This document shows, piece by piece, positions 1 through 64,000 of a stretch of DNA of 64,000 bases; within the stretch, counting starts at the first letter, position 1, and each line of letters opens with the position of its first letter. The stretch is from the NCBI GenBank assembly GCA_963662465.1, contig OY759599.1, positions 416,001-480,000 on the forward strand, in the 5' to 3' direction. The DNA comes from Desulfatiglandales bacterium (GTDB lineage Bacteria > Desulfobacterota > DSM-4660 > Desulfatiglandales > Desulfatiglandaceae). The notes beneath the pieces are model-generated. The model was not told where the DNA came from, searched no databases, and saw only the letters and a program-made list of their open reading frames with translations. The translations under genes were made by a program, and so were the position numbers.

Positions 1-92
1 CTCTTCATGCCCTTCATGTTCTTCATGGTAAACCAAACAATGCATGAATCAAATTCATTCACGGGTATTGAACCTAACCTCCCCTCCATAGT

Positions 93-1763
93 TTATCCAA
101 AATACCGAATATGATATCTATACCCCTGTTCCACCAGAAAGAGCTGCCGGTTCAGCGCAAAGGTTTGTTCATCGGTTCCTTTGGACACCAGTGTATAAAA
201 ACTGGAGAGCCGGTTATTGGGACGCAGGATGCGACCCAGGCGCTGGGCCTCTTCCTGGCGAGAACCGAATGACCCGGAAATCTGGATCATCACGTTGGCG
301 TCGGGCAGGTCGATGGCGAAATTGGCAACCTTGGAAACCACCAGAATTCGGATGCGCTCTGCTTTAAATTCAGCGTACAGTTTTTCTCTTTGGTCGTGTT
401 TGGTTTTCCCCGTAATCAACGGATAGCCCAATGTTTTTGAAATCTCTTCCAATTGTGAAATATATTGCCCGATGATCAATATGTTGTCATCGGGATGATT
501 GGCGATCAAATCCCCGGCAAGTTCGATTTTCAAGGGATTTTCGGCCGCAATGCGGTATCGCTGTCGTTTGGGGGCGCCGGCATAGCGGATTTCTTCCTTT
601 CGAGGGAGCGGTATCCGGTATTCGGTGCAAATGGCTTCGGCGATGAATCCACGGTTTTCGAGGGTTTTCCATGGCACATCGTAGCGTTTGGGGCCGATCA
701 GCGCAAATACGTCATCTTCCTTGCCGTCCTCTCGGACCAGGGTTGCGGTCAGACCCAGCCGCCGTTTGGCTTGAATCGTGGTGGTGGCACGGAACACCGG
801 CGCCGGGAGCATGTGTACCTCGTCGTAAATGATCAACCCCCAGTTGTTGTGGGTGAAGATTTCCAGGTTTTTCATGGGCTCCAATTTATTCCGGCGATGG
901 GTCAGCATTTGATAGGTGGTAATGGTGACCGGCTTGATCATTTTTAACTGACCGGTGTATTCTCCAATGGATTCGGGCGTCAGGGTTGTTTTGGATAACA
1001 ACTCGTCTCGCCATTGATGCACGGAGACGTTGTTGGTGGCGATGATGAGGGTATGGCCTGAAATCCCGGCGGTGGTCCCGATGCCGATAATGGTTTTTCC
1101 GGATCCGCAGGGGAGTACAATGATACCGCTGCCCCCCGTGGAACGGCCTCCCTGATAGAATGTATCGACGGCATCCCTCTGGTAGTCCCGCAACGCAAAT
1201 GCGTTGCCGTCCGTGTCAACATTTCGCAGGGCAATATCCAGATGGGCGCCCTCGACATAACCGCAAACATCCTTTACCGGATAGCCTGCCTTGATCAGCG
1301 CTTGTTTCACATTGCCCCGGTCGCCGGCATCGATCAGCCATCCGTCTTCGGCGGGTGTCGCCCAGAAGTGTTCTAATTCGGTGTTTTGCCCGATTCGATT
1401 CAAAACGGTTTCATCGAGTACCCGCAGGCGGAGTTGCTTGTCCTCTGCCTTTTCGAGAATCAGCATGCCGTATAATCCATGCCACTCCCGCATATCGGCA
1501 AGCACATTGGCGGGGGGAGCATATCGAGAAAAGCGTATTATACCTGCCTTGATTTCCACAAATGAGGTGTTTAGCGCAGCAGCATTCCACATGGAGAGCG
1601 GCGTCACCCGATAGGTGTGAATAAATTCCGGGGATTTTACCAGTTCGGCAAATAAGGCCAGAAAGTCCCGACATTCGGCATATTGATGGTGCGCCGTTTC
1701 AAGCATGAAGGTACGATCGCTCTGGATAATCAGAGGTCCGGTTGCGGGAGTCGCATTTGTCAT
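93..1763 (-). CDS. XPB/Rad25-like superfamily 2 DNA helicase
   Basis: Walker A LPCGSGKT, DEVH box, TAT motif, QRLGRILR motif VI; N-terminal helicase-associated domain (PLIIQSD...YRVTPLSMWNA) typical of bacterial XPB. Confidence 0.9.
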   Translation of the reverse strand: MTNATPATGPLIIQSDRTFMLETAHHQYAECRDFLALFAELVKSPEFIHTYRVTPLSMWNAAALNTSFVEIKAGIIRFSRYAPPANVLADMREWHGLYGMLILEKAEDKQLRLRVLDETVLNRIGQNTELEHFWATPAEDGWLIDAGDRGNVKQALIKAGYPVKDVCGYVEGAHLDIALRNVDTDGNAFALRDYQRDAVDTFYQGGRSTGGSGIIVLPCGSGKTIIGIGTTAGISGHTLIIATNNVSVHQWRDELLSKTTLTPESIGEYTGQLKMIKPVTITTYQMLTHRRNKLEPMKNLEIFTHNNWGLIIYDEVHMLPAPVFRATTTIQAKRRLGLTATLVREDGKEDDVFALIGPKRYDVPWKTLENRGFIAEAICTEYRIPLPRKEEIRYAGAPKRQRYRIAAENPLKIELAGDLIANHPDDNILIIGQYISQLEEISKTLGYPLITGKTKHDQREKLYAEFKAERIRILVVSKVANFAIDLPDANVMIQISGSFGSRQEEAQRLGRILRPNNRLSSFYTLVSKGTDEQTFALNRQLFLVEQGYRYHIRYFG

Positions 1764-3469
1764 GACATCGACCCCACGATCTTGATTTGATACCTTTTTT
1801 TCAATTGATTCATGACCCCATTCAATTGCTTTTTTTGTTCGGCGGCGTAGGTGATGGATCGTTTGGTTTTATTGATTTCAACGGTGCATTTTTCTCTAAT
1901 CAGTGCCTTTACAAAGGCATCCAGAAACTGATCGGTTTCGAAAAACAGGGTGACAAAGGATTTTTGGGTGATGGTCATCAGCGCTTTGGTTTCGGTTTTC
2001 TTCCCTTTCTCCATTTTCCGGGTGAAAACCGATTTCACGCCATCCGGAGGGGCCGTAAAAGCATTGGATCCATGCGTTATCAGCACGGGAACCCGTCGGT
2101 CTTTTTCGAGCCTGGAAAAGAGCGTATCCGGTGATCGGACCAGTCGAAGGCCCGGCGACAGGGCTTCCAATTCAAAGTCTTTTAGGAGCGGTGGTAAATC
2201 ATTTCCTTCGTGCAATCCGCAGCCCCGGTATAAAATGAAGGTTTCCGAATGGCCGGCCCACTCATTCAGTTCCGCGGCAATGTTCGGAGGAAGGGGATTG
2301 TGGGTCAACTCCTGGAGATATCTTTTCAAATCCAGAGATTTGCCATCAGCCATATATTCAACCGCTTTCATTCGGTTTAATTTCAATATGCAAATTCTGT
2401 CGGAAGTCACAAGATCTGAAAAGAGCGTGAGTCTGTTCAGCATGGATGCCGGATAAAATTCGGATTCCAGATGGATTTCATGGTTGGGGTGAACCGTGAC
2501 ACGCGGTTCAGAAATCTCTCCGTTCATGAGTCGCGGAAAACATTCATTGATTTTGAATGCCTTCTGTTTTCCCATGGAAGGACTTTTTCCAGGGTTGATG
2601 GGCATGCCGTATGCCAGGTCCACATACCCCAGGGTTAAGGGGATATTTTCCAGGAACCGTTCCACAAAGCGGCCCTCCACCCTTTCGAAGGCATCTGGGT
2701 CCTTTTCAGATATTTTTTCATTCTTGTTCATTTGCTTGTCATGTTCTGAAAAATTGCAGTAGCGGCCCTGTTCTTTTTGCCATTTGTACTGGTAGGTGGG
2801 TTCTTTGGGAATCAAAAAAAACGGGTGCGCTGCTTTAAGATATCGAACCAGGGATGCGGTTTCATACCAGACGCCCGGCTTACAGGTTTTCAAACAACGG
2901 AACAGAAATTTTCTTACGTTGTCGAATTTGATGCCGGGCATGACGCCCCCGGCGCATCCCATGCTTGAAAATGTGTCGAGCCTGCCGAAAAATGATCTGC
3001 TGAAAAATTCGTTGTAACCCGCTGCAAATTCCCCAATCAGGGTATCGAATATGAATTGCTCCTGCTTCTGTAACGGCAATGCGAGAAACCGTTGATAGGC
3101 TTGATCATTGAAGTCAATATAATTATCAGGAAAGGCAGGCGATGCACTCGAATATCCCAGGTATTCTCCTTTCGTGTCATAGTTTGTAAAGCCGAGGGCC
3201 AGGGCCAACTCATCGATAAAATTCACCCAGGTGGATTCACCGTCTTCGTTGATTTCAGCCACGGCATCGGGATTAGCAAGCAAATTGGCGATACGCTTGG
3301 CATCCGCTTTGGGTATTTTGTTTTCACGTACGGATCGTTTGATCAGTCGATTTTGGATATGATCCACATAGAGGTGCAAATCCTTGCGAAGGTTAACCTT
3401 GACGGAACATTTTTCATAAGGGTCGACATTAATTATTTTTAATGCTGGTGATGCTGTTTTTTTATGCAT
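1760..3469 (-). CDS. Hypothetical protein with XPB-N-terminal-like (helicase-associated) domain
   Basis: 569 aa ORF, 4-bp overlap with helicase; segment RVTVHPNHEI...LPPNIAAELNEW resembles the helicase's own N-terminal domain. Confidence 0.6.
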   Translation of the reverse strand: MHKKTASPALKIINVDPYEKCSVKVNLRKDLHLYVDHIQNRLIKRSVRENKIPKADAKRIANLLANPDAVAEINEDGESTWVNFIDELALALGFTNYDTKGEYLGYSSASPAFPDNYIDFNDQAYQRFLALPLQKQEQFIFDTLIGEFAAGYNEFFSRSFFGRLDTFSSMGCAGGVMPGIKFDNVRKFLFRCLKTCKPGVWYETASLVRYLKAAHPFFLIPKEPTYQYKWQKEQGRYCNFSEHDKQMNKNEKISEKDPDAFERVEGRFVERFLENIPLTLGYVDLAYGMPINPGKSPSMGKQKAFKINECFPRLMNGEISEPRVTVHPNHEIHLESEFYPASMLNRLTLFSDLVTSDRICILKLNRMKAVEYMADGKSLDLKRYLQELTHNPLPPNIAAELNEWAGHSETFILYRGCGLHEGNDLPPLLKDFELEALSPGLRLVRSPDTLFSRLEKDRRVPVLITHGSNAFTAPPDGVKSVFTRKMEKGKKTETKALMTITQKSFVTLFFETDQFLDAFVKALIREKCTVEINKTKRSITYAAEQKKQLNGVMNQLKKRYQIKIVGSMS

Positions 3470-3497
3470 AATGGTTTATGTCTTTCAGGAAGGTGGA

Positions 3498-4874
3498 TCA
3501 AAGGGTTTTTATCGCAAATCCGTTTCGGGTTACGAGGGTTTCAACTTGACTCAATAATGCTTCGGGAAAAGCAATAAAATCACCCGGTAAAAAGAGGATC
3601 GTTTCATCCTTAAGAAACTTTTCCAGGGTTACTTTCAACCCGATGTTTTTCACTTTTGCAATCATCAGATTCCCATGAACCAGATGTTTTCCCCAGCGTG
3701 CTGAAACGGTTTGAAACGCCTTTCTAAAAGCTTCGGCTGTTTCAGCCAGCCATGTGGTCAGGGGAATTTCCCGGATTTCATGGAGAATCTGACCCATCCG
3801 GATGATGTCAGGCGATGCCGTCAAACACCCGTCGTGCAATTGGAACAGGGCGATTCGGGATACTATCTCCAGGTGCTTCAACGGGATGGTTTCGAGATCC
3901 ACCCTGATGCGGCCCGCGTCATCCACATGCAGATAATCCCCGTAACGCGGATCATCCCCTATTTCCAGAAATGCCCGGGCAGGCCGATACCATGTTTTGC
4001 CGTTGGCTTTTTGGCGAACCAAACAGGCTTTTTCCCAGCCGCGGTGGAAAACCTCATGAATATCCAGATTGCTCCCCTTGCCGCAGAAAATCTCAAATAT
4101 CGGTTTCAATTCAACCGGTTCGATCCATTGATCCGGACCAAGCAGGGAAAAGGCATAATTCAGCGTGGCCATGGGGGAGAGATAATGATGCAAATGATCG
4201 GCATACTCGAGATTTGGTACGGTGCATGCGGCCCATTCCCGTTGTTGCCATAAGCGAAAGGCATCAGTTTTGAACTCGCTTTCTCCCATCAGCAATACGC
4301 CTGCTTTCAAATCCCACTCAAATGGATTTTTCTTGCTCGCGGCAACAGGATCGAGAAGTTGATGAAGTTTTGCTCGGACAAAAGGGTCATTGAATTTACC
4401 CTGACCCGGCAACACGGTCAGTGATTCAAAAGGGGAAGGGAGATGGGCGTGCAGTTCTTCCGGAAATCCGAATATAAGCTGTTCCAATTTGGTTTTCTTG
4501 TGCGATAGGGACGGGTCGGTGGAAAACACCAGAACCCCGTTGCGAATCAGGCGTGTTTTGATGTGTTTAAAAACATGCCCATATCGTTGATTAAAGGTGT
4601 TGCTCCAACTGGATTTCTCTTCCGTCAGTCGTGCGAATACGGTAATATTCACGGGCTTTTTGATGCATTTTAGGAAATGGAGCAGGATGATTTCCTTACG
4701 GGTCAACCGGTTGAAAGCCGATGTTAAACCGACGGGGGAGATGAGAAGGTTTTCAAGAAGTCCGGGGGACACCGCATCGGCAAGCGAAAATCCTCGTGCC
4801 TTGCATATGGCCTTGGTATCGGCGGCGGCTAATTCCATTTTGCACATTCGTGCTGCGATTTCGGCTGTTTCCAT
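3498..4874 (-). CDS. Hypothetical protein, first gene of the XPB operon
   Basis: 458 aa ORF, co-oriented and 28 bp from the next gene; no catalytic motif recognised. Confidence 0.6.
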   Translation of the reverse strand: METAEIAARMCKMELAAADTKAICKARGFSLADAVSPGLLENLLISPVGLTSAFNRLTRKEIILLHFLKCIKKPVNITVFARLTEEKSSWSNTFNQRYGHVFKHIKTRLIRNGVLVFSTDPSLSHKKTKLEQLIFGFPEELHAHLPSPFESLTVLPGQGKFNDPFVRAKLHQLLDPVAASKKNPFEWDLKAGVLLMGESEFKTDAFRLWQQREWAACTVPNLEYADHLHHYLSPMATLNYAFSLLGPDQWIEPVELKPIFEIFCGKGSNLDIHEVFHRGWEKACLVRQKANGKTWYRPARAFLEIGDDPRYGDYLHVDDAGRIRVDLETIPLKHLEIVSRIALFQLHDGCLTASPDIIRMGQILHEIREIPLTTWLAETAEAFRKAFQTVSARWGKHLVHGNLMIAKVKNIGLKVTLEKFLKDETILFLPGDFIAFPEALLSQVETLVTRNGFAIKTL

Positions 4875-4943
4875 ATTAATAAGGCATTTGTTCCAGTAGT
4901 GTTAAAGGGATTGTCGGAACCGGTTTTATTCTTCAATTTCTTG

Positions 4944-5051
4944 TCAAAATAGGGGGAGAATCAAAAACTTTGCGGCAACCGATAAAATTACCATAATCGC
5001 CATCCAGATGATGGCCGCAACGATGATTCCTTTGGCTTTTTTCTCCCCCAT
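4944..5051 (-). pseudogene. Short single-TM ORF, probably a frameshifted 5' remnant of a membrane-anchored protein
   Basis: RBS-like GAGG then MGEKKAKGIIVAAIIWMAIMVILSVAAKFLILP; removing one C from the C run continues as YFDKKLKNKTGSD. Confidence 0.3.
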
Positions 5052-5395
5052 GGGGACCGCCTCTTGAAGCACAATGCTTTTTCCTTTCAACGCCTTTATG
5101 GTTTTGATATTTGAACGTGCCACCAGATGGTCCCCGACCGAAAGAGATATGACACAAATCCATTTGGGTGTCAACTTGCAAAAACTATTTGATATTCCAG
5201 TATATTGCACTTTTGAGGGCAAAACGGGGATTATTTGTGGAAATCCATTGCGAGAGGGCAAAGACGTTATGCCGAGGGCTGCTTAAAGACAACTTTGGTC
5301 TTTACCCTGCTCATACATTTTGTATATACTCAAAAAGTGTATATATTCAGATTACCGAAAACAAACAACTTAAAAGTCATTAAAATAAATTCATT

Positions 5396-6853
5396 ATGCA
5401 TTATTCTTCCTTTGCGCGGGTTCTGGGAACACTCCTGCTGGTGACCGGCGGTTCCATGCTGTTTCCCTGCCTTTGTTCTTTGTATTACCGAGAAGGAGAC
5501 CTGTTCGCTATTCTGATTTCCGCCTTTATTACAATGGGCATGGGATTTCCGTTGTGGTGGTTTTTCAGAAGAGACTATGATCTGGGGATCAAGGACGGAA
5601 TTGCGCTGGCGGTTTTTGGATGGATTCTGGTGTCCTCGCTTTCCGCGCTGCCGTTCATGATTCACGGGTCCATTCCTTCTTTTACGGACGCATTTTTTGA
5701 AATGATGTCCGGTTACACCACCACCGGCGCCACCATCTTGACGGATATCGAGCGGGTACCCCACGGTCTTTTATTCTGGCGAAGTGAGACCCATTTGCTG
5801 GGGGGAATGGGGTTTTTGACCCTGACGCTCATTTTTCTGCCCCATGGGGTAGGAGGACTCCGCATCTTTCGGGCGGAATCCTCCCCCGGTCAGATTATTA
5901 CCAAAGAACGGTTTAAGGCGCGAAATCGGGATACCATGATCTGGTTATGGGGGATCTATCTGGCGCTGAATCTGATGGAAATCATTTTGCTGTGCCTGGC
6001 CGGCATGGGCCTTTTTGACTCCCTTTGCACCGCTTTCGGCACTGTCTCCACATCCGGTTATTCTACCTGGAACTCGAGCATCGGGCATTACAACAACCCC
6101 TATTATGACTGGATCGTTATCATCTTCATGTTTTTGGGAGGGGTCACCTTCGTCCTGTTTTATCAGATATTGCACGGGGACTGGCGGGCGCTCAAAATCA
6201 ACACGGAGTTCCGGTGGTATATGGGTTTCATGGTGTTTTTCTGCGGGATGGTGTCGTGGATTCTCTGGAAGGAAAACACCTATCCCACCCTCATGGAGTC
6301 TATACGGTTTGGAACTTTTCAGGTCGCTTCTCTTTTGACCACCACGGGGTTCACCACGGCAGACTATGAACAGTGGCCCCAGGCCGCCCAGATGTTTCTC
6401 TTCGTGGTTTGTTTCATCGGCGCCTGCGCCGGGTCCACCACCAGCGGCATCAAAGTGGTCCATTACGTGGTCATTTGTAAATACATGTATGCGGCCATTC
6501 GAAAAATATTCCTGCAACCCATGTCGGTCATGAGTATCCGGTTGAACCAGCGGCCCGTGGATTCGTCCATTATCGACCTTTCCGTCTGTTATTTCATCGT
6601 CAATATCTTCATGGTGCTCGTGGGCGGGTGTGTGATGGTGCTGCTGGACCACATGGACTATCTGACCGGCATCAGTTCCGTCATCGCATCCCTGATGAAC
6701 ATCGGCCCGGGGTTCGGCGCCATCGGCGCATCGGAAAACTATGCCCATATTTCCGTTGCAGGCAAGTGGTTCCTGGCATGGAACATGATGGTGGGTCGGC
6801 TGGAAATGTTTTCGGCCCTGGTTATTTTCTATCCGTCATTCTGGAAAAAATAG
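5396..6853 (+). CDS. trkH: Trk potassium uptake membrane protein
   Basis: Multi-TM protein with SGYTTTGAT, TTTGF, GSTTSGIK, NIGPG and GRLE pore motifs. Confidence 0.93.
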   Translation: MHYSSFARVLGTLLLVTGGSMLFPCLCSLYYREGDLFAILISAFITMGMGFPLWWFFRRDYDLGIKDGIALAVFGWILVSSLSALPFMIHGSIPSFTDAFFEMMSGYTTTGATILTDIERVPHGLLFWRSETHLLGGMGFLTLTLIFLPHGVGGLRIFRAESSPGQIITKERFKARNRDTMIWLWGIYLALNLMEIILLCLAGMGLFDSLCTAFGTVSTSGYSTWNSSIGHYNNPYYDWIVIIFMFLGGVTFVLFYQILHGDWRALKINTEFRWYMGFMVFFCGMVSWILWKENTYPTLMESIRFGTFQVASLLTTTGFTTADYEQWPQAAQMFLFVVCFIGACAGSTTSGIKVVHYVVICKYMYAAIRKIFLQPMSVMSIRLNQRPVDSSIIDLSVCYFIVNIFMVLVGGCVMVLLDHMDYLTGISSVIASLMNIGPGFGAIGASENYAHISVAGKWFLAWNMMVGRLEMFSALVIFYPSFWKK

Positions 6854-6856
6854 AAC

Positions 6857-8263
6857 CTATTCCAGAAACAGTTGCTGAACATCTTTTAGATTGAGAGACA
6901 TGCAGATAACGATCGCCCTTTCGTTTTCCCGGATATGGGTGTCGCCCACCGCCGTTCGCCATCGTCCATCGCGAAAGACGCCGCCGATGAGAATTTTGCC
7001 ATAAAATGATGGGTCCAGCTTTGAAAGAGGGCGGCGCGTGATGGGAGAATTAGGCGCCGCCGCCAGTTCAACCACTTCGGCGTCAAATCCATGAAGGTGG
7101 ACTACGGAAATCAGTTCCCCTCTTCGGATGAATTTCAGGATTTCGTTTCCCGCCAGGATCTTTTTATTCAGCGCGATATCGCTGCCGCTGGTTGTGGCCA
7201 GCACCAGATATTCTTCCTTGGTACACAGAGAAATGGTTTTGGTTTGCGTTTCGCTCCCATTGCCGTTTCGGGTTTCCATCAGGCGTTTGGCCATCAGGCT
7301 GCTCAAAATATTGGTCTCATTTTCGCCGGTGGCCGTGATAAAGGTATCCATGTCGCTAAGTCCCGCGGACTGAAGCACTTCCAGTTCCGTACCGTCCCCG
7401 TGCAACACCTCCGTATTATTGAGCGTAAAAGAGAGTTCTTCGGCGCGTTCCTGATCCTTTTCAATAAGTTTGACCTGAACGGATTTTTCAAGCAGTTCCG
7501 CAACGCGGCTTCCTACCAGACCCCCGCCCAGGATCATCACCCGATGGCGGCGTTGTTCTTTGACGCCGGTCAAGGCCATCAAGCGGGGCAGATTTTCTTT
7601 TGCGGCCATGATGAAGACCTGGTCGTGAGGTAGAATTTCATGGTCTCCACCGGGTATGATGGTGGTGATGCCCCGGGCGACGGCTACCACGCGAAACGGA
7701 AATTCATGGTGAATTTGCGAAATTTCCTTCAATTTTTTAAACGCAAGAGGTGAACCATCGTGGATGCGGGTCGCCATCATCTGCATTTGCCCATCGGCGA
7801 TATCGATGATTTCGTTGCCCGCCGTCAGTTTAATGAGACGTACAATTTCCTGTGCCGCCAGTTCTTCCGGATGAATGATCATGTCGATTTTTAAATCATC
7901 GGCGGTCAGAACCGAGTGTCGGATGCCGAATTCCAGTGATCGAACCCGAGCAATTTTAAGGGGGATGCCGAAACGATCGGCAATCAGGGAAGACAACATA
8001 TTGATGGCGTCATTATCCGTAACCGCGATGAGCAGATCCATCGCCTGCGCTTCCGCTTCTTTCCAGCAGTCGATGCTCATGGCCGTCCCTTGAATCAACC
8101 GGGCATCCATATGCCCTTCGGCATAGGCCAGCAGTTTTCCACTGGGCTCGATGGCGGTTATGGCATGCCCCTCATGCACGAGCCGTTTTGCCAGATACAA
8201 CCCGACCCCCCCGAGTCCGAGAATCAGGATATTTTTAGAACGGTCTTTTTTCTTTTCAAACAT
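6857..8263 (-). CDS. trkA: Trk potassium uptake regulatory subunit
   Basis: Two RCK N/C repeats with GLGGVG and GGGLVG NAD-binding motifs, 468 aa. Confidence 0.92.
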   Translation of the reverse strand: MFEKKKDRSKNILILGLGGVGLYLAKRLVHEGHAITAIEPSGKLLAYAEGHMDARLIQGTAMSIDCWKEAEAQAMDLLIAVTDNDAINMLSSLIADRFGIPLKIARVRSLEFGIRHSVLTADDLKIDMIIHPEELAAQEIVRLIKLTAGNEIIDIADGQMQMMATRIHDGSPLAFKKLKEISQIHHEFPFRVVAVARGITTIIPGGDHEILPHDQVFIMAAKENLPRLMALTGVKEQRRHRVMILGGGLVGSRVAELLEKSVQVKLIEKDQERAEELSFTLNNTEVLHGDGTELEVLQSAGLSDMDTFITATGENETNILSSLMAKRLMETRNGNGSETQTKTISLCTKEEYLVLATTSGSDIALNKKILAGNEILKFIRRGELISVVHLHGFDAEVVELAAAPNSPITRRPLSKLDPSFYGKILIGGVFRDGRWRTAVGDTHIRENERAIVICMSLNLKDVQQLFLE

Positions 8264-8553
8264 GTGCTTCCATACACTCTTTAAAAAATTGCTTTTGGCA
8301 CCCGAAAATATATAAAGATATTCAGTCTTGTCAAGATGGATGGCAATGTTGTGTGGCGTTTCGTCTCGGCGCCTTTGTGGTTTTAGGCCGGCTTCAGGTC
8401 ATTCGAGTGTGTTTTGAGGTAAGTTTCAGTGACTTGAACCCCAATTTTTTCCGCATACTATTATTGACAATTCAAAGATGATCTGAGATTCTGTTTCCCT
8501 GCATCAGGTTTCAGGGCGGTTGCTCAATATACCCCCGCAAAAAAGGCGATGTC

Positions 8554-10050
8554 ATGAAATCATTTATTAATTTCCTTCTTGATTTAAATGTCTGGGTCAT
8601 GTTCCTGTTTTCCGTGTTGGGCGCCGTTCTTTTTTCCGTGCTGCTCGGTTTCATATTGAATGCCCTTTTCTACGATGGAACAAACAATCTATTGATGCTG
8701 GGGGCGATCGTAATACCGGCGATCGATGCGCCGGTTTTTATCATTTTGTTGATCATTCTTATTCGAGAACATCGAAAACTGCGGTCTGAACTGGATCATC
8801 GGGTGAAAGAGAGAACGCTCGAACTTGAAATTGCTTACAAACAACTAAGTCAGGAAATCAAGGAACGTAAAGAGATTGAAAAAAGACTGCTGCATGCGCA
8901 TAAAATGGAGTCCATTGGGACCCTTGCAGGTGGGATTGCCCATGATTTTAATAATATTTTATCGTCCGTGATCGGTTTTACGGAGTTATCTCTGGATGAG
9001 GTTGAAAAAGGCACTAAGTTGGAAGAAAACCTTCAGGAGGTTTATATCGCCGGTAAGCGGGCCAGAGACCTCGTAAAGCAAATCCTGACATTTGCTCGGC
9101 AGGCGGAAGAAGAGGTTAAACCGATTCAAATCAGCACCATTGCAAAAGAGGTGTTGAAGCTCCTGAGATCATCTATTCCCACAACCATTGACATCAGGGG
9201 CAATATTACAAGCAATGCCCTCATTATGGGAGATCCCATCAATATTCATCAAATATTGATGAATTTATGCACCAACGCTTCTTATGCCATGGAAAAGGGA
9301 GGTGTTCTGGAAGTGAGACTGGAGGATGTCAGCATTGATGGGAATTCAGAAATTTTTAATGGACAGAAGGTCGGTCATTACGTGAAACTGACAATTTCAG
9401 ATACAGGCTCGGGAATTCCTGAAGAAAATATCGAATCTATTTTTGAACCCTATTTCACAACCAAACCTGTTGGCGAGGGGACGGGCATGGGGCTTGCCAT
9501 GGTCCATGGCATTGTCAAAAAATATGGCGGAGGAATCCTTGTGAAAAGCGAGGTGGGCAAGGGTTCTGTTTTTTCGGTCTTTTTTCCGATCACGGAGTGT
9601 GAAGACGTATCCTTGAAATACCAGACCCGGATGCTTCCGTCTGGTTCCGAGCGCATCTTATTGGTTGATGATGAACTGCCGATTGTCAAAATGGAGTGCC
9701 AGGCTTTGGAGAGCCTGGGCTATGAGGTTTCCACACGCACCAGCAGTATTGAGGCGTTGGCGCTTTTCCATGCCAGGCCGGATGATTTTGATCTGGTAAT
9801 CACCGACATGACCATGCCGAATATGACAGGGGATGAACTGGCGTCTGAAATGATGGCCATCAGACCTGATATTCCCGTAATTCTCTGTACCGGATACAGC
9901 AAACAAATATCCCCCGAAAATATCGCCGATTTGGGTATTAAGGCATTGGCCTATAAGCCCATGATAAAGTCGGAGATGGTGGAAACCGTACGAAAAGTTT
10001 TGGACGATGCCAAGAGAATGAGCACGGAAAACTCTTTTCCTCAGGTTTGA
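8554..10050 (+). CDS. Hybrid sensor histidine kinase/response regulator
   Basis: Two N-terminal TM segments, H-box AHDFNN, N-box NLCTNA, GTGMGL, C-terminal receiver (VDDE...DMTMP...KP). Confidence 0.92.
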   Translation: MKSFINFLLDLNVWVMFLFSVLGAVLFSVLLGFILNALFYDGTNNLLMLGAIVIPAIDAPVFIILLIILIREHRKLRSELDHRVKERTLELEIAYKQLSQEIKERKEIEKRLLHAHKMESIGTLAGGIAHDFNNILSSVIGFTELSLDEVEKGTKLEENLQEVYIAGKRARDLVKQILTFARQAEEEVKPIQISTIAKEVLKLLRSSIPTTIDIRGNITSNALIMGDPINIHQILMNLCTNASYAMEKGGVLEVRLEDVSIDGNSEIFNGQKVGHYVKLTISDTGSGIPEENIESIFEPYFTTKPVGEGTGMGLAMVHGIVKKYGGGILVKSEVGKGSVFSVFFPITECEDVSLKYQTRMLPSGSERILLVDDELPIVKMECQALESLGYEVSTRTSSIEALALFHARPDDFDLVITDMTMPNMTGDELASEMMAIRPDIPVILCTGYSKQISPENIADLGIKALAYKPMIKSEMVETVRKVLDDAKRMSTENSFPQV

Positions 10051-10179
10051 AGACCAATTTTCGCGCTTTTTAAAAATAATACCATTTTGTTTGCGAATAG
10101 TATATATGACAGGAAATTCTGGAATTTGTGGCACAGGCAATGTTGAGCCTGATACGATGATTGCGTTAAAAAAAACTGA

Positions 10180-12111
10180 TTGAGGCGAAAAGTGATTAAG
10201 AAAGGCGTTATGGAAAGGTGGAACCGGGAGGATTCCGCGGAGTTGTACCATATTCGAAATTGGGGGTCGGATTATTTTGACATTTCGGAAGCGGGCAATG
10301 TGATCATCCGGCCTATCCGCCATAACAAAGAGATTACCGTGGATCTCAAGGAAGTTCTCTCCGGCATCATAGACCGGGGCTACAATATGCCCGTACTCCT
10401 CCGCATTGAAAATATCCTGCACTCCCAGATCAAGGAACTGAATGACAGCTTTTGTTCCGCCATTAAAGAATACGGATACAAAGGGGATTACCGGCCTGTT
10501 TACCCTATCAAGGTCAATCAGCAGCAACAGGTGGTGGAGGCCATTACCCGGTTCGGCGCCAAATATCACCACGGGCTCGAAGCCGGCAGTAAAGCGGAAC
10601 TGATTGCGGCCCTGTCGTTTATGGATGACCCGGAAGCCTGTCTGATCTGCAACGGTTATAAGGATCGGGAGTTTATAGACCTGGGGCTGTATGCCTGTCG
10701 CATGGGGCTCAAATGCTTTTTTGTGGTTGAGATGCCCGGTGAACTGGACCTGATCCTTGAGCGGTCCAAAAAACTGGGGATTCTTCCATTGATCGGCGTC
10801 CGTATCAAGGTTTCCACCCAGGGGGGCGGTCATTGGATGGAAAGCGGCGGGGACCGAAGCATTTTCGGATTGAGCGTCACCCAGGTGCTTGAATTGGTGG
10901 AAAAACTCAAGGCTTGCGATATGCTGAACTGTCTTCAATTGCTTCACTACCATATGGGAAGCCAAATCCCCAATATTCGGGACATCCGTTCGGGGGTGAT
11001 GGAGGCTTGTCGTGTTTACGCGGGTCTGGTGAATGAAGGCGCGCCCATGCGGTATTTTGACATGGGCGGTGGCCTGGCCGTGGATTATGACGGCAGCAAC
11101 ACTAATTACATGACCAGCCGGAATTACAAGCTTGATGAATACTCCTCCGATGTGATTGAATCCATCATGAGCATCCTGGATGAAGAGCAGGTCCCCCACC
11201 CGACCATCATTACCGAAGCCGGCCGGGCCATCGTTGCCTACTATTCGGTTCTCTTGTTCAATGTTTTGGACAAGAGCCGCTTTGAGGGATATTCCTTGCC
11301 CGAAAAACTTCCTGACGAGACACACGAAACGATCCGGAATCTGTTTGATGCCTTTAAAGGGTTGAGCTTGAAGAATACTCAGGAATGTTACAACGACGCC
11401 ATATACTATCGAGACCAGATCCGCCAATTGTTCAAGGTGGGGGAAATCAATCTCAGAGCGCGATCCCTGGCTGAAAACATCTTCTGGCATCTTGTGCGGG
11501 ATATTGCCCAGAACATCACCCAACTGAAATTTGTTCCCAAGGATCTCCAGGATGTCCCCATCGCCCTTGCGGATACCTATTACGGCAATTTCAGTGTGTT
11601 TCAATCCTTGCCCGATGCCTGGGCCATTGAGCATCTTTTCCCCATCATGCCCATTCACCGGCTCAACGAAATGCCGACCTGCCTTGCGACCCTGGCTGAT
11701 ATTACCTGTGATTCCGACGGTAAAATCGACAAGTTCATCGACATTCACGGCGTTCGAAAAGCCCTTCCCCTGCACGAATTGATTTCGGGGGAAGAATATT
11801 ATCTCGGCGTCTTTCTGGTGGGCGCCTACCAGGAGACCCTGGGAGATCTTCACAATCTTTTCGGCGATACCAATGTGGTGAGTATCCGGGTTGATGAAGA
11901 CGGGCAATACAGCCTTGTGCGGGAACTGGAAGGGGATTCGGTGGCGGACGTCTTGTCCTATGTGGAATACGAACCCAAGGGTATGTTGTCGCGGTTCCTT
12001 AAATTTGCCGAGAAGGTCGTGGGTGAACGGAGAATCACAGCTCAGGAACGTCGCAAGATCGTGAAGGCCTATGAGGCGGGACTTCGGGGATATACCTATT
12101 TTGAGCGATAA
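10180..12111 (+). CDS. speA: Biosynthetic arginine decarboxylase
   Basis: YPIKVNQ PLP-lysine, EAGSKAEL, HMGSQI, DITCDSDG, GAYQE motifs; true start may be ATG at 10210. Confidence 0.95.
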   Translation: MRRKVIKKGVMERWNREDSAELYHIRNWGSDYFDISEAGNVIIRPIRHNKEITVDLKEVLSGIIDRGYNMPVLLRIENILHSQIKELNDSFCSAIKEYGYKGDYRPVYPIKVNQQQQVVEAITRFGAKYHHGLEAGSKAELIAALSFMDDPEACLICNGYKDREFIDLGLYACRMGLKCFFVVEMPGELDLILERSKKLGILPLIGVRIKVSTQGGGHWMESGGDRSIFGLSVTQVLELVEKLKACDMLNCLQLLHYHMGSQIPNIRDIRSGVMEACRVYAGLVNEGAPMRYFDMGGGLAVDYDGSNTNYMTSRNYKLDEYSSDVIESIMSILDEEQVPHPTIITEAGRAIVAYYSVLLFNVLDKSRFEGYSLPEKLPDETHETIRNLFDAFKGLSLKNTQECYNDAIYYRDQIRQLFKVGEINLRARSLAENIFWHLVRDIAQNITQLKFVPKDLQDVPIALADTYYGNFSVFQSLPDAWAIEHLFPIMPIHRLNEMPTCLATLADITCDSDGKIDKFIDIHGVRKALPLHELISGEEYYLGVFLVGAYQETLGDLHNLFGDTNVVSIRVDEDGQYSLVRELEGDSVADVLSYVEYEPKGMLSRFLKFAEKVVGERRITAQERRKIVKAYEAGLRGYTYFER

Positions 12112-12126
12112 GGAAAGGAGTGTACC

Positions 12127-13305
12127 ATGCCCAGTGTTTTGATTATCGGCGCGGGTGGTGTGGGGCAGGTGGTTGCCCACAAATGCGCCCAGGCGATTGA
12201 AGTGTTTGATCACATCTGTCTGGCCAGCAGAACCCTTGAGAAATGCGACAGGATCGCGGCACAGCTGCCTAGACCCATCCGCACGGCCAGGGTCAATGCG
12301 GACGATGTGCCGGCCCTGGCGGCGCTGATCCGCTCTGTAAAACCGGACCTGGTCCTTAATGTGGCGCTTCCCTATCAGGACCTTCACATTATGGATGCCT
12401 GTCTGGCAACCGGTGTCCATTATCTGGACACCGCCAATTATGAACCGTTGGACGAGGCCCGATTCTGTTACCAGTGGCAGTGGGATTACCATGAACGGTT
12501 TAAGGTCCGGGGTATCATGGCCCTGTTGGGAAGCGGTTTTGATCCCGGGGTGACCAACGTGTTCTGCGCCTGGGCGAAAAAGATGCATTTTGATGAAATT
12601 CATGAATTGGACATCATTGACTGCAACGCCGGGGATCATGGCCAGCCCTTTGCCACCAATTTCAACCCGGAAATCAATATTCGAGAGGTCACGGCGCCTG
12701 GGCGTTACTACGAAAACGGGAAATGGACGGAAACGAAACCGCTTTCCGTGGCAAAGGAATTTGATTTTCCAGAAGGCATCGGGCCCAAGAAAATTTACCT
12801 CATGTATCACGAGGAATTGGAATCCTTGATCCGCCACATGCCGGAAATTCAGCGGGCGCGTTTCTGGATGACCTTTTCCGACAATTACCTCAAGCACCTG
12901 GAGGTACTTCAAAATGTGGGCATGACCCGCATTGATTCCGTTGAGTATAAGGGTCGGCCGATTGTGCCCCTGAAGTTTCTAAAAGCCCTGCTGCCGGATC
13001 CGGCATCGCTGGGGCCTCTCACCCGAGGTCGTACCTGTATCGGGTGTTTCATCAAGGGTATCAAAGATGGAAAGGAAAAAAAGTACTACATCTACAATAT
13101 CTGTGACCATGAAAAGGCTTATGAGGAGGTTGGAAGCCAGGCCATCAGCTACACCACCGGTGTGCCTGCCATGATCGGGGCCATGATGATTCTGACCAAA
13201 CAGTGGCGGGGGGAAGGAGTCTTTAATATGGAAGAGTTTGACCCGGCCCCCTTTATGGAAAACCTCAACCGGTACGGCCTGCCATGGACCGAAATAATCC
13301 TCTAG
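12127..13305 (+). CDS. Saccharopine dehydrogenase-family carboxy(nor)spermidine dehydrogenase
   Basis: GAGGVG Rossmann motif, YLDTANYE, GFDPG, TNFNPEINIRE; adjacent to nspC. Confidence 0.9.
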   Translation: MPSVLIIGAGGVGQVVAHKCAQAIEVFDHICLASRTLEKCDRIAAQLPRPIRTARVNADDVPALAALIRSVKPDLVLNVALPYQDLHIMDACLATGVHYLDTANYEPLDEARFCYQWQWDYHERFKVRGIMALLGSGFDPGVTNVFCAWAKKMHFDEIHELDIIDCNAGDHGQPFATNFNPEINIREVTAPGRYYENGKWTETKPLSVAKEFDFPEGIGPKKIYLMYHEELESLIRHMPEIQRARFWMTFSDNYLKHLEVLQNVGMTRIDSVEYKGRPIVPLKFLKALLPDPASLGPLTRGRTCIGCFIKGIKDGKEKKYYIYNICDHEKAYEEVGSQAISYTTGVPAMIGAMMILTKQWRGEGVFNMEEFDPAPFMENLNRYGLPWTEIIL

Positions 13306-14441
13306 GACTGGACTTGGACCGGATTTCGACCCCCTGTTTTGTGGTGGATGTCCGGGCGCTCAAGCGGAACCTGGCCATTCTTCAGGATGTTCAGGATCGC
13401 ACCGGCTGTCGCATCCTCCTGGCGTTAAAGGGGTTTGCCATGTTCCGCGTCTTTCCCTTGCTGCGCCGGACCCTTCGGGGCGTGTGCGCCAGTTCTCCTC
13501 ACGAGGCGCGTTTGGGTCGGGAGGAATTTCAGAGGGAGGTGCATGCCTTTGCCGCCGCTTACAGCCCCGCCCATGTGGAGGACCTGTTGCGGTATTCGGA
13601 TGTGCTGGTGTTTAATTCTTTTTCTCAATGGCAGCGCTTCAGATTGATGGTTCAGAGTGCCTCCACGCCCATTCGGTGCGGCATCCGTGTGAATCCCGAG
13701 CATTCCGAAGGGAAGGTGCCCCTGTATGATCCCTGTGCCGTCGGCTCCCGCCTGGGCGTGCGCCGGGAACAGTTTGAGGGTCAAGATCTTACGGGGATCT
13801 CCGGTCTTCACTTTCACACCCTCTGCGAACACAATGCCGATGCTTTGGCACGCACGCTAACGGTATTCGAGGAGAAGTTCGGTACATTTCTCCCCGCCAT
13901 GGAATGGGTCAATTTCGGCGGCGGGCATCACATCACCCGCGCTGATTATGACGTGGCGTTGCTTTGTCGTCTGATTCGGGAATTTACCGCCCGTCACCCG
14001 CTGCGGGTCTATCTGGAGCCGGGGGAGGCGGTGGCGTTAAACGCCGGCATTCTGGCGGCTACGGTTCTGGATATCGTTCAAAATGATATGCCCATCGCTA
14101 TTCTGGATGTCAGTGTTCCCACCCACATGCCGGACGTTTTGGAAATGCCGTATCGGCCCGAGGTGGCGGGAGCCGGGAAACCGGGAGAGAAAGCGCACAC
14201 TTACCGACTGGCCGGTCTTTCCTGCCTGGCCGGGGATGTGGCCGGAGAATATTCCTTTGATCGTCCCCTGGGCGTGGGTCAAAAACTGGCTTTTCTGGAT
14301 ATGGCCCATTATTCCATGGTGAAAACCACCACCTTCAACGGTGTTGCCCTTCCTTCCATAGCTCTTTACGATAGTGAAACGGATTCTTATGAGGTGGTGA
14401 GAGAATTCGGCTATGAAGATTATCGGAGCCGTCTGTCATGA
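13284..14441 (+). CDS. nspC: Carboxy(nor)spermidine decarboxylase
   Basis: LALKGFA, YDPC, HFHTLCE, GGGHHIT, HMPDVLEMPY, CLAGD motifs. Confidence 0.93.
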   Translation: MDRNNPLGLDLDRISTPCFVVDVRALKRNLAILQDVQDRTGCRILLALKGFAMFRVFPLLRRTLRGVCASSPHEARLGREEFQREVHAFAAAYSPAHVEDLLRYSDVLVFNSFSQWQRFRLMVQSASTPIRCGIRVNPEHSEGKVPLYDPCAVGSRLGVRREQFEGQDLTGISGLHFHTLCEHNADALARTLTVFEEKFGTFLPAMEWVNFGGGHHITRADYDVALLCRLIREFTARHPLRVYLEPGEAVALNAGILAATVLDIVQNDMPIAILDVSVPTHMPDVLEMPYRPEVAGAGKPGEKAHTYRLAGLSCLAGDVAGEYSFDRPLGVGQKLAFLDMAHYSMVKTTTFNGVALPSIALYDSETDSYEVVREFGYEDYRSRLS

Positions 14442-15319
14442 TTATTCCGGTTAATATACCGTACCCATCCTTCCTGGCATCCGAGCTGGGCGAGATTGCG
14501 CCCGATCAGGCGTTGTTTCATGTGATTCCGGTCCCCTATGAAAAGACCGTCACCTATGGCATGGGCACGCGAAAGGGGCCTTCGGCCATTCTGACGGCGT
14601 CACAGCAACTGGAGTTGTTTGACGGCGTCGGTATTCCGGCGGATATGGGGATCTGCACCCGGGCGACATTGGATTGCCAAGGCGCCCCTGAAGTCGTCCT
14701 GGGAGAACTCTCGCAACAGGTGGAAGACGTTGCTTTGCAGAGAAAAATCCCCGTGATTCTGGGTGGGGAGCACACCATCACATCGGGCGCCCTGAGGGGC
14801 ATTGCGCGCGTGTTCGGTCCGGTGGGCGTGGTCCAGTTTGATGCCCACGCGGATCTTCGGGATTATTATGAGGGGTCTCCCTATAATCATGCCTGCGTCA
14901 TGCGGCGTGTGCTGGAGCAGGGACTCGATCTTTTTCAGATCGGCGTTCGGAGCCTTTCGCCGGAAGAGGTTCAATACCGGCGGGATCAAGCTGTCGGCCA
15001 TCTGGATGCCGTGGATATTGCTCGCGGAGGCATGCCGGAAATGATGCTGCCCCATGATTTCCCGGAAAACATCTATATCACCATCGATGTGGATTGCCTG
15101 GATCCTTCACTCATGCCTGCCACCGGGACGCCTGAACCCGGCGGCTTGACCTGGTATCAGATGACCGAGGCCCTTGCGGGGATCTGCGGCCGAAGACGGG
15201 TGGTCGGCTTTGACGTGGTGGAGCTGGCGCCGATTTTGGGTTTCCATGCGCCTGATTTTACCGTTGCCAGGTTAATTTATAATTTGATGGGTTTTATTTC
15301 CCGTAATTTACAGCCTTAA
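14438..15319 (+). CDS. speB: Agmatinase
   Basis: Ureohydrolase motifs GGEH, DAHAD, DVDCLDP, GTPEPGG; operon context. Confidence 0.92.
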   Translation: MIIPVNIPYPSFLASELGEIAPDQALFHVIPVPYEKTVTYGMGTRKGPSAILTASQQLELFDGVGIPADMGICTRATLDCQGAPEVVLGELSQQVEDVALQRKIPVILGGEHTITSGALRGIARVFGPVGVVQFDAHADLRDYYEGSPYNHACVMRRVLEQGLDLFQIGVRSLSPEEVQYRRDQAVGHLDAVDIARGGMPEMMLPHDFPENIYITIDVDCLDPSLMPATGTPEPGGLTWYQMTEALAGICGRRRVVGFDVVELAPILGFHAPDFTVARLIYNLMGFISRNLQP

Positions 15320-15586
15320 AAAGACCGATTTTTTTTGTCCCGCTTTTTGAAATACCCTATTTTGATTGTTTTTTAAGAACTTCCAGTTCTGGTACATGGA
15401 AAAATGGAATAAAAAATTCCGTTTCATGAATACCTATAAAAATCAAGTGATTGAGTTTGATTACCCCATTGCAGACGCTTTTTCCGCCTGTTTCTCTGAA
15501 TGTGTTGGTATTTTTTGACACCGAAAATTGTCTCAATTTAATTAACTAATATTAATCCATTGTCAATTTGCTAAACAATTTTGTCT

Positions 15587-15603
15587 TTGGCATACCTCTT
15601 GCT
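15587..15603 (+). promoter_or_regulatory. Sigma-54 (-24/-12) promoter
   Basis: TTGGCATACCTCTTGCT (GG-N10-GC) in an AT-rich intergenic region upstream of 15758. Confidence 0.7.
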
Positions 15604-15757
15604 CTAGTACCCGTGTTTAGGAAATACGACATTCCAAGTTTTGCCGGCAATCCGTCTTTAAATTTTTCGGCCTCCTTGATGTCGGATACCGGTGACCGGC
15701 GACAAAAATATTTTGAAACGGTGGTATTTGACAACCACGTAAGGAAAGGAGCAATTT

Positions 15758-16096
15758 ATGGATTTTGATGATAATGCTTCGGAAGTAACAATTTCAGGTC
15801 TGCTCACGGCTACGGAGTGGAGTGATGACGACGATATTACGGATCTTGAAATCTCAGTTGATGACGACAGCTATTATGTGGAAAAAAACGCCGTGTGGTA
15901 TGAACTCGTTGATTTATGGGACACTCACGTGGAAGCCACCGGTATTGTTACGGAGGAAAGGGATGGCTCCAAACGGATTCTGGTTACCAGTTATGAACCG
16001 TTGGACGATGTGATTTTTGACGACGAGGAGATTGAATATGACGATGTGTACGATGAATTGAGTTTCGAAAATGATGGTGATGAAGCTAGAATGTAA
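15758..16096 (+). CDS. Small very acidic hypothetical protein (possible OB-like fold)
   Basis: RBS AGGAG; paralogous to 16415..16675. Confidence 0.7.
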   Translation: MDFDDNASEVTISGLLTATEWSDDDDITDLEISVDDDSYYVEKNAVWYELVDLWDTHVEATGIVTEERDGSKRILVTSYEPLDDVIFDDEEIEYDDVYDELSFENDGDEARM

Positions 16097-16127
16097 TTAG
16101 ATGAATTTACAGATTGGAGTCGATACA

Positions 16128-16346
16128 ATGCGGGATCAGATTATTTATTGCATCCAGTGTGATAATCCTTTTACGTTTACCGTGGCTGAACAGAATCGCT
16201 TGAATGCGCAGGGGTTTGATGCGCCAAAAAGGTGTCCGGAGTGTCGAAAACGCAAACAGAAGTCGAGTACTGCTGAAAAAAAGAAAAGGAAACGAAGCCG
16301 GGAAAACCGTGAACCCTGGGAAATCATGGAAGAAGATCTGGACTGA
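16128..16346 (+). CDS. Zinc-ribbon domain protein
   Basis: CIQC...F.FT..EQ...GF..PKRCPECR pattern with basic tail; RBS GGAG. Confidence 0.8.
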   Translation: MRDQIIYCIQCDNPFTFTVAEQNRLNAQGFDAPKRCPECRKRKQKSSTAEKKKRKRSRENREPWEIMEEDLD

Positions 16347-16414
16347 CGTCTGACATCTGCGCATGACATCAGGCAGCGATGCCGTTAAACGGAAAAAACG
16401 CATGGGAATGGAAA

Positions 16415-16675
16415 ATGCCACTGTATCCTTCAGATAGTCAAAAGGTGACCGCTAAAGGAATTTTGCTGCCATCGGAATGGGATGAAAACGGAGATGCGAT
16501 TGCGCTTACGTTATTTACCCATGATGAAGATGAATACAGGGTGGAAGGAGATAAAATATTGCCACAGCTGTTTGATGCCTTGCGTCAGGAACTCCTGGTG
16601 GAAGGGCATTTTCGATGGGAACGGGGAAGGAAAATCATTCGAATAACAGGATATCGTCGCTCAGATACTTTGTAG
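16415..16675 (+). CDS. Small hypothetical protein, paralog of 15758..16096
   Basis: Shared VT..G.L...EW...D...L......Y.VE...L....V.G...G.K.I..T.Y pattern; start could be 16379. Confidence 0.65.
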   Translation: MPLYPSDSQKVTAKGILLPSEWDENGDAIALTLFTHDEDEYRVEGDKILPQLFDALRQELLVEGHFRWERGRKIIRITGYRRSDTL

Positions 16676-16716
16676 ACGGGTCCTTCCGGCGATATGCTCT
16701 ATAACGGAGTCAAGGT

Positions 16717-17817
16717 ATGGCAGCAACCCTCTTAAATCATGCAAAGTCCAGCCTCAGCCTCCTGGATGGGGCTGCCGCACAAGCGCCGATTATTGCGGCG
16801 GAACTGCAGATGCAAAAGCGTCTGGCAGCCGATGTCGATCAATCTCTGGAAACAAGACTTGAGGCCTACGAGGATATTATGGAATCGGAAGTGGGGGACA
16901 CGAGCCTCACAAGATCCCGAAATATTGAGCGTGATGTGGGCCTGCGTCAGATTTATTTAAAATTCGAAGGGGGCAATCCCACCGGCGCACAGAAAGACCG
17001 TATTGCTTTTGCTCAGGCCATGGACGCCCTCAGACGCGGATTTGACGCCATATGCGTTGCCACTTGCGGTAATTACGGCGCTGCCATGGCCATTGCTTCG
17101 TCCATGGCGGGACTGCGATGTATCGCGTATATCCCCGAAGGATATCACACGCGGCGAATCGGTGAAATGACGAATTTCGGCGCGGAGATTGTGCGTGTTC
17201 CCGGCAATTATGAAGATGCGGTGACGGCATCCCGGGCAAGGGCTTACGCCGATGAGATTTATGATGCCAATCCCGGGGGCGCCAATACGGCCATTCAACT
17301 GAAAGCGTACGGAGAGATCGCCTATGAAATTTACGATGAACTGCGGGACGCTCCCGCCGTGGTGGCGGTTCCCGTATCCAACGGCACCACGCTTGCCGGT
17401 ATTTACAGAGGATTTCTAAGTCTTTACCGGCGTGGGAAGACTTCTCGAATTCCCCGTATGGTGGCGGGCTCTTCCCATAATAAGAACCCGATTATTCGGG
17501 CCTATATGAAAAATTTGCTTAACTGTGAAGATCTGTTGCCGTATCGGATTCGGGAAACCCCCATCAACGAACCCCTCATCAACTGGCATGCCATTGATGG
17601 GGATCATGCCCTTGAGGCCATCCGCAATACTGACGGTTGGGCATCCAATGCCAGCGATCGAAATATGACGACCTATGCGCGAATGATTCGGGAAAAGGAA
17701 GGACTCAATACGCTTCCGGCCTCTACGGCGGGGCTGATTGCGTTACTTTCAAAACACCAAAAAACGCCGCTGCCGGGAGATCGGTATGTGGTCATCCTCA
17801 CCGGGAGAAACCAATGA
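16717..17817 (+). CDS. Threonine synthase-like fold-type II PLP enzyme
   Basis: LKFEGGNPTGAQKDR PLP-lysine motif, TCGNYG, PVSNGT, terminal ILTG. Confidence 0.85.
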   Translation: MAATLLNHAKSSLSLLDGAAAQAPIIAAELQMQKRLAADVDQSLETRLEAYEDIMESEVGDTSLTRSRNIERDVGLRQIYLKFEGGNPTGAQKDRIAFAQAMDALRRGFDAICVATCGNYGAAMAIASSMAGLRCIAYIPEGYHTRRIGEMTNFGAEIVRVPGNYEDAVTASRARAYADEIYDANPGGANTAIQLKAYGEIAYEIYDELRDAPAVVAVPVSNGTTLAGIYRGFLSLYRRGKTSRIPRMVAGSSHNKNPIIRAYMKNLLNCEDLLPYRIRETPINEPLINWHAIDGDHALEAIRNTDGWASNASDRNMTTYARMIREKEGLNTLPASTAGLIALLSKHQKTPLPGDRYVVILTGRNQ

Positions 17818-18890
17818 AAAAGAGCTTCGATGGAAATGCCATCGTCTATTGTGAAGGCGCCTTTGGAACGACTAATGGAAAAACCGCCCACGGTCTGGTA
17901 CGACGATCCGGCCGTTACCGCATCCTTTCGGTGGTGGATTCTCATCATGGGGATGGGGATGCGGGTCTTGTTCTGGACGGCAAAAGGAACCATATTCCCA
18001 TTCACAAAAGCGTTATGGATGCCATTGGGGCTTTCAGCAACAGTGCTCGTCCCGCCACCCACCTGGTCGTGGGACTGGCCCCGGACGGAGGCCGTTTTCC
18101 CCCATACGTCCGGAAGGATGTGCTTTCAGCCCTGGAACAGGGTCTGAATGTGGATTCCGGCCTTCATGATTTTCTCTCCGAAGATGCGGAGATGAGCGCC
18201 ATGGCGGAAAAAAAAGGCGTCCGGATCAGGGATATTCGACGACCGCCCGAAAGAAAGAATCTCCATTTTTTCAGCGGGAAGATCGAAGAGGTATCCTGTC
18301 TGAATGTGGCGGTTCTGGGAACCGATTCGGCTATTGGAAAACGGACCACAGCCTGGATCCTGGCCGACGCCATGCAGGAGGCGGGATATGCCGCGGAAAT
18401 GATCGGAACCGGTCAGACGGCCTGGATGCAGGGGGTGCGATACGGCATCATTCTGGATTCCCTCATTAACGATTTCGTATCCGGGGAAATCGAGCATGCC
18501 GTATGGCGGGCGTGGCGGGAAGTACGCCCCAAGGTGATGATTCTGGAAGGGCAGGGGAGCCTCATGAATCCGGCCTATCCGGGCGGATTTGAAATCCTTG
18601 CGGCCGGACGGCCGGATATGGTGGTGCTTCAGCATGCGCCGGGCAGACGGGAGTATGACGGATTTCCCGGTTATCCCCTCCATCCCCTGGAGAAACAGAT
18701 CCAGGCCATTGAATTGCTGTCGGATAAACCGGTGGTGGCCATAACGGTGAACCACGAGGGCTTGAAACCTGGGGATATCCCCGGCATCTGCCATGACATA
18801 ACCCGTCATACGGGAATTCCCGCCTTTGATGTGCTTCAGGATGGCGCCGGGGAACTGGTGCAAATTTTGGAACCTCATATTAAATCGTAA
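17814..18890 (+). CDS. DUF1611-family P-loop protein (DgcN-like)
   Basis: GKTAHGL, SGLH, GTDSAIGKRTT, GTGQT and EGQGSL motifs. Confidence 0.85.
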   Translation: MKKSFDGNAIVYCEGAFGTTNGKTAHGLVRRSGRYRILSVVDSHHGDGDAGLVLDGKRNHIPIHKSVMDAIGAFSNSARPATHLVVGLAPDGGRFPPYVRKDVLSALEQGLNVDSGLHDFLSEDAEMSAMAEKKGVRIRDIRRPPERKNLHFFSGKIEEVSCLNVAVLGTDSAIGKRTTAWILADAMQEAGYAAEMIGTGQTAWMQGVRYGIILDSLINDFVSGEIEHAVWRAWREVRPKVMILEGQGSLMNPAYPGGFEILAAGRPDMVVLQHAPGRREYDGFPGYPLHPLEKQIQAIELLSDKPVVAITVNHEGLKPGDIPGICHDITRHTGIPAFDVLQDGAGELVQILEPHIKS

Positions 18891-18902
18891 GGAACGAGGG
18901 AC

Positions 18903-21299
<2,397 letters not shown>

Positions 21300-21305
21300 C
21301 GTTCC

Positions 21306-22382
21306 ATGAAAATTGTGCGGATTGAGGCATGGCCGGTGACCCTTTTGATGAACGAATCCTACGCCATTGCCTATGAGACCGTTTGTGAAACCACCAATGT
21401 CTTTTTACGCCTGGAGACTTCCAACGGGATGAACGGCTATGGATGCGCCGCGCCCGATGAGCCGGTCACCGGGGAAACAGCCGATATGTTGCTTGAGGCC
21501 GTTTTGTCGGTGGTCGTTCCCTTGCTCAAGGGTGGAGATCCCCTGCGGCGTGCGAAGCTGATGCAGCATCTCAAGACCCACTTAAAAGATCGGCCGTCCC
21601 TCCTGGCGGCCGTGGATATGGCGCTTCTGGACATTCTGGGGAAAGTCTGCGGCCTTCCCCTGTGGAAGATCCTGGGCGGTTTCAGGGACCGCATGAAAAC
21701 CAGCGTTACCATCGGTATTTTGCCCGAGAAGGAGACCCTTGAGCAGGCCTTGCATTGGAAAGCTCAGGGTTTTCGCGCACTGAAGCTGAAGGGGGGCATT
21801 CATGTGGATTCCGATATTGTCCGGTTGCTTCGCGTGAGGGAAGTCGTGGGCGACGCAATGGAACTCCGTTTCGATGCCAACCAGGGGTTCAATGTGGAAG
21901 AGTCCCTGCGGTTTGTCAAAGAAACGCGAAAAGCGCGCCTGGAGCTGATCGAACAACCCACTCCCAGGGGCGCCCCCGAGTTGCTGAAACGCGTCACGCG
22001 CAAGGCTGCTATTCCGGTGATGGCCGATGAAAGCCTCATGACCTTGCGGGATGCGTTTCGCATTGCTCGGGGGGACCTGGCCGACATGGTTAATATCAAG
22101 CTTATGAAAGTGGGGGGAATCGGCGAAGCCCTGAAGATCGATGCCGTGGCAAAGGCCGCGGGTCTCGAAGCCATGGTGGGGTGTATGGACGAATCGGCCC
22201 TGGCCATTGCCGCCGGGCTTCATTTTGCTCTGGCATCTCCCAATGTACTCTACGCGGATCTGGATGGTCACCTGGACTTGCAAAACGACCCCGCCGCCGG
22301 GGCCGTTATTCTTCGCAAGGGAACCCTTTTTCCCACGGGAAAGCCCGGTCTGGGTTTTTCGCCTCGGATCTGCGATTTTTAA
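21306..22382 (+). CDS. Enolase-superfamily dipeptide (L-Ala-D/L-Glu) epimerase
   Basis: KLK, DANQG, EQP, ADES, NIKLMK, GCM and DLD motifs. Confidence 0.88.
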   Translation: MKIVRIEAWPVTLLMNESYAIAYETVCETTNVFLRLETSNGMNGYGCAAPDEPVTGETADMLLEAVLSVVVPLLKGGDPLRRAKLMQHLKTHLKDRPSLLAAVDMALLDILGKVCGLPLWKILGGFRDRMKTSVTIGILPEKETLEQALHWKAQGFRALKLKGGIHVDSDIVRLLRVREVVGDAMELRFDANQGFNVEESLRFVKETRKARLELIEQPTPRGAPELLKRVTRKAAIPVMADESLMTLRDAFRIARGDLADMVNIKLMKVGGIGEALKIDAVAKAAGLEAMVGCMDESALAIAAGLHFALASPNVLYADLDGHLDLQNDPAAGAVILRKGTLFPTGKPGLGFSPRICDF

Positions 22383-22402
22383 TCTACAACCACTTCTTTC
22401 TT
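22350..22402. repeat. 53-bp direct repeat, copy 1
   Basis: 49/53 identical to 23429..23481. Confidence 0.85.
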
Positions 22403-23144
22403 ATCGCTTGAACCTTTTGCGAAAACCGGCCAGACCGAGAAGACCGGAGGCCAATAGAATAATGGTGGCAGGCTCCGGAACCGGGGCGCTGCTACCACCC
22501 TTGAGATTGACAACCAGGTCTTCATAGTCGCTATCTCCACCACCGGGGATATCCTCAAAAGCAATGGTATATCCTTTATTGGTTTCAAAAATAAGCGCAT
22601 GATCAACATCGTCGGAATTGCCGGCGGTGTAGGTGGAGAGTGGATTGCCCGTGTTATTGGAATCAAGATAGAAGCCGAAATACGTTCCTGCATCCACTGT
22701 AAACGTATAAGATGTATTCGCTGCGACTTCATTTTGAACAAAAAGTGGACTGAAATAGCTCATTAATGCATTGTCATAACCGTCGCTGGGATTTCCATTG
22801 TATGTAAAAACACCAAAAGGAGAATGAAAGCCGGCATGGCCGATCCCCAGGAATTCCACTTCCAGTTCACCACCGTCAGACGTGAAAAAGAGTTCATCCT
22901 GGAGCTGGTCATTAAGCGGATCGATGGCGGTTCCATCGGGATTGGTAATGTCGTTTACGCCGAACCAGTATTCCAGGTTTTCCCGGTTTGTTCCTGTATT
23001 TCCAATCTGAACGTTTTCAATGGTCGTATCTCCAAGATTGACCAACTCTAAATAGGTGGCTTCGCCATTGGATGCCATGCCAAACATGAATAATGGCAAC
23101 AGCACCACCGCCAATAATATTATTCTACTATTTTTCATATTCAC
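22401..23144 (-). CDS. PEP-CTERM sorting-domain exported protein (DUF4114-like domain)
   Basis: Signal peptide; FEDIPGGGDSDYEDLVV; VPEP, TM helix and basic tail RKRFKR. Confidence 0.9.
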   Translation of the reverse strand: MNMKNSRIILLAVVLLPLFMFGMASNGEATYLELVNLGDTTIENVQIGNTGTNRENLEYWFGVNDITNPDGTAIDPLNDQLQDELFFTSDGGELEVEFLGIGHAGFHSPFGVFTYNGNPSDGYDNALMSYFSPLFVQNEVAANTSYTFTVDAGTYFGFYLDSNNTGNPLSTYTAGNSDDVDHALIFETNKGYTIAFEDIPGGGDSDYEDLVVNLKGGSSAPVPEPATIILLASGLLGLAGFRKRFKR

Positions 23145-23185
23145 TCTCCGTTTCCGGTTTTCTCACAGCGTCAAAAAAGGTTTTA

Positions 23186-23202
23186 AGCAAATTTTATGCC
23201 AA
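23186..23202 (-). promoter_or_regulatory. Sigma-54 promoter of the PEP-CTERM gene
   Basis: Minus strand TTGGCATAAAATTTGCT about 40 bp upstream of the start. Confidence 0.8.
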
Positions 23203-23428
23203 TTGTCTTGGCGTACCTTAACGGAGCAAAGGCTGCAAAAAAACAATTAGAACGTCATCTTAAATACTTAATCAATATTGTCATCAAATCCACGGGGGAA
23301 CGAAAACCCTTGATCCAATGCGGTTGTCTCAAAAATACTGCATCATTATAACACATAAAGTCCAAAACAAAACATCTTTTCCCCGCGACCGCTGTCGCTA
23401 TTCAATACACTGAAGAAAGATGGGCAGC

Positions 23429-23481
23429 CTGGGTTTTTTGCCTCGGATCGGCGATTTTTAGTTTACAACCACTTCTTTCTT
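23429..23481. repeat. 53-bp direct repeat, copy 2
   Basis: 49/53 identical to 22350..22402; includes the corA stop. Confidence 0.85.
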
Positions 23482-23721
23482 CTAAAGCCCAGCAGCATGA
23501 GAATGCCCAGGATCAGCATCACCAGACCCACCACAGGATATCCCCAGTGCCATTCCAGTTCAGGCATGAATTTGAAGTTCATACCGTAGACCCCGGCAAT
23601 GAAGGTCAGCGGTATAAAGATGGTGGCAATGATGGTCAGGACCTTCATCACTTCGTTCATCTTATTGCTGAGGCTCGAAAGGTAGATGTCCAGGGTACTC
23701 GATACGGTGTCTCGAAGGGTT
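23463..23721 (-). pseudogene. corA: 3' fragment of CorA Mg2+/Co2+ transporter
   Basis: MNEVMKVLT...GVYGMNF..MPEL...KKW signature; 5' part replaced by intron sequence. Confidence 0.88.
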
Positions 23722-24620
23722 GTTAACCGCCTGCGCAATACGCATTTGAAGCCTTTGGTTCATCGCGGATTAACGTGAAATCGCGCTTTGAGATTGTTTC
23801 GGTTCGGGCTGTAGGTGCGACTTTAGTCGCACAGGGTAGGCTTAATGTGCGACTAAAGTCGTACCTACAATCCGCTCAGAAGCCAAATCTCACGCGAATC
23901 CACAATGAGCCAAGCCTTTTCACGTTACTCTTAACGACATCCCAATTAATGAGTTGCCAGTTTGGAGCTTGTTGTGGAAGTGCACCCGTCACGAAGACCG
24001 TCATTTGCTATTCTCCCATCAGAAGGTTCTTCAAATTATCTCACGCATGAGCACCCGCCAAAATTCAGCTCCCTTTCGGGCCGGAGATAACTCCGTATCC
24101 CACCCATTACAGGAGGGCATTGGCTTGGTAAGGCGTCTTGCACCCGCAACACCAACGGCCTGCCTCACGGTTGGCTTGCCACAAAACTTTATGGCGATGT
24201 TACGAGCTTACCACGTTCCGCAATAAATACTGTTAACTGACTTAGGTCCACCCCCTATACCGGCGGCACAACATCCGCGCCGGGCGTACGTTCGAGACTC
24301 CCGACCTGGCCGCACACCGTTTGGTCCAAGCCTATCGGCCTCTTTGGCTTGTTGCTGTTTACGATACTGCAGGTGTTTGAATATACTGACCATATCAGTC
24401 AATCCCAGCCCTAATCCGGATGAGGTTTCCAGAGGAACAGTCCACTCACGCTTTCTGTCCTGACCTTCCAACTTCAAAGGTCCTCGGTACATTGTCGGGA
24501 GGGCTTCACACCCCGTCATCAGCGCAACGGCAGCATGCCTCCCTAGGATGTCGGTGGCGGAACACCGAGTTTCCACGATTCTTCTGTGAAAACATATATT
24601 TAAAGCAACTTCGTGTCGCA
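23722..24620 (-). mobile_element. Group II intron 1 (IIB/chloroplast-like), 3'-truncated
   Basis: 5' end (G)TGCGACACGAAG matches intron 4; RT N-terminus MTVFVTGALPQQAPNWQLINWDVVKSNVKRLQMRIAQAV from 24004 is restored when the MITE is removed; no domain V/VI. Confidence 0.8.
23757..23911. mobile_element. 155-bp MITE with internal GTAG-type REP doublet
   Basis: Imperfect TIRs GGTTCATCGCGGATT / AATCCACAATGAGCC; 8-bp TSD AAGCCTTT (23749-56, 23912-19); inner palindrome 23810-23869. Confidence 0.85.
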
Positions 24621-25432
24621 GTCGGGTAGCCGGGGGCTGTTACCAGCCCCAAGCCCCAAAGAACCGTACTTGAGACTTTCACCTCATACGGCTCAAGCCT
24701 CTCAAAGGCCGACCCTGATGGGGCCACCCGCTGATTATAAAAAAAAAGTAACCAACTTTGCGATACTAACCGGCTGCCACTTACCGCAGTGGCGGGTGCA
24801 CCAGTCGACCAAAAGGCCACCGTCATTTGCTTTCCCGCCTTGGGTGGTTCGGCCGGGCTTCTCGCAAAGAGAGACCCGTCGGACGTCTGCTCGCTTTCGC
24901 GCCGGGCAAAGTTTGAGCCCGTATCCGTTTCATTACAAAACGGCATTCGCTTCTTCCGACATCCTACACCCGCATACCCATCGGATACCCTTGCGGGCAA
25001 CCTACCCAAAAGGGAGGTATACGGGGTTATCATGTTCCGCGTAAGTACCCGAGCAGGTTAGGTTCCGCCCCTACGCCGGTGGCACGACATCAGCGACGGA
25101 GGAGTTAGCAGCCTCCGTTCCTGGCCACGTACCTTTTGGTCCAAGCCTTTCAGCATCTTAGGCTTTTTCTCGTGACGACGCTGCAGCGATTCACATGTGT
25201 TAACCGTACTGCTCAATTCTAGCTCCCTTACCGCATGATGCTTGCAGAGTTGAGGTCCCCTCACGGTTCCCTCTTCCGGAAAATTCCGCGGGCTTCATTG
25301 TCCCGAGAGCTTCACACCCCTGGATTACTCCGGACGCATGTCCCGGTAGAATACCTGTTGCAGAAAACAGGGTTTTGTTATATGGTTTATATCAATATCT
25401 AAAACAGCTACTTACGCGACATCACGTCGCAC
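24621..25432 (-). mobile_element. Group II intron 2, ORF-less (812 nt), IIB-like
   Basis: 5' GTGCGACG; domain V GAGCCGTATGAGGTGAAAGTCTCAAGTACGGTTC (24694-24661); domain VI ending CTACCCGAC; only a residual MTVAFWSTGA start at 24826. Confidence 0.88.
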
Positions 25433-25519
25433 CCGAACGACAAGCTCACCAGCGCCTCCTCCGACCCCCGCTGGAACCGCGGAAAAGTATCAGGCGTCTG
25501 GTGCAGCGTTTGGTTATTT
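25433..25519 (-). other. attC site A
   Basis: R'' AAATAAC, 5-bp spacer, L'' GCTGCACC ... L' GGTGAGC, 5-bp spacer, R' GTTCGG followed by intron 2. Confidence 0.88.
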
Positions 25520-25676
25520 CCCTTACTTAATCACTCTTCCATGCATATTATTATGGGTTAGTATTGCCTCTTTGTCGGCATGAGATTCGTGGAAAGCACT
25601 GATGGGAAGAGGGAAGATATTCCGTTTGGACTGTGCATCACAACCCAGTGTTTGGAAAAGCAGTAAGACCCAACAG

Positions 25677-25904
25677 CTATATATTTGTAAGTTCCGGAAT
25701 ATGTTCATCTTCGTACTTTTCAATAAGTACGCCAATAACTTCCATCAAAGAGGCTAACGGGTGATTTTCATTTTCCCCAACTGTGTCAATCAGGCTATCT
25801 AATACTGCAACAAGGCGCTTATAATCATTCTCCGCATGGGGAACAAACACTAAAGTAGCCAATTCTGGCCAAGTTTTTTGGACGTTTTGCACTTCTGCTA
25901 ACAT
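25677..25904 (-). CDS. higA: Short HigA-like antitoxin (no C-terminal HTH visible)
   Basis: Directly downstream of higB; E.DY..L...LD.L.D...HPL..L...IG.LI..YE pattern. Confidence 0.65.
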   Translation of the reverse strand: MLAEVQNVQKTWPELATLVFVPHAENDYKRLVAVLDSLIDTVGENENHPLASLMEVIGVLIEKYEDEHIPELTNI

Positions 25905-25907
25905 TGG

Positions 25908-26195
25908 TTACTCCTTCCATCTGCCTTCATCATATTCGGCGTGAGTTAAAATTTCGCGGATATACACTTTCTGACGATTGTAGTGTATAGCGGCAACCAA
26001 GCGTGCCTTATTCCCACCAATGTTGAAAACGGTCAATTTGCCAACTTGATCAGCGTGTGGAAAATCATTGCGCAATTCTACAAAAGAACAGAAACTGGCC
26101 TTCTTCATCATTCTATACCAGTTTTGGAGTGATGTTTTTGAATTAGGATGTTTTTCGGCAAACTCATTTAACCGTTTTCTCGTGATGATATGCAT
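25908..26195 (-). CDS. higB: HigB-family mRNA interferase toxin
   Basis: MHIITRKRL...VFNIGGNKARL...ILTHAEYD. Confidence 0.88.
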   Translation of the reverse strand: MHIITRKRLNEFAEKHPNSKTSLQNWYRMMKKASFCSFVELRNDFPHADQVGKLTVFNIGGNKARLVAAIHYNRQKVYIREILTHAEYDEGRWKE

Positions 26196-26300
26196 TTGAT
26201 ATTCTGAGCCTTCCCCAAATTACCATAAGGAGTTTCGCGCTTTTCGTAAGGCCGCTAGAGCGGTCCCATTTGAGGTTATGTAAAAATATTGTGGTTCTAC

Positions 26301-27236
26301 CTATGTTTTAAAAATCTCAAGAAATGCTATCTTCCTATTTTCTTCAATGAATACGCACTTTCTTGAAATGCTATCGTTTACATTAGCCGCAAGTTTTTCC
26401 ATTTCAGTGGCATCTCTGTAAATGAGTTTCCAACCCATGTAGGTCTCCATGTATCCAACATCTTTTATATCAGGCACAAAGTTCCCTATCAAAATGCGTC
26501 CCCCAGGTTTCAGCATTCCGAACATGGCATCCGTTATTATTGTTCCTACGAGATGCGGGAGGTAATCAAACAAACCAAGCGCATAGACCAAATCAAATTT
26601 TCCCAGTTGGAGTTCGTTCTTTATTAGCTGTTTGATAGTTCCATGTATGCAATTGATATTATCACAATCTCCGAATCTTTTTTCGACAAACTGAAGGCTT
26701 TTTGGATCTTGATCAAAGGCAACATATCTGCCTATACGGTTAGATTTCAAAGCTTCCACATAGTTAGCCTCATTCAGATGGCCAGAGGCAATCGACAAAA
26801 TGTCAGGCGATCGGACCGAATCAGCAATTTCATCAATTATTCTGGCAATAAGGTTTCGACGCTCTCTTACTGCGCATGGAGCCGGGGCTGAGCTCGTATA
26901 TTTGTAAATATTTTTTCCGACTTTCGAAGCATCGCCTACTGTTTTCGATACTGAGTCATCCCGGTAGATAAAGTCTATGAGAACCGCATCACCGGGATAC
27001 CCTCTTGGTTTTGAAAACGCTCTTGATGAAAAAGGGTCTTGGTGAACTATTTCTCGCAATGGATGCTCAATACATTTTTGCGAAAAATATTGCCATTCCG
27101 TATTATCCATAGATATACGAAAATCTTTCAGACCGCAAACAAGTTCCTCCATAGTTTCATGGACATCATCTGATTTGTCAATTTTTGAAAAAATGGAATC
27201 TAAAAATGCTTCTGCTTCCTCATGCTTCTTTTCCAT
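26301..27236 (-). CDS. Class I SAM-dependent methyltransferase (cassette gene)
   Basis: KPRGYPGD, ILSIASG, FDLVYALGLFDYL, LKPGG motifs; low GC. Confidence 0.8.
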   Translation of the reverse strand: MEKKHEEAEAFLDSIFSKIDKSDDVHETMEELVCGLKDFRISMDNTEWQYFSQKCIEHPLREIVHQDPFSSRAFSKPRGYPGDAVLIDFIYRDDSVSKTVGDASKVGKNIYKYTSSAPAPCAVRERRNLIARIIDEIADSVRSPDILSIASGHLNEANYVEALKSNRIGRYVAFDQDPKSLQFVEKRFGDCDNINCIHGTIKQLIKNELQLGKFDLVYALGLFDYLPHLVGTIITDAMFGMLKPGGRILIGNFVPDIKDVGYMETYMGWKLIYRDATEMEKLAANVNDSISRKCVFIEENRKIAFLEIFKT

Positions 27237-27279
27237 AACCCGACGCTCCTTCGCTTAAACGTTATCGTTGACTATGCAA

Positions 27280-27328
27280 AAATAACTAGAAGATCACCGG
27301 CTTTGTCCGCGTGGATCTTCGGGTTGTT
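27280..27328 (-). other. attC site B (short; R'' end interrupted by class C intron)
   Basis: Plus-strand hairpin AAC-TAGAA-GATCACC...CGTGGATC-TTCGG-GTT; R' GTTATTT is the complement of R'' of site A. Confidence 0.75.
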
Positions 27329-29451
27329 GTGTGCCGGGCACGGCACGTGTTCTTAAGGGTGCGCGCAATGTACCATGATTCCGATATTTTACGCAAGTCC
27401 CAGACCCAGCCAGGTAGTGGCGAAGGGTGTAGCGGTATCACAACCGGGTACCCGGTAACGGGCCTGGAGAGGCAGTGGCCTTGCCGCGGCAGGGCACCGC
27501 AAACGCACGGGGCGACGAACAGAAATCGAGTGAGGCGGGTCTGGTGGGACGAGTTCGCAACACAGAACAAAGTCCTCTAACTACTATAGGCCAGGCACGT
27601 TGTCGGCGCTCGTGTGCGGAAAGACACGTGTTTACCCCGGGAGGCCCGTTGCGTCTCGTAGGGAACTGCAACTGAAATCTACCGGAATATAAGGGAAAAC
27701 CGGTAAAACAAAACCCTGGCGTCAGGAACATTTCGAGTCATAGCCCTGACGAGCCCGGCCTATTGGTCGGGAAACACAAACAAATGGACTCGACAGATTG
27801 CGGAAACTACGAGTGAGCGAACCGTAAGGGGAGCCCACCGCGTAACGGGAGTCAGCAGAGGGCATATTAAGCCGGAGAAACGAGCCCTGAATAAAGGGAG
27901 GCCTCACTCCGGTGAAGGCCCGAACGGTCCCACCTGCCGAATGGCAGGGGTAAATGAAAGGGTTAATAAGGAGACGTTTCTAATGAATCCATTGCAGCAG
28001 TTGAAACAGCTTGAGCTGAACTTGGAATTCCCTGACACATTTGTGTCGCGGAATACAGGTTCTGAAGAATTCATTGCGTCACGGCTATCAGAAAGCCCGA
28101 CAGGTCAAATTCGGTTCATGGAGTCAATCCTTGAGCGGAACAACATGAGATGCGCTGTCAAGCGTGTAATCAAGAACAAGGGCGCCCCTGGGGTGGACGG
28201 AATGACCGTCCGCAAAATAGAAAAGTATCTGGAATGCCACAGGGACAAAATTGAGCAGGCATTGCTTGAGGGAAACTTCAAGCCTATGCCGGTACGGCGG
28301 AAAGAGATCAATAAGCCGGGAGGCGGAGTTCGCCTTTTGGGCATTCCGACCGTGTTGGATCGCGTGATTCAGCAGGCCATAGCTCAAGTCTTAACCGCAA
28401 TCTGGGATCATACCTTCTCGGAAACGAGCTACGGGTTCCGGCCAAACCGTTCACAACATGACGCTATGCGTCAATACTGTGAGTATGTAAGGCAGGGATA
28501 CCGGTATGCTTTAGATATTGATCTATCCAAATTTTTTGACCGAGTTAACCATGATAGACTTATGGCTCGCTTGGCCACCCGGATCAATGACAAGCGTGTA
28601 TTGAAACTCATTCGTAGTTTCCTTACTGCGGGCGTCATGATTGGCGGTCTTGAGCAGGCAACACAAGAGGGTACCCCGCAAGGCCCACTTTCTCCACTGC
28701 TCAGTAATATAGTCCTTGACGAACTTGATAAAGAGCTTGAAAAGCGTGGCCTTCGCTTTGTCCGTTACGCTGACGACTGTGTCATATTTGTCAGAAGTAA
28801 AACGGCGGCGAATCGAGTAATGCAAAGCATTAGCCGCTTTATCGTAAAGAAACTGCGACTAAAGGTGAACCGGGACAGGAAAGCGAAGACTCCGAAAGCG
28901 CCATTCGTCGTCCATGGGAAAGCAATGTAGGATTAGGCGTGACAAACTCACGCAAGAAACCGAAAATTCGCATTCACTGGAAAACAATTAAGCGGTTCAA
29001 AGAGCGGGTTCGTGAAATCACGGCCCGTCGCTGTGGGCGCAGTCTTAAACAGGTAATTGGCGAACTAAAGGTGTTCATGAACGGATGGTGGAACTATTAT
29101 GGTATTACCGAATCGTTCAACCGGCTCCGCCCTTTAGACCATTGGGTCAGACGACGCCTTCGGGCGCTTGTTTGGAAACATTGGAAGAACCGCCGAACCC
29201 GTGTAGAGAACTCCTGAAACGGGGTGTCCACCGCAACTTCGCGGTTACAACCGGGTGCGCTAGGAAAGGCCCCTGGAGGATGAGCAAAGTCAAATGGGTT
29301 CAAATTGCTTTACCGGATGCCTACTTTAAATCTCTCGGTCTTGTATTTCCCTGGATTTGATTCCTGCCTTGATCAGCCGAATCGCCGTATACGGACCCGT
29401 ATGTACGGTGGTGTGGGAGGGGGGAGCTGTGAGGCTCCTCCCTATCCCTAT
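27329..29451 (+). mobile_element. Group II intron 3, class C (IIC), antisense to the cassette array
   Basis: 5' GTGTGCCGGGCACGGCAC; short domain V with CGC triad (29381-29412); 3' end CCTATCCCTAT. Confidence 0.85.
27941..29360 (+). pseudogene. ltrA: Group II intron RT/maturase, frameshifted into three pieces
   Basis: NKGAPGVDG, SYGFRP and YADD present; QGGP reduced to QGP; small insertion near 28875 and frameshift near 29210. Confidence 0.85.
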
Positions 29452-29460
29452 ATATTTTTT

Positions 29461-29874
29461 TTATTTTAAGATGACAAATTCTTTAATGAACGTTTCTGCT
29501 TTGATCACTCTGACTTTTGGAAACCTGACATTTTTCAAAATATTATAATGTTTGTCATTTGTAATCAGAAAGTCGGCGCCGCCGCAAACAGCACAGTCAA
29601 CAAATTTTTGATCGTCTTCGTTGGCAACGGGAAGGCGAAAGCTAAAAGTTGGATTGACGAAGACCACGTTTTCGGAAGTAAGGACAAAGAGCCAGAACTG
29701 CTCCAGCAGCTCATTCGGAAAGACTCTCTGTAAAATCTCCTCGTATTCAAGCAGAACGGATGTTGAGACCAGCAGTCTGTATTTTCCCGAATATATGCCT
29801 CTGAGAATGGGATGATAGTAACTCTTGGGGTTGAATCCGGAGAAAAATATGTTTGTGTCAATAACGAGTCTCAT
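29461..29874 (-). CDS. PIN-domain (VapC-like) toxin
   Basis: VIDTN, EYEE, DDQKFVDCA, ITND. Confidence 0.88.
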   Translation of the reverse strand: MRLVIDTNIFFSGFNPKSYYHPILRGIYSGKYRLLVSTSVLLEYEEILQRVFPNELLEQFWLFVLTSENVVFVNPTFSFRLPVANEDDQKFVDCAVCGGADFLITNDKHYNILKNVRFPKVRVIKAETFIKEFVILK

Positions 29875-30125
29875 TTTTTCTTTTCATTCCTGAATGTTTC
29901 AACAATTTCAAAAAAATCCTCTTCGCTCCATCTGTTTTTTTCAAAGGTTCCGGCAATTCCTTTCGACAAGTTTTCAAAGGCAGCCTTATTTATCAGTTTT
30001 TTTATGTCAATCGAATATGCTCTGGTCTTTAGCTCGTGAATTATTTGAATGGTGTCTATCTCATCTTTCTGAAAACCAATTTCTCCTAGTTTGCTGCAAA
30101 TTTCAGGTGTAATTGTTTCGAGCAT
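29871..30125 (-). CDS. Putative antitoxin partner of the PIN toxin
   Basis: 84 aa, 4-bp overlap upstream of the toxin; no family motif recognised. Confidence 0.6.
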   Translation of the reverse strand: MLETITPEICSKLGEIGFQKDEIDTIQIIHELKTRAYSIDIKKLINKAAFENLSKGIAGTFEKNRWSEEDFFEIVETFRNEKKK

Positions 30126-30166
30126 CTGTTTTTCCTTTCTTTAAAAAACCGCGATATGTGAGAAAA

Positions 30167-30252
30167 ATATAACGACAAGCTCACCAGCGCCTCCTCCGGC
30201 CCCCGCTGGAATCGCCCAAGTATCAGGCGTCTGGTGGAGCGTTTGGTTGGCA
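30167..30252 (-). other. attC site C
   Basis: R'' TGCCAAC, L'' GCTCCACC, L' GGTGAGC, R' GTTATAT; internal sequence near-identical to A and E. Confidence 0.9.
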
Positions 30253-30309
30253 AAACGGTGGTCGTTTCAGGATGCACGATTTTCGCTGTGTTCGAAAGGT
30301 CATTCTTGA

Positions 30310-30540
30310 TCATTTTTGGTTTGCCACGAAATGTTTGTCAAGTTGATCTAAGATTGCTAACCCCTTTTTGCGGTTGCCTTCGGCCGCGCGCTTGCGAAAT
30401 CGCATCTCGGCACTATGTCCGCGCAGTAGAGAAGAAGAAATTTCCTCATATAGCTTGTTAAGGCTCATTTTACGTTGTGCTGCCACAACCTTTATTCCTT
30501 GATGAATCTCATCGGGTAGTCGTAGAGTTATTGTTCCCAT
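30310..30540 (-). CDS. Ribbon-helix-helix / HicB-like antitoxin
   Basis: TITLRLPDEIH...MSLNKL; overlaps PIN gene. Confidence 0.75.
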   Translation of the reverse strand: MGTITLRLPDEIHQGIKVVAAQRKMSLNKLYEEISSSLLRGHSAEMRFRKRAAEGNRKKGLAILDQLDKHFVANQK

Positions 30541-30965
30541 TTTGCAAACTCCTTTAAAAATAATTCTGGGGTGATAATTCGGAAATTGTCAAAATGCAAT
30601 TCGCCACTTGTCAAATCTCGAATATTTCGCGTGATAATCAGCGCCGCCTGCCCGGCAACGGCCAGTTCAATTAAGTGGTTGTCGGCTTCATCTCTTAAAT
30701 TTGGTCGCCAACGGTAATAAATGTTGATCCATTGGCAACAGTTCAGAAATGCATTCAGCAAATTTTCTCGCTCTCTGGCCGAAATTGGACATTTCAAAAA
30801 AAGGGCATCCCGAGCAAGGATATCCTCGTATTCATAAAATAATGCCTCGCTCATCAAAGCCTGAAATTTTCCTCCCAGAACCAGTCTCAAAATGGAACGA
30901 CAAGTCTTAGCAGGCTGCAAAACCGCTGCGAGAAATATGTTGGTATCAACAATAATTCGAGTCAT
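30528..30965 (-). CDS. PIN-domain toxin
   Basis: IVDTN, EYED, WRPNLRDEADNHLIELAVAG, TRN. Confidence 0.88.
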   Translation of the reverse strand: MTRIIVDTNIFLAAVLQPAKTCRSILRLVLGGKFQALMSEALFYEYEDILARDALFLKCPISARERENLLNAFLNCCQWINIYYRWRPNLRDEADNHLIELAVAGQAALIITRNIRDLTSGELHFDNFRIITPELFLKEFAKWEQ

Positions 30966-31840
30966 TATGTCATAAATTTCTCAAAATATGCAAGATCGAC
31001 ATCATATACAGTTCTTTTTGTTACCCCAAGTTCGACGCGTTGGAACATCTCAACAAGTTTAACGCCATCGACGAGTTCGACTTGTGGTGCCCCATCCCGG
31101 TTGGCTTCCTGAATCGCGGCATTGGTGAATGAAGACGTTGTAATGATAATGCCTTTTTCAGCTCTGCCAATCATTGCGTTCCTGAAATCACCAACTTGGG
31201 CACGTGAAACCAGATTGCCTTCTGCATATCTTTTGCATTGAAAAAGAACTTTGAAACTGACAAATGGATTTATTTCAAGAGTACCGTGGCCATCAATCCC
31301 GCCATCGGCCGACCCTCCGGTCACCTCAACATTTCCAAATCCGGATTCTCGCAAAAGTTCACGGCAAACTTTCTCAAAGCCAACAGGACTCAAGGAACGT
31401 AATGTGGTGATGAGGTCTGGTTTATCTTCGGAAATCAAGTCTTCAGGGGAGCTGTCTTCTTGTTCGGTTGCGTCAAGATTTTCTGACTGCCGTTGCTTTC
31501 TGTTCTGAGCATGAATAGCGACCCACTTCAAGAAAATCTCACGAGCTTCAGTTTCAGAAATCTGAGCATGTCTCCCTTTTTCTGTGAGCTTCCACGTGCC
31601 GTACTTTGAAGAATCCAGCAAGCCTTCCCAAACAAGATACTGCCTGGCCCATGCAACTTGATTGTGAAACTTGCTGCCTCCTGACTTCAATGTTTCGTCA
31701 AGAATTTCATCGGGTAAATTTAGACTATTGGCAATACGAGCGGACACTTCGCGAGGACGGCCCGAATCACCGAGATCACGGAGCGCATCGAGTAACGGAC
31801 CGAACCATTTGACAAATTCTGCTTTTGATTTTTTTGCCAT
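30965..31840 (-). CDS. mrr: Mrr-family (type IV) restriction endonuclease
   Basis: N-terminal winged helix (NQVAWARQYL...G.W.LT); DGGIDG...QCKRY catalytic motif; ITTSSFT. Confidence 0.88.
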   Translation of the reverse strand: MAKKSKAEFVKWFGPLLDALRDLGDSGRPREVSARIANSLNLPDEILDETLKSGGSKFHNQVAWARQYLVWEGLLDSSKYGTWKLTEKGRHAQISETEAREIFLKWVAIHAQNRKQRQSENLDATEQEDSSPEDLISEDKPDLITTLRSLSPVGFEKVCRELLRESGFGNVEVTGGSADGGIDGHGTLEINPFVSFKVLFQCKRYAEGNLVSRAQVGDFRNAMIGRAEKGIIITTSSFTNAAIQEANRDGAPQVELVDGVKLVEMFQRVELGVTKRTVYDVDLAYFEKFMT

Positions 31841-31857
31841 CTTCTGTTTCTCTGATT

Positions 31858-31940
31858 TGCCAACTAGAAGATCACCGGCTTGTCCGGCCCCCGCCGGGAC
31901 CGCCCAAGTATCAGGCGTCTGGTGAAGCGCTCGGTTGTGC
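31858..31940 (-). other. attC site D (hybrid of B-type and A/C/E-type arms)
   Basis: R'' GCACAAC, L'' GCTTCACC, L' GGTGATC, R' GTTGGCA (complement of R'' of site C). Confidence 0.85.
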
Positions 31941-31996
31941 CGTCGATGTTCATTACTTGTACGAACTCTAAGCCGCTAATTTTTATTGGGGTTTCA

Positions 31997-32278
31997 TTAT
32001 CTCTCTCGTGCCTTTTCATAAACAGCACCCTTTTCTCTTTTTCCAACGGCAACTACGAGGATGAATAACTCTTTATCAATGACCTCATACACAAGTCGGT
32101 AGCCACTGGCTCTAAGTTTGAGCTTGTAATGATTATCAAAACCGGAAAGTTTGCAGGAGAGTACGTGAGGAGCTTCCAAACGCTCTTTCAGTTTCTTCCT
32201 GAATTGCGTTCGAATAGAATTGTCCAGCTTCTTCCATTCTTTCAAAGCAGTAGGGAGGAACTTGAGTTTATAGCTCAT
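31997..32278 (-). CDS. RelE/StbE-family toxin
   Basis: MSYKLKFLPTALKEWKKLD...YKLKLRASGYRLVY...VGKRE. Confidence 0.9.
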   Translation of the reverse strand: MSYKLKFLPTALKEWKKLDNSIRTQFRKKLKERLEAPHVLSCKLSGFDNHYKLKLRASGYRLVYEVIDKELFILVVAVGKREKGAVYEKARER

Positions 32279-32519
32279 CGATATCAACCTCGATGGCCTG
32301 TTCTTTCTCATTTTGACGCTCTTTCACGATCAAGCCAAGCTCAAAATCCTCCAACCTATCAAGTATCTGTTGATAAGTGTCAGCTGGTATCAAGTAGGCG
32401 GTTGGTTTGTTGTGGTTTAAGATGGCAATCGGTTCCCCGTCTGATGCATCAATCAAAGCTGACGGATTTTTTTTCATCTCAGAAATGCTTGCTGAACAGT
32501 TGGCTAATACGGCTTCCAT
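32268..32519 (-). CDS. Phd/YefM (StbD-like) antitoxin
   Basis: ASISEMKKNP...AILNHNKPTAYL; overlaps toxin. Confidence 0.9.
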   Translation of the reverse strand: MEAVLANCSASISEMKKNPSALIDASDGEPIAILNHNKPTAYLIPADTYQQILDRLEDFELGLIVKERQNEKEQAIEVDIDEL

Positions 32520-32697
32520 AAAGACCTCCATCAATAATGGGTTTATATTCAGGTCTTATTTTAGGTCTTTTTCCAAGCCACTTCAAGAGAAAACTTTTGC
32601 CATAGCACTATGCACAAAAGGAACCTATATGGCTGCTGAAGAAATATTTTACTGCGAAAACATAATTGATCACAACCCCAACCCGAGGTGAGCTGGG

Positions 32698-34963
32698 GCC
32701 GGGTAGCCGGGGGGTGTTACCACCCCCGAGCCCCTTCAGAACCACGCATGAGACTTTCACCTCACACGGCTCAAGCGTCTCTGAAGGCAGCCCTGGTGGA
32801 GCGGCCCGGCTGTTCGTCTCCTATGTGGCCATCATCGCCCGATATTCCCGGGCTGACAGGGCCGGTAAAAGCTTGCTTTCCCTGTTATGCCGGCGGCGCC
32901 AAAAATAAGCGGCGTAGTCCGGATCATAGGGGTTGGCAGCGGCTTTGATCTTCACGTGCCTTCGGATTCCAATTGTGCTGATTCTCAGGAGTTTGTAAAG
33001 CTTTTTACCTCCTGTTATGGTCTTCGCCCATACGGCACAGACGTTCTTTCCGGCGGCTGACCAGTAATTTTGGATAAGCCATTGCACGGATTTGTTCGGG
33101 TGCCGTCGGCGCAGCATGCATCGAATCTGGTCAAAGACGTACGTGTCGATACGACTGAAGGCTACCGATGCCACCACGTGGCGGTGGTAATTGGCCCAGC
33201 CTCGAAGCACCGAATTGAGCTTCTTGATCAGGGCAGGCATCGGGGCGGTGACGTATTTGCGAATCAGTTCCCTTACCTTTTGCATGAGGGTGTGAACTCC
33301 CGCATCGGATGGCGTGATGTGCAGTTTTCGGCCAAGCTTGCGAAAGGTTTGCCCGAGGAACGTGAATCCGTGTTTAATGTGCGTGATCAGGGTCTTTTCA
33401 ATTGAAAGCTCCAGGCCGCGCACGGCAAGGAAAGCTTCGACCACCGGCTGAATGACTTCTTTCAGGATCTTTTTGGATTTCCCGGTAATAATGAAGTCAT
33501 CCGCGTAGCGGACAAAATTGATACGGCGCCTTCGGGGGACTGCACTGTGGACGGCTTCCTCCAGCCCGTCAAGCACCATATTCGAAATGGTGGGACTGAT
33601 AATCCCACCTTGCGGAACTCCCTTGCGTGTCGGGTAGGTGACGCCGTTTTCCACATAACCCGACTTCAACCATTTATGAAGAACGACTTTGTCCACGGGA
33701 ATGTTTTGAAGTATCCAATCGAAAGAGATATTGTCAAAACACCCCTTGATGTCCCCCTCCAAAATCCATGGTGCCGAGTTGGGCTTTGACAGGGCATTAA
33801 AGGCGCAGGCCACGGCATCGGCACATGACCGGCCTTCCCGAAAACCATAGGAATTCCGATCCGCTGTTGTTTCGGCTACCGGCGCCAGGGCCAGTTTGTA
33901 CAGGGCCTGCTGCGCTCTGTCATACATGATGGGAATCGACAGGGGCCTCAATTTGCCGTTCTTCTTTTCGATATAAATCCTCCTCAATGGTTGAGGGTGA
34001 TAGCCACGTCGCCGCAGGCTGATAACAGCCCGCCATTTGGCTCGGGCGCCTCGCCACAGAACGCCGTTAATGCCGGGGGTCTTTTTCCCCTTATTGGAGG
34101 TCACCCGTTTTACAGCCAGTAGCTTGGCGTGGAACGAGTGGGTTAACAGATATTGTAAAGCACTTACTTTGTTCCACCTGTTTTCCTGAACAGCCTTTGC
34201 GATACGCACCTGCAGCCTTCTGACTTCCCGTCGGGCGTGTTCAAAATCAATTGAACTCCACTTGTCCGCGTCGTCTCCGAGTGCACCAGCCTGAACGGCC
34301 GTCATTCGCCCGTTTCACTGGCTGCCTTCTCTTCTTCAAAGGTTCTCCAGATGCTCTCGCAACGAGATACCTGTTGGACGTCTGCACGCTCATTCACCGG
34401 AGCGGAAGCCTGCCGGTTTTGGCGTTAAGCCATGTTTCATGCTCTATCTTTCGGCTTTCCCGAAAGCATTCGCTTCTTCCAACCTCTCTTTCCCGTCGCT
34501 CCATCGGCGTGCCTTACGGTTTGCGTGCCTGGAATTGCTCCAGGCGGAGGACGGGGTTACTACGTTCCGCATAGTTGATCCAATGGATGACTTAGGTGCG
34601 CCCTCTACGCCGGTGGTACGACGGTTCCGTGCAGGCAGTTGAGAGACCTGCAACCTGACCACATCCGCTGACACTGGGCAGCGGCATAAGACCTGTTAAT
34701 CCTCGTAGGCCTTTCGCTTGTGATCGACGCTGTAGACATTCAATTAATTTCACCATATCATCCGACCCTGGTCCTTAACCGGGGAGGATTCCCGGAGGGG
34801 TTCGCCTGTCACCATTTGAACCCGATTCGGTACGTTGTCCGCGGGGCTTCGCACCCCATCATCAGCGCGATGGTAGCACGCCCGCGTAGGGTCCGGCAGG
34901 AACATGCCGGGTACTACATGTAACTACATGAATACACTCAAACTATGCGACTTCGTGTCGCAC
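32698..34963 (-). mobile_element. Group II intron 4 (IIB/chloroplast-like), full length
   Basis: 5' GTGCGACACGAAG; domain V 32772-32739 with AGC triad; domain VI ending CTACCCGGC; removal restores R' GTTGTGC. Confidence 0.9.
32821..34305 (-). CDS. ltrA: Group II intron RT/maturase, no HNH endonuclease domain
   Basis: N-terminal W..I.F....V.RLQ.RIAKA, SYGFR, PQGGIISP, YADD, maturase LNSVLRGWANY. Confidence 0.95.
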   Translation of the reverse strand: MTAVQAGALGDDADKWSSIDFEHARREVRRLQVRIAKAVQENRWNKVSALQYLLTHSFHAKLLAVKRVTSNKGKKTPGINGVLWRGARAKWRAVISLRRRGYHPQPLRRIYIEKKNGKLRPLSIPIMYDRAQQALYKLALAPVAETTADRNSYGFREGRSCADAVACAFNALSKPNSAPWILEGDIKGCFDNISFDWILQNIPVDKVVLHKWLKSGYVENGVTYPTRKGVPQGGIISPTISNMVLDGLEEAVHSAVPRRRRINFVRYADDFIITGKSKKILKEVIQPVVEAFLAVRGLELSIEKTLITHIKHGFTFLGQTFRKLGRKLHITPSDAGVHTLMQKVRELIRKYVTAPMPALIKKLNSVLRGWANYHRHVVASVAFSRIDTYVFDQIRCMLRRRHPNKSVQWLIQNYWSAAGKNVCAVWAKTITGGKKLYKLLRISTIGIRRHVKIKAAANPYDPDYAAYFWRRRHNRESKLLPALSAREYRAMMAT

Positions 34964-35048
34964 CACAACGACAAGCTCACCAGCGCCTCCTCCGGCCCCC
35001 GCCGGGACCGCAGGACTATCAGGCGTCTGGTGCAGCGTTTGGTTCGGT
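34964..35048 (-). other. attC site E
   Basis: R'' ACCGAAC, L'' GCTGCACC, L' GGTGAGC, R' GTTGTG followed by intron 4. Confidence 0.9.
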
Positions 35049-35312
35049 TTTCTGCGTATTTCTAATTTGGTTTATCTTTTCTTGAACCCAAAGATTGACT
35101 AGGGTTTCTCCACTAACACCATGTTCTTGAGCTGTTTGCCTAATTATGGATGAAAATTCCTTGTCTATAGGATAGTACCTTTGCTCAGACTGGATATTGA
35201 CTGTGAATTCTGCAGCCCTCTGCTCTCCAAATTCAGAGGCATCATGCTCATCCCAAAATTCACCAATTTCTTGGTAGCTGTTAGCTTTTGAAACAGAGGA
35301 TTTATCTGGCAT
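35019..35312 (-). CDS. BrnA/CopG-like antitoxin
   Basis: EIGEFWDEHD...GVSGETLVNLW; overlaps brnT; stop lies inside attC E. Confidence 0.7.
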   Translation of the reverse strand: MPDKSSVSKANSYQEIGEFWDEHDASEFGEQRAAEFTVNIQSEQRYYPIDKEFSSIIRQTAQEHGVSGETLVNLWVQEKINQIRNTQKTEPNAAPDA

Positions 35313-35583
35313 ATTTATTCCTTTCTTTCTGTGTCATGTCTCTTGCTGAAACAATAATGGCACGTTTGTCCTGAGTGTACACAAAAAAGACGCTTAATAG
35401 ACGTTCTGCGTCAGTTTGGCCAAAAGCGGCAAAAACATCTTCGCCATATCGATGACCTGCCTCTTTATATTGAAATTTAGGCCGGTTTTCAAGTACCTCA
35501 ACAACTTCATTTTCTTTCACATCATGTTTCCATAGAAGTTTTTCGACAATGTCTTCAAGCCAGATTATTCTAGTGATTTCCAA
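35302..35583 (-). CDS. brnT: BrnT-family toxin
   Basis: KL..KH.V...E..EV...G.T...R.L.V.F...IVSARDM...ER..Y. Confidence 0.85.
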   Translation of the reverse strand: MEITRIIWLEDIVEKLLWKHDVKENEVVEVLENRPKFQYKEAGHRYGEDVFAAFGQTDAERLLSVFFVYTQDKRAIIVSARDMTQKERNKYAR

Positions 35584-35673
35584 AAGGTCTCCTAACTCTA
35601 AAGATAGTGAATAATCTATGTATAAAATACATTTTTAATGGGCTCATATATCATAGATAAAAGCGAAGGTGGC

Positions 35674-35733
35674 CTCCGTTTGCTGCTATGGAGCGTTAGC
35701 GGAATAGCCGTCAAATGCAAGGTATAGTTCAGA
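35674..35733 (-). other. Degenerate attC-like site F
   Basis: TCTGAAC-TATAC-CTTGCATT followed by GCTAT...ATAGC stem just after the 35761 stop; L'/R' arm not recognisable. Confidence 0.4.
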
Positions 35734-35760
35734 ATTACCCTGCAATAGGAACTATTTTGC

Positions 35761-36702
35761 TTACAGGTATCGCTGGGTAAGATACCGAATATAGTCCGGG
35801 TGTTCCGTTCGTAATTTATTTGCCAATTTAACAATTAGCTCCTGATATGTAAGCGAATGGAATTTAATACCATCGCTTTTTGTAACTTCGGTAAACTTGA
35901 GAACCTCATCCCGATGCTGTTTTCCCTGATCACCAAAAACGTCGTACCAAAGGTACAACAAACGGAAGCCAGCCTTTCCGAACTGCTTTTTTAGCCCAAG
36001 GATATGTTTCACAAGTTGGGCAGGGTGTAAATGAAGAAATTCATGATCATCGGGGGATATGCCCCCTGCGAAACGCAATAAGTTTGGAATGTCTGCCCAA
36101 GTATCATCGAGGCAAAGGTACTTTGCTTTGAGTCCGCCATGTTTATATACACCATATGCTTCAGAAAATTTGCATTCAATTGCGAACCTCTTAATTTTTG
36201 CTGATGGTGCATTGTGGATGACTACGTCAATATTTGGATGATAACCAAATTTGTCATTGATGGGATATTTTTCCTCAAAATATAAATTTCTTGATACCTG
36301 TGAACCCACACGGCAAAGGCCACACTGAGCTGCAATCACCGGAGTCGCGTTTATTGATTTCCAATATTGAAAAACATTGACCCCCAGCGCTGATGACGAA
36401 TGAACAGCCTGCATTTTGCCAGGAAATTCCGCTGCACCCAGTTCGCCACCATCCCCAGCCGCAAATGACTTTTGGACGTCAGCTAATAGTGGCTGAAAGA
36501 GGTTCTGATTCAACTCGCAAGTATAAGCAAGACGTCCTCGCTTGCCCTTGCTTCCGGTAAGCTTAATGCCGGAATTTATTGCCCATGCCGTTTGTTTCGA
36601 TAAGATGTACTCGTATCCGTTCATTATTTTCACCGACTCCGAACCAATGATTATACAGTTTTTTTTGTCATCAAATATCCGTTCCCGCATGTTATCCGAC
36701 AA
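35761..36702 (-). CDS. Putative PD-(D/E)XK restriction-endonuclease-like protein
   Basis: HSSSAL..N.F, FEEK, PNIDVV...IECKFSE, QLVKH motifs; low GC; start may be further downstream. Confidence 0.65.
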   Translation of the reverse strand: MSDNMRERIFDDKKNCIIIGSESVKIMNGYEYILSKQTAWAINSGIKLTGSKGKRGRLAYTCELNQNLFQPLLADVQKSFAAGDGGELGAAEFPGKMQAVHSSSALGVNVFQYWKSINATPVIAAQCGLCRVGSQVSRNLYFEEKYPINDKFGYHPNIDVVIHNAPSAKIKRFAIECKFSEAYGVYKHGGLKAKYLCLDDTWADIPNLLRFAGGISPDDHEFLHLHPAQLVKHILGLKKQFGKAGFRLLYLWYDVFGDQGKQHRDEVLKFTEVTKSDGIKFHSLTYQELIVKLANKLRTEHPDYIRYLTQRYL

Positions 36703-36827
36703 AATCGAACCAATCTCCCTCTGAAATCTATATTCTGTAAATTATTCGATGGAAAAACGCAAGGGCAATATTTTTATATTCTGCGAAATATTTAATTAGT
36801 GATTCTCATTAGGGACTTGGCTTTCGC

Positions 36828-36975
36828 TCTCGTTCATACGTTCTAATGTGGGAATAGTTTTGGGACGCTCCGCGTCCTGCGGCAAACTCGAAAAACACTT
36901 GTTTAAATTGGGTATATTCATGATTTAGGACACAGATCGTTCAGAGGTGGGTTCCAACATAGAGCATTTGAACAG
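36828..36975. repeat. Degenerate REP-like palindrome doublet
   Basis: Decayed version of 37261-37398 (ctcgttcatacg...gtgggaa; ggacgctccgcgtcc; gttccaacatagagcatttgaac). Confidence 0.55.
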
Positions 36976-37089
36976 GATATGGAGATCGTAATTCCAAAAT
37001 GAGAATTGCTAATGTCCGGTTTTTTCTCTGAGGCTCATTATGATTTGCCGGTTGAAAGCCGGCATGAAATTATTATTGACAAAGATAAA

Positions 37090-37105
37090 TGGCATGGCGT
37101 ATGCA
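37090..37105 (+). promoter_or_regulatory. Possible sigma-54 promoter of a disrupted gene
   Basis: TGGCATGGCGTATGCA (GG-N10-GC), followed by AGGAGG and ATG at 37159. Confidence 0.45.
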
Positions 37106-37175
37106 TTCCGTATATTGTGCGTATTTGTAATATTGAACATCTAATAGGAGGGCATATCATGATTCCAGTTCCGAC

Positions 37176-37202
37176 AGAATCAATTATAAATTGCGGCAAT
37201 TC
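37176..37202. repeat. 27-bp direct repeat, copy 1
   Basis: AGAATCAATTATAAATTGCGGCAATTC, identical at 41895..41921. Confidence 0.9.
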
Positions 37203-37260
37203 CGGCATCCTTCAAGAAGACTGTGAAGTAGTTTACACTTTCTTGTTACGCTTGGGGCTC

Positions 37261-37398
37261 CTCGTTCCCACGCTCTGCGTGGGAACGCACTTTGGACGCT
37301 CTGCGTCCATCAATCATTATGGGCAATAATAAAAGTCCTTTGCAAGGGCAAGGACGCAGAGCGTCAGGGACAATGTTCCCACGCAGAGCGTAGGAACG
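37261..37398. repeat. REP-like palindrome doublet CTCGTTCCCACGCTCTGCGTGGGAACG
   Basis: Inverted pair of hairpins with inner GGACGCTCTGCGTCC / GGACGCAGAGCGTC. Confidence 0.85.
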
Positions 37399-39301
37399 GT
37401 GCGCCTGTGAAGGCGCTTTATCAGTGCGGTGAAAGTCCGTACCGGAGTATGCCATAGCTCCGTAGCCGAAGGTAACTGCGTCGCCGCGAGGCGGGGTGGA
37501 GAGCAACCGGAGGCGAAAAGTCAGTCCGTAGGATGACGAACCCGATTCGGTGTCATGTGGTGGCGAGCCTACCGTTCCATGGTGAAGCCTGAAACTCACA
37601 GACCACGCTGTAATGGCGGTTAAAGCGATGGTTTGACGGCATGGTATGTTTGGGGTCGGAATGACTGGAAGGTAAAGCGAGATAAGCAGGGAGACCTGTC
37701 TCTTGGGGTGACAGGAGGCAGGAGTCAGAGTCCTCATAGTACCGTAGCGACAGAACGGTCCTGCTAACAAGGCTTACGGCGTGAGACCAGTACCCGCCGC
37801 CTGCGTCGGATACCGGGTTGTGAAAAGCGCGGATAGCAAAACCGTGCCGAGGGAAGGAGGATAGGAAGATAGATACGGAAAGGTCATATAGATGCAGCTA
37901 AATCAAGCAGTCTCGGCAGTGTTGGAAACAACTAAACGCGAGGCAGAAACCCGATGGGATTGGGTGGAAGCATCGGTGTGGACGGAACGTATGTTGGCAG
38001 CCCTGGGTAACGGGGTGAAAGGTGGTAAATGGTACAGTTTGATGGATAAGGTGTTCGCCTTGTCGACGCTGGAAGCGGCTTGGGGACGTGTCAAAGCCAA
38101 TAAAGGAGCGGCAGGGATAGACCGTATCAGCATAAAGCGCTTTAAGGAGCAGGCGGAGAAATACCTTGCCGAACTGCATGAAACCTTGAAAGCGGGAACG
38201 TACCGACCGGAAGCGGTAAAACGGGTATACATTCCGAAAAGCGACGGCAAACAACGCCCGCTGGGGATACCCACGGTCAAAGACCGGGTAGTGCAGGCAG
38301 CGGTTAAAATGGTTATGGAGCCCATATTCGAGCATGAATTTCTGCCGATGAGTTACGGCTTCAGGCCGCAAAGAGGTTGCAAGGACGCGTTGCGAGAAGT
38401 AGACGCGCTTATTAAGGAAGGCTACACCTTCATACTGGACGCCGACCTGAAAAGTTACTTTGATACGATTCCGCACGATAAGCTGATGCAACAAGTCGAA
38501 ATGCGCATCAGCGACGGCAAATTGCTCAATCTGATTCAAATGTTCCTGAAACAGGACGTGATGGACGGCTTGGAAAGATGGACACCGACGGGTGGTTCGC
38601 CACAAGGGGCGGTAGTCAGCCCCTTGCTTGCGAATATTTACCTGCATCCTCTTGACAGCCTGATCGCGGAATCAGGTATGCGGATGGTGCGTTACGCGGA
38701 CGACTTTGTTATCCTCAGCCGCAGTCAAACGGAAGCGGAGAATGCTTTGCAAAAGGTACGGGAGTGGGTACAGGCTAATGACCTGAGCTTACACCCGGAC
38801 AAGACGCATCTTGGCGACTGTCGACAAAAGGGTCAGGGATTTGAATTCCTGGGATACCGGTTTGAGGCAGGAAAGCGCTGGATACGCAGTAAAAGCCGTA
38901 AAGCCCTTCGTGATAAAATCCGGGAAGAGACCCGGCGCAAACGTAGCGGAAGTATGGAAAGCATCATTGATGATCTGAACCCCATGCTCGAAGGCTGGTT
39001 TGGTTACTTCAAACACGCCTACCGCACTGAGTTTGCGGCGGTGGATAAGTTTGTCCGCCGACGCTTACGCGCCGTATTATTGCGTCGTAACAAACGCAAG
39101 GGCTGGGGCAAAAGCCTTGAAGTCCACCGCCGCTGGCCGAATGCCTACTTCGCGAAAATCGGGCTTTTCACTATGCATGAGGCCCGGTTAGCAGCGTGCC
39201 GATCCCGATGAGGAAACTATCGACCGGAGAGCCGTGTGCGGGAGAACCGCATGCACGGTTCGGAGGGAGGGGAGAGCCAAGAGGCTCTTTCCTACCCCTA
39301 T
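37399..39301 (+). mobile_element. Group II intron 5 (1903 nt)
   Basis: 5' GTGCGCC; domain V GAGCCGTGTGCGGGAGAACCGCATGCACGGTTC (39229-39261); 3' CCCCTAT; boundaries confirmed by second copy. Confidence 0.95.
37892..39211 (+). CDS. ltrA: Group II intron RT/maturase, no endonuclease domain
   Basis: NKGAAGID, RPLGIP, SYGFRP, PQGAVVSPLL, YADD, maturase LNPMLEGWFGYF. Confidence 0.95.
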   Translation: MQLNQAVSAVLETTKREAETRWDWVEASVWTERMLAALGNGVKGGKWYSLMDKVFALSTLEAAWGRVKANKGAAGIDRISIKRFKEQAEKYLAELHETLKAGTYRPEAVKRVYIPKSDGKQRPLGIPTVKDRVVQAAVKMVMEPIFEHEFLPMSYGFRPQRGCKDALREVDALIKEGYTFILDADLKSYFDTIPHDKLMQQVEMRISDGKLLNLIQMFLKQDVMDGLERWTPTGGSPQGAVVSPLLANIYLHPLDSLIAESGMRMVRYADDFVILSRSQTEAENALQKVREWVQANDLSLHPDKTHLGDCRQKGQGFEFLGYRFEAGKRWIRSKSRKALRDKIREETRRKRSGSMESIIDDLNPMLEGWFGYFKHAYRTEFAAVDKFVRRRLRAVLLRRNKRKGWGKSLEVHRRWPNAYFAKIGLFTMHEARLAACRSR

Positions 39302-39353
39302 AGCCCACAAAAAAATCAAAGTGTAAACTACAAAATGAAGGATGTCGCAATTC

Positions 39354-39857
39354 TTATTCGGCAACGTCATGCTGACAGACGCGACATTTCCGTGAACCTC
39401 TGAATAGCGGTTCGCCGCAGGAAGGGCAGTGGTATCGTTCGCATTCAGCCCGTGCCCATTCCACACTCCCTTTTTGCTCCCCATATTCAGCCACTTTGGC
39501 GCGCCATAAGGGAATTGCCCGCTTTGCAACCCTTACGCCTATGGCATATCCAAAATTTTCCACCAGCGTACATGGCCATTCATCACATTGATGGCAGGAA
39601 TAGTAACCTTTTGATTTTACGCAACTTCTTATTTTGCACTGTTGACAATATCTATAACGCTTTTTCGGAGGGTCCGGTTGCATGCATCCATAGCATTCTG
39701 TTTCTTCAGGTCTGGTTCCGTAAACGCTACCCATGACGGCCTTTAATTTTTCATTTTTGTCTCTTGTCGCAATGTAGATGCCGCACGCACCGCAATAAAG
39801 CCCGCATGGCGCCATTAAATCTCTATTTTGGATCTCTTTTTCAGTCCATCCTTTCAT
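39354..39857 (-). CDS. Cys-rich DUF3795-like protein
   Basis: APCGLYCGAC, CYGC, C.IRSC...C..C..WPC, C-terminal CPSC...CRVC. Confidence 0.75.
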   Translation of the reverse strand: MKGWTEKEIQNRDLMAPCGLYCGACGIYIATRDKNEKLKAVMGSVYGTRPEETECYGCMQPDPPKKRYRYCQQCKIRSCVKSKGYYSCHQCDEWPCTLVENFGYAIGVRVAKRAIPLWRAKVAEYGEQKGSVEWARAECERYHCPSCGEPLFRGSRKCRVCQHDVAE

Positions 39858-40101
39858 GTCGTTATCCCCCTGTATTAAAGAAGCTTGCCATATGAATACT
39901 GATGATGTCTTTCACTGCTTGTGACTGAAAAAATGGTCGGCATTCCGTTGTTCCTGATTGTTCTTTTGTATATGGGATGACGGGAAATCTTTTTTGATAT
40001 TTTTCGGTCACAATTAGCACTATGATTTGGTCTTACTGGTGGAGAAAGGGTAGCATGGCAATATCGATAAGCAGAGACATTGGAAAAAATGGTTTGGGAA
40101 G

Positions 40102-40965
40102 GTGGATCAAATGGAAACAACGGTGGAGCAACTGGTGATTGAAGCGGTGGCGGGCAGTCGTGAATCCCTTGAAGAAATCATTCGGCGTATTCAAGGAAAG
40201 GTGTATGGTCTGGCGTTGCGAATGCTGTTCCATCCGGCGGATGCCGAGGATGCAACCCAGGAAATTCTGATCAAGGTGATTACCCATCTCAAAAGTTTTC
40301 GCTTTGAAGGACCCTTCAACGCCTGGGCCATGAAAATTGCGGCCAACCACCTTCGGTCCGTTCGCAGGGGGCGCGTGGAAAAAAAAGAATTTACCATGGA
40401 AAAGGCCCAAGGAATTATCGATCGCACCGAGGCCATGGGCTGGTTCTCCGATCTTCCGGAAGCGCCTGAGCCCTTGATGGAGGTGGAGATGCGGTCCGTC
40501 TGCACCCAGGCGTTGCTTCTAGCCCTGGATCGCGATCACCGGATGGCCTTTATTTTGGGGGTGGTCATGGATGTTACGAGCAGTGAAGGGGCATTTATCC
40601 TGAGCATTAACCCCGCTGCATACCGTAAGCGTCTTTCCCGCGCGCGCCACAGGGTCACTGATTTTCTGAGCAGAAATTGCGGACTGTTCGACGGCGCCAA
40701 TCCCTGTCGCTGTACCGCCGTTTTGAAAGGACACTTGAAACGAGGTTGGATTAATCCTCAAAAGCCTCTTTTTGCTGACGAAAACAGTGGTGATCTGGAA
40801 GGAAACGAGGTATTGGGCACTTATATGAAGGAGCTGGATGAACTGGGCCGGGTCTCCGCCCTTTACAAAGCCTCTGTTTTGGGTGAAGGGTCCTCCGACT
40901 TCTCGGGGCTGGTGAAGGAGTGGGTGGAAGCAGGAGAATATCGCGTTTTTTCCAAACTTCATTGA
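40102..40965 (+). CDS. ECF sigma-70 factor with C-terminal Cys-containing extension
   Basis: DAEDATQE region 2, F.AW..KIA.N, RKRLSRAR region 4, CGL....PCRC extension. Confidence 0.88.
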   Translation: MDQMETTVEQLVIEAVAGSRESLEEIIRRIQGKVYGLALRMLFHPADAEDATQEILIKVITHLKSFRFEGPFNAWAMKIAANHLRSVRRGRVEKKEFTMEKAQGIIDRTEAMGWFSDLPEAPEPLMEVEMRSVCTQALLLALDRDHRMAFILGVVMDVTSSEGAFILSINPAAYRKRLSRARHRVTDFLSRNCGLFDGANPCRCTAVLKGHLKRGWINPQKPLFADENSGDLEGNEVLGTYMKELDELGRVSALYKASVLGEGSSDFSGLVKEWVEAGEYRVFSKLH

Positions 40966-41030
40966 GATAGGGGTGATTTTCAGGAACTTGGCGGCCTCCC
41001 GGTGAGGCCGCACGATTATCTTTTTCCGCT

Positions 41031-41828
41031 CTACACCAGTTTGAGTTCTTTCAGGCCCTTTGTCATTAGTTCCGGCGGCGCCTTCAGGGACATTCCCTTG
41101 GCGCTTTTGATCTGCATGCCGCGCATCTTGAGATTTGTCAGGGTTTCCGTCATTTTCAGGGTCATGGCCATGGGATCCAGGATGGGTGCTCCTTCCAGTT
41201 CGAAAATACCTTTAACTGGAAAGATGGGGGAAATCAGGCCGCAGCCGGCGATGATGACTTCCGCCCCGTCGGCCAGACACTCCCGGGATATTTCCATGAA
41301 ATTATCGATAATTTGATTATAATTCCCCCCCATCAGATCCCCGATCATGCTTTCAAGGGGCAGGGTCATGGACCTTACCGGCTTATGTGAAACGGCGAAA
41401 GGCGCAAATCCCAGGTTGATCAGATGTTCGGTCATGAAAGATACCCACACCGGCTCGCTGGTCACCACGGCAAACTTCCGGCCCATCAGGGCGGCCATGT
41501 GCATGGTGGCTTCAGCGGCCCCCATCACGGGGATGGACAGCAGATTATTCCCCATTCGGACGCCGCAGTCAAAATAGCAGGCCCCGGATATCCCATCAAA
41601 CCCATCCTTTTCCGCCTTCAGCATGGCCTTGACGATTTCCACCTCATTGGGGCCCCTGAACCCCTCAAAGCTCATTAACGCCGGATCCTTGAGGCCTTCC
41701 GGGACATCCCGAATTACCACTTCCGTATTCTCATCTTTGGCGAGATTATAGCTTTGCATCAACAAATCATAATAGTTGCCGAAAACCGTCTCCGGCATGG
41801 AAATCGGTAATAACGCGCAAATTTTCAT
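41031..41828 (-). CDS. Asp/Glu/hydantoin racemase-family protein
   Basis: Two catalytic Cys (ACYFD, IAGCG), IPVMGAAE, GRKFAVVT. Confidence 0.85.
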   Translation of the reverse strand: MKICALLPISMPETVFGNYYDLLMQSYNLAKDENTEVVIRDVPEGLKDPALMSFEGFRGPNEVEIVKAMLKAEKDGFDGISGACYFDCGVRMGNNLLSIPVMGAAEATMHMAALMGRKFAVVTSEPVWVSFMTEHLINLGFAPFAVSHKPVRSMTLPLESMIGDLMGGNYNQIIDNFMEISRECLADGAEVIIAGCGLISPIFPVKGIFELEGAPILDPMAMTLKMTETLTNLKMRGMQIKSAKGMSLKAPPELMTKGLKELKLV

Positions 41829-41894
41829 GTGCTGCCTCCCTTTTTCACAGGTTTTATTCCGTTATTGTTTTACAGCCTAAGCAGAAAAGACTCA

Positions 41895-41921
41895 AGAATC
41901 AATTATAAATTGCGGCAATTC
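41895..41921. repeat. 27-bp direct repeat, copy 2
   Basis: Identical to 37176..37202. Confidence 0.9.
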
Positions 41922-41953
41922 TCGTTTTGGGATTATGAGCTTTTCCCAAAAAC

Positions 41954-41978
41954 CGTTCCCACGCGGAGCGTGGGAACG
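41954..41978. repeat. Single REP-like hairpin, target of intron 6
   Basis: CGTTCCCACGCGGAGCGTGGGAACG immediately before GTGCG. Confidence 0.85.
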
Positions 41979-43881
41979 GTGCGCCTGTGAAGGCGCTTTA
42001 TCAGTGCGGTGAAAGTCCGTACCGGAGTATGCCATAGCTCCGTAGCCGAAGGTAACTGCGTCGCCGCGAGGCGGGGTGGAGAGCAACCGGAGGCGAAAAG
42101 TCAGTCCGTAGGATGACGAACCCGATTCGGTGTCATGTGGTGGCGAGCCTACCGTTCCATGGTGAAGCCTGAAACTCACAGACCACGCTGTAATGGCGGT
42201 TAAAGCGATGGTTTGACGGCATGGTATGTTTGGGGTCGGAATGACTGGAAGGTAAAGCGAGATAAGCAGGGAGACCTGTCTCTTGGGGTGACAGGAGGCA
42301 GGAGTCAGAGTCCTCATAGTACCGTAGCGACAGAACGGTCCTGCTAACAAGGCTTACGGCGTGAGACCAGTACCCGCCGCCTGCGTCGGATACCGGGTTG
42401 TGAAAAGCGCGGATAGCAAAACCGTGCCGAGGGAAGGAGGATAGGAAGATAGATACGGAAAGGTCATATAGATGCAGCTAAATCAAGCAGTCTCGGCAGT
42501 GTTGGAAACAACTAAACGCGAGGCAGAAACCCGATGGGATTGGGTGGAAGCATCGGTGTGGACGGAACGTATGTTGGCAGCCCTGGGTAACGGGGTGAAA
42601 GGTGGTAAATGGTACAGTTTGATGGATAAGGTGTTCGCCTTGTCGACGCTGGAAGCGGCTTGGGGACGTGTCAAAGCCAATAAAGGAGCGGCAGGGATAG
42701 ACCGTATCAGCATAAAGCGCTTTAAGGAGCAGGCGGAGAAATACCTTGCCGAACTGCATGAAACCTTGAAAGCGGGAACGTACCGACCGGAAGCGGTAAA
42801 ACGGGTATACATTCCGAAAAGCGACGGCAAACAACGCCCGCTGGGGATACCCACGGTCAAAGACCGGGTAGTGCAGGCAGCGGTTAAAATGGTTATGGAG
42901 CCCATATTCGAGCATGAATTTCTGCCGATGAGTTACGGCTTCAGGCCGCAAAGAGGTTGCAAGGACGCGTTGCGAGAAGTAGACGCGCTTATTAAGGAAG
43001 GCTACACCTTCATACTGGACGCCGACCTGAAAAGTTACTTTGATACGATTCCGCACGATAAGCTGATGCAACAAGTCGAAATGCGCATCAGCGACGGCAA
43101 ATTGCTCAATCTGATTCAAATGTTCCTGAAACAGGACGTGATGGACGGCTTGGAAAGATGGACACCGACGGGTGGTTCGCCACAAGGGGCGGTAGTCAGC
43201 CCCTTGCTTGCGAATATTTACCTGCATCCTCTTGACAGCCTGATCGCGGAATCAGGTATGCGGATGGTGCGTTACGCGGACGACTTTGTTATCCTCAGCC
43301 GCAGTCAAACGGAAGCGGAGAATGCTTTGCAAAAGGTACGGGAGTGGGTACAGGCTAATGACCTGAGCTTACACCCGGACAAGACGCATCTTGGCGACTG
43401 TCGACAAAAGGGTCAGGGATTTGAATTCCTGGGATACCGGTTTGAGGCAGGAAAGCGCTGGATACGCAGTAAAAGCCGTAAAGCCCTTCGTGATAAAATC
43501 CGGGAAGAGACCCGGCGCAAACGTAGCGGAAGTATGGAAAGCATCATTGATGATCTGAACCCCATGCTTGAAGGCTGGTTTGGTTACTTCAAACACGCCT
43601 ACCGCACTGAGTTTGCGGCGGTGGATAAGTTTGTCCGCCGACGCTTACGCGCCGTATTATTGCGTCGTAACAAACGCAAGGGCTGGGGCAAAAGCCTTGA
43701 AGCCCACCGCCGCTGGCCGAATGCCTACTTCGCGAAAATCGGGCTTTTCACTATGCATGAGGCCCGGTTAGCAGCGTGCCGATCCCGATGAGGAAACTAT
43801 CGACCGGAGAGCCGTGTGCGGGAGAACCGCATGCACGGTTCGGAGGGAGGGGAGAGCCAAGAGGCTCTTTCCTACCCCTAT
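41979..43881 (+). mobile_element. Group II intron 6 (1903 nt), near-identical to intron 5
   Basis: Same termini and length; two substitutions noticed by eye (one silent, one V/A). Confidence 0.95.
42472..43791 (+). CDS. ltrA: Group II intron RT/maturase
   Basis: Differs from the 37892 protein only at LEVH/LEAH. Confidence 0.95.
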   Translation: MQLNQAVSAVLETTKREAETRWDWVEASVWTERMLAALGNGVKGGKWYSLMDKVFALSTLEAAWGRVKANKGAAGIDRISIKRFKEQAEKYLAELHETLKAGTYRPEAVKRVYIPKSDGKQRPLGIPTVKDRVVQAAVKMVMEPIFEHEFLPMSYGFRPQRGCKDALREVDALIKEGYTFILDADLKSYFDTIPHDKLMQQVEMRISDGKLLNLIQMFLKQDVMDGLERWTPTGGSPQGAVVSPLLANIYLHPLDSLIAESGMRMVRYADDFVILSRSQTEAENALQKVREWVQANDLSLHPDKTHLGDCRQKGQGFEFLGYRFEAGKRWIRSKSRKALRDKIREETRRKRSGSMESIIDDLNPMLEGWFGYFKHAYRTEFAAVDKFVRRRLRAVLLRRNKRKGWGKSLEAHRRWPNAYFAKIGLFTMHEARLAACRSR

Positions 43882-43938
43882 AGGGAAACTCAGAGAGAGA
43901 AGAAAAGGATGTTAAAAGGCCTTTTTAGCAGGTTATTG

Positions 43939-46239
43939 TCAATTGTCCGGGTTATCGGTTTTTGCCTTTAAAGCCGCCAAAACTTTCTCGGGGGTCATGG
44001 GAACGTCCCGCATCCGTACGCCTACCGCATCGTAGATGGCGTTGGCGATGGCCGGGGCCTGCAGAAAGAGACCCGATTCTCCAACGCTCTTGGCGCCGAA
44101 GGGTCCCGTGGGGTCGCCCAGTTCCACCAGTATGGTTTCATGTTCGGGCATGTCAAGGATCGTGGGGATTTTGTATTTGTCAAAGCCGTCCGTCAGCATG
44201 GCGCCGTTTTCCGGGCTGATGATGGGATCCTCAAAAAGCGCGAAACCGATCCCCTGGGCTGTGCCCCCTTCCAGTTGCCCCTCCACTATCGTGGGATTGA
44301 TGGCTTTTCCAATGTCGTGAACCGTAATCCATTTAACGACCTTTACGACGCCGGTTTCCGTGTCCACCTCAATCTCGGCAAACCCCGCCTGCCACGGCGG
44401 CGCGAAATCAGTGGGTTCAACGGTGGCATGGACCACCAGTTGTTCGCAATTTTTTTCATAGTTGTAGATCAAGTCAAAAGCGATATCCTTGTAATTCACG
44501 GTTTTTTCGGGTTCCGCGGTTACAAAGATCTTTTTATCCTTCATTTCAAGATCTTCCGGGTTGACCTCGAGTTTGGCCGCGGCCCTGGCCAGAAATTTTT
44601 CCCGGGCCATGCCCGCCGCTTTTTGGACGGCAAGGCCGATGCAGTAGCAGCCTCTTGAGGCGTGGGTTCCGATATCGAAACCGGTCACATCCGTGTCCCC
44701 CAGGAGTACGTTGATGTCGTCATAATCAATGCCCAGGGCCTCCGCCGCAATTTGAGCAAGAGAGCCGGCAATCCCCTGCCCGAGGTTGCCCGGCGATACG
44801 ATCAATGAACATCCCCCGTCTTCATTGAACTTGAGGGTGGCGTTGCTGTGTTCCAGGAGCATGGGCTGGGCGCCGCTGAGCCAGCCCATGGCGGCTACGC
44901 CGACGCCCCGTTTGATGGGACCGTCCGATATCATTTTCCCCCATTTGTCTTTCCAGCCGATCTTCTCCGCCCCGACGTCCAGACACTCGTCCAGCCCGCA
45001 ACTGGAGATGGCCGTGGAAGGAAACCAACCCAGGCCGCCCACGCCCCGGTGGTATTTTTTCCGGAACAGAACGGGATCCATGCCGATTTTCGCGCATGCC
45101 TCGTCCACCAGGGTTTCCCGTACGAAACTCGATTGCATGCCGCCGAAGCCCCGCATGGCGCCGCAGGCCAGATGGTTGGTATAAATGACTTCAATTTCCT
45201 GATGCATGCTTTCAAATTCATATTCCGTGATGTTGCTTGCCAGGCTCACACCGCAACCGGAGGCCATTTTACAGACGTATGCCCCGGCATCTCCCGTGTA
45301 CCTGGCTTGAAGCGCCTTGGGTGTTCCATCCTGTTTGAGACCCAGTTTCATATGAATTTTAGCGATGTGTTCCCGGGTGATGCGGTTTGCAAAATCCTCG
45401 TTGCGGTAGAATTTGGTTTTAACGGGGGCACCCGCTTTGATGGTCAGGGCCGCGCTGATATGCTCCGCACAAAGATCCGTGCCGGCGCCGAAACCGCAAC
45501 CCGCATAGGGTTGGATGACGCGAACGGCCGATTCCGTCAGATCGAACATATAGGCCAGCATGCGCTTGGCCATATGGGGCAGTTGAATCTGGCTCCAGAC
45601 GGTGAGCCGGCCATTCCGGTAGTCGGCCACGCTGCACGCATTTTCAAGGCCTGCCTGGATCTGTTTGCTGGTGCTGTAGACCCCTTCCACCACCGCATCG
45701 GATTCGCCGAAGCCTTTTTCCGCGTCTCCGTAACAGAAAACCGGCGTGGGCGGCACCGGGACATTGCCCGGCACGTTTCCATGCACCTGTGGCGCCCCTT
45801 CCTGAACGGCAGCTTCAATATCAAACACGGCGGGAAGCACCTCGTATGCCACATCAATGGCCGCCAGCGCAGCCCTGGCCACTTCCTCGTTTACCGCCGC
45901 CACCGCTGCAACGGGTTCTCCCACATACCGGACCTCGTCCCCGAACAAAAACATGTCCTGGGGTTCCCCATCGGGCAACTGATAGGTCATGACATTGATC
46001 GTAAAGATTTTTTGGGGAACATCCTTGCCCGTGACCACGGCCTTTACGCCGGGAATGGCCTCGGCTTTGGACGCGTCAATTTTTAGAATCCGCGCATGGG
46101 CGTGGGGACTGCGCAGCACTTTTCCCACGAGCATTCCGGGGAGCGATACGGTGGTGCAGTATTCGGCCTTGCCGGTAACCTTGTCATAACTTTCCTTTAG
46201 CGGAAATCGTTTTCCGACCACTTTCAGTTCGTTCTGCAT
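43939..46239 (-). CDS. Xanthine dehydrogenase-family molybdopterin-binding subunit
   Basis: LRSPHAHA, GCGFG, AMRGFG, THASR, GQLEGG, GAKSVGE. Confidence 0.92.
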   Translation of the reverse strand: MQNELKVVGKRFPLKESYDKVTGKAEYCTTVSLPGMLVGKVLRSPHAHARILKIDASKAEAIPGVKAVVTGKDVPQKIFTINVMTYQLPDGEPQDMFLFGDEVRYVGEPVAAVAAVNEEVARAALAAIDVAYEVLPAVFDIEAAVQEGAPQVHGNVPGNVPVPPTPVFCYGDAEKGFGESDAVVEGVYSTSKQIQAGLENACSVADYRNGRLTVWSQIQLPHMAKRMLAYMFDLTESAVRVIQPYAGCGFGAGTDLCAEHISAALTIKAGAPVKTKFYRNEDFANRITREHIAKIHMKLGLKQDGTPKALQARYTGDAGAYVCKMASGCGVSLASNITEYEFESMHQEIEVIYTNHLACGAMRGFGGMQSSFVRETLVDEACAKIGMDPVLFRKKYHRGVGGLGWFPSTAISSCGLDECLDVGAEKIGWKDKWGKMISDGPIKRGVGVAAMGWLSGAQPMLLEHSNATLKFNEDGGCSLIVSPGNLGQGIAGSLAQIAAEALGIDYDDINVLLGDTDVTGFDIGTHASRGCYCIGLAVQKAAGMAREKFLARAAAKLEVNPEDLEMKDKKIFVTAEPEKTVNYKDIAFDLIYNYEKNCEQLVVHATVEPTDFAPPWQAGFAEIEVDTETGVVKVVKWITVHDIGKAINPTIVEGQLEGGTAQGIGFALFEDPIISPENGAMLTDGFDKYKIPTILDMPEHETILVELGDPTGPFGAKSVGESGLFLQAPAIANAIYDAVGVRMRDVPMTPEKVLAALKAKTDNPDN

Positions 46240-46241
46240 GG

Positions 46242-46712
46242 TTATTCACCTCCCTTTGCGGCATCGGTGACGGCCTCCAGAATTTTTTTGTAACCTGTAC
46301 ATCTGCAGAGATTCCCCGCCAGGCCGTCCTTGATTTCCTGGGACGTGGGATTGGGATTTTTGTTCAGCAATCCTTTAGCCGTAAGAATCATTCCCGGGGT
46401 GCAGTACCCACATTGCAGCGCCCCTTTTTCCATAAAGGATTTTTGGAGCGGGTCAAGCGTATTGCCCTTTGCGAGCCCTTCGATGGTGGTAATTTCCCGA
46501 TCCCTGACCGTCACCGCCAGGGTGACGCAGGAGAGGATGGGGATGCCGTCTACGAGTACGGTGCATGCGCCGCAGTCGCCGGAGCCGCAGCTTTCATGAA
46601 CCCCTCCGTAGCCCAGCTCGTCTCTCAAGACCTCCACCAGCAGGGCATGGGTATCCACCAGGGTATCGTATCGAACGCCGTTCACAATAAATGTTGCCTG
46701 CATCTTTCGCAT
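46242..46712 (-). CDS. Xanthine dehydrogenase-family 2x[2Fe-2S] subunit
   Basis: CGSGDCGAC...SC; QCGYCTPG; NLCRCTGY. Confidence 0.95.
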   Translation of the reverse strand: MRKMQATFIVNGVRYDTLVDTHALLVEVLRDELGYGGVHESCGSGDCGACTVLVDGIPILSCVTLAVTVRDREITTIEGLAKGNTLDPLQKSFMEKGALQCGYCTPGMILTAKGLLNKNPNPTSQEIKDGLAGNLCRCTGYKKILEAVTDAAKGGE

Positions 46713-46727
46713 CGCTTTTTCCTCCTC

Positions 46728-47612
46728 CTAATTCAAATATTCGGAAAGCGCTTTTCTTAACGCCCGATCGGTCAAAACCGCTATCATTTCACGCCGGTAT
46801 TGTGATGTGGAACGGATATCCGTAATGGGGCTGACCCCTTCATCGTCGGCGGCGGCCTGGGCGGCGGCCTTGATACGTGCAAGCGACGGTTTTTCCCCTT
46901 TGAGAATAGACTGGATATTGGATGCCAGGAATATAACGGGCGCAACCGCCCCCAAAGCGAGACGAACATCGGTCACCAGACCGTTTTGGACCACCGCCTT
47001 GACTGCCACCGCCACTTTGGCGATATCCTCCTTGGTACGCGCCAGATTCAGGAAAGCGCCGCAGCTGCCATCCCCCATGGGCGGCACCTTGATTTCGGTG
47101 ATAATTTCGTCCGGCGAAAGTCCTATCTTCCGTACATGGGCGGCGACGGAGGTAACCGGTATGCTCTTGATGCCGTTTCTTCCGGAAATGATGGCTTCGG
47201 CGTTAAAAGCGGCCAAAGTTGTGGCAACGTCGGATGCGGGATTGCACGCCGAAACGTTTCCCACGATGGTGCCCACATTTTTCACCTGAGCCGAACCGAT
47301 TTGTTTGATAGACTCCCAGAGGGGAGCGAAACCTGTTTTTAAAGCCGTTGATCTTTCAGCGTCCCCGAGGGTTGCGAGTGCCCCGATTCTGAGCGCACCC
47401 CCTTCCGTAAGTTCCAGGAACCTGAGTTCCCTGATACGTTGAATGGAGACGAGGACTTCGGGGTTTTTGAGTCTCCGCTTCATCTGATCCACCAGACTGA
47501 TGCCGCCCGCCATTATCGCGGCGTTAACGCCGTGACATCCCAAAATCTCGGAGGCCTCCGAAACCGTGCCTGCCTCATGGTAGTCAAAAGGGTATAGCTT
47601 TCTGTACAACAT
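46728..47612 (-). CDS. Xanthine dehydrogenase-family FAD-binding subunit
   Basis: AGGISL, IGALAT, QVKNVGTIVGN, PASD, DIRS...YR. Confidence 0.92.
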   Translation of the reverse strand: MLYRKLYPFDYHEAGTVSEASEILGCHGVNAAIMAGGISLVDQMKRRLKNPEVLVSIQRIRELRFLELTEGGALRIGALATLGDAERSTALKTGFAPLWESIKQIGSAQVKNVGTIVGNVSACNPASDVATTLAAFNAEAIISGRNGIKSIPVTSVAAHVRKIGLSPDEIITEIKVPPMGDGSCGAFLNLARTKEDIAKVAVAVKAVVQNGLVTDVRLALGAVAPVIFLASNIQSILKGEKPSLARIKAAAQAAADDEGVSPITDIRSTSQYRREMIAVLTDRALRKALSEYLN

Positions 47613-47688
47613 AAATTCCTCCTTCTCTCCAATTCAGGTTAACCTACGGAGTTCCCCCGAGACCTTGCGTCAGGGGCGCATTTCCATC

Positions 47689-49440
47689 CTACAGGGCCGC
47701 TTGTCTCAACGCCCGGGTGGCCTCCTCATCCACAGTCATGGTTTTGGGGTCGATGACCACGCCGTAGTCCTTTTCGGCACGATCCATTGAAACAAGCTCA
47801 TCTAAAACATCGGCCAGAACGACGTCTATTTTTCGTTCAAAAGGATTTCCGTATCCGCCGCCGCCGGTTTCGTCGATTTCATAAATGTCGCCCTTGTTGA
47901 GCATGACGAATTTGTGGACATCCGGATCTTCGGAAGAACCGTCGGCCCGCTTCACGTTCAGTTTGCTGGGAGCGGCGCCCTTTCCGCCCACGATGCCGAA
48001 GGGCGCTGTTTCCGGTTTCAGGCCGTCGCCGAAGTTATCCGACAGGATGCCGTCCCCTTCAACTCGGAAGCGATAGGCGGTTCCCATGCCGCCGCGCCAC
48101 TTTCCGGCCCCCGCGCTGTCCGTGAGATACTCATACTGAAGTACCGTATAGGGACATACCAGCTCATGGAGTTCGGGATCGGGGGATCTCAGGCCGCCGG
48201 CGCAGGAGATGACGCCCAGATGGTTCCAGCCGTCAAATCCCAGGGTGGCCCCGGCGCCTCCCTTGCACATGAAATGAATGTCGCCGAACAGTCTTCCGGT
48301 CCGGGGGTTCAATCCCATGGTGGCGGGGGCCGACCATCTGGCCCAGGCGGCCTGGACTCTTTCCGGAACCGCTTGCGCAAGTGCCAGCCAGATGGCTTCG
48401 GCGATGGTGGCGGTTCCGCAGATGGTGCAGGCTGTGCAGGCGGCCGGCTCCACGCAGTTGGCTACCGTTCCTTCCGGCGCAATGATCTGAATGGGCTTTA
48501 AGGACCCCTCGTTTTTCCGGATATCGGGATCGATGGTCATGAACAGGGCGAGACATACACTGGAGAAGGTGTTGGCCAGGGTGCTGTTGATGGATCCCTT
48601 CACCTGGGGATCGCTTCCGGTGAAATCGAAGCAAATGTCGTCCCCCTTAACCTTGATGGTCAGCTTGATTTTCACCATTTTACCGCGGTCGAACCCATCG
48701 TGATCCATGAACCTTTCAGCCGTGTATTCGCCGTCTGGAATTTTGGAGATTTCTTCCCGCATGTGCTTTTCCGTGGCCTCCACGATCTCATCCACGGCCT
48801 GTTCAAGGGTTTCCTGGCCGTACATGGCGATGCCCCGTTTCAGCTTACGTTCTCCCACCCGGGTGGCGCCTACCAGGCAGTTGAGATCACCATCCACAAG
48901 GAATTCCATTCGAACGTTTTTCAGGATCATGTTCCACACGCTTCGGTGGTATTCTCCCTTTTTGTAAAGCTTGGCAGGGGGAATCCGCAGGCCCTCCTCC
49001 CAGATGGAACCGGCTTCGGGGTTATACCCGCAGGCGCCGGTGGCCCCCGTATCCGCCATGTGTCCCTTGGCGGCGGCCCAGAAAACGATTTTGTCGCCGT
49101 CAAAAATGGGCCGCAGCACGGTAAAATCGGGTTTGTGGTTGTTGCCGCCCAGGTATGGGTCGTTGGTGACGATCACATCGCCGTCATGGATGTCGTCGCC
49201 ATAATATTTCATAACCGCCTTGAGACAGAAGGGAAGGGCGCCGGCCAGAACGGCGATATAGGGTTTCTGGGCGATCATCTGTCCTTTCGCGTCGAAAATG
49301 CCGGTGACAAAATCCCGGGCCTCGCTGAAGATGGGCGATCTGGATGTCCGCATCATGGTTTCCCCCATTTCGCTGCAAACCGAATCGAAACGATTGGCCA
49401 GCACCGATCTGAGAATTGGATCGAGTTTTGTCTTTCCCAT
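47689..49440 (-). CDS. Hydantoinase B/oxoprolinase-family subunit
   Basis: EARDF, NDPY.G..H.PD, KGHMADTG, EEGLRIPP, GAGKWRGG, GGGGYGNP. Confidence 0.92.
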   Translation of the reverse strand: MGKTKLDPILRSVLANRFDSVCSEMGETMMRTSRSPIFSEARDFVTGIFDAKGQMIAQKPYIAVLAGALPFCLKAVMKYYGDDIHDGDVIVTNDPYLGGNNHKPDFTVLRPIFDGDKIVFWAAAKGHMADTGATGACGYNPEAGSIWEEGLRIPPAKLYKKGEYHRSVWNMILKNVRMEFLVDGDLNCLVGATRVGERKLKRGIAMYGQETLEQAVDEIVEATEKHMREEISKIPDGEYTAERFMDHDGFDRGKMVKIKLTIKVKGDDICFDFTGSDPQVKGSINSTLANTFSSVCLALFMTIDPDIRKNEGSLKPIQIIAPEGTVANCVEPAACTACTICGTATIAEAIWLALAQAVPERVQAAWARWSAPATMGLNPRTGRLFGDIHFMCKGGAGATLGFDGWNHLGVISCAGGLRSPDPELHELVCPYTVLQYEYLTDSAGAGKWRGGMGTAYRFRVEGDGILSDNFGDGLKPETAPFGIVGGKGAAPSKLNVKRADGSSEDPDVHKFVMLNKGDIYEIDETGGGGYGNPFERKIDVVLADVLDELVSMDRAEKDYGVVIDPKTMTVDEEATRALRQAAL

Positions 49441-49454
49441 TGTTTCACCTCCCT

Positions 49455-51569
49455 TTATTGATAAGGTTCTCTGAGTCTGTCGATGATGTCTTTTAATTTT
49501 TCATCTTTACGGTACATCACATAATTCTCAAAGGAATCGCACGTCAGATCGAAATCGGGCGGCACCACAATGGTGGTGGTGGGCTCTTCCACAATGGCCG
49601 GTCCGAAAATCATGTTGCCGTGTTTTAACAGCAGACCGTCGTATACGGGCGTGCTGACGGTTTTTCCTTCAAAAAAAACATCACGGTTGTTTTTTAACGC
49701 TTTGGAGGCATCGGGTCCGCTGCCGGGCGACGGTTGAAATTTGGGTTTTTCCGTTTCGCCCATGGATTGCAGTCGAATGTTAATTAATTCCAGTTCCGCC
49801 CCCGGCATGGAATATCCGTAGAGGGTGTCGTGGGTCTGGTGAAACAGTTTCGTCAGATATTTGATGTCTTCCCCGCGGACCTGGTTGGTTGACGCCATGG
49901 GGAGGGGCACATTGACCTCGTTGAACTGCCCGAGATATCGGATATCCACTGTAAAGCTGTTGTGAATCCGGTCTTCCGGGATGCCTTCGGTTCGAAGGGT
50001 GGATTTCGCTTCCGTTAGAAGATTGCCGCAGATGTCGCTGATGCGATGAATATTCACTTTGGCCAGTTCAATGGTGTAGGTATGCACGTAGTCGTGCTTG
50101 AGATCGCTCATGAGCATGCCTGACGCACAGAAAACCGATGAGCCGCGCGGTACGATGATCAGGGGAATGTCCTGGTCTTTGGCGATCATGGCCGCGTGAA
50201 TGGGGCCGGCGCCGCCCGCCACCACCATGGCAAAGTCCCGGGGGTTATGCCCCTTGGCCACGGAAACGAGGTTGACGCCCAGGGCCATATTGATGTTGAT
50301 CATCTTGTAGATGCCGGAGGCGGCTTCATTGACGGTGATCCCCAGCTTTTCGGCCACCTTTTCCCGAATGGCGCTGGTGGATGCCGCCTTGTCCAGTTTC
50401 ATGCCGCCGCCGTGGAAATAGTCCGGATCCAGATACCCCAGCACCAGGTCTACATCGGTAACCGTCGGCTCCGTACCCCCCTTGTCATAGCAGACGGGTC
50501 CCGGATCGGCGCCCGCGCTTTGGGGGCCCACCTGCAACAGACCGGAGGCATCCACCGAGGCGATGCTCCCGCCGCCGGCCCCGATGGTGACGATGTCCAG
50601 GACCGGCAGTGCTACCCGGTAACCGCCGATATCCCCTTCCGTGGTGATGGCGGGTTGACCGTCCTTGATCAGGCACACATCGAAACTGGTGCCGCCCATG
50701 TCCACGGTAATCAGATTGTTCAGCCCGTGGATGCCGGCTACGAACTGTCCCGCCACAGGACCCCCCGCGGGACCCGAGAGCAGCGTGTTCACGGCGAACC
50801 GACTGCTCATTTCAGGGGACATGACGCCCCCGTTGGACTGCATGATCAGGTAGGTGCCATTGAATCCGTTCTCCGCCAGTCGATTTCGGGAATGGTTCAG
50901 ATAACGGGACAGGATGGGTCCCACGTAGGCATTCAGGGCCACCGTGCTGTTGCGTTCATAGACGCGCACCTGGGGAAGAATTTCACTGGAAAGGGAAATG
51001 TACGTATCCGGGAACGCCTCCCTCAGCATTTCGCCGATGCGCTTTTCGTTCTCCCCGTTCATGAAGGCGAAAAGGGTGCTGACGCCGATGGCGGCGTAGT
51101 CTTTGCCTTTCATTTTTTCAATGATGGCTGCCAATTCGTCTTCGTTTAAGGGCGTTAAAATGTTGCCTTCACAGTCGACGCGCTCTTCCACCGTGTAGAT
51201 GTCGCGCCGTTTAATGAAAGGTTCAGGCGGCGCGTAGCGGGAGTCGTACTGGCGGTCCCTGAGTCCCCGTCTCATGTTGAGGACGTCTCTGAAACCGCCC
51301 GTGGTGATGAATGCCGTATGGGCGCCGTTTCGGGTCAGAACGGCGTTTGTGGTGATGGTGGTGCCATGCACAATGATTTCTACTTGTTTTAAAAATTGGG
51401 CTGAATCCATTGACAGATAATCGGCGATGGCTGAAAGACCTTTTCCAACGCCGATGTTCGGGTCTTTCGGCGTGGACAGGGACTTGAAAATGGCGTGATC
51501 GCCATTTTCGTCCAGCATGAGGAAATCCGTAAATGTTCCACCGACATCAATGCCGAGTTTGTATTTCAT
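49455..51569 (-). CDS. Hydantoinase A/oxoprolinase-family ATP-binding subunit
   Basis: DVGGTFTD, HGTT..TN, SGPAGG, DMGGTSFD, GAGGGS, SAGADPGP. Confidence 0.93.
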   Translation of the reverse strand: MKYKLGIDVGGTFTDFLMLDENGDHAIFKSLSTPKDPNIGVGKGLSAIADYLSMDSAQFLKQVEIIVHGTTITTNAVLTRNGAHTAFITTGGFRDVLNMRRGLRDRQYDSRYAPPEPFIKRRDIYTVEERVDCEGNILTPLNEDELAAIIEKMKGKDYAAIGVSTLFAFMNGENEKRIGEMLREAFPDTYISLSSEILPQVRVYERNSTVALNAYVGPILSRYLNHSRNRLAENGFNGTYLIMQSNGGVMSPEMSSRFAVNTLLSGPAGGPVAGQFVAGIHGLNNLITVDMGGTSFDVCLIKDGQPAITTEGDIGGYRVALPVLDIVTIGAGGGSIASVDASGLLQVGPQSAGADPGPVCYDKGGTEPTVTDVDLVLGYLDPDYFHGGGMKLDKAASTSAIREKVAEKLGITVNEAASGIYKMININMALGVNLVSVAKGHNPRDFAMVVAGGAGPIHAAMIAKDQDIPLIIVPRGSSVFCASGMLMSDLKHDYVHTYTIELAKVNIHRISDICGNLLTEAKSTLRTEGIPEDRIHNSFTVDIRYLGQFNEVNVPLPMASTNQVRGEDIKYLTKLFHQTHDTLYGYSMPGAELELINIRLQSMGETEKPKFQPSPGSGPDASKALKNNRDVFFEGKTVSTPVYDGLLLKHGNMIFGPAIVEEPTTTIVVPPDFDLTCDSFENYVMYRKDEKLKDIIDRLREPYQ

Positions 51570-51662
51570 GAGGGCCTCCTTGTTCCGCGGGGCTTCAGGG
51601 GTTGGAAAAACATTTCTAAAAATTTAAAAAATCATCCGGAAATTTCCGTAAACCGGGGGGCA

Positions 51663-52979
51663 TCAGCTTCCCATGTCCAGATGACCGCTGTTGATGCTGA
51701 GGCTCCGTCCCGGGCCCATGGGCGAGAAATGGCTGATGGGCGGCAAGCCGTATTTCTTCCAGGTTTCATACCAGGCGATATCCACTTCTATATAATAGTC
51801 CAGCGGGATGGGGGGCTGGTCGTAACGGCCCAATACGGAATTGGGCTCGATGACCCAGCTTGAACTGCGGGGGGTTACGCCGCGGCTCATAAGGAATTCC
51901 CAGCACTCCTTCATTGATTTTACGCCGTCTTCCCATTTTTCGAACCCCCAGGGTTTTGAGAGTTCGCAGCCGGTGACGAGCGTCGGAACCACATTGCCTT
52001 CCCCGAATACGTCCACCGAGTCGCAAACCCGCTTGATCCATTCATCCCGGCCGATTTTGGCATCCTTGCCCGGGCAGAATTTTTGAAACAGGTTTTTATC
52101 CCATACTTCAATATTGGCGTGATGACAATTCACGCCCGCATCTTTTAAAACTTGGCATTCCGGTTTTGTCAAGGCTGTTGTCTGTTGATGAATTCCCCAT
52201 CGATGCCCAATCTTTTCTCGGACCGCGCGGATATAAGAGGCATAGAACTCGACGTTTTTCGCATCTTTTAACTGCAAGCTCTCTCGATAGATGGATCCTC
52301 CGGTAAACAGGATGTTGTGATTGATCTCTTCCCGTTCCTTGTTGAAAATGGTGTCGAGGACCGTCACCACGTCTTCGATGCTTTTGTGCACCATAAAGGG
52401 CCTTCCGGTTTTGGACTGTTTCCGGGCATTCGTATTGATGTCGCAGAAAACGCATTCTTCCTTTTCACCCCAGTATTGGCAGCTTCTGAGAATGGTGCAG
52501 AAGGTGAGATATCCCCAGAAAACGGATGCCGCCACATCCGAATACGGCGTTCCGTCCGGAAGCTTGTGCCGGTAGTAGGGGGGTTTGGGACGCAAAATGA
52601 CGTCCGCCAGATAATTGTCTTCCCATAAAAGTTGCAGCTTCTCATCGACAACATCAATTTTATAGGGTGTTTTCTCCGGTTGTTCAAGGCAACTTTTGTT
52701 GTTTGAAATTCTCAGGTTATAGGGACCCCCTTCGAATTTAAAGCATTCGGGGGCTTTCATGTACTCCTGTTTCTGCATATCATCCACATCCATGGCATCA
52801 TAGGAAAATAGATAATAGCTCTTGGTGGCGAATTTGGAGGATTCCTCAAGGGCCTTGGGCGTAAAGGATACCCCCAGGCGAAGAATATCTTCCTTGATGA
52901 TCACCTCTTTGTTGACGTCGCTGTATTTTTCAAAATAGCTGCCGAGATCGTACTTTTCGTAGGGCATCTTTCCGGGCAT
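51663..52979 (-). CDS. Radical SAM protein with non-canonical Cys spacing
   Basis: CQYWGEKEECVFC (CX8CX2C), FTGG motif, NIEVWD...CPGK. Confidence 0.8.
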   Translation of the reverse strand: MPGKMPYEKYDLGSYFEKYSDVNKEVIIKEDILRLGVSFTPKALEESSKFATKSYYLFSYDAMDVDDMQKQEYMKAPECFKFEGGPYNLRISNNKSCLEQPEKTPYKIDVVDEKLQLLWEDNYLADVILRPKPPYYRHKLPDGTPYSDVAASVFWGYLTFCTILRSCQYWGEKEECVFCDINTNARKQSKTGRPFMVHKSIEDVVTVLDTIFNKEREEINHNILFTGGSIYRESLQLKDAKNVEFYASYIRAVREKIGHRWGIHQQTTALTKPECQVLKDAGVNCHHANIEVWDKNLFQKFCPGKDAKIGRDEWIKRVCDSVDVFGEGNVVPTLVTGCELSKPWGFEKWEDGVKSMKECWEFLMSRGVTPRSSSWVIEPNSVLGRYDQPPIPLDYYIEVDIAWYETWKKYGLPPISHFSPMGPGRSLSINSGHLDMGS

Positions 52980-53066
52980 AATCTGACTCCTTCATAAAAA
53001 TGGTTTCTTAAAATTTTTCTTTTAGATATGAAACGAACATTCGATGGCATTTTGGATTTCTTTATA

Positions 53067-53082
53067 TTCAAGAGTCATGCCA
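53067..53082 (-). promoter_or_regulatory. Sigma-54-like promoter of the radical SAM operon
   Basis: Minus strand TGGCATGACTCTTGAA (-12 element variant). Confidence 0.55.
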
Positions 53083-53180
53083 TCCGAACCAAAATCCATC
53101 CAAACGGTCAACCTGCTGTTTTCAAAGTTATTTCCTGAATAGGAATCTATTTGAAAGGATATGTTTGATTCAAAGCGCCG

Positions 53181-53193
53181 TGACAGTATGTCA
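53181..53193. promoter_or_regulatory. Candidate enhancer-binding-protein site
   Basis: Palindrome TGACA-GTA-TGTCA about 100 bp upstream of the sigma-54-like promoter. Confidence 0.4.
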
Positions 53194-53431
53194 TTTTGTC
53201 ATGGCATTTTTCGGAGATTTTCTGGAAGGTGAGATAAATTTGGCCTTGATCATTTTTCCCGGCATATAACTTGCTTTTTGAGTTTTGGTGAAGTTCAATG
53301 GAAGAGAGGTCAAACCCTATTCGCGCTGTTTTATGATAAACGCTCATGACAAGGGGATTTGCCACCTCCGCGGATGAAAATGACATCTGCCGCTTTTAAG
53401 CTAACAGCTAACAGCTAATGGCTGTATTTTC

Positions 53432-55681
53432 ATGATAAAGGAACGCAAAATGGAAAAAATGATCCCAACCCCTCCCAAGGATATTATGATCTCCCTGGAA
53501 GGGATGCCCGGTCCCGCGCTGGGCTGCATTATGGTGGATAGCCGCATGAAAATGCTGTGGAACAGGGCTTTTACAGCGAACTGGCCGGAATTTCGACCGG
53601 GAATAGTGTACTGCCATGAAATTTTCGGCAGGAAAACCCCATGTGATAATTGTGCCGCCGCCAGTGCTTTTTCCACCGGTCGGCCGGCCAGTTGTGAGCA
53701 GGAATTCATATACGAGGATGGCAAGAAAATCTATTTTCAGATTGTGGCATCTCCCATAACAGGAGAAAATGGGAAGATCAATCACTGCATTGAAATTTTG
53801 CAGGATATTACTTCCCGAAAAAAGATTGAGGAAAAATATAAAAAAATAAGCGATTTTAACTACAGCATCATTTACAATGCCCCCGTAGGCATTTTTACCC
53901 TCAACAAAAAAGGGATTATTATCAGCACCAACCCGGCCCATGTAAAAATCGCGGGGAATCCCGCGGTTGACAGGCTCATGGGGTTTGACTGGCTCCATTG
54001 TCCGGCGGTTCAGCAATCGGGTCTTGATGTTTATCTGAAAAAAGGACTCGCGGGGCAAAGCTTCGAAGTCATTGATTTTCCATTTCGGGCGGATATTACC
54101 GGAAAGGAACTCTGCATGAATTTGAAAGGGGTCCCTTTAAAAAATAAGAGCAATGAAATAGAAGGGCTTTTGTGCATCCTCGACGAAACCACTGAGAAAG
54201 CCATATATTTAAGAGAGATAGAGCATCTTAAGCAGTACAATGAAAATATTATACAGTCCATCAAAAACGGCATCATGGTGGTTGACAAAAATCTTCGCGT
54301 TCTCACATGGAACAAAGGCATGGAGGCCATCTTCAAACTTCCGTCGTCCCAGGTGCTGAATCTGCCCCTGAAAAAATGTTTGGCGAAAATGAATTTGACG
54401 AGAGCCGGGGAAGACGTGCAAAAACTTCTTGAGACGGGCAAATCGCGGCATGTGGAAAAAATCAGTCTTTTCCAGGAACAAAGAGGTATTATTTCAATCA
54501 GCTACCGGATTATGCCCCTTTATGACCATGAGCGGTCCCAGTCGGGGGTGATCCTGGTTTTCGAGGACATTACCCAACGGGAAGAATACGAGATCAAATA
54601 CCAGGCGTTGTTCGATGGCGCCATAGACGCCATTGCCGTTACGGATCTTGGGGGCGCTTTTATCTCCGTCAACCCCAAAACACTGGCGTTGCTGGGTACG
54701 GAATGGAAAGATCTGATGGAAAAAAATATTTTTCACGTCATTTGTCGTGAGGACATGGAAATCCTCAAGCAATGTATGGAAAAGCTTCGCGAAACGGTTT
54801 CCGAGCAGCCCTATCAGGTTCGTTTGAAAAGCAGGGAAGGGGAGATTATTCCCGTAGAAACCACCGTGTCCATTGTATATACAGGGGATCAGGCGGTGGC
54901 TTTGCAATTCATTATGCGGGATATCCGACAGCGCGTGAAACTGGAAGCCCAGCTTCAGCAGGCAAGCAAGCTCTCCGGACTGGGGGAGCTGGCCGCGGGC
55001 GTGGCCCATGAGATCAATAATCCCTTGGCAACTATTGCGGGATGTTCGGAAGAGGTTCTGGACCTTTTGTCTGAATGCGAAAAAGGGGGCTTTCCGGAAG
55101 GGGAAGATCGGGAAGAACTGGGTGATCTCTTGCGGATCATAAAAGAGCAATCCTATCGCTGCAAGGAAATCACGCGCAGTCTCCTGGATTTCGCCCGCGT
55201 CAATGAGCCGACTTTGGTGGACGTCAACATTAACGAAATGATCCTGCATGTACTTTCCATTTCAGGCTATGGCAGGGAAGAAACGAGAAAAAGACTGACC
55301 CTGGTATTTGATTCCGCGCTGCCAATCATCAAAACGGATTATTTCCAGATTCAGCAGGTTTTTCTCAACATTCTGAAAAACGCCTTGGACGCCACGGAAG
55401 AAAGAGGACAGGTTTCGGTCCGGACCCAGGGGGGGCGAAATCTTGTATCCATCATTGTCACGGATACGGGCGTCGGCATGACCCCTGATGAACAGTCGAG
55501 AATGTTTGACCCGTTTTTTACAACCAAAGCCCCTGACCGGGGGACCGGACTGGGGTTGTCCATCTGCTTTCGAATTGTCGAACAATTAGGCGGGCAAATA
55601 GAAGTGAAGAGTCGCAAGAGCTTCGGCACTACCTTTAAAACGAATTTCCCCAACAATCCGGGGGATCGGGCAGTGTTTTGA
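53432..55681 (+). CDS. Cytoplasmic multi-PAS sensor histidine kinase
   Basis: Repeated PAS-like segments (first with CHE...PCDNC), AHEINNP, NILKNA, GTGLGL; no TM segment. Confidence 0.92.
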   Translation: MIKERKMEKMIPTPPKDIMISLEGMPGPALGCIMVDSRMKMLWNRAFTANWPEFRPGIVYCHEIFGRKTPCDNCAAASAFSTGRPASCEQEFIYEDGKKIYFQIVASPITGENGKINHCIEILQDITSRKKIEEKYKKISDFNYSIIYNAPVGIFTLNKKGIIISTNPAHVKIAGNPAVDRLMGFDWLHCPAVQQSGLDVYLKKGLAGQSFEVIDFPFRADITGKELCMNLKGVPLKNKSNEIEGLLCILDETTEKAIYLREIEHLKQYNENIIQSIKNGIMVVDKNLRVLTWNKGMEAIFKLPSSQVLNLPLKKCLAKMNLTRAGEDVQKLLETGKSRHVEKISLFQEQRGIISISYRIMPLYDHERSQSGVILVFEDITQREEYEIKYQALFDGAIDAIAVTDLGGAFISVNPKTLALLGTEWKDLMEKNIFHVICREDMEILKQCMEKLRETVSEQPYQVRLKSREGEIIPVETTVSIVYTGDQAVALQFIMRDIRQRVKLEAQLQQASKLSGLGELAAGVAHEINNPLATIAGCSEEVLDLLSECEKGGFPEGEDREELGDLLRIIKEQSYRCKEITRSLLDFARVNEPTLVDVNINEMILHVLSISGYGREETRKRLTLVFDSALPIIKTDYFQIQQVFLNILKNALDATEERGQVSVRTQGGRNLVSIIVTDTGVGMTPDEQSRMFDPFFTTKAPDRGTGLGLSICFRIVEQLGGQIEVKSRKSFGTTFKTNFPNNPGDRAVF

Positions 55682-57078
55682 AAGAAATAAAAAAACCGAA
55701 TGATGGAACGCTGAAGATGGAAAAAATGAAAAGCAACAGTGTGGAAAAAAAAGTGCTGATTGTCGATGATGAATCTCCCCTGCGGGAGCTTTACACCCGA
55801 CGTTTGAGACGTAAGGGGTATGCGGTTAAGGGGGTTCCCAGTGCTGAGACAGGTTTGAGCGTGCTGGAATCGGAAATATTCCATGTGGCATTGGTGGATA
55901 TCAAGATGCCCGGCATGAACGGCATCGAATTTCTCGAATTGGTACAGAAACGCTACCCCATGCTGGTGGTGATCATGATGACCGCCTATGGCAGCATTGA
56001 ATCAGCCGTCAGCGCCATGAAGCTTGGCGCATATGACTATCTGACGAAACCGTGCAGCCTTCCGGAGCTGGAACTGATCGTTGAAAAAGGGATCGAGAAA
56101 AGCAGGCTCCAGAATGAAAACCTGCTCCTGAAACAGGAGCTGAGATCCAAAGACCCCTATGATCGGTTGGTTTTTGCATCCGCTTCAATGGAAAAGATCA
56201 TGAATGATGTCGCCAAAGTCGCCCCCACCAACAGCCCCGTGGTGATCGAGGGGGAAAGCGGCACCGGCAAGGAACTGGTGGCCAACAGCATCCATAAACA
56301 GAGTCATTGCCGGGAGGGGTCCTTCATTGCCATCAACTGCGCCAATTTGCAGGAACATCTTTTGGAAAACGATCTTTTCGGTCATGAAAAGGGGGCTTAT
56401 ACCGGTGCGGAAAATCAAAAAAGAGGCCTGGTGGAGCTTGCGGACCAGGGAACGCTTTTTATTGATGAAATCGGAGAGATGCCCAAACCCGCTCAGTCCA
56501 AGCTGTTGCGGGTTCTGGAAAACGGGACATTCCGCCGTATCGGCGGGAACAATGAAATCAAGGCAAAGGTCAGAATCATTGCCGCCACCAATCGAAATTT
56601 GGAGGAAGAAGTCGCCAAACGAAATTTCAGAGATGATCTCTATTTTCGTCTGAATGTGGTCCGGCTGACCCTTCCGCCGCTGCGCGTGCGCGGAAATGAT
56701 ATCCTTTTGCTGGCGGATTTTTTTCTGGAAAAGAAAAACAATCTGTTGAACCGGTCCAAAAAATTCGGCCCCGGCGTGAGAGATTTGTTCAAGGGATACG
56801 GCTGGCCCGGAAATGTGAGGGAGCTGGCCAATATTGTGGAACGGGCCGTGATCCTTTCTTCGGGAGACTTTATAATGCCTGCCGATATTCCCATTAATAA
56901 GGGGAACCATGATAAATTTCAGGCACTTCCCTTAAGGCAGGTGGAGCAGGATTACATCGAAAAGGTGTTACGGAAGACAAACGGCAACAAAACGCAGGCA
57001 GCGGAAATGCTCGGCATCAGCCTGCGGAATCTGTACCGTAAACTGGACCTTTATAAGGCGTCTATTGACGTTTGCTAA
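55678..57078 (+). CDS. NtrC-family sigma-54-dependent response regulator
   Basis: Receiver, GESGTGKE, GAYTGA, FIDEIG, WPGNVREL, Fis-type HTH. Confidence 0.95.
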   Translation: MKEIKKPNDGTLKMEKMKSNSVEKKVLIVDDESPLRELYTRRLRRKGYAVKGVPSAETGLSVLESEIFHVALVDIKMPGMNGIEFLELVQKRYPMLVVIMMTAYGSIESAVSAMKLGAYDYLTKPCSLPELELIVEKGIEKSRLQNENLLLKQELRSKDPYDRLVFASASMEKIMNDVAKVAPTNSPVVIEGESGTGKELVANSIHKQSHCREGSFIAINCANLQEHLLENDLFGHEKGAYTGAENQKRGLVELADQGTLFIDEIGEMPKPAQSKLLRVLENGTFRRIGGNNEIKAKVRIIAATNRNLEEEVAKRNFRDDLYFRLNVVRLTLPPLRVRGNDILLLADFFLEKKNNLLNRSKKFGPGVRDLFKGYGWPGNVRELANIVERAVILSSGDFIMPADIPINKGNHDKFQALPLRQVEQDYIEKVLRKTNGNKTQAAEMLGISLRNLYRKLDLYKASIDVC

Positions 57079-57589
57079 TGGTTGCCACGGCTGCCGCCAC
57101 GAGCAAGGCGCCCACCAAGTTGAGAAAGGAGAAAATCAGGGAAAAGCGCCAACCAAAATAACCGATCATCAGGGGAAGAAGCACCGGTTTGACGGCACGG
57201 CTGGATAAAAAATTGGCCAGGTGAAAGTTCGATGCGCCCTTTTCCCGAATGGCCGCCAAAAACGGCATCCATGCCACCACCGGCCCCATGGAAAGGATCC
57301 CGGCAACCGACGAAAAAAAGATCCCCTTAACGCCGGCCCGGCTGCCAAGATAGCGCGTCACCCGGGAAGGCGAAATGGTCCAATTCAGGACGACCATCAT
57401 TACAAAGGCCAGGAAAAGCGGCAGGATCATCTGTTTGAAAACATGCCCGCTCTCCATTATGGCGTGGATGGTTTGATCCGGCGCCACCGAATAAATCACC
57501 ACGTAAACCCCCATCATGCCAATGGGAAAAAGCCATGGCCATGTTTTCCTCTTGGTCTTTGATTTTGCACCATGCCCGGTTGTTTTCAT
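57062..57589 (-). CDS. Predicted permease-family membrane protein
   Basis: Multi-TM; AGILSMGP...EKGA motif. Confidence 0.7.
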   Translation of the reverse strand: MKTTGHGAKSKTKRKTWPWLFPIGMMGVYVVIYSVAPDQTIHAIMESGHVFKQMILPLFLAFVMMVVLNWTISPSRVTRYLGSRAGVKGIFFSSVAGILSMGPVVAWMPFLAAIREKGASNFHLANFLSSRAVKPVLLPLMIGYFGWRFSLIFSFLNLVGALLVAAAVATISKRQ

Positions 57590-58383
57590 AACAGGCTGCC
57601 TCCAGTCAAGACCACAGTCAGAATCGAGACAACAATGGTCATGAAAAAAGCGGCGATGGCCCGGGTAACCGCAAACTGCGTTCCAAGGGCTGATATTTCA
57701 GCGGGAAGTTGCAGCAACCCCACGTTTACCCAAGACAGCATCAAGGCCGCCGCACCAAATAAACTAACCCCCATCTTGAGCAAGGTATCACCGATCACAT
57801 AGCTGTTTACCGGATTTCCTGACAGGAGGCTCCCGATACATGCACCCAAAAAGGTATCCTGAATCATATTTCCTGAAAAAACCGACAAAAGCATGTCCTG
57901 GGATACGAATCCACGGAAAAGCCCCACCAACAAAATAACACCGACCAACACCGGGATAATGCTGAAAAACTGCCTGCCTGCCTTCCGGAAAGCCTCTCGC
58001 AACTGCGTCCGGGCATGCGAGGCCATGGGCACGTCGGATTGTTGAGGGGTCCCATTTATTTGCTGAAACGCACCTTGCCTGTAATTTTCAGCGGCAGCCA
58101 TTGCACTACCGCTAACCGAAGTGATCACTTCCATTCCGATTTTTTCTAGTGTCAAGGCAATATGGGGCGATAAAAATCCGGTTAAAATGGCCTTCACACC
58201 CATGTCCACGGCAATGGAAATCGTTTCGATACCCGCCCCAGGCCCGGCGGATGGCGGCGGTCCGGCTACAGCCTCAAAGGACATATCGTCCACGTCAACG
58301 ATCAGTAAATAGGGCGTTGTGCCAAGCCTGTTTGAAACGCCGGCGCCAAGATTCGGCCCAGTGGTGGTAATCGCGATTTTCAT
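57586..58383 (-). CDS. NifB/NifX-like domain fused to a permease domain
   Basis: MKIAI...RLG...GAGI N-terminal domain; hydrophobic C-terminus with SGNPVNSY...LPAE...LG. Confidence 0.75.
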   Translation of the reverse strand: MKIAITTTGPNLGAGVSNRLGTTPYLLIVDVDDMSFEAVAGPPPSAGPGAGIETISIAVDMGVKAILTGFLSPHIALTLEKIGMEVITSVSGSAMAAAENYRQGAFQQINGTPQQSDVPMASHARTQLREAFRKAGRQFFSIIPVLVGVILLVGLFRGFVSQDMLLSVFSGNMIQDTFLGACIGSLLSGNPVNSYVIGDTLLKMGVSLFGAAALMLSWVNVGLLQLPAEISALGTQFAVTRAIAAFFMTIVVSILTVVLTGGSLL

Positions 58384-58442
58384 TCTTGATCCATAGCCTG
58401 CATGATTTTGCTTCTACCTAAGTATTTCTGTTTTTGTTAAAT

Positions 58443-59999
58443 TCAATATCCGTTCTCACAATAAGTATTTTCCCCAGGTTTAATAAGCGTCGTCTCATCC
58501 AGTTGTGTGGTCGGCGTAGCGTATTTCGGCGAATTCAACGGAGAATAATTGTTTATGGGCGGGTCGAAGGTGTAATCAGAAACCTGACCCATCAACTGCG
58601 TAATGCCGGACTTCTTGACCCGCAGCACCATGAGATCGGTGGCCCAGACGATATCCTTGCCAAGGACAGGATAGTCACTCCGGGGGAAGTGGTTTTTTAC
58701 ACTCTGGAGGGCGCACTCCACGGTATCATCGGCAACGGGGAAATGGGCCAGGACAGACAGCTTGGGCTTTGGATCAATTTGGCTCAACAGGTAACCGAAT
58801 GATCCCTGCGGCGTATGGGAACTTTCTTCTACATCTGAACACATCGCTACGGCATTGTCAAAAGCCGGGTTTGTTCCCGGCGGCGGGGGGTATGACAGAC
58901 CGAGGTTTTTCATGGTCAAAAGCTCCGGTGGCAGAATCATCTCATGGATGAATACGTCGACCCCGCGCGGAATTCCGGTGTTTGGATCCGGGTTCTTCGC
59001 TTGAGCGATGCAATTGGTTTCAGGCCTTGTGTCACTGGTGTAAATCATGGTCAGGCCGTTCCACTCAAGTTTGTACCCTATGGAACCCTGGCGGCAGTGT
59101 ATGACCGGGAAGTGCGTGATTTTAACGCCGGTTGTGGGATTATCATAGGCAACGCCCCCTACTTTTCGCCAGGGTAATTCGATGGGCACCAGGGCGAAAC
59201 CGTCGTTAGCCGCGTCGGTCCCGACGGGAACGGGATCATGAGGCAGCCCCCAGTCGGTTTTGGAGGGCGCCGGGTAGTTGGCCCAGCCTGTCTGAAGAAA
59301 GCTGAAGCTTTCGGTGTGCCAGCGCATTGCCTCCCGGAAATGCTCACAAAACGCCATTACGCCGTCGTCATAGAATTCTGGCGGCGCCATTGGGTTGGGG
59401 ACTTCCGAGGGACTGTGGGAGAAAACATACAACGGAAACTTGCGGTCAATCGAAGGCCCGAAGCAGTAAAGTGAAGGTAAATCGCCCATGTGGTCGCCAT
59501 GAAGGTGCGAAATGAAGACCTTGTTCATTCGGCTCGGACTGATGCCCAGTGCATTGTAGTTGGTGATGGAGCCGGGGCCGATGTCGAAAACGAATGAGTC
59601 TGTGGCATGCCCAAACCCGCCGCCCTCGTTTTCAACCCACGGACCGATTTCCACGAAAATACTCATCATCTCCTGTGCCCTGCGGGTGGGTGGGAAAGCG
59701 GACCCTAGGAATGTAATCCGCATTTCATCATCATCCAGATCCGTTTGCATTTCGGGTGTATATATGGCGCCGCTGGAAATCAAGTCAGCGGCGTAACCGT
59801 AGGCTGCCGTTGGAATGTCGTTCGGGTATCCACAAGCGTTATCGGGGCATACCATTCCTGCTTTTGCGGGCGTGTCTCCACTGCAGCCGACAACAAATCG
59901 TCCAAGTGCCAGGCCGCCCAAACCCATTCCCGTTGTCTTTAACCATTGACGCCGCGTAATCCCCCTCCAACCCGTTGTTTTGATAAGCTGCTGTAGCAT
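58443..59999 (-). CDS. Tat-exported MBL-fold metallo-hydrolase (RNase Z-like fold), probable lipoprotein
   Basis: TRRQWLK twin-arginine signal and VVGC; ITFLGS, FDIG.G, HLHGDH, SDT, IHE, SHT. Confidence 0.85.
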   Translation of the reverse strand: MLQQLIKTTGWRGITRRQWLKTTGMGLGGLALGRFVVGCSGDTPAKAGMVCPDNACGYPNDIPTAAYGYAADLISSGAIYTPEMQTDLDDDEMRITFLGSAFPPTRRAQEMMSIFVEIGPWVENEGGGFGHATDSFVFDIGPGSITNYNALGISPSRMNKVFISHLHGDHMGDLPSLYCFGPSIDRKFPLYVFSHSPSEVPNPMAPPEFYDDGVMAFCEHFREAMRWHTESFSFLQTGWANYPAPSKTDWGLPHDPVPVGTDAANDGFALVPIELPWRKVGGVAYDNPTTGVKITHFPVIHCRQGSIGYKLEWNGLTMIYTSDTRPETNCIAQAKNPDPNTGIPRGVDVFIHEMILPPELLTMKNLGLSYPPPPGTNPAFDNAVAMCSDVEESSHTPQGSFGYLLSQIDPKPKLSVLAHFPVADDTVECALQSVKNHFPRSDYPVLGKDIVWATDLMVLRVKKSGITQLMGQVSDYTFDPPINNYSPLNSPKYATPTTQLDETTLIKPGENTYCENGY

Positions 60000-60128
60000 G
60001 TTCGTCTCCTCTTATAAAGGGCAATTGTTGCCCACCAATACGGAGCCTGCCGATATGCATTCAGGCATATAGCAATAATTGATACAAGATTTTTAAACAC
60101 TTTCGAATTCCAGACTTCCTCCATTCGA

Positions 60129-60569
60129 CTATTCATTCGGGAGCCGGCAATGGGCGCCAACCTCTTTGCATATCCGCAGGATGCCATTTACTACATAATC
60201 GCTATCCTGCCTGGTATTCTTCCCCGAAGAGACCACCAGAATCTGGGCCACATTGTCCTGAACGCGCATCACCTTGAGGGTAATGGCTAGGCCGTTGTGT
60301 TTGAAAGAGAGGGTCCTGGACGCCTCATCTTTTGAGATGATCTGATTTTCGGACTTCTCGCGGATGATCCTTTCCGTTGCCGTGAAAACCTTGTTCGCAT
60401 CGGCCTCCAAAAGCACCGAAGCCGTCTCGTGCCCATGGAACTGATCGGTAATGTGAGAGATCAGGCCCAGTGCCTTTTTGGCTAAAAAGACCGCCTGACC
60501 CGGCGCTACCGACGGAAAAGCCAACAAAATGACCAACCCTGCCAGAAATCCCCTTGTCTTCATGAACAT
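60129..60569 (-). CDS. Exported hypothetical protein
   Basis: RBS AAGGAGG before ATG at 60569; signal peptide. Confidence 0.65.
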   Translation of the reverse strand: MFMKTRGFLAGLVILLAFPSVAPGQAVFLAKKALGLISHITDQFHGHETASVLLEADANKVFTATERIIREKSENQIISKDEASRTLSFKHNGLAITLKVMRVQDNVAQILVVSSGKNTRQDSDYVVNGILRICKEVGAHCRLPNE

Positions 60570-60809
60570 ATCTGTTCCCTCCTTATCTGATGATATCGCC
60601 AATCTCCGTCTATGCTGATTGCTGAACGGCGCCATGCTTCCCGGAAAGCAAAAGCCAAAATGCGCCTCATCATAATGAGTTGAGACGGCCATTTCAAGGG
60701 CTATCTGCCATTGCGATTGGTGGAAAACCTCATGTTCAGCCAGGATATTTTGATAAAGGTTAAGAATGTCGGCGGGCTAAAATCCCGGTGATATTTCTTG
60801 TTGAGGCGC

Positions 60810-61937
60810 TTACTTCGAACGAATTTCCCTGCCGTTTTTATATTCAGGATAGCGGTATCCCCCTTTCATAAAATCGACCAGTGGCGCCGCCAGTTCGCCA
60901 TATGAGTTGGGGCGTCGGTCCTTCAGGTAATTGTATGACGGTTCCGGATGGGTGGCGCCGTAGTATGCGGGGACGCAATCGGCGATCAACAGAGTGTCCT
61001 GCTCGTGGTTTGCAGCCACGATAATATCTCCGTGGGGGCCGCATACAATGCTGTTTCCCCGGTAATGCCACTGGTCCTTTCCCCTATGTTCATACCCGGC
61101 ACGGTTGGCATAGGCAAAGAAAATGTTGTTGGCATAGGCGTAGGCGGGGATCAGGAATTTTGAAATATCCGGGTAGGGTACGTCGCTTCGCTTGCCGTTG
61201 GTCATGGTATAGTAGTTGTCGGCGGCGGTGGGCCCCACGATCAGTTTGGCTCCTTTCAAGGCCAGTATTCGGGATAGTTCCGGGAATTCACATTCATAGC
61301 AGTTCAGCACGCCCACGGGAAACCCAAAAAGCCGGTGGACCTTGTAGTCACCAGTGCCAAAGGACCAGTTGTCCCGTTCTTGTTGTCCATAGAGATGGGT
61401 TTTCCGGTAGCTGTCCAGAAGCACCCCTTTTTCACTGATGATGGCGATGCTGTCATAGCAGCGGATGGCGCCGTCGGGCTGATCCACTTTTTCCGCGTAG
61501 GGAAGCAGAAGCGCCATCTGGTATTTTGCGGCAATGGCGCAACCCTTTGTAATGCTGGGGCCGTCTTTTCTTTCTGCGACCTTTTTTGCCATCTCCGGGC
61601 TCAGGGTATATCCGGGCACATAAAGTTCAGGAAAGGCGAGAAGTTGCACCTGAAATTTTTTGGCCTGAGCGACGGCGCTCTCAAGCCGGGCCATATTCTT
61701 GAGGCCGGCTCCTTCTCCACAGGCGCCCTGGGCCTGGTAGATGCCCAGGCGGATACCCCGGCCTGTTGCGGGAATGTTTTCGTAGATGGATATTTTATAC
61801 TGAAGCATCCGGTAACTTTGCATTACCGCTTCCCCATATTGGGGTGTTCCGTCACAGGTGGGATTGAGGGCTTCTCCGGAAAAGGCCGGGGTCATGTAAA
61901 ATGCCATAAACAGCATAAAAAGAATCATTCTGACCAT
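60810..61937 (-). CDS. Carbon-nitrogen hydrolase (nitrilase superfamily) with signal peptide
   Basis: Catalytic triad FPEL / YRKTHL / NCYECEFPE. Confidence 0.88.
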   Translation of the reverse strand: MVRMILFMLFMAFYMTPAFSGEALNPTCDGTPQYGEAVMQSYRMLQYKISIYENIPATGRGIRLGIYQAQGACGEGAGLKNMARLESAVAQAKKFQVQLLAFPELYVPGYTLSPEMAKKVAERKDGPSITKGCAIAAKYQMALLLPYAEKVDQPDGAIRCYDSIAIISEKGVLLDSYRKTHLYGQQERDNWSFGTGDYKVHRLFGFPVGVLNCYECEFPELSRILALKGAKLIVGPTAADNYYTMTNGKRSDVPYPDISKFLIPAYAYANNIFFAYANRAGYEHRGKDQWHYRGNSIVCGPHGDIIVAANHEQDTLLIADCVPAYYGATHPEPSYNYLKDRRPNSYGELAAPLVDFMKGGYRYPEYKNGREIRSK

Positions 61938-61981
61938 GATGGGTTCCCTCCGTTTTCAATGAAATGTCATATATCGGTTGA

Positions 61982-62470
61982 TCATAGACCCTTAAGATAA
62001 TTTTGTACAAAAACAATGAGTTCATCCACTTCCTTTTTAGAAATTGTTTTAACGGTATTGATTTTTTTTTCCAACTCCAAGTCATCCTTTCCAATGGCTT
62101 TTTCAATCAAAAAAGTCTCAACTTCGCCATCAGGCAACAGATGACCACAGCCACCCACCATGCCTAAGAACACACCCTCAGACAATATTGGGACGGCAAA
62201 TTTAACAAAACCTGCATCACATTCATCAACAAGAGGTTGTTTTGTTTTGGCAAGCACAGTGCCAAAATATTGATTTGCTACGGTGCATATGGCTGCAATA
62301 CCTTCAGGATATGCCTTAATTGTGGGGCAAACTTCATTGGCAAAAGCCACGTATGAGGTTATACGATTCCACTGGTTATTGTATATACCCACATTCATGC
62401 CGGAACGAGTATGTATTTCTTTTTCAAATTCTTCCCACTTTTCCAGTGAAGCAATATTTGTAAGTTCCAT
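61982..62470 (-). CDS. Stand-alone PocR ligand-binding domain protein
   Basis: N..C..IK......C...EC.AG..K.AVPI...GGCG pattern. Confidence 0.75.
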   Translation of the reverse strand: MELTNIASLEKWEEFEKEIHTRSGMNVGIYNNQWNRITSYVAFANEVCPTIKAYPEGIAAICTVANQYFGTVLAKTKQPLVDECDAGFVKFAVPILSEGVFLGMVGGCGHLLPDGEVETFLIEKAIGKDDLELEKKINTVKTISKKEVDELIVFVQNYLKGL

Positions 62471-62576
62471 TTCCTTTCCCCCAACTTTACATTTAGTAGT
62501 GATAATGAATCTATTATAAATTTTCCTATTTTAACCTAGAAATACTCTAATTAGAAGTATTTTGTAACGCCTGCAT

Positions 62577-63230
62577 CTATCGTATAAACCGTGAAAATAC
62601 CCCCGGTGCAAAAACCGCCATGGCGACAACACCCAGCAGTAGATAAACAAAAACCGTTGCCGGAATGGAAGGGGCTATGAGTTTGAAGGCCGTGCCGATG
62701 GATCTTTTCGGAAACGGGATAAAGCCCAGTTTGAGTTCAAAAGAATTGAATTCGTCCAACAGAAGGTGAACAAGGCAGCCTAAAAGGACCGCTGATCCGC
62801 CCATTAAAGCCATGTTCCTACCGGATGGCGCAAAAAGGAGATAACCGATTCCCCCGCAAAGCAGCGCAAAGGGTATGCTGTGCATGATGCCCCTGTGTAC
62901 GGTGACCTTTTTGATGACGCTACAGATAACGTAGTTGATCAAAAGGTAGGATAGGGTGAAGTAGCAGATCAAAAATTCCGGGGTGTTGCCGAATCGTTGG
63001 GTTGCCCTTATGAAAAGAAGGCTCGGTATCAGAATCGAAATCAGCTGAAACAGAAAAGTCAGGGGTTTGCTTGTGTCGCTGTCCAGGTCGGGCAGTAATC
63101 CGGCGGCAGAGGCCACCACAAAAATGGCGATTGACTGCATGAGGCTCAATGCTTGAAAATAATAGCCGATCAGCGACAGGCTTGTTCCCGATACGATGCC
63201 CCCCGCCAGATGTGTCTTGAATCCCGCCAT
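62577..63230 (-). CDS. Membrane-bound metal-dependent hydrolase (YdjM-like)
   Basis: TH, LPDLD, HRGIMHS, HLLLDE. Confidence 0.85.
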   Translation of the reverse strand: MAGFKTHLAGGIVSGTSLSLIGYYFQALSLMQSIAIFVVASAAGLLPDLDSDTSKPLTFLFQLISILIPSLLFIRATQRFGNTPEFLICYFTLSYLLINYVICSVIKKVTVHRGIMHSIPFALLCGGIGYLLFAPSGRNMALMGGSAVLLGCLVHLLLDEFNSFELKLGFIPFPKRSIGTAFKLIAPSIPATVFVYLLLGVVAMAVFAPGVFSRFIR

Positions 63231-63241
63231 TCAAAGCCTCT

Positions 63242-64000
63242 TCAGACTAAAAGTCCCAAAATTTTGTTTCCTGCAATTTGTCCGGCGCGCATCCGCACCA
63301 TACGGCCCTGTAATTGATGATCCCCAGGGAAAACAAAAGGCAGGTAGTTTTCGCCGGCGCCCGTCATGAGGGTCTTGTTTTTGGCATCGGGACCCTCCAC
63401 CAGTACATCAAAGGCATGGTTCCGGCACCTTTCGTAAAAGCGTATCCGTTTCCCCTGACCAAGGGCTCTCAGTTCTGAAGCCCGTTGTTTGATGGTGTTG
63501 ATATCCACCTTGTTTTTGAAATGCCAGGCCGGGGTTCCTTTTCTGGGGGAAAAGGGAAACACATGGAGATAGCTCACGGGCAGGTCCTGGAGAAGTGAAA
63601 CGCAGTTTGCATGGGTTGAGTCGTCTTCCCCGGGGAACCCGACCATAACGTCTACCCCGATGGCGCCCTGGGGGATGGCGGCGTAAACGGCTTCGATTTT
63701 TTTGGCAAATTCTTTCGTGGTATAGCCGCGATTCATCTTTTTGAGGATGCCGTCATCGCCGCTTTGAAGGGGAATATGGAAGTGAGGGCAAAGCCATTTT
63801 TCCGATGCCGCCATTTCAATGATTTCCGGGTCCAGTTCACGGGGTTCCAGAGAGCTCAGCCGCAGCCTGAGGGGAAACCCTTGTTTCCCCGTCATTTGAA
63901 GCAATCTCTTTAAATCTATTTCACTGCCCAGGTCCACCCCGTACTTACCCAGATGAATGCCCGTCAGCACTACCTCCCGGTATCCCTGTTTCGCAAATCC
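63242..64000 (-). CDS. mtaB: tRNA t6A37 methylthiotransferase, 5' part outside the window
   Basis: EVVLTGIHLG.YG, RLSSLEP, HFHIPLQSG, VGFPGE, HVFPFSPR.GT, TRAM-like C-terminus. Confidence 0.85.
   Translation of the reverse strand, partial: GFAKQGYREVVLTGIHLGKYGVDLGSEIDLKRLLQMTGKQGFPLRLRLSSLEPRELDPEIIEMAASEKWLCPHFHIPLQSGDDGILKKMNRGYTTKEFAKKIEAVYAAIPQGAIGVDVMVGFPGEDDSTHANCVSLLQDLPVSYLHVFPFSPRKGTPAWHFKNKVDINTIKQRASELRALGQGKRIRFYERCRNHAFDVLVEGPDAKNKTLMTGAGENYLPFVFPGDHQLQGRMVRMRAGQIAGNKILGLLV

Follow-up and report, generated by a model that had tools for sequence, protein, structure and literature searches.

In the parts of the review PMC4424553 drawn upon here, three target specificities are listed for bacterial group II introns, and the attC sites of integrons are tied to class C alone. 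These group IIC-attC introns (e.g. S.ma.I2; PMC7923331, PMC4424553, PMC3001079) are described as having a class C RNA without EBS2 and as inserting into the bottom strand at the R'' box (TTGT|T), against cassette transcription, at a target that consists of a stem-loop and 3-4 bp of IBS1. The preliminary description of the locus treated here called IIB introns in cassette arrays little studied, a fair assessment with one paper on the subject among our sources (Sonbol & Siam 2021, PMC7923331), which reports UHB.I2, an integron-associated IIB1/CL1 intron from a soda-lake metagenome. The sections cited here place UHB.I2 directly behind an attC in cassette orientation, and give it a CL1 RT devoid of an endonuclease domain and a 5' UUGCG start; it is a single copy at a contig edge, its flanking exons are unconserved according to the authors, and these sections give no GTT or EBS1 rule. 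Th.e.I3/T.el4h and EcI5 (PDB 6ME0, PMC8643678) are IIB1 introns with CL1 RTs which, as described there, occupy unique gene sites.

The introns analysed here, in a window of 64,000 nt from a Desulfatiglandales bacterium (contig OY759599.1) and in its wider genome and others, share the attC target, an RT without endonuclease domain and the pile-up in arrays with the IIC-attC introns, but are assigned to IIB1/CL1, lie at R' of the top strand, past the crossover, and probably use a 6-bp EBS1 together with EBS2. They resemble UHB.I2 in type, RT, orientation and position, and in the UUGCG start of most family-B and family-C copies; compared with UHB.I2, by description only, they add dozens of copies, a fixed GTTNNN| junction, loop-flank covariation, empty sites, stacks and two RT clades. 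With T.el4h, whose RT is the closest solved relative of that of intron 4, and with EcI5 they share an N-EBS2a-A motif followed by a 5-nt EBS2, as well as an IBS2 at -13 to -9, yet they differ in the fixed AAC of EBS1 and in a target that is a repeated recombination site. The proposed top-strand homing to attC by a GTTNNN| rule is new relative to the sources drawn upon, in which such homing is detailed only for the other intron class and the opposite strand.

Results

The introns in the window are the following.

32698..34963, minus strand: intron 4, full-length group II intron of 2266 nt, 5' GUGCG, 3' ..GGCUACCCGGC (Rfam)
32821..34305, minus strand: RT/maturase of intron 4, 494 aa
24621..25432, minus strand: intron 2, ORF-less 812-nt derivative of family A (Rfam, alignments)
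23722..24620, minus strand: intron 1, dead family-B remnant stacked behind intron 2 (RF02012, alignments)

All three are group II introns by the RNA structure of domains I-IV and V/VI. Rfam group-II-D1D4-7 (RF02012) matches the minus strand at 34771-34911, 25223-25372 and 24408-24569 with 75.7-118.7 bits (gathering score 34), and the domain V/VI model (RF00029) at 32698-32774 and 24621-24696 with 52.6 and 59.1 bits (gathering score 40). Introns 4 and 2 both begin with GUGCG and end in ..GC and ..AC, respectively (consensus GUGYG ... AY); most family-B and family-C copies open with U where G is nearly universal, and the first base of the 3' exon varies among copies (C, A, G, T).

The RT of intron 4 matches TIGR04416 with 340 bits (cut-off 300) and, in Pfam, RVT_N, RVT_1 and GIIM only, no endonuclease domain being found in the Pfam search. 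Its best PDB match is the T.el4h RT (6ME0_C, E 4.6e-154, residues 12-477, 517 bits), followed by LtrA with 142.5 bits. The earlier term 'IIB-like' is in agreement with this, as T.el4h is a IIB1 intron with a CL1 RT according to the parts of PMC8643678 used here; we assign the introns to the IIB1 type with a probable CL1 RT from this one PDB match and the motifs. Intron 2 contains no ORF, and a full-length family-A copy is 85.9% identical to it over 653 nt. Intron 1 retains a broken RT N-terminus only, the frame being disrupted by a ~155-nt element and ending near 23722 at the start of a CorA C-terminal fragment.

These introns lie in a cassette array with the following sites.

34964..35048, minus strand: attC before intron 4, R'' ACCGAAC 35048-35042, R' GTTGTG 34969-34964 (nhmmer profile match and R''/R' calls)
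31859..31940, minus strand: attC closing the intron-4 cassette, R'' GCACAAC 31940-31934, R' GTTGGC 31864-31859, unoccupied
25433..25519, minus strand: attC before introns 2 and 1, R'' AAATAAC 25519-25513, R' GTTCGG 25438-25433
36640..37182, minus strand: 545-bp block ending ..CATTG|GTTCGG, attI-like array start (block copies in the genome)

Introns 2 and 4 had been described as starting 3 nt past the GTT of an R' box on the cassette-coding strand, and the coordinates hold when read on the minus strand: intron 4 starts at 34963 (GTGCGAC) behind the 5' exon GTT (34969-34967) GTG, and intron 2 at 25432 directly behind GTT (25438-25436) CGG, ending at 24621. The 3' exon of intron 4 opens with C at 32697, and the 3' end is confirmed by another contig that diverges exactly at 32698. 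Excising intron 4 in silico yields GTTGTGC, to which the next R'' (GCACAAC) is a 7/7 complement, as had been claimed; such restored complementarity of 7/7 between R' and the next R'' is seen at two sites. Intron 1 had been placed at the site of intron 2, which stands in so far as it directly follows intron 2 at 24620 (..CCCGAC|TGCGACACG), with its first base missing.

The attC sites fold into a long bulged hairpin that closes AAC with GTT. The one before intron 4 forms a long imperfect hairpin on both strands (z -2.9 and -3.9), and that before introns 2 and 1 folds with z -2.1, its R'' being complementary to GTTATTT, the R' of the short attC before it; z is weak (-0.4, -1.2) in two other folds. 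The repeat arm GGAGGCGCTGGTGAGCTTGTCGTT occurs three times in the window and in none of 100 shuffles. Complementarity of 7/7 between R' and R'' of the same cassette was found for three junctions of the window and for five more in the rest of the genome; further consecutive pairs lack it, probably through attC variants missed by the profile. Cassette genes on the strand of the introns include ParE, HigB, PIN, BrnT/CopG, Mrr and a methyltransferase. An intI was not found within the window, only the attI-like block, which has six copies in the genome, three of them adjoining a full or partial intI, and whose end resembles the junction adjoining intI at 6792755. Five TIGR02249 matches above cut-off are present in the genome, several adjoining arrays and none in the window.

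Genome-wide, RF02012 identifies 28 introns, preceded by attC in 20 cases, an attI-like junction in four, another intron in three and other sequence in one. Among non-nested copies 21 of 25 stand at GTTNNN|, and four junctions are irregular (GTTCG|, GTTCGAG|, GTTGTGC|, GTCG|). Such an intron occupies 19 of the 56 attC profile matches. The hexamer GTTCGC alone cannot explain the insertion sites, as it occurs 2851 times in the genome. The preliminary description had made its case depend on enrichment at attC R' boxes among homologous introns elsewhere; these are enriched at GTT, which is found at -6 to -4 in 40 of 43 tabulated copies from the source genome and others, including several MAGs and metagenome contigs. 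In the RT tree, all rows with a known GTTNNN site fall into two clades that hold no row with another site, the fork relating the two clades being left open (80/21). RTs are 68-83% identical across MAGs labelled as several phyla, and two identical ones come from MAGs labelled as different phyla.

Exon-binding sequences were assigned as follows.

34638..34643, minus strand: EBS1 of intron 4, CUCAAC, domain I hairpin loop (alignments, covariation, 5/6 pairing with GUUGUG)
25109-25104, minus strand: EBS1 of intron 2, GCUAAC (alignment)
24296-24290, minus strand: EBS1 of intron 1, (C)UCGAAC, with UCGAAC at 24295-24290 (alignment)
34716..34720, minus strand: predicted EBS2 of intron 4, CAAGC, behind the motif GUCG(A)-U-C-A, pairing 5/5 with GCUUG at exon positions -13 to -9

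The three AAC-bearing loops lie where they had first been located (34643-34638 in intron 4), and their proposed identity as EBS1 is upheld at the sequence level by a covarying hairpin together with complementarity to the last six exon bases, non-integron relatives included. Compensatory changes occur at 7/7 pairs of the hairpin, with 87% of cells paired and a covariation score of 0.68 against 0.25 when shuffled (0/500 as high) and at most 0.12 with slid partners. For the three variable loop bases, 99 of 129 cells show pairing with exon positions -3 to -1 (shuffled flanks 73.9 +/- 4.3; 0/5000), and 25 distinct loop/flank combinations retain the signal (52/75 against 40.6 shuffled; 2/5000). Pairing is complete (6/6) in 19 of 43 copies and 3/6 only in three, the introns of the window themselves being imperfect (4/6 in intron 2, 5/6 in intron 4). 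Family A has the loop GCGAAC in 11 of 12 copies, with the flank GTTCGC in five, while the family-B loop CUCGAAC matches GTTCGAG 7/7. In non-integron relatives, non-AAC loops match their own flanks exactly (CUGGCU/AGCCAG, CUCCCA/UGGGAG, CCAUUC/GAGUGG).

The non-attC relative L070 validates the EBS2 position (ACCAA/UUGGU 5/5, with an EBS2a C-G pair), and the motif was matched by pattern in 44 of 48 copies scanned, the internal-loop context being judged by eye. Pairing with the attC arm GCUUG is 5/5 in family C and 4/5 in family A, ORF-less copies having an extra EBS2a U-A pair. Overall, 139 of 200 positions pair against 122.6 in shuffled sets (1/5000), for flanks that are not independent.

Intron boundaries are set to the base by a filled site, GTTCTC|TTGCGAC..CCCGGC|GCGCCGAGG, and two empty cassettes reading GTTCTCGCGCCGAGG. 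A further filled site has 17 empty homologues, from which it departs in two junction bases. In another sample, an RNA-library contig links the 3' end of an intron to 31858, i.e. behind the R' GTTGGC that is empty here. Recent activity is suggested by five family-A copies that encode an intact 510-aa RT, share 96.7-99.9% identity and are followed by different 3' exons. An exon-exon joint was not found in the one comparison made, on assembled contigs only.

Discussion

Based on the position and orientation of the introns, their pairing and covariation, their exact boundaries and their recurrence in other genomes, all established here, we consider it very probable that retromobile introns of the IIB1/CL1 type home to the 3' half of attC on the top, cassette-coding strand. 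Site recognition by the intron RNA would proceed by ordinary IIB base pairing, in which EBS1, always NNNAAC, would pair with the R' box GUUNNN and, in the source genus, EBS2 (CAAGC or CGAGA) with GCUUG, the conserved arm of attC at -13 to -9. By reverse splicing, presumably of active copies and into single-stranded DNA at replication forks, the intron would then come to lie directly behind base six of R' and three bases beyond the G|TT crossover, keeping the attC core, leaving genes unbroken and the 5' exon unaltered. As the 5' exon would remain unchanged, more introns could enter at the same point, generating stacks such as intron 2 before intron 1. Full-length copies such as intron 4 presumably supply the enzyme that mobilises ORF-less derivatives, to which intron 2 and, elsewhere, most family-C copies belong.

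An unlikely alternative is that the RNP reads the attC hairpin, or any hairpin, in single-stranded DNA together with a short IBS1 (mainly GUU), similar to class IIC, with EBS2 dispensable and EBS1 (NNNAAC) displacing the look-alike R'' from R'. The near-invariant GTT followed by three loose bases is compatible with this, as is an RT without endonuclease domain, which fits a need for single-stranded targets; moreover, EBS2 pairing drops to 0-4/5 in one MAG, where nine near-identical copies follow unrelated bases at -7 to -14, and to 1/5 at attI-like junctions. However, all attC-clade copies found retain the EBS2 loop motif canonical for IIB1, in the source genus EBS2 pairs 4-5/5 with the attC arm, complemented by the EBS2a U-A pair of ORF-less copies, and outside that genus MFE folding yields a hairpin ending at GTT in 6 of 12 flanks only.

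Far less probable is a passive association, in which a few old insertions were multiplied by integrase shuffling, duplication and recombination between copies, without repeated homing. Cassettes are indeed duplicated in the genome (one in an eight-fold tandem), two copies have the odd junction GTTGGC|A in common, and some junctions, e.g. GTCG|TTGCGAC, look recombinational. Nevertheless, the fifteen 3' flanks tested are mutually different and for none does a second filled copy exist, introns up to 99.9% identical stand behind differing upstream attC sites, an exact empty/filled pair exists, loop and flank covary among lineages, and different families are stacked at one site. That attC and intron form one composite unit, either as a repeat carried by the intron or through cassettes made by the intron as proposed for IIC-attC, is the least credible reading and is contradicted, in spite of the same 75-nt repeat before most copies in the genome, by the 37 of 56 repeats without such an intron, by empty sites that lack the intron alone and by the quite different attC-like sequences that precede related introns in other genomes.

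Homing by base pairing to the R' box would have consequences for the integron. With insertion three bases behind G|TT and the attC core intact, we propose that the intron takes the leader position of the cassette downstream. It is possible, though we hold this tentatively, that the integron then serves as landing pad and vehicle, the integrase excising intron and cassette, re-inserting them at attI and transferring both. If so, the copies at attI-like junctions, some irregular junctions and the related RTs across MAGs of several labelled phyla would be explained. The four attI-like copies fit cassette travel and, equally, direct homing. As EBS1 (NNNAAC) has the form of an R'' box, competition of the RNP with attC folding is also conceivable and might modulate the recombination of cassettes. 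Integrase and intron mobility may be coupled.

A second, unrelated intron lineage would reach attC through ordinary IIB base pairing, using the strand and the end of the site opposite to those of the IIC-attC introns. This rule is simple and testable, and would account for pile-up in chromosomal integrons without damage to genes. Introns may carry promoters and be transcribed with the cassettes, and hence could alter the expression of otherwise silent cassettes; with its fixed short attC target, the lineage could serve as a marker or tool for integron arrays.

We also considered classification of the introns as IIC-attC, which was rejected in view of the cassette strand, the position at R' +6, the match to Rfam D1D4-7 instead of D1D4-3, and the presence of EBS2. 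The D1D4-3 model does match introns on the opposite strand of the window. These are class-C-like introns (RF02001), and both intron kinds hence coexist in the window.

Introns in the window and the sites they occupy

The Rfam group-II-D1D4-7 and domain V/VI models match the following introns of the window, where the boundaries of introns 4 and 2 come from sequence reading.

Group II introns on the minus strand
34963 to 32698, minus strand: intron 4, 3′ end ..GGCTACCCGGC
25432 to 24621, minus strand: intron 2
24620, directly behind intron 2, to near 23722, minus strand: intron 1, first base missing

Read on the minus strand, the coordinates of the preliminary description are all correct, including those of three candidate loops for EBS1, an intron RNA loop that pairs with the 5′ exon. 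Its claim that introns 2 and 4 start 3 nt past the GTT of an attC likewise holds, as GTGCGAC of intron 4 begins at 34963 right behind GTT(34969-34967)GTG and intron 2 begins at 25432 behind GTT(25438-25436)CGG, and removal of intron 4 does restore GTTGTG+C, the 7/7 complement of the R'' box GCACAAC.

The sites occupied by introns 2 and 4 are attC. Both form the end of an ~85-nt repeat, NNNNAAC-CAAACGCTGCACCAGACGCC...GGCGCTGGTGAGCTTGTC-GTTNNN, which folds into a long imperfect hairpin and for which a profile finds 56 copies in about a dozen arrays of the 8.16-Mb genome. Several arrays adjoin integron integrase genes, with five genome matches above the TIGR02249 cut-off. At three window junctions, that of intron 4 after its removal included, R' is 7/7 complementary to the R'' of the same cassette, and the cassette genes (ParE, HigB, PIN, BrnT/CopG, Mrr, methyltransferase) share the strand of the introns. 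No integrase gene was found in the window; a 545-bp block there, ending ..CATTG|GTTCGG, is read as a putative attI region, with six genome copies, three of them beside a full or partial intI, and an end similar to the junction beside another intI.

Intron 1 is a remnant, with a reverse transcriptase (RT) frame that carries an inverted-repeat insert of ~155 nt and then breaks near 23722. The insert (about 23756-23911, minus strand) contains a long internal inverted repeat, GTAGGTACGACTTTAGTCGCAC / GTGCGACTAAAGTCGCACCTAC, with AAAGGCTT on either side. At 23500-23722 (minus strand) the truncated RT gene is fused to a CorA-type magnesium transporter, of which the C-terminal part (..GVYGMNF..) is present; this array end is a rearrangement. 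The opposite strand carries three more group II introns, at 27360-29460, about 37420-39310 and about 42000-43890 (all plus), with RF02001 D1D4-3 and RF00029 matches and RTs of 329 and 439 aa, the two 439-aa copies having identical scores. Those at 27360 and 37420 have a small hairpin just upstream, on the bottom-strand side of the array, like class C introns.

Intron families in the genome

The genome holds 28 RF02012 introns in three families, to which introns 2, 1 and 4 belong as members of A, B and C, respectively. Family A (12 copies) includes five with an intact 510-aa RT, 96.7-99.9% identical, and six with an ORF insert of ~340 nt; intron 2, at 812 nt, is an ORF-less derivative. Family B has three copies. 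Of the 13 family-C copies, intron 4 alone is full length and encodes a 494-aa RT; the others are ORF-less or 5′ fragments ~87% identical to it. The 5′ flank is an attC in 20 of the 28, an attI-like junction in four, another intron directly in front in three and elsewhere in one, and among the 25 non-nested copies the insertion point is GTTNNN| in 21 and irregular in four. Because the 5′ exon stays intact after insertion, introns stack, as in an A-A-C tandem at one site and, in the window, with intron 2 preceding intron 1.

The inserted unit is exact to the base. One family-C copy reads GTTCTC|TTGCGAC...CCCGGC|GCGCCGAGG, and two empty homologous cassettes read GTTCTCGCGCCGAGG, so that the first intron base is T. 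This pair rules out that the odd first base (T, G or A) is exonic, as does the 7/7 match of GTTCGC+C with GGCGAAC. A UUGCG start in place of GUGCG is seen in many copies here and at L031, L032, L034, L036, L039, L044, L059 and L065 (related loci of other genomes), including full-length copies with intact RT in other genomes, and AUGCG in two family-A copies. UHB.I2, the integron-associated intron of PMC7923331, is described there as starting with UUGCG too, a start it thus shares with many copies here.

Further observations concern the arrays and copies of this genome. Five copies (3322313, 5886487, 6752326, 6379417 and 4983327) carry a ~3.2-kb insert between domains V and VI; four are ORF-less family-C copies and the one at 4983327 belongs to family B. 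Beside an integrase, at 4413960-4425223, eight tandem copies of one cassette (CAGACCCGCTGGACA..) follow each other with a period of 1609 bp. This cassette occurs at ten more places, one with a family-A intron whose junction differs from the empty sites at two bases. Four more attC sites (3221157, 3309749, 3743214, 6840009) have GTGCG-start sequences seven bases past GTT (GTGCGCCT, GTGCGTTG, GTGCGAGA, GTGCGGAG), which may represent additional intron families that use position +7. At 6845296-6848178 one integron integrase gene gives two matches ~1.9 kb apart, perhaps through insertion of an element. Cumulative GC skew, with its minimum near 5.74 Mb and its maximum near 1.78 Mb, was used to infer the origin and the direction of replication. 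On this basis transcription runs head-on into replication in 26 of the 28 intron copies, hence in most arrays; this count reflects about a dozen arrays, so no mechanism is drawn from it.

EBS1 and its pairing with the target

The loops named in the preliminary description are EBS1, as it had proposed, based on hairpin covariation and on loop-flank matching both in and outside the attC lineages. In an alignment of 22 diverse sequences 87% of the hairpin cells are paired, with double changes at 7/7 pairs, and the covariation score is 0.68 versus 0.25 when shuffled (0/500 as high) and at most 0.12 when slid. The six loop bases keep a constant position and read NNNAAC in the attC lineages; relatives in ordinary genes have non-AAC loops, each an exact match to its own flank (CUGGCU/AGCCAG, CUCCCA/UGGGAG, CCAUUC/GAGUGG).

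Among 43 copies with flank and loop known, GTT stands at -6 to -4 in 40 and all six positions pair in 19. The variable three positions pair in 99/129 cells against 73.9 ± 4.3 with shuffled flanks (0/5000), and in 52/75 against 40.6 (2/5000) for the 25 distinct combinations. This set omits three nested copies, two family-B copies with a different register, three truncated before EBS1, L059, which is ambiguous, and contig-edge copies. The window introns pair below the best, intron 2 at 4/6 and intron 4 at 5/6.

Possible contribution of EBS2

According to PMC8643678, the 5-nt EBS2 of IIB1 introns is preceded by N-EBS2a-A, and IBS2 lies around -13 to -9. This register replaced ACAAGC as a 6-nt EBS2 common to all families, a reading ruled out for families A and B because the same bases lie in a stem there. 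The motif is present in 44/48 copies scanned, and its position is validated by an Erwinia relative (L070) that pairs 5/5 plus EBS2a. Within this genus, family C EBS2 (CAAGC) pairs 5/5 with the attC arm GCUUG and family A EBS2 (CGAGA) 4/5, and ORF-less copies have an extra U-A pair at -14. Weak pairing is seen elsewhere: the nine near-identical copies of one MAG reach 0-4 of 5. With 2851 occurrences of GTTCGC in the genome, the hexamer alone is insufficient to explain the sites; added specificity must come from EBS2 or else from some structural feature of the attC site.

Relatives, class and earlier reports

Introns homologous to these also insert at GTTNNN in other genomes, in line with the preliminary description. 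RF02012 matches were found in five of 60 related genomes searched, where informative flanks fit the rule. Searching species genomes with the RT of intron 4 returned 68 loci: relatives of at least 68% identity with a readable 5′ end are all at GTTNNN| or one base off, and those of at most 53% identity are not at GTTNNN|. A metagenome scan with the family-A RT gave five loci; three metagenome relatives of this RT (55-85% identical) also lie at GTTNNN, behind inverted repeats judged by eye. Outside this genus, minimum-free-energy folding gives a hairpin ending at GTT for 6/12 flanks.

In the RT tree the GTTNNN rows fall into two clades (100/100 and 80/58) that share a fork with other-site lineages, and the tree does not settle monophyly; L042, L052, L053, L055, L061, L069, L078 and L083, with no or an ambiguous 5′ end by regex, are entered as unknown. 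The compared RT stretches (491 aa) of L042 and L043 are identical in MAGs labelled Acidobacteria and Lentisphaeria, which suggests either that transfer was very recent or that a MAG was wrongly binned. The RT of intron 4 matches that of T.el4h (E 4.6e-154), a IIB1 intron with a CL1 RT according to PMC8643678, and has RVT_N, RVT_1 and GIIM domains; the endonuclease domain is absent.

PMC7923331 was the sole relevant report found in our literature search. It concerns one IIB1/CL1 intron, located behind attC, with flanks that its authors find without conservation, and the review PMC4424553 links attC targeting to class C only. Neither the targeting rule with its EBS1/EBS2 basis nor the stacks or the clades appear in the literature searched.

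Possible cassette travel and attC occupancy

Since the insertion point lies past the crossover, the proposal that an intron would travel with its downstream cassette is in principle sound. Such travel is compatible with the four copies at attI-like junctions, where EBS2 pairs in 1 of 5 positions; among 15 flanks no intron-bearing cassette (same 3′ exon and intron) was found at two places. Assembled contigs of four RNA runs contain no exon-exon joint across intron 4, a result uninformative on splicing. In one RNA-library contig from another sample, the intron 3′ end at 32698 is joined to base 31858, which in the window is the GTTGGC| position of an empty attC, and this single contig suggests that attC occupancy varies between populations.

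What the first reader, a model, noticed from the sequence alone, without database searches (positions are those of the whole stretch)
37261..43890. Group II intron that repeatedly inserts into a REP-like palindrome
Seen: two 1903-nt near-identical introns in different flanking contexts both sit at GGAACG|AG, at the 3' foot of the hairpin GTTCCCACGC-GAGCGT(A/G)GGAACG. Domain V has an AGC triad, unlike typical IIC. A perfect complement of the 5' exon (CGTTCC) occurs at 37573-37578. Known: insertion next to hairpins is typical of IIC introns at terminators and attC. Inference: a recently active lineage that uses abundant REP repeats as intergenic landing sites.
Basis: partly seen in the sequence, partly recalled or inferred. 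Interest (0 to 1): 0.72.

Follow-up and report, generated by a model that had tools for sequence, protein, structure and literature searches.

The report
REP-homing group II intron lineage
A self-splicing jumping gene has recently copied itself 13 times in this bacterium, almost always into the foot of a short repeated DNA hairpin (REP), and it belongs to a wide, unclassified intron lineage whose members have each re-tuned a five-base RNA guide to the hairpin repeats of their own host.

Summary
Observation confirmed. Both 1903-nt introns (2 differences) sit at GGAACG|AG. The genome holds 13 copies at 12 sites, 11 of them at this REP; read depth (~13x) argues against misassembly. The RT is not class C. 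It falls in a fully supported clade (57 of 80 retrieved loci) with a protein that Miura 2022 lists as 'Unclassified'. The RNA is IIE/IIF-like (AGC triad, pentaloop DV) with no EBS2 signal. Across the clade a 5-nt EBS1 and EBS3 covary with the exons, and 42 of 54 5' exons end in a hairpin: CGTC, GTAG and other REPs, and IS91-type ends. In this genome, among REP arms, occupancy needs IBS1 (11/35 vs 0/20), +1 A (0/29) and the 5' arm, and favours lagging-strand-template orientation (9/14 vs 2/21). Best reading: IIC-like hairpin-plus-short-pairing retrohoming by a non-IIC ribozyme. Mobility is untested, and other hairpins here stay empty (0/46). Terminator proximity of unclassified types is in print; I found no paper on REP targeting by this lineage. 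This scan noted similar introns on other DNA before (e.g. e1-6651134).

The parts
37263..37287 (-). Left REP of a REPIN-like doublet. Its minus-strand arm is a perfect, permissive target (GAACG|A) but faces against the fork and is empty.
37294..37308 (.). Inner palindrome (GGACGC-N3-GCGTCC type) of the doublet; a second copy lies at 37352-37365
   Evidence: sequence; 50 genomic copies with at most 1 mismatch, 14 within 60 nt of a perfect REP
37375..37398 (+). Target REP hairpin = 5' exon of copy 1; IBS1 = 37394-37398 (GAACG), which lies inside the 3' arm of the stem
37399..39301 (+). Group II intron copy 1 (1903 nt)
37451..37455 (+). alpha (loop of Ib); pairs with alpha' at about 37613-37617 in a terminal loop
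   Evidence: covarying pairs 53-219, 54-218, 56-216; alignment and fold
37573..37577 (+). EBS1 (CGUUC); the conserved C at 37572 is the likely delta base (inferred from position)
   Evidence: covariation with exon -1..-5
37649..37649 (+). EBS3 (U), pairs with +1 A of the 3' exon
   Evidence: 89% Watson-Crick across the clade; alignment
37892..39211 (+). Intron-encoded RT/maturase, 439 aa, YADD, no endonuclease domain
   Evidence: Pfam RVT_1 + GIIM only; TIGR04416 409.7 bits; model matches GsI-IIC RT, TM 0.80-0.85
39229..39261 (+). Domain V, 33 nt, AGC triad, GAGAA pentaloop
39262..39301 (+). Domain VI with candidate branch A at 39294 (inferred from position) and 3' end AT
   Evidence: sequence
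39302..39303 (+). 3' exon AG (IBS3 = A); remainder of the REP tail
   Evidence: an empty joint 37398|39302 in run X4
41954..41978 (+). Target REP hairpin = 5' exon of copy 2. On the minus strand it is followed by GTTTTT and, without the intron, lies 57 nt past the stop of the 43939-46239 ORF.
41979..43881 (+). Group II intron copy 2 (EBS1 42153-42157, EBS3 42229, ORF 42472-43791, DV 43809-43841)
43882..43883 (+). 3' exon AG of copy 2

Best explanation
An active-looking, endonuclease-less group II retroelement of an unclassified ('U-type') lineage that finds its target by DNA hairpin plus short pairing. The spliced intron RNP meets a REP hairpin on the single-stranded lagging-strand template. 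EBS1 (5 nt) invades the foot of the stem's 3' arm and EBS3 reads the next base. A 5-6 bp stem stays directly above IBS1 and replaces EBS2-IBS2 as the second recognition element. The RNA reverse-splices at GAACG|A and the RT is primed at the fork. EBS3 = U selects which strand of the palindrome is used. Relatives keep the geometry and re-tune EBS1/EBS3 to their host's repeat. Shown by sequence analysis: boundaries, copy number, EBS1/EBS3 covariation, no EBS2 signal, hairpin enrichment, occupancy rules, strand bias. Inferred: splicing, reverse splicing into ssDNA, fork priming, and protein contact with the stem.
For: (1) 11 of 12 sites are at the identical REP position; only 12 of 7832 GAAYG|A sites are used. 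(2) REP arms with at most 1 core mismatch: permissive 11/35, GAACC|A 0/20 (p=0.004), +1 not A 0/29 (p=0.0006). (3) Same 3'-arm sequence, fork-co-oriented: 8/13 with the 5' arm, 0/19 without (p=1e-4). (4) Co-oriented 9/14 vs counter-oriented 2/21 (p=0.002). (5) Clade 5' exons fold at median -8.8 kcal/mol vs -2.9 for 1450 upstream windows and -3.2 for 43 3' exons; 42/54 vs 192/1450 vs 6/43 reach -6 or lower. With IBS1 held open the stem abuts it in 39/54 and lies within 2 nt in 52/54. (6) EBS1 pairs 4.41 of 5 with its own exon vs 1.47 permuted (max 2.10 in 2000 permutations; 51 introns, 30 EBS1 variants). No EBS2: own 4.60 vs foreign 4.69 nt. (7) One intron uses different stems: in G221 five copies (98-100% over 203 nt, all EBS1 GTAGG) follow four different REP stems plus the intron's own DVI. 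(8) Relatives' targets are multicopy repeats (5-24, 17-67 and 16 exact pattern hits).
Against: Non-REP hairpins (stem of 8 bp or more) ending GAAYG|A are empty, 0/46; 29 are co-oriented, 9 of those with GAACG. So 'any hairpin' is not shown here. One site (2868022-2869931, a frameshifted copy) has no REP and only a weak stem. Six of 11 occupied REPs have a C-A mismatch in the stem, and for 5 of them the residual stem above IBS1 is not the minimum-energy fold. 12 of 54 clade exons do not reach -6 kcal/mol. Two REP sites face against the fork. With the strictest 3'-arm match the no-arm control has only 3 co-oriented sites (p=0.08). Clade members are related, so the p-values overstate. There is no RNA or mobility evidence.
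Confidence: 0.78

Rival explanations
1. REP-specific rather than hairpin-generic: the protein reads REP stem or loop bases or the +2 G, or a HUH enzyme (RAYT, IS91 transposase) exposes or nicks the site for the intron.
For: 0/46 non-REP hairpins used. All 11 REP sites have +2 G. Several clade targets are known or likely HUH substrates: GTAG REPs, and a hairpin beside an integrase + IS91-family pair.
Against: One intron uses four different stems in G221. Both strands of CGTC REPs are used by different members. Of 30 Y1_Tnp matches in this genome only one has a REP within about 1 kb. CGTC repeats are reported to lack a dedicated transposase (PMC3733652, passages).
Confidence: 0.13
2. Ordinary sequence homing (EBS1 + EBS2 + protein) to a roughly 12-nt site that happens to be the REP 3' arm; the hairpin is incidental.
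For: All 12 sites, including the non-REP one, share CRTR-x-GAAYG|A, and the intron has a CAUG near position 156 that could pair with it.
Against: No intron column covaries with exon -6..-16 (best excess 0.23 vs 0.53-0.61 for EBS1), and the EBS2 duplex test is null. The same 3'-arm sequence without the 5' arm is 0/19. Hairpins recur across unrelated target sequences.
Confidence: 0.05
3. Loose insertion followed by selection: only copies in harmless intergenic repeats survive.
For: A crude ORF scan finds no ORF of 90 aa or more spanning 9 of 12 sites. Genic non-REP hairpins would be purged.
Against: Selection does not predict one exact phosphodiester bond, the -1 G and +1 A rules among equally intergenic REPs, or the fork bias. 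It may contribute to the empty non-REP hairpins.
Confidence: 0.03
4. Segmental duplication, co-transposition of a REPIN-plus-intron unit, or misassembly.
For: Two sites (2291118 and 6533869) share 182 nt of REPIN flank at 96.7%. One tandem pair exists.
Against: Identity stops at the intron ends and the REP variants differ between sites. The intron unitig depth is 400.7 vs 26-34 for the flanks, and unitigs cross both junctions of copy 2 (run X1). An empty joint for site 1 appears in another study's run (X4).
Confidence: 0.01

Closest known systems
Class C / IIC group II introns (GsI-IIC, E. rectale IIC; terminator and attC types)
   Same: No En domain, no EBS2, short IBS1 + IBS3 with an upstream DNA stem. 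The best PDB matches of the protein by sequence and by fold are IIC RTs.
   Different: Separate RT clade. AGC triad in 45 of 46 members, where IIC has CGC (recalled). Larger IIB-like domain I with an alpha' arm. 5-nt IBS1 overlapping the stem's own 3' arm, leaving 5-6 bp, where IIC has a 9-12 bp stem, a spacer and a 4-nt IBS1 (PMC10190682, part 2 of 5). Targets are REP-type hairpins with no U-tract on the used strand.
'Unclassified' U1/U2 IEP types of Miura et al. 2022 (PMC8919778)
   Same: The 62%-identical IEP on plasmid pBN3 is labelled 'Unclassified' in their Table_3 and nests inside this clade. They report g6, U1 and U2 introns often right after predicted terminators, including I-shaped ones (section 9).
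   Different: In the sections and passages I read they give no RNA structure, EBS mapping or REP link ('palindrom' occurs 0 times). The table does not separate U1, U2 and U3, and the supplementary figures could not be read.
Class E/F (IIE/IIF) ribozymes, e.g. Ge.ur.I1, Pe.th.I2, Cl.be.I2 (PMC3753933)
   Same: alpha' in a terminal loop and a 5-nt DV loop (passages; here); small size; En-minus protein.
   Different: They have an apparent EBS2-IBS2; this clade shows none. The RT is not with the 3 F references or the E reference. No g2, g4 or g5 reference was in the tree.
REP-targeting insertion sequences (IS1397, ISKpn1, IS621, ISPsy8, ISPpu9/10; PMC1525189)
   Same: Same ecological strategy: REPs as multi-copy intergenic landing sites. 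That paper's table also lists 2 of 9 P. putida group II intron copies at REPs.
   Different: These are DNA transposases or recombinases; here it is an RNA-guided retroelement with covarying guides.

Membership tests
Group II intron retroelement | GUGYG...AY ends, DV/DVI, RT-maturase ORF | tested here: met
Group II intron retroelement | Self-splicing and retromobility | not testable with these tools
   needs an experiment
Class C / IIC | RT in the class C clade | tested here: not met
   Clade 100/99 and C references 100/97 are separate groups; both lie under a weak node (81/91). Only 3 labelled C references.
Class C / IIC | CGC triad (recalled) | tested here: not met
   AGC in 45 of 46, DV 33 nt in 46 of 46
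Class C / IIC | No EBS2-IBS2 | tested here: met
Class C / IIC | Insertion downstream of a DNA stem-loop | tested here: met
   the geometry differs
Class C / IIC | Target is a terminator U-tract or attC | tested here: not met
   No terminator call at either window site; reconstructed sites continue AG.. on the used strand
Class E/F (IIE/IIF) | alpha' in terminal loop; 5-nt DV loop | tested here: met
   against PMC3753933 passages
Class E/F (IIE/IIF) | Apparent EBS2-IBS2 duplex | tested here: not met
Class F (g2-g5) | RT groups with class F | tested here: inconclusive
   Not with 3 F references (one g3, two labelled F[g2-g5]); no named g2, g4 or g5 reference was obtained
Miura 'Unclassified' (U1-U3) | Same clade as an IEP so labelled | tested here: met
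   a second 'Unclassified' reference (L090) falls elsewhere, so the label covers several clades
Miura 'Unclassified' (U1-U3) | Which of U1, U2 or U3 | not testable with these tools
   supplementary figure file too large to read
REP/REPIN (target) | Short multicopy extragenic imperfect palindrome, often in inverted doublets | tested here: met
   42 perfect cores, 5 doublets; present in 10 of 10 congeners
REP/REPIN (target) | Cognate RAYT flanked by these REPs | tested here: not met
   30 Y1_Tnp matches, none flanked on both sides; nearest REP about 1 kb from one

The most novel reading that the evidence does not exclude
This clade is an undescribed class of group II introns with its own target mode. 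A IIE/IIF-type ribozyme without EBS2 opens the foot of REP-type and other HUH-element hairpins, and it has been naturally retargeted through at least 30 EBS1 variants across many phyla. A Bacillota clade with an AGC triad that follows true terminators would then suggest that hairpin targeting is shared by several En-minus lineages and may be older than the IIC ribozyme.
Probability: 0.5. Interest if true: 0.75.

Novelty: new variant of a known kind. Interest (0 to 1): 0.62.

Why it matters
Reviews treat stem-loop targeting as the property of class C alone (PMC4424553 and PMC12584367, passages). A second ribozyme architecture using it, with a different geometry, bears on whether hairpin recognition is ancestral or convergent. 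The covarying EBS1/IBS1 series is a natural retargeting panel. The genome supplies matched occupied and empty targets that turn directly into assay substrates. A 'hairpin + 6 nt' retroelement could serve as a multi-copy neutral-site integrator in REP-rich bacteria.

Tried and rejected
EBS2 candidate (CAUG near intron nt 156): fits this genome's sites but fails covariation and the duplex test. A 6-nt EBS1: the sixth position does not covary. RAYT search: no cognate gene found. Orthologous empty site in congener G010: the region is rearranged and has no perfect REP core, so uninformative. The 'empty' joints in run X1 are explained by paralogous half-REP sites in the same genome and were not counted as an empty allele. 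No RNA holder listed. The first GTAG pattern was badly spaced and gave control-level counts; the second found matches in 2 of 5 genomes. The REP flag was faulty and the count hid mismatched copies; one search replaces both. The motif-based EBS3 count (37/45) mis-picked at least the two window copies; the alignment-based figure is used. The first tree lost the E reference and L081; one search includes them. Two truncated 95-97% relatives in G134 sit at the same REP family on the opposite strand, but have lost EBS1/EBS3 and cannot test the polarity rule. The AlphaFold model confirms an En-less RT but was not used to map stem-binding residues; the sequence alignment to the IIC maturase stops at residue 399. 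Nine paper searches found no description of REP targeting by this lineage; the library lacks most subscription papers (Mohr 2018 not held; Robart 2007 and Simon 2008 not read).
Full report
1. Observation. The window holds two 1903-nt group II introns at 37399-39301 and 41979-43881 (+), differing at two bases, each between GGAACG and AG, with identity ending at the intron boundaries. Each follows the 3' foot of a 24-25-nt palindrome. Rfam finds DV/DVI at 39227-39301 and 43807-43881. The 439-aa ORF has only RVT_1 and GIIM domains, scores 409.7 bits on TIGR04416, and its model (pLDDT 89) matches GsI-IIC RT over 420 columns, so there is no endonuclease domain.

2. Genome-wide. The single-contig genome has 13 full copies at 12 sites; one site holds a head-to-tail pair. 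Twelve copies differ at 9 positions in total. The thirteenth has an 11-nt insertion and a 4-nt deletion that break the ORF, and it is the only one not at a REP. Eleven sites are at the same bond of the same REP family. In short-read contigs of run X1, which may be the source sample and so is not independent, the intron unitig has depth 400.7 against 26-34 for the flanks, and unitigs cross both junctions of copy 2. A contig of run X4 (another organism label and study) appears to join 37398 to 39302 directly, an empty allele (the joint and the 543-nt downstream match have the same depth, and letters between are 'not known'). The REP pattern occurs in 10 of 10 congeners (1-38 copies) while the intron was not found in them; several are incomplete assemblies. 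The repeat therefore looks older than the invasion.

3. Occupancy rules (intron copies removed in silico). Among 59 REP cores with at most one mismatch (118 arms): arms ending GAAYG|A are occupied 11/35, GAACC|A 0/20, correct IBS1 with another +1 base 0/29, others 0/34. The result is the same at 0, 2 and 3 mismatches. With origin and terminus taken from cumulative GC skew (about 5.77 and 1.79 Mb), permissive arms co-oriented with the fork are occupied 9/14 against 2/21 (p=0.002). The window shows this in miniature: the perfect left REP at 37263-37287 faces the other way and is empty, while the imperfect right REP is used. Sites with the same 3'-arm sequence but no 5' arm are 0/19 against 8/13 (co-oriented only). 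Against a purely generic reading, 46 non-REP hairpins ending GAAYG|A are all empty, and only 12 of 7832 GAAYG|A sites are used.

4. Relatives. A scan of GTDB genomes returned the best 80 of 94 loci. I assigned 57 to the query's clade from identity, RNA-end similarity and the tree; 23 belong to other clades. Forty-nine of the 57 had a usable 5' end; with 3 plasmid loci and the 2 window copies this gives 54 exons, some from the same genome. Their last 34 nt fold far more strongly than upstream or 3'-exon controls, and with IBS1 held open a stem, mostly 5-6 bp, abuts it. The hairpins are unrelated in sequence. They include CGTC-type repeats used on either strand, GTAG-type repeats (family names by comparison with PMC3733652, passages), an Acidobacteria repeat, and a hairpin beside an integrase + IS91-family gene pair on Burkholderiaceae plasmids. 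Pattern counts show the tested targets are multicopy: 5 of 5 genomes, 4 of 4 source genomes plus a negative fifth, and 2 of 5 (of which one was the source of the pattern). Six further members from the same taxonomic class also have palindromic 5' flanks by eye. In G221 one intron follows four different stems; in G219 six copies follow six different stems, though EBS1 is covered for only two. In that follow-up set 20 of 25 exons reach -6 kcal/mol (one false 5' hit dropped; it overlaps the set of 54).

5. RNA anatomy. In 43 non-redundant introns, exon -1..-5 covary with intron nt 175-179, +1 with nt 251, and nothing covaries with -6..-16. A permutation test confirms EBS1 and a duplex test finds no EBS2. 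The consensus fold of 15 members has 84 pairs, 50 with compensatory change, with the EBS1 arm and an alpha' arm at the end of Id. DV is 33 nt with a 5-nt loop in all 46 examined, AGC in 45. The alpha' terminal loop and pentaloop are the IIE/IIF marks named in PMC3753933 (passages), but those introns show an apparent EBS2.

6. Class. In a 42-row ML tree with references labelled from PMC8919778 Table_3 and PMC3552965 Table S2, 19 clade rows form one group (100/99), apart from C (3 references), F (3), and single D, E, g1, B, ML and CL1A references; deep nodes are unresolved. The pBN3 protein, 'Unclassified' in Miura 2022, is inside the clade. No g2, g4, g5, g6 or A reference was included, so the exact name stays open.

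7. Mechanism. Most likely the En-minus RNP reverse-splices into a hairpin on the lagging-strand template, using EBS1 + EBS3 and the residual stem, and is primed at the fork, as reported for En-minus introns generally (PMC4424553 and PMC8643678, passages). Stem recognition by the thumb and DNA-binding region is by analogy with the IIC structure (PMC10190682, part 2 of 5) and is not shown here. The same stem would hide IBS1 in the precursor RNA and may damp splicing (inference). Tandem pairs occur here, on pBN3 and in G221; in each, EBS3 is U or C and could accept the intron's own first G, and in G221 the DVI end also mimics the target (inference).

8. Literature. PMC8919778 (sections 7 and 9, passages, Table_3 searches and one part; supplementary figures unreadable) reports g6, U1 and U2 introns near predicted terminators, which partly anticipates this finding. 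PMC4424553 (passages) says homing is the specificity of all lineages but class C. PMC7923331 (passages) reports one IIB intron after attC and no known role for upstream structure in IIB. PMC1525189 (passages) lists IS elements, and 2 of 9 P. putida intron copies, at REPs. Also seen: PMC3552965 (parts 1-3 of 4, Table S2), PMC4244168 and PMC7306698 (passages), PMC12584367 (abstract, introduction). Nine searches found no account of REP targeting by this lineage. Earlier notes of this scan describe similar cases on other genomes; none shared sequence words with this intron. They came after my reading was formed and are not counted as support.

9. Verdict. Real, not IIC by membership, IIC-like by mode of targeting: a new variant of a known kind, backed by comparative evidence and directly testable. 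Interest 0.62.

Noticed in passing
window 24400-25432 (-), 27359-29451 (+), 32698-34963 (-), repeats at 25436, 30171, 31859, 34967: Three or four other group II introns or remnants among attC-like repeats and small cassette-like genes (PIN-like ORFs, a restriction-endonuclease-like ORF, by eye). The 32821-34305 RT groups with CL1A. The minus-strand ones start right after the repeat.
   Followed up: partly
L054, L056, L057, L060, L061, L064, L067 (Bacillota): A separate RT clade (about 42-54% identity to the query; AGC triad where DV was found) sits directly after hairpin + T-run terminators in 7 of 8 loci with a visible 5' end: a second non-class-C hairpin-targeting group.
   Followed up: partly
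L081-L085 (Burkholderiaceae plasmids): Clade members insert at one hairpin next to an integrase + IS91-family gene pair, at 3 sites on one plasmid, one of them as a tandem pair.
   Followed up: partly
L142:1428 onward: ORF-less member of the clade (DV about 690 nt from the 5' end) behind a hairpin.
   Followed up: no
L138:166 and L144 (G134): Two truncated remnants, 95-97% identical to this intron's 5' end, at the same REP family but on the opposite strand.
   Followed up: partly
G000:C1 688845, 1340789, 6956924: Half-REP sites followed by the same downstream repeat as site 1, all empty; the downstream repeat itself is unexplained.
   Followed up: partly
G000, many places (e.g. intron-less coordinate 394463): A hairpin repeated about 18 times ends in GAATG|A yet is never occupied; possibly an IS end (guess).
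   Followed up: no
window 41954-43939: Copy 2 lies antisense between the stop of the minus-strand 43939-46239 ORF and a REP that has a T-run on that strand, so it may separate the operon from its terminator or stabilising hairpin (inference).
   Followed up: no
window 37176-37202 and 41895-41921: An identical 27-nt AT-rich direct repeat lies upstream of both REP sites at different distances; unexplained.
   Followed up: no
G000:C1 2868022-2869931: The broken copy appears to sit just inside the start of an ORF behind an AGGAGG motif, a non-REP off-target site.
   Followed up: partly
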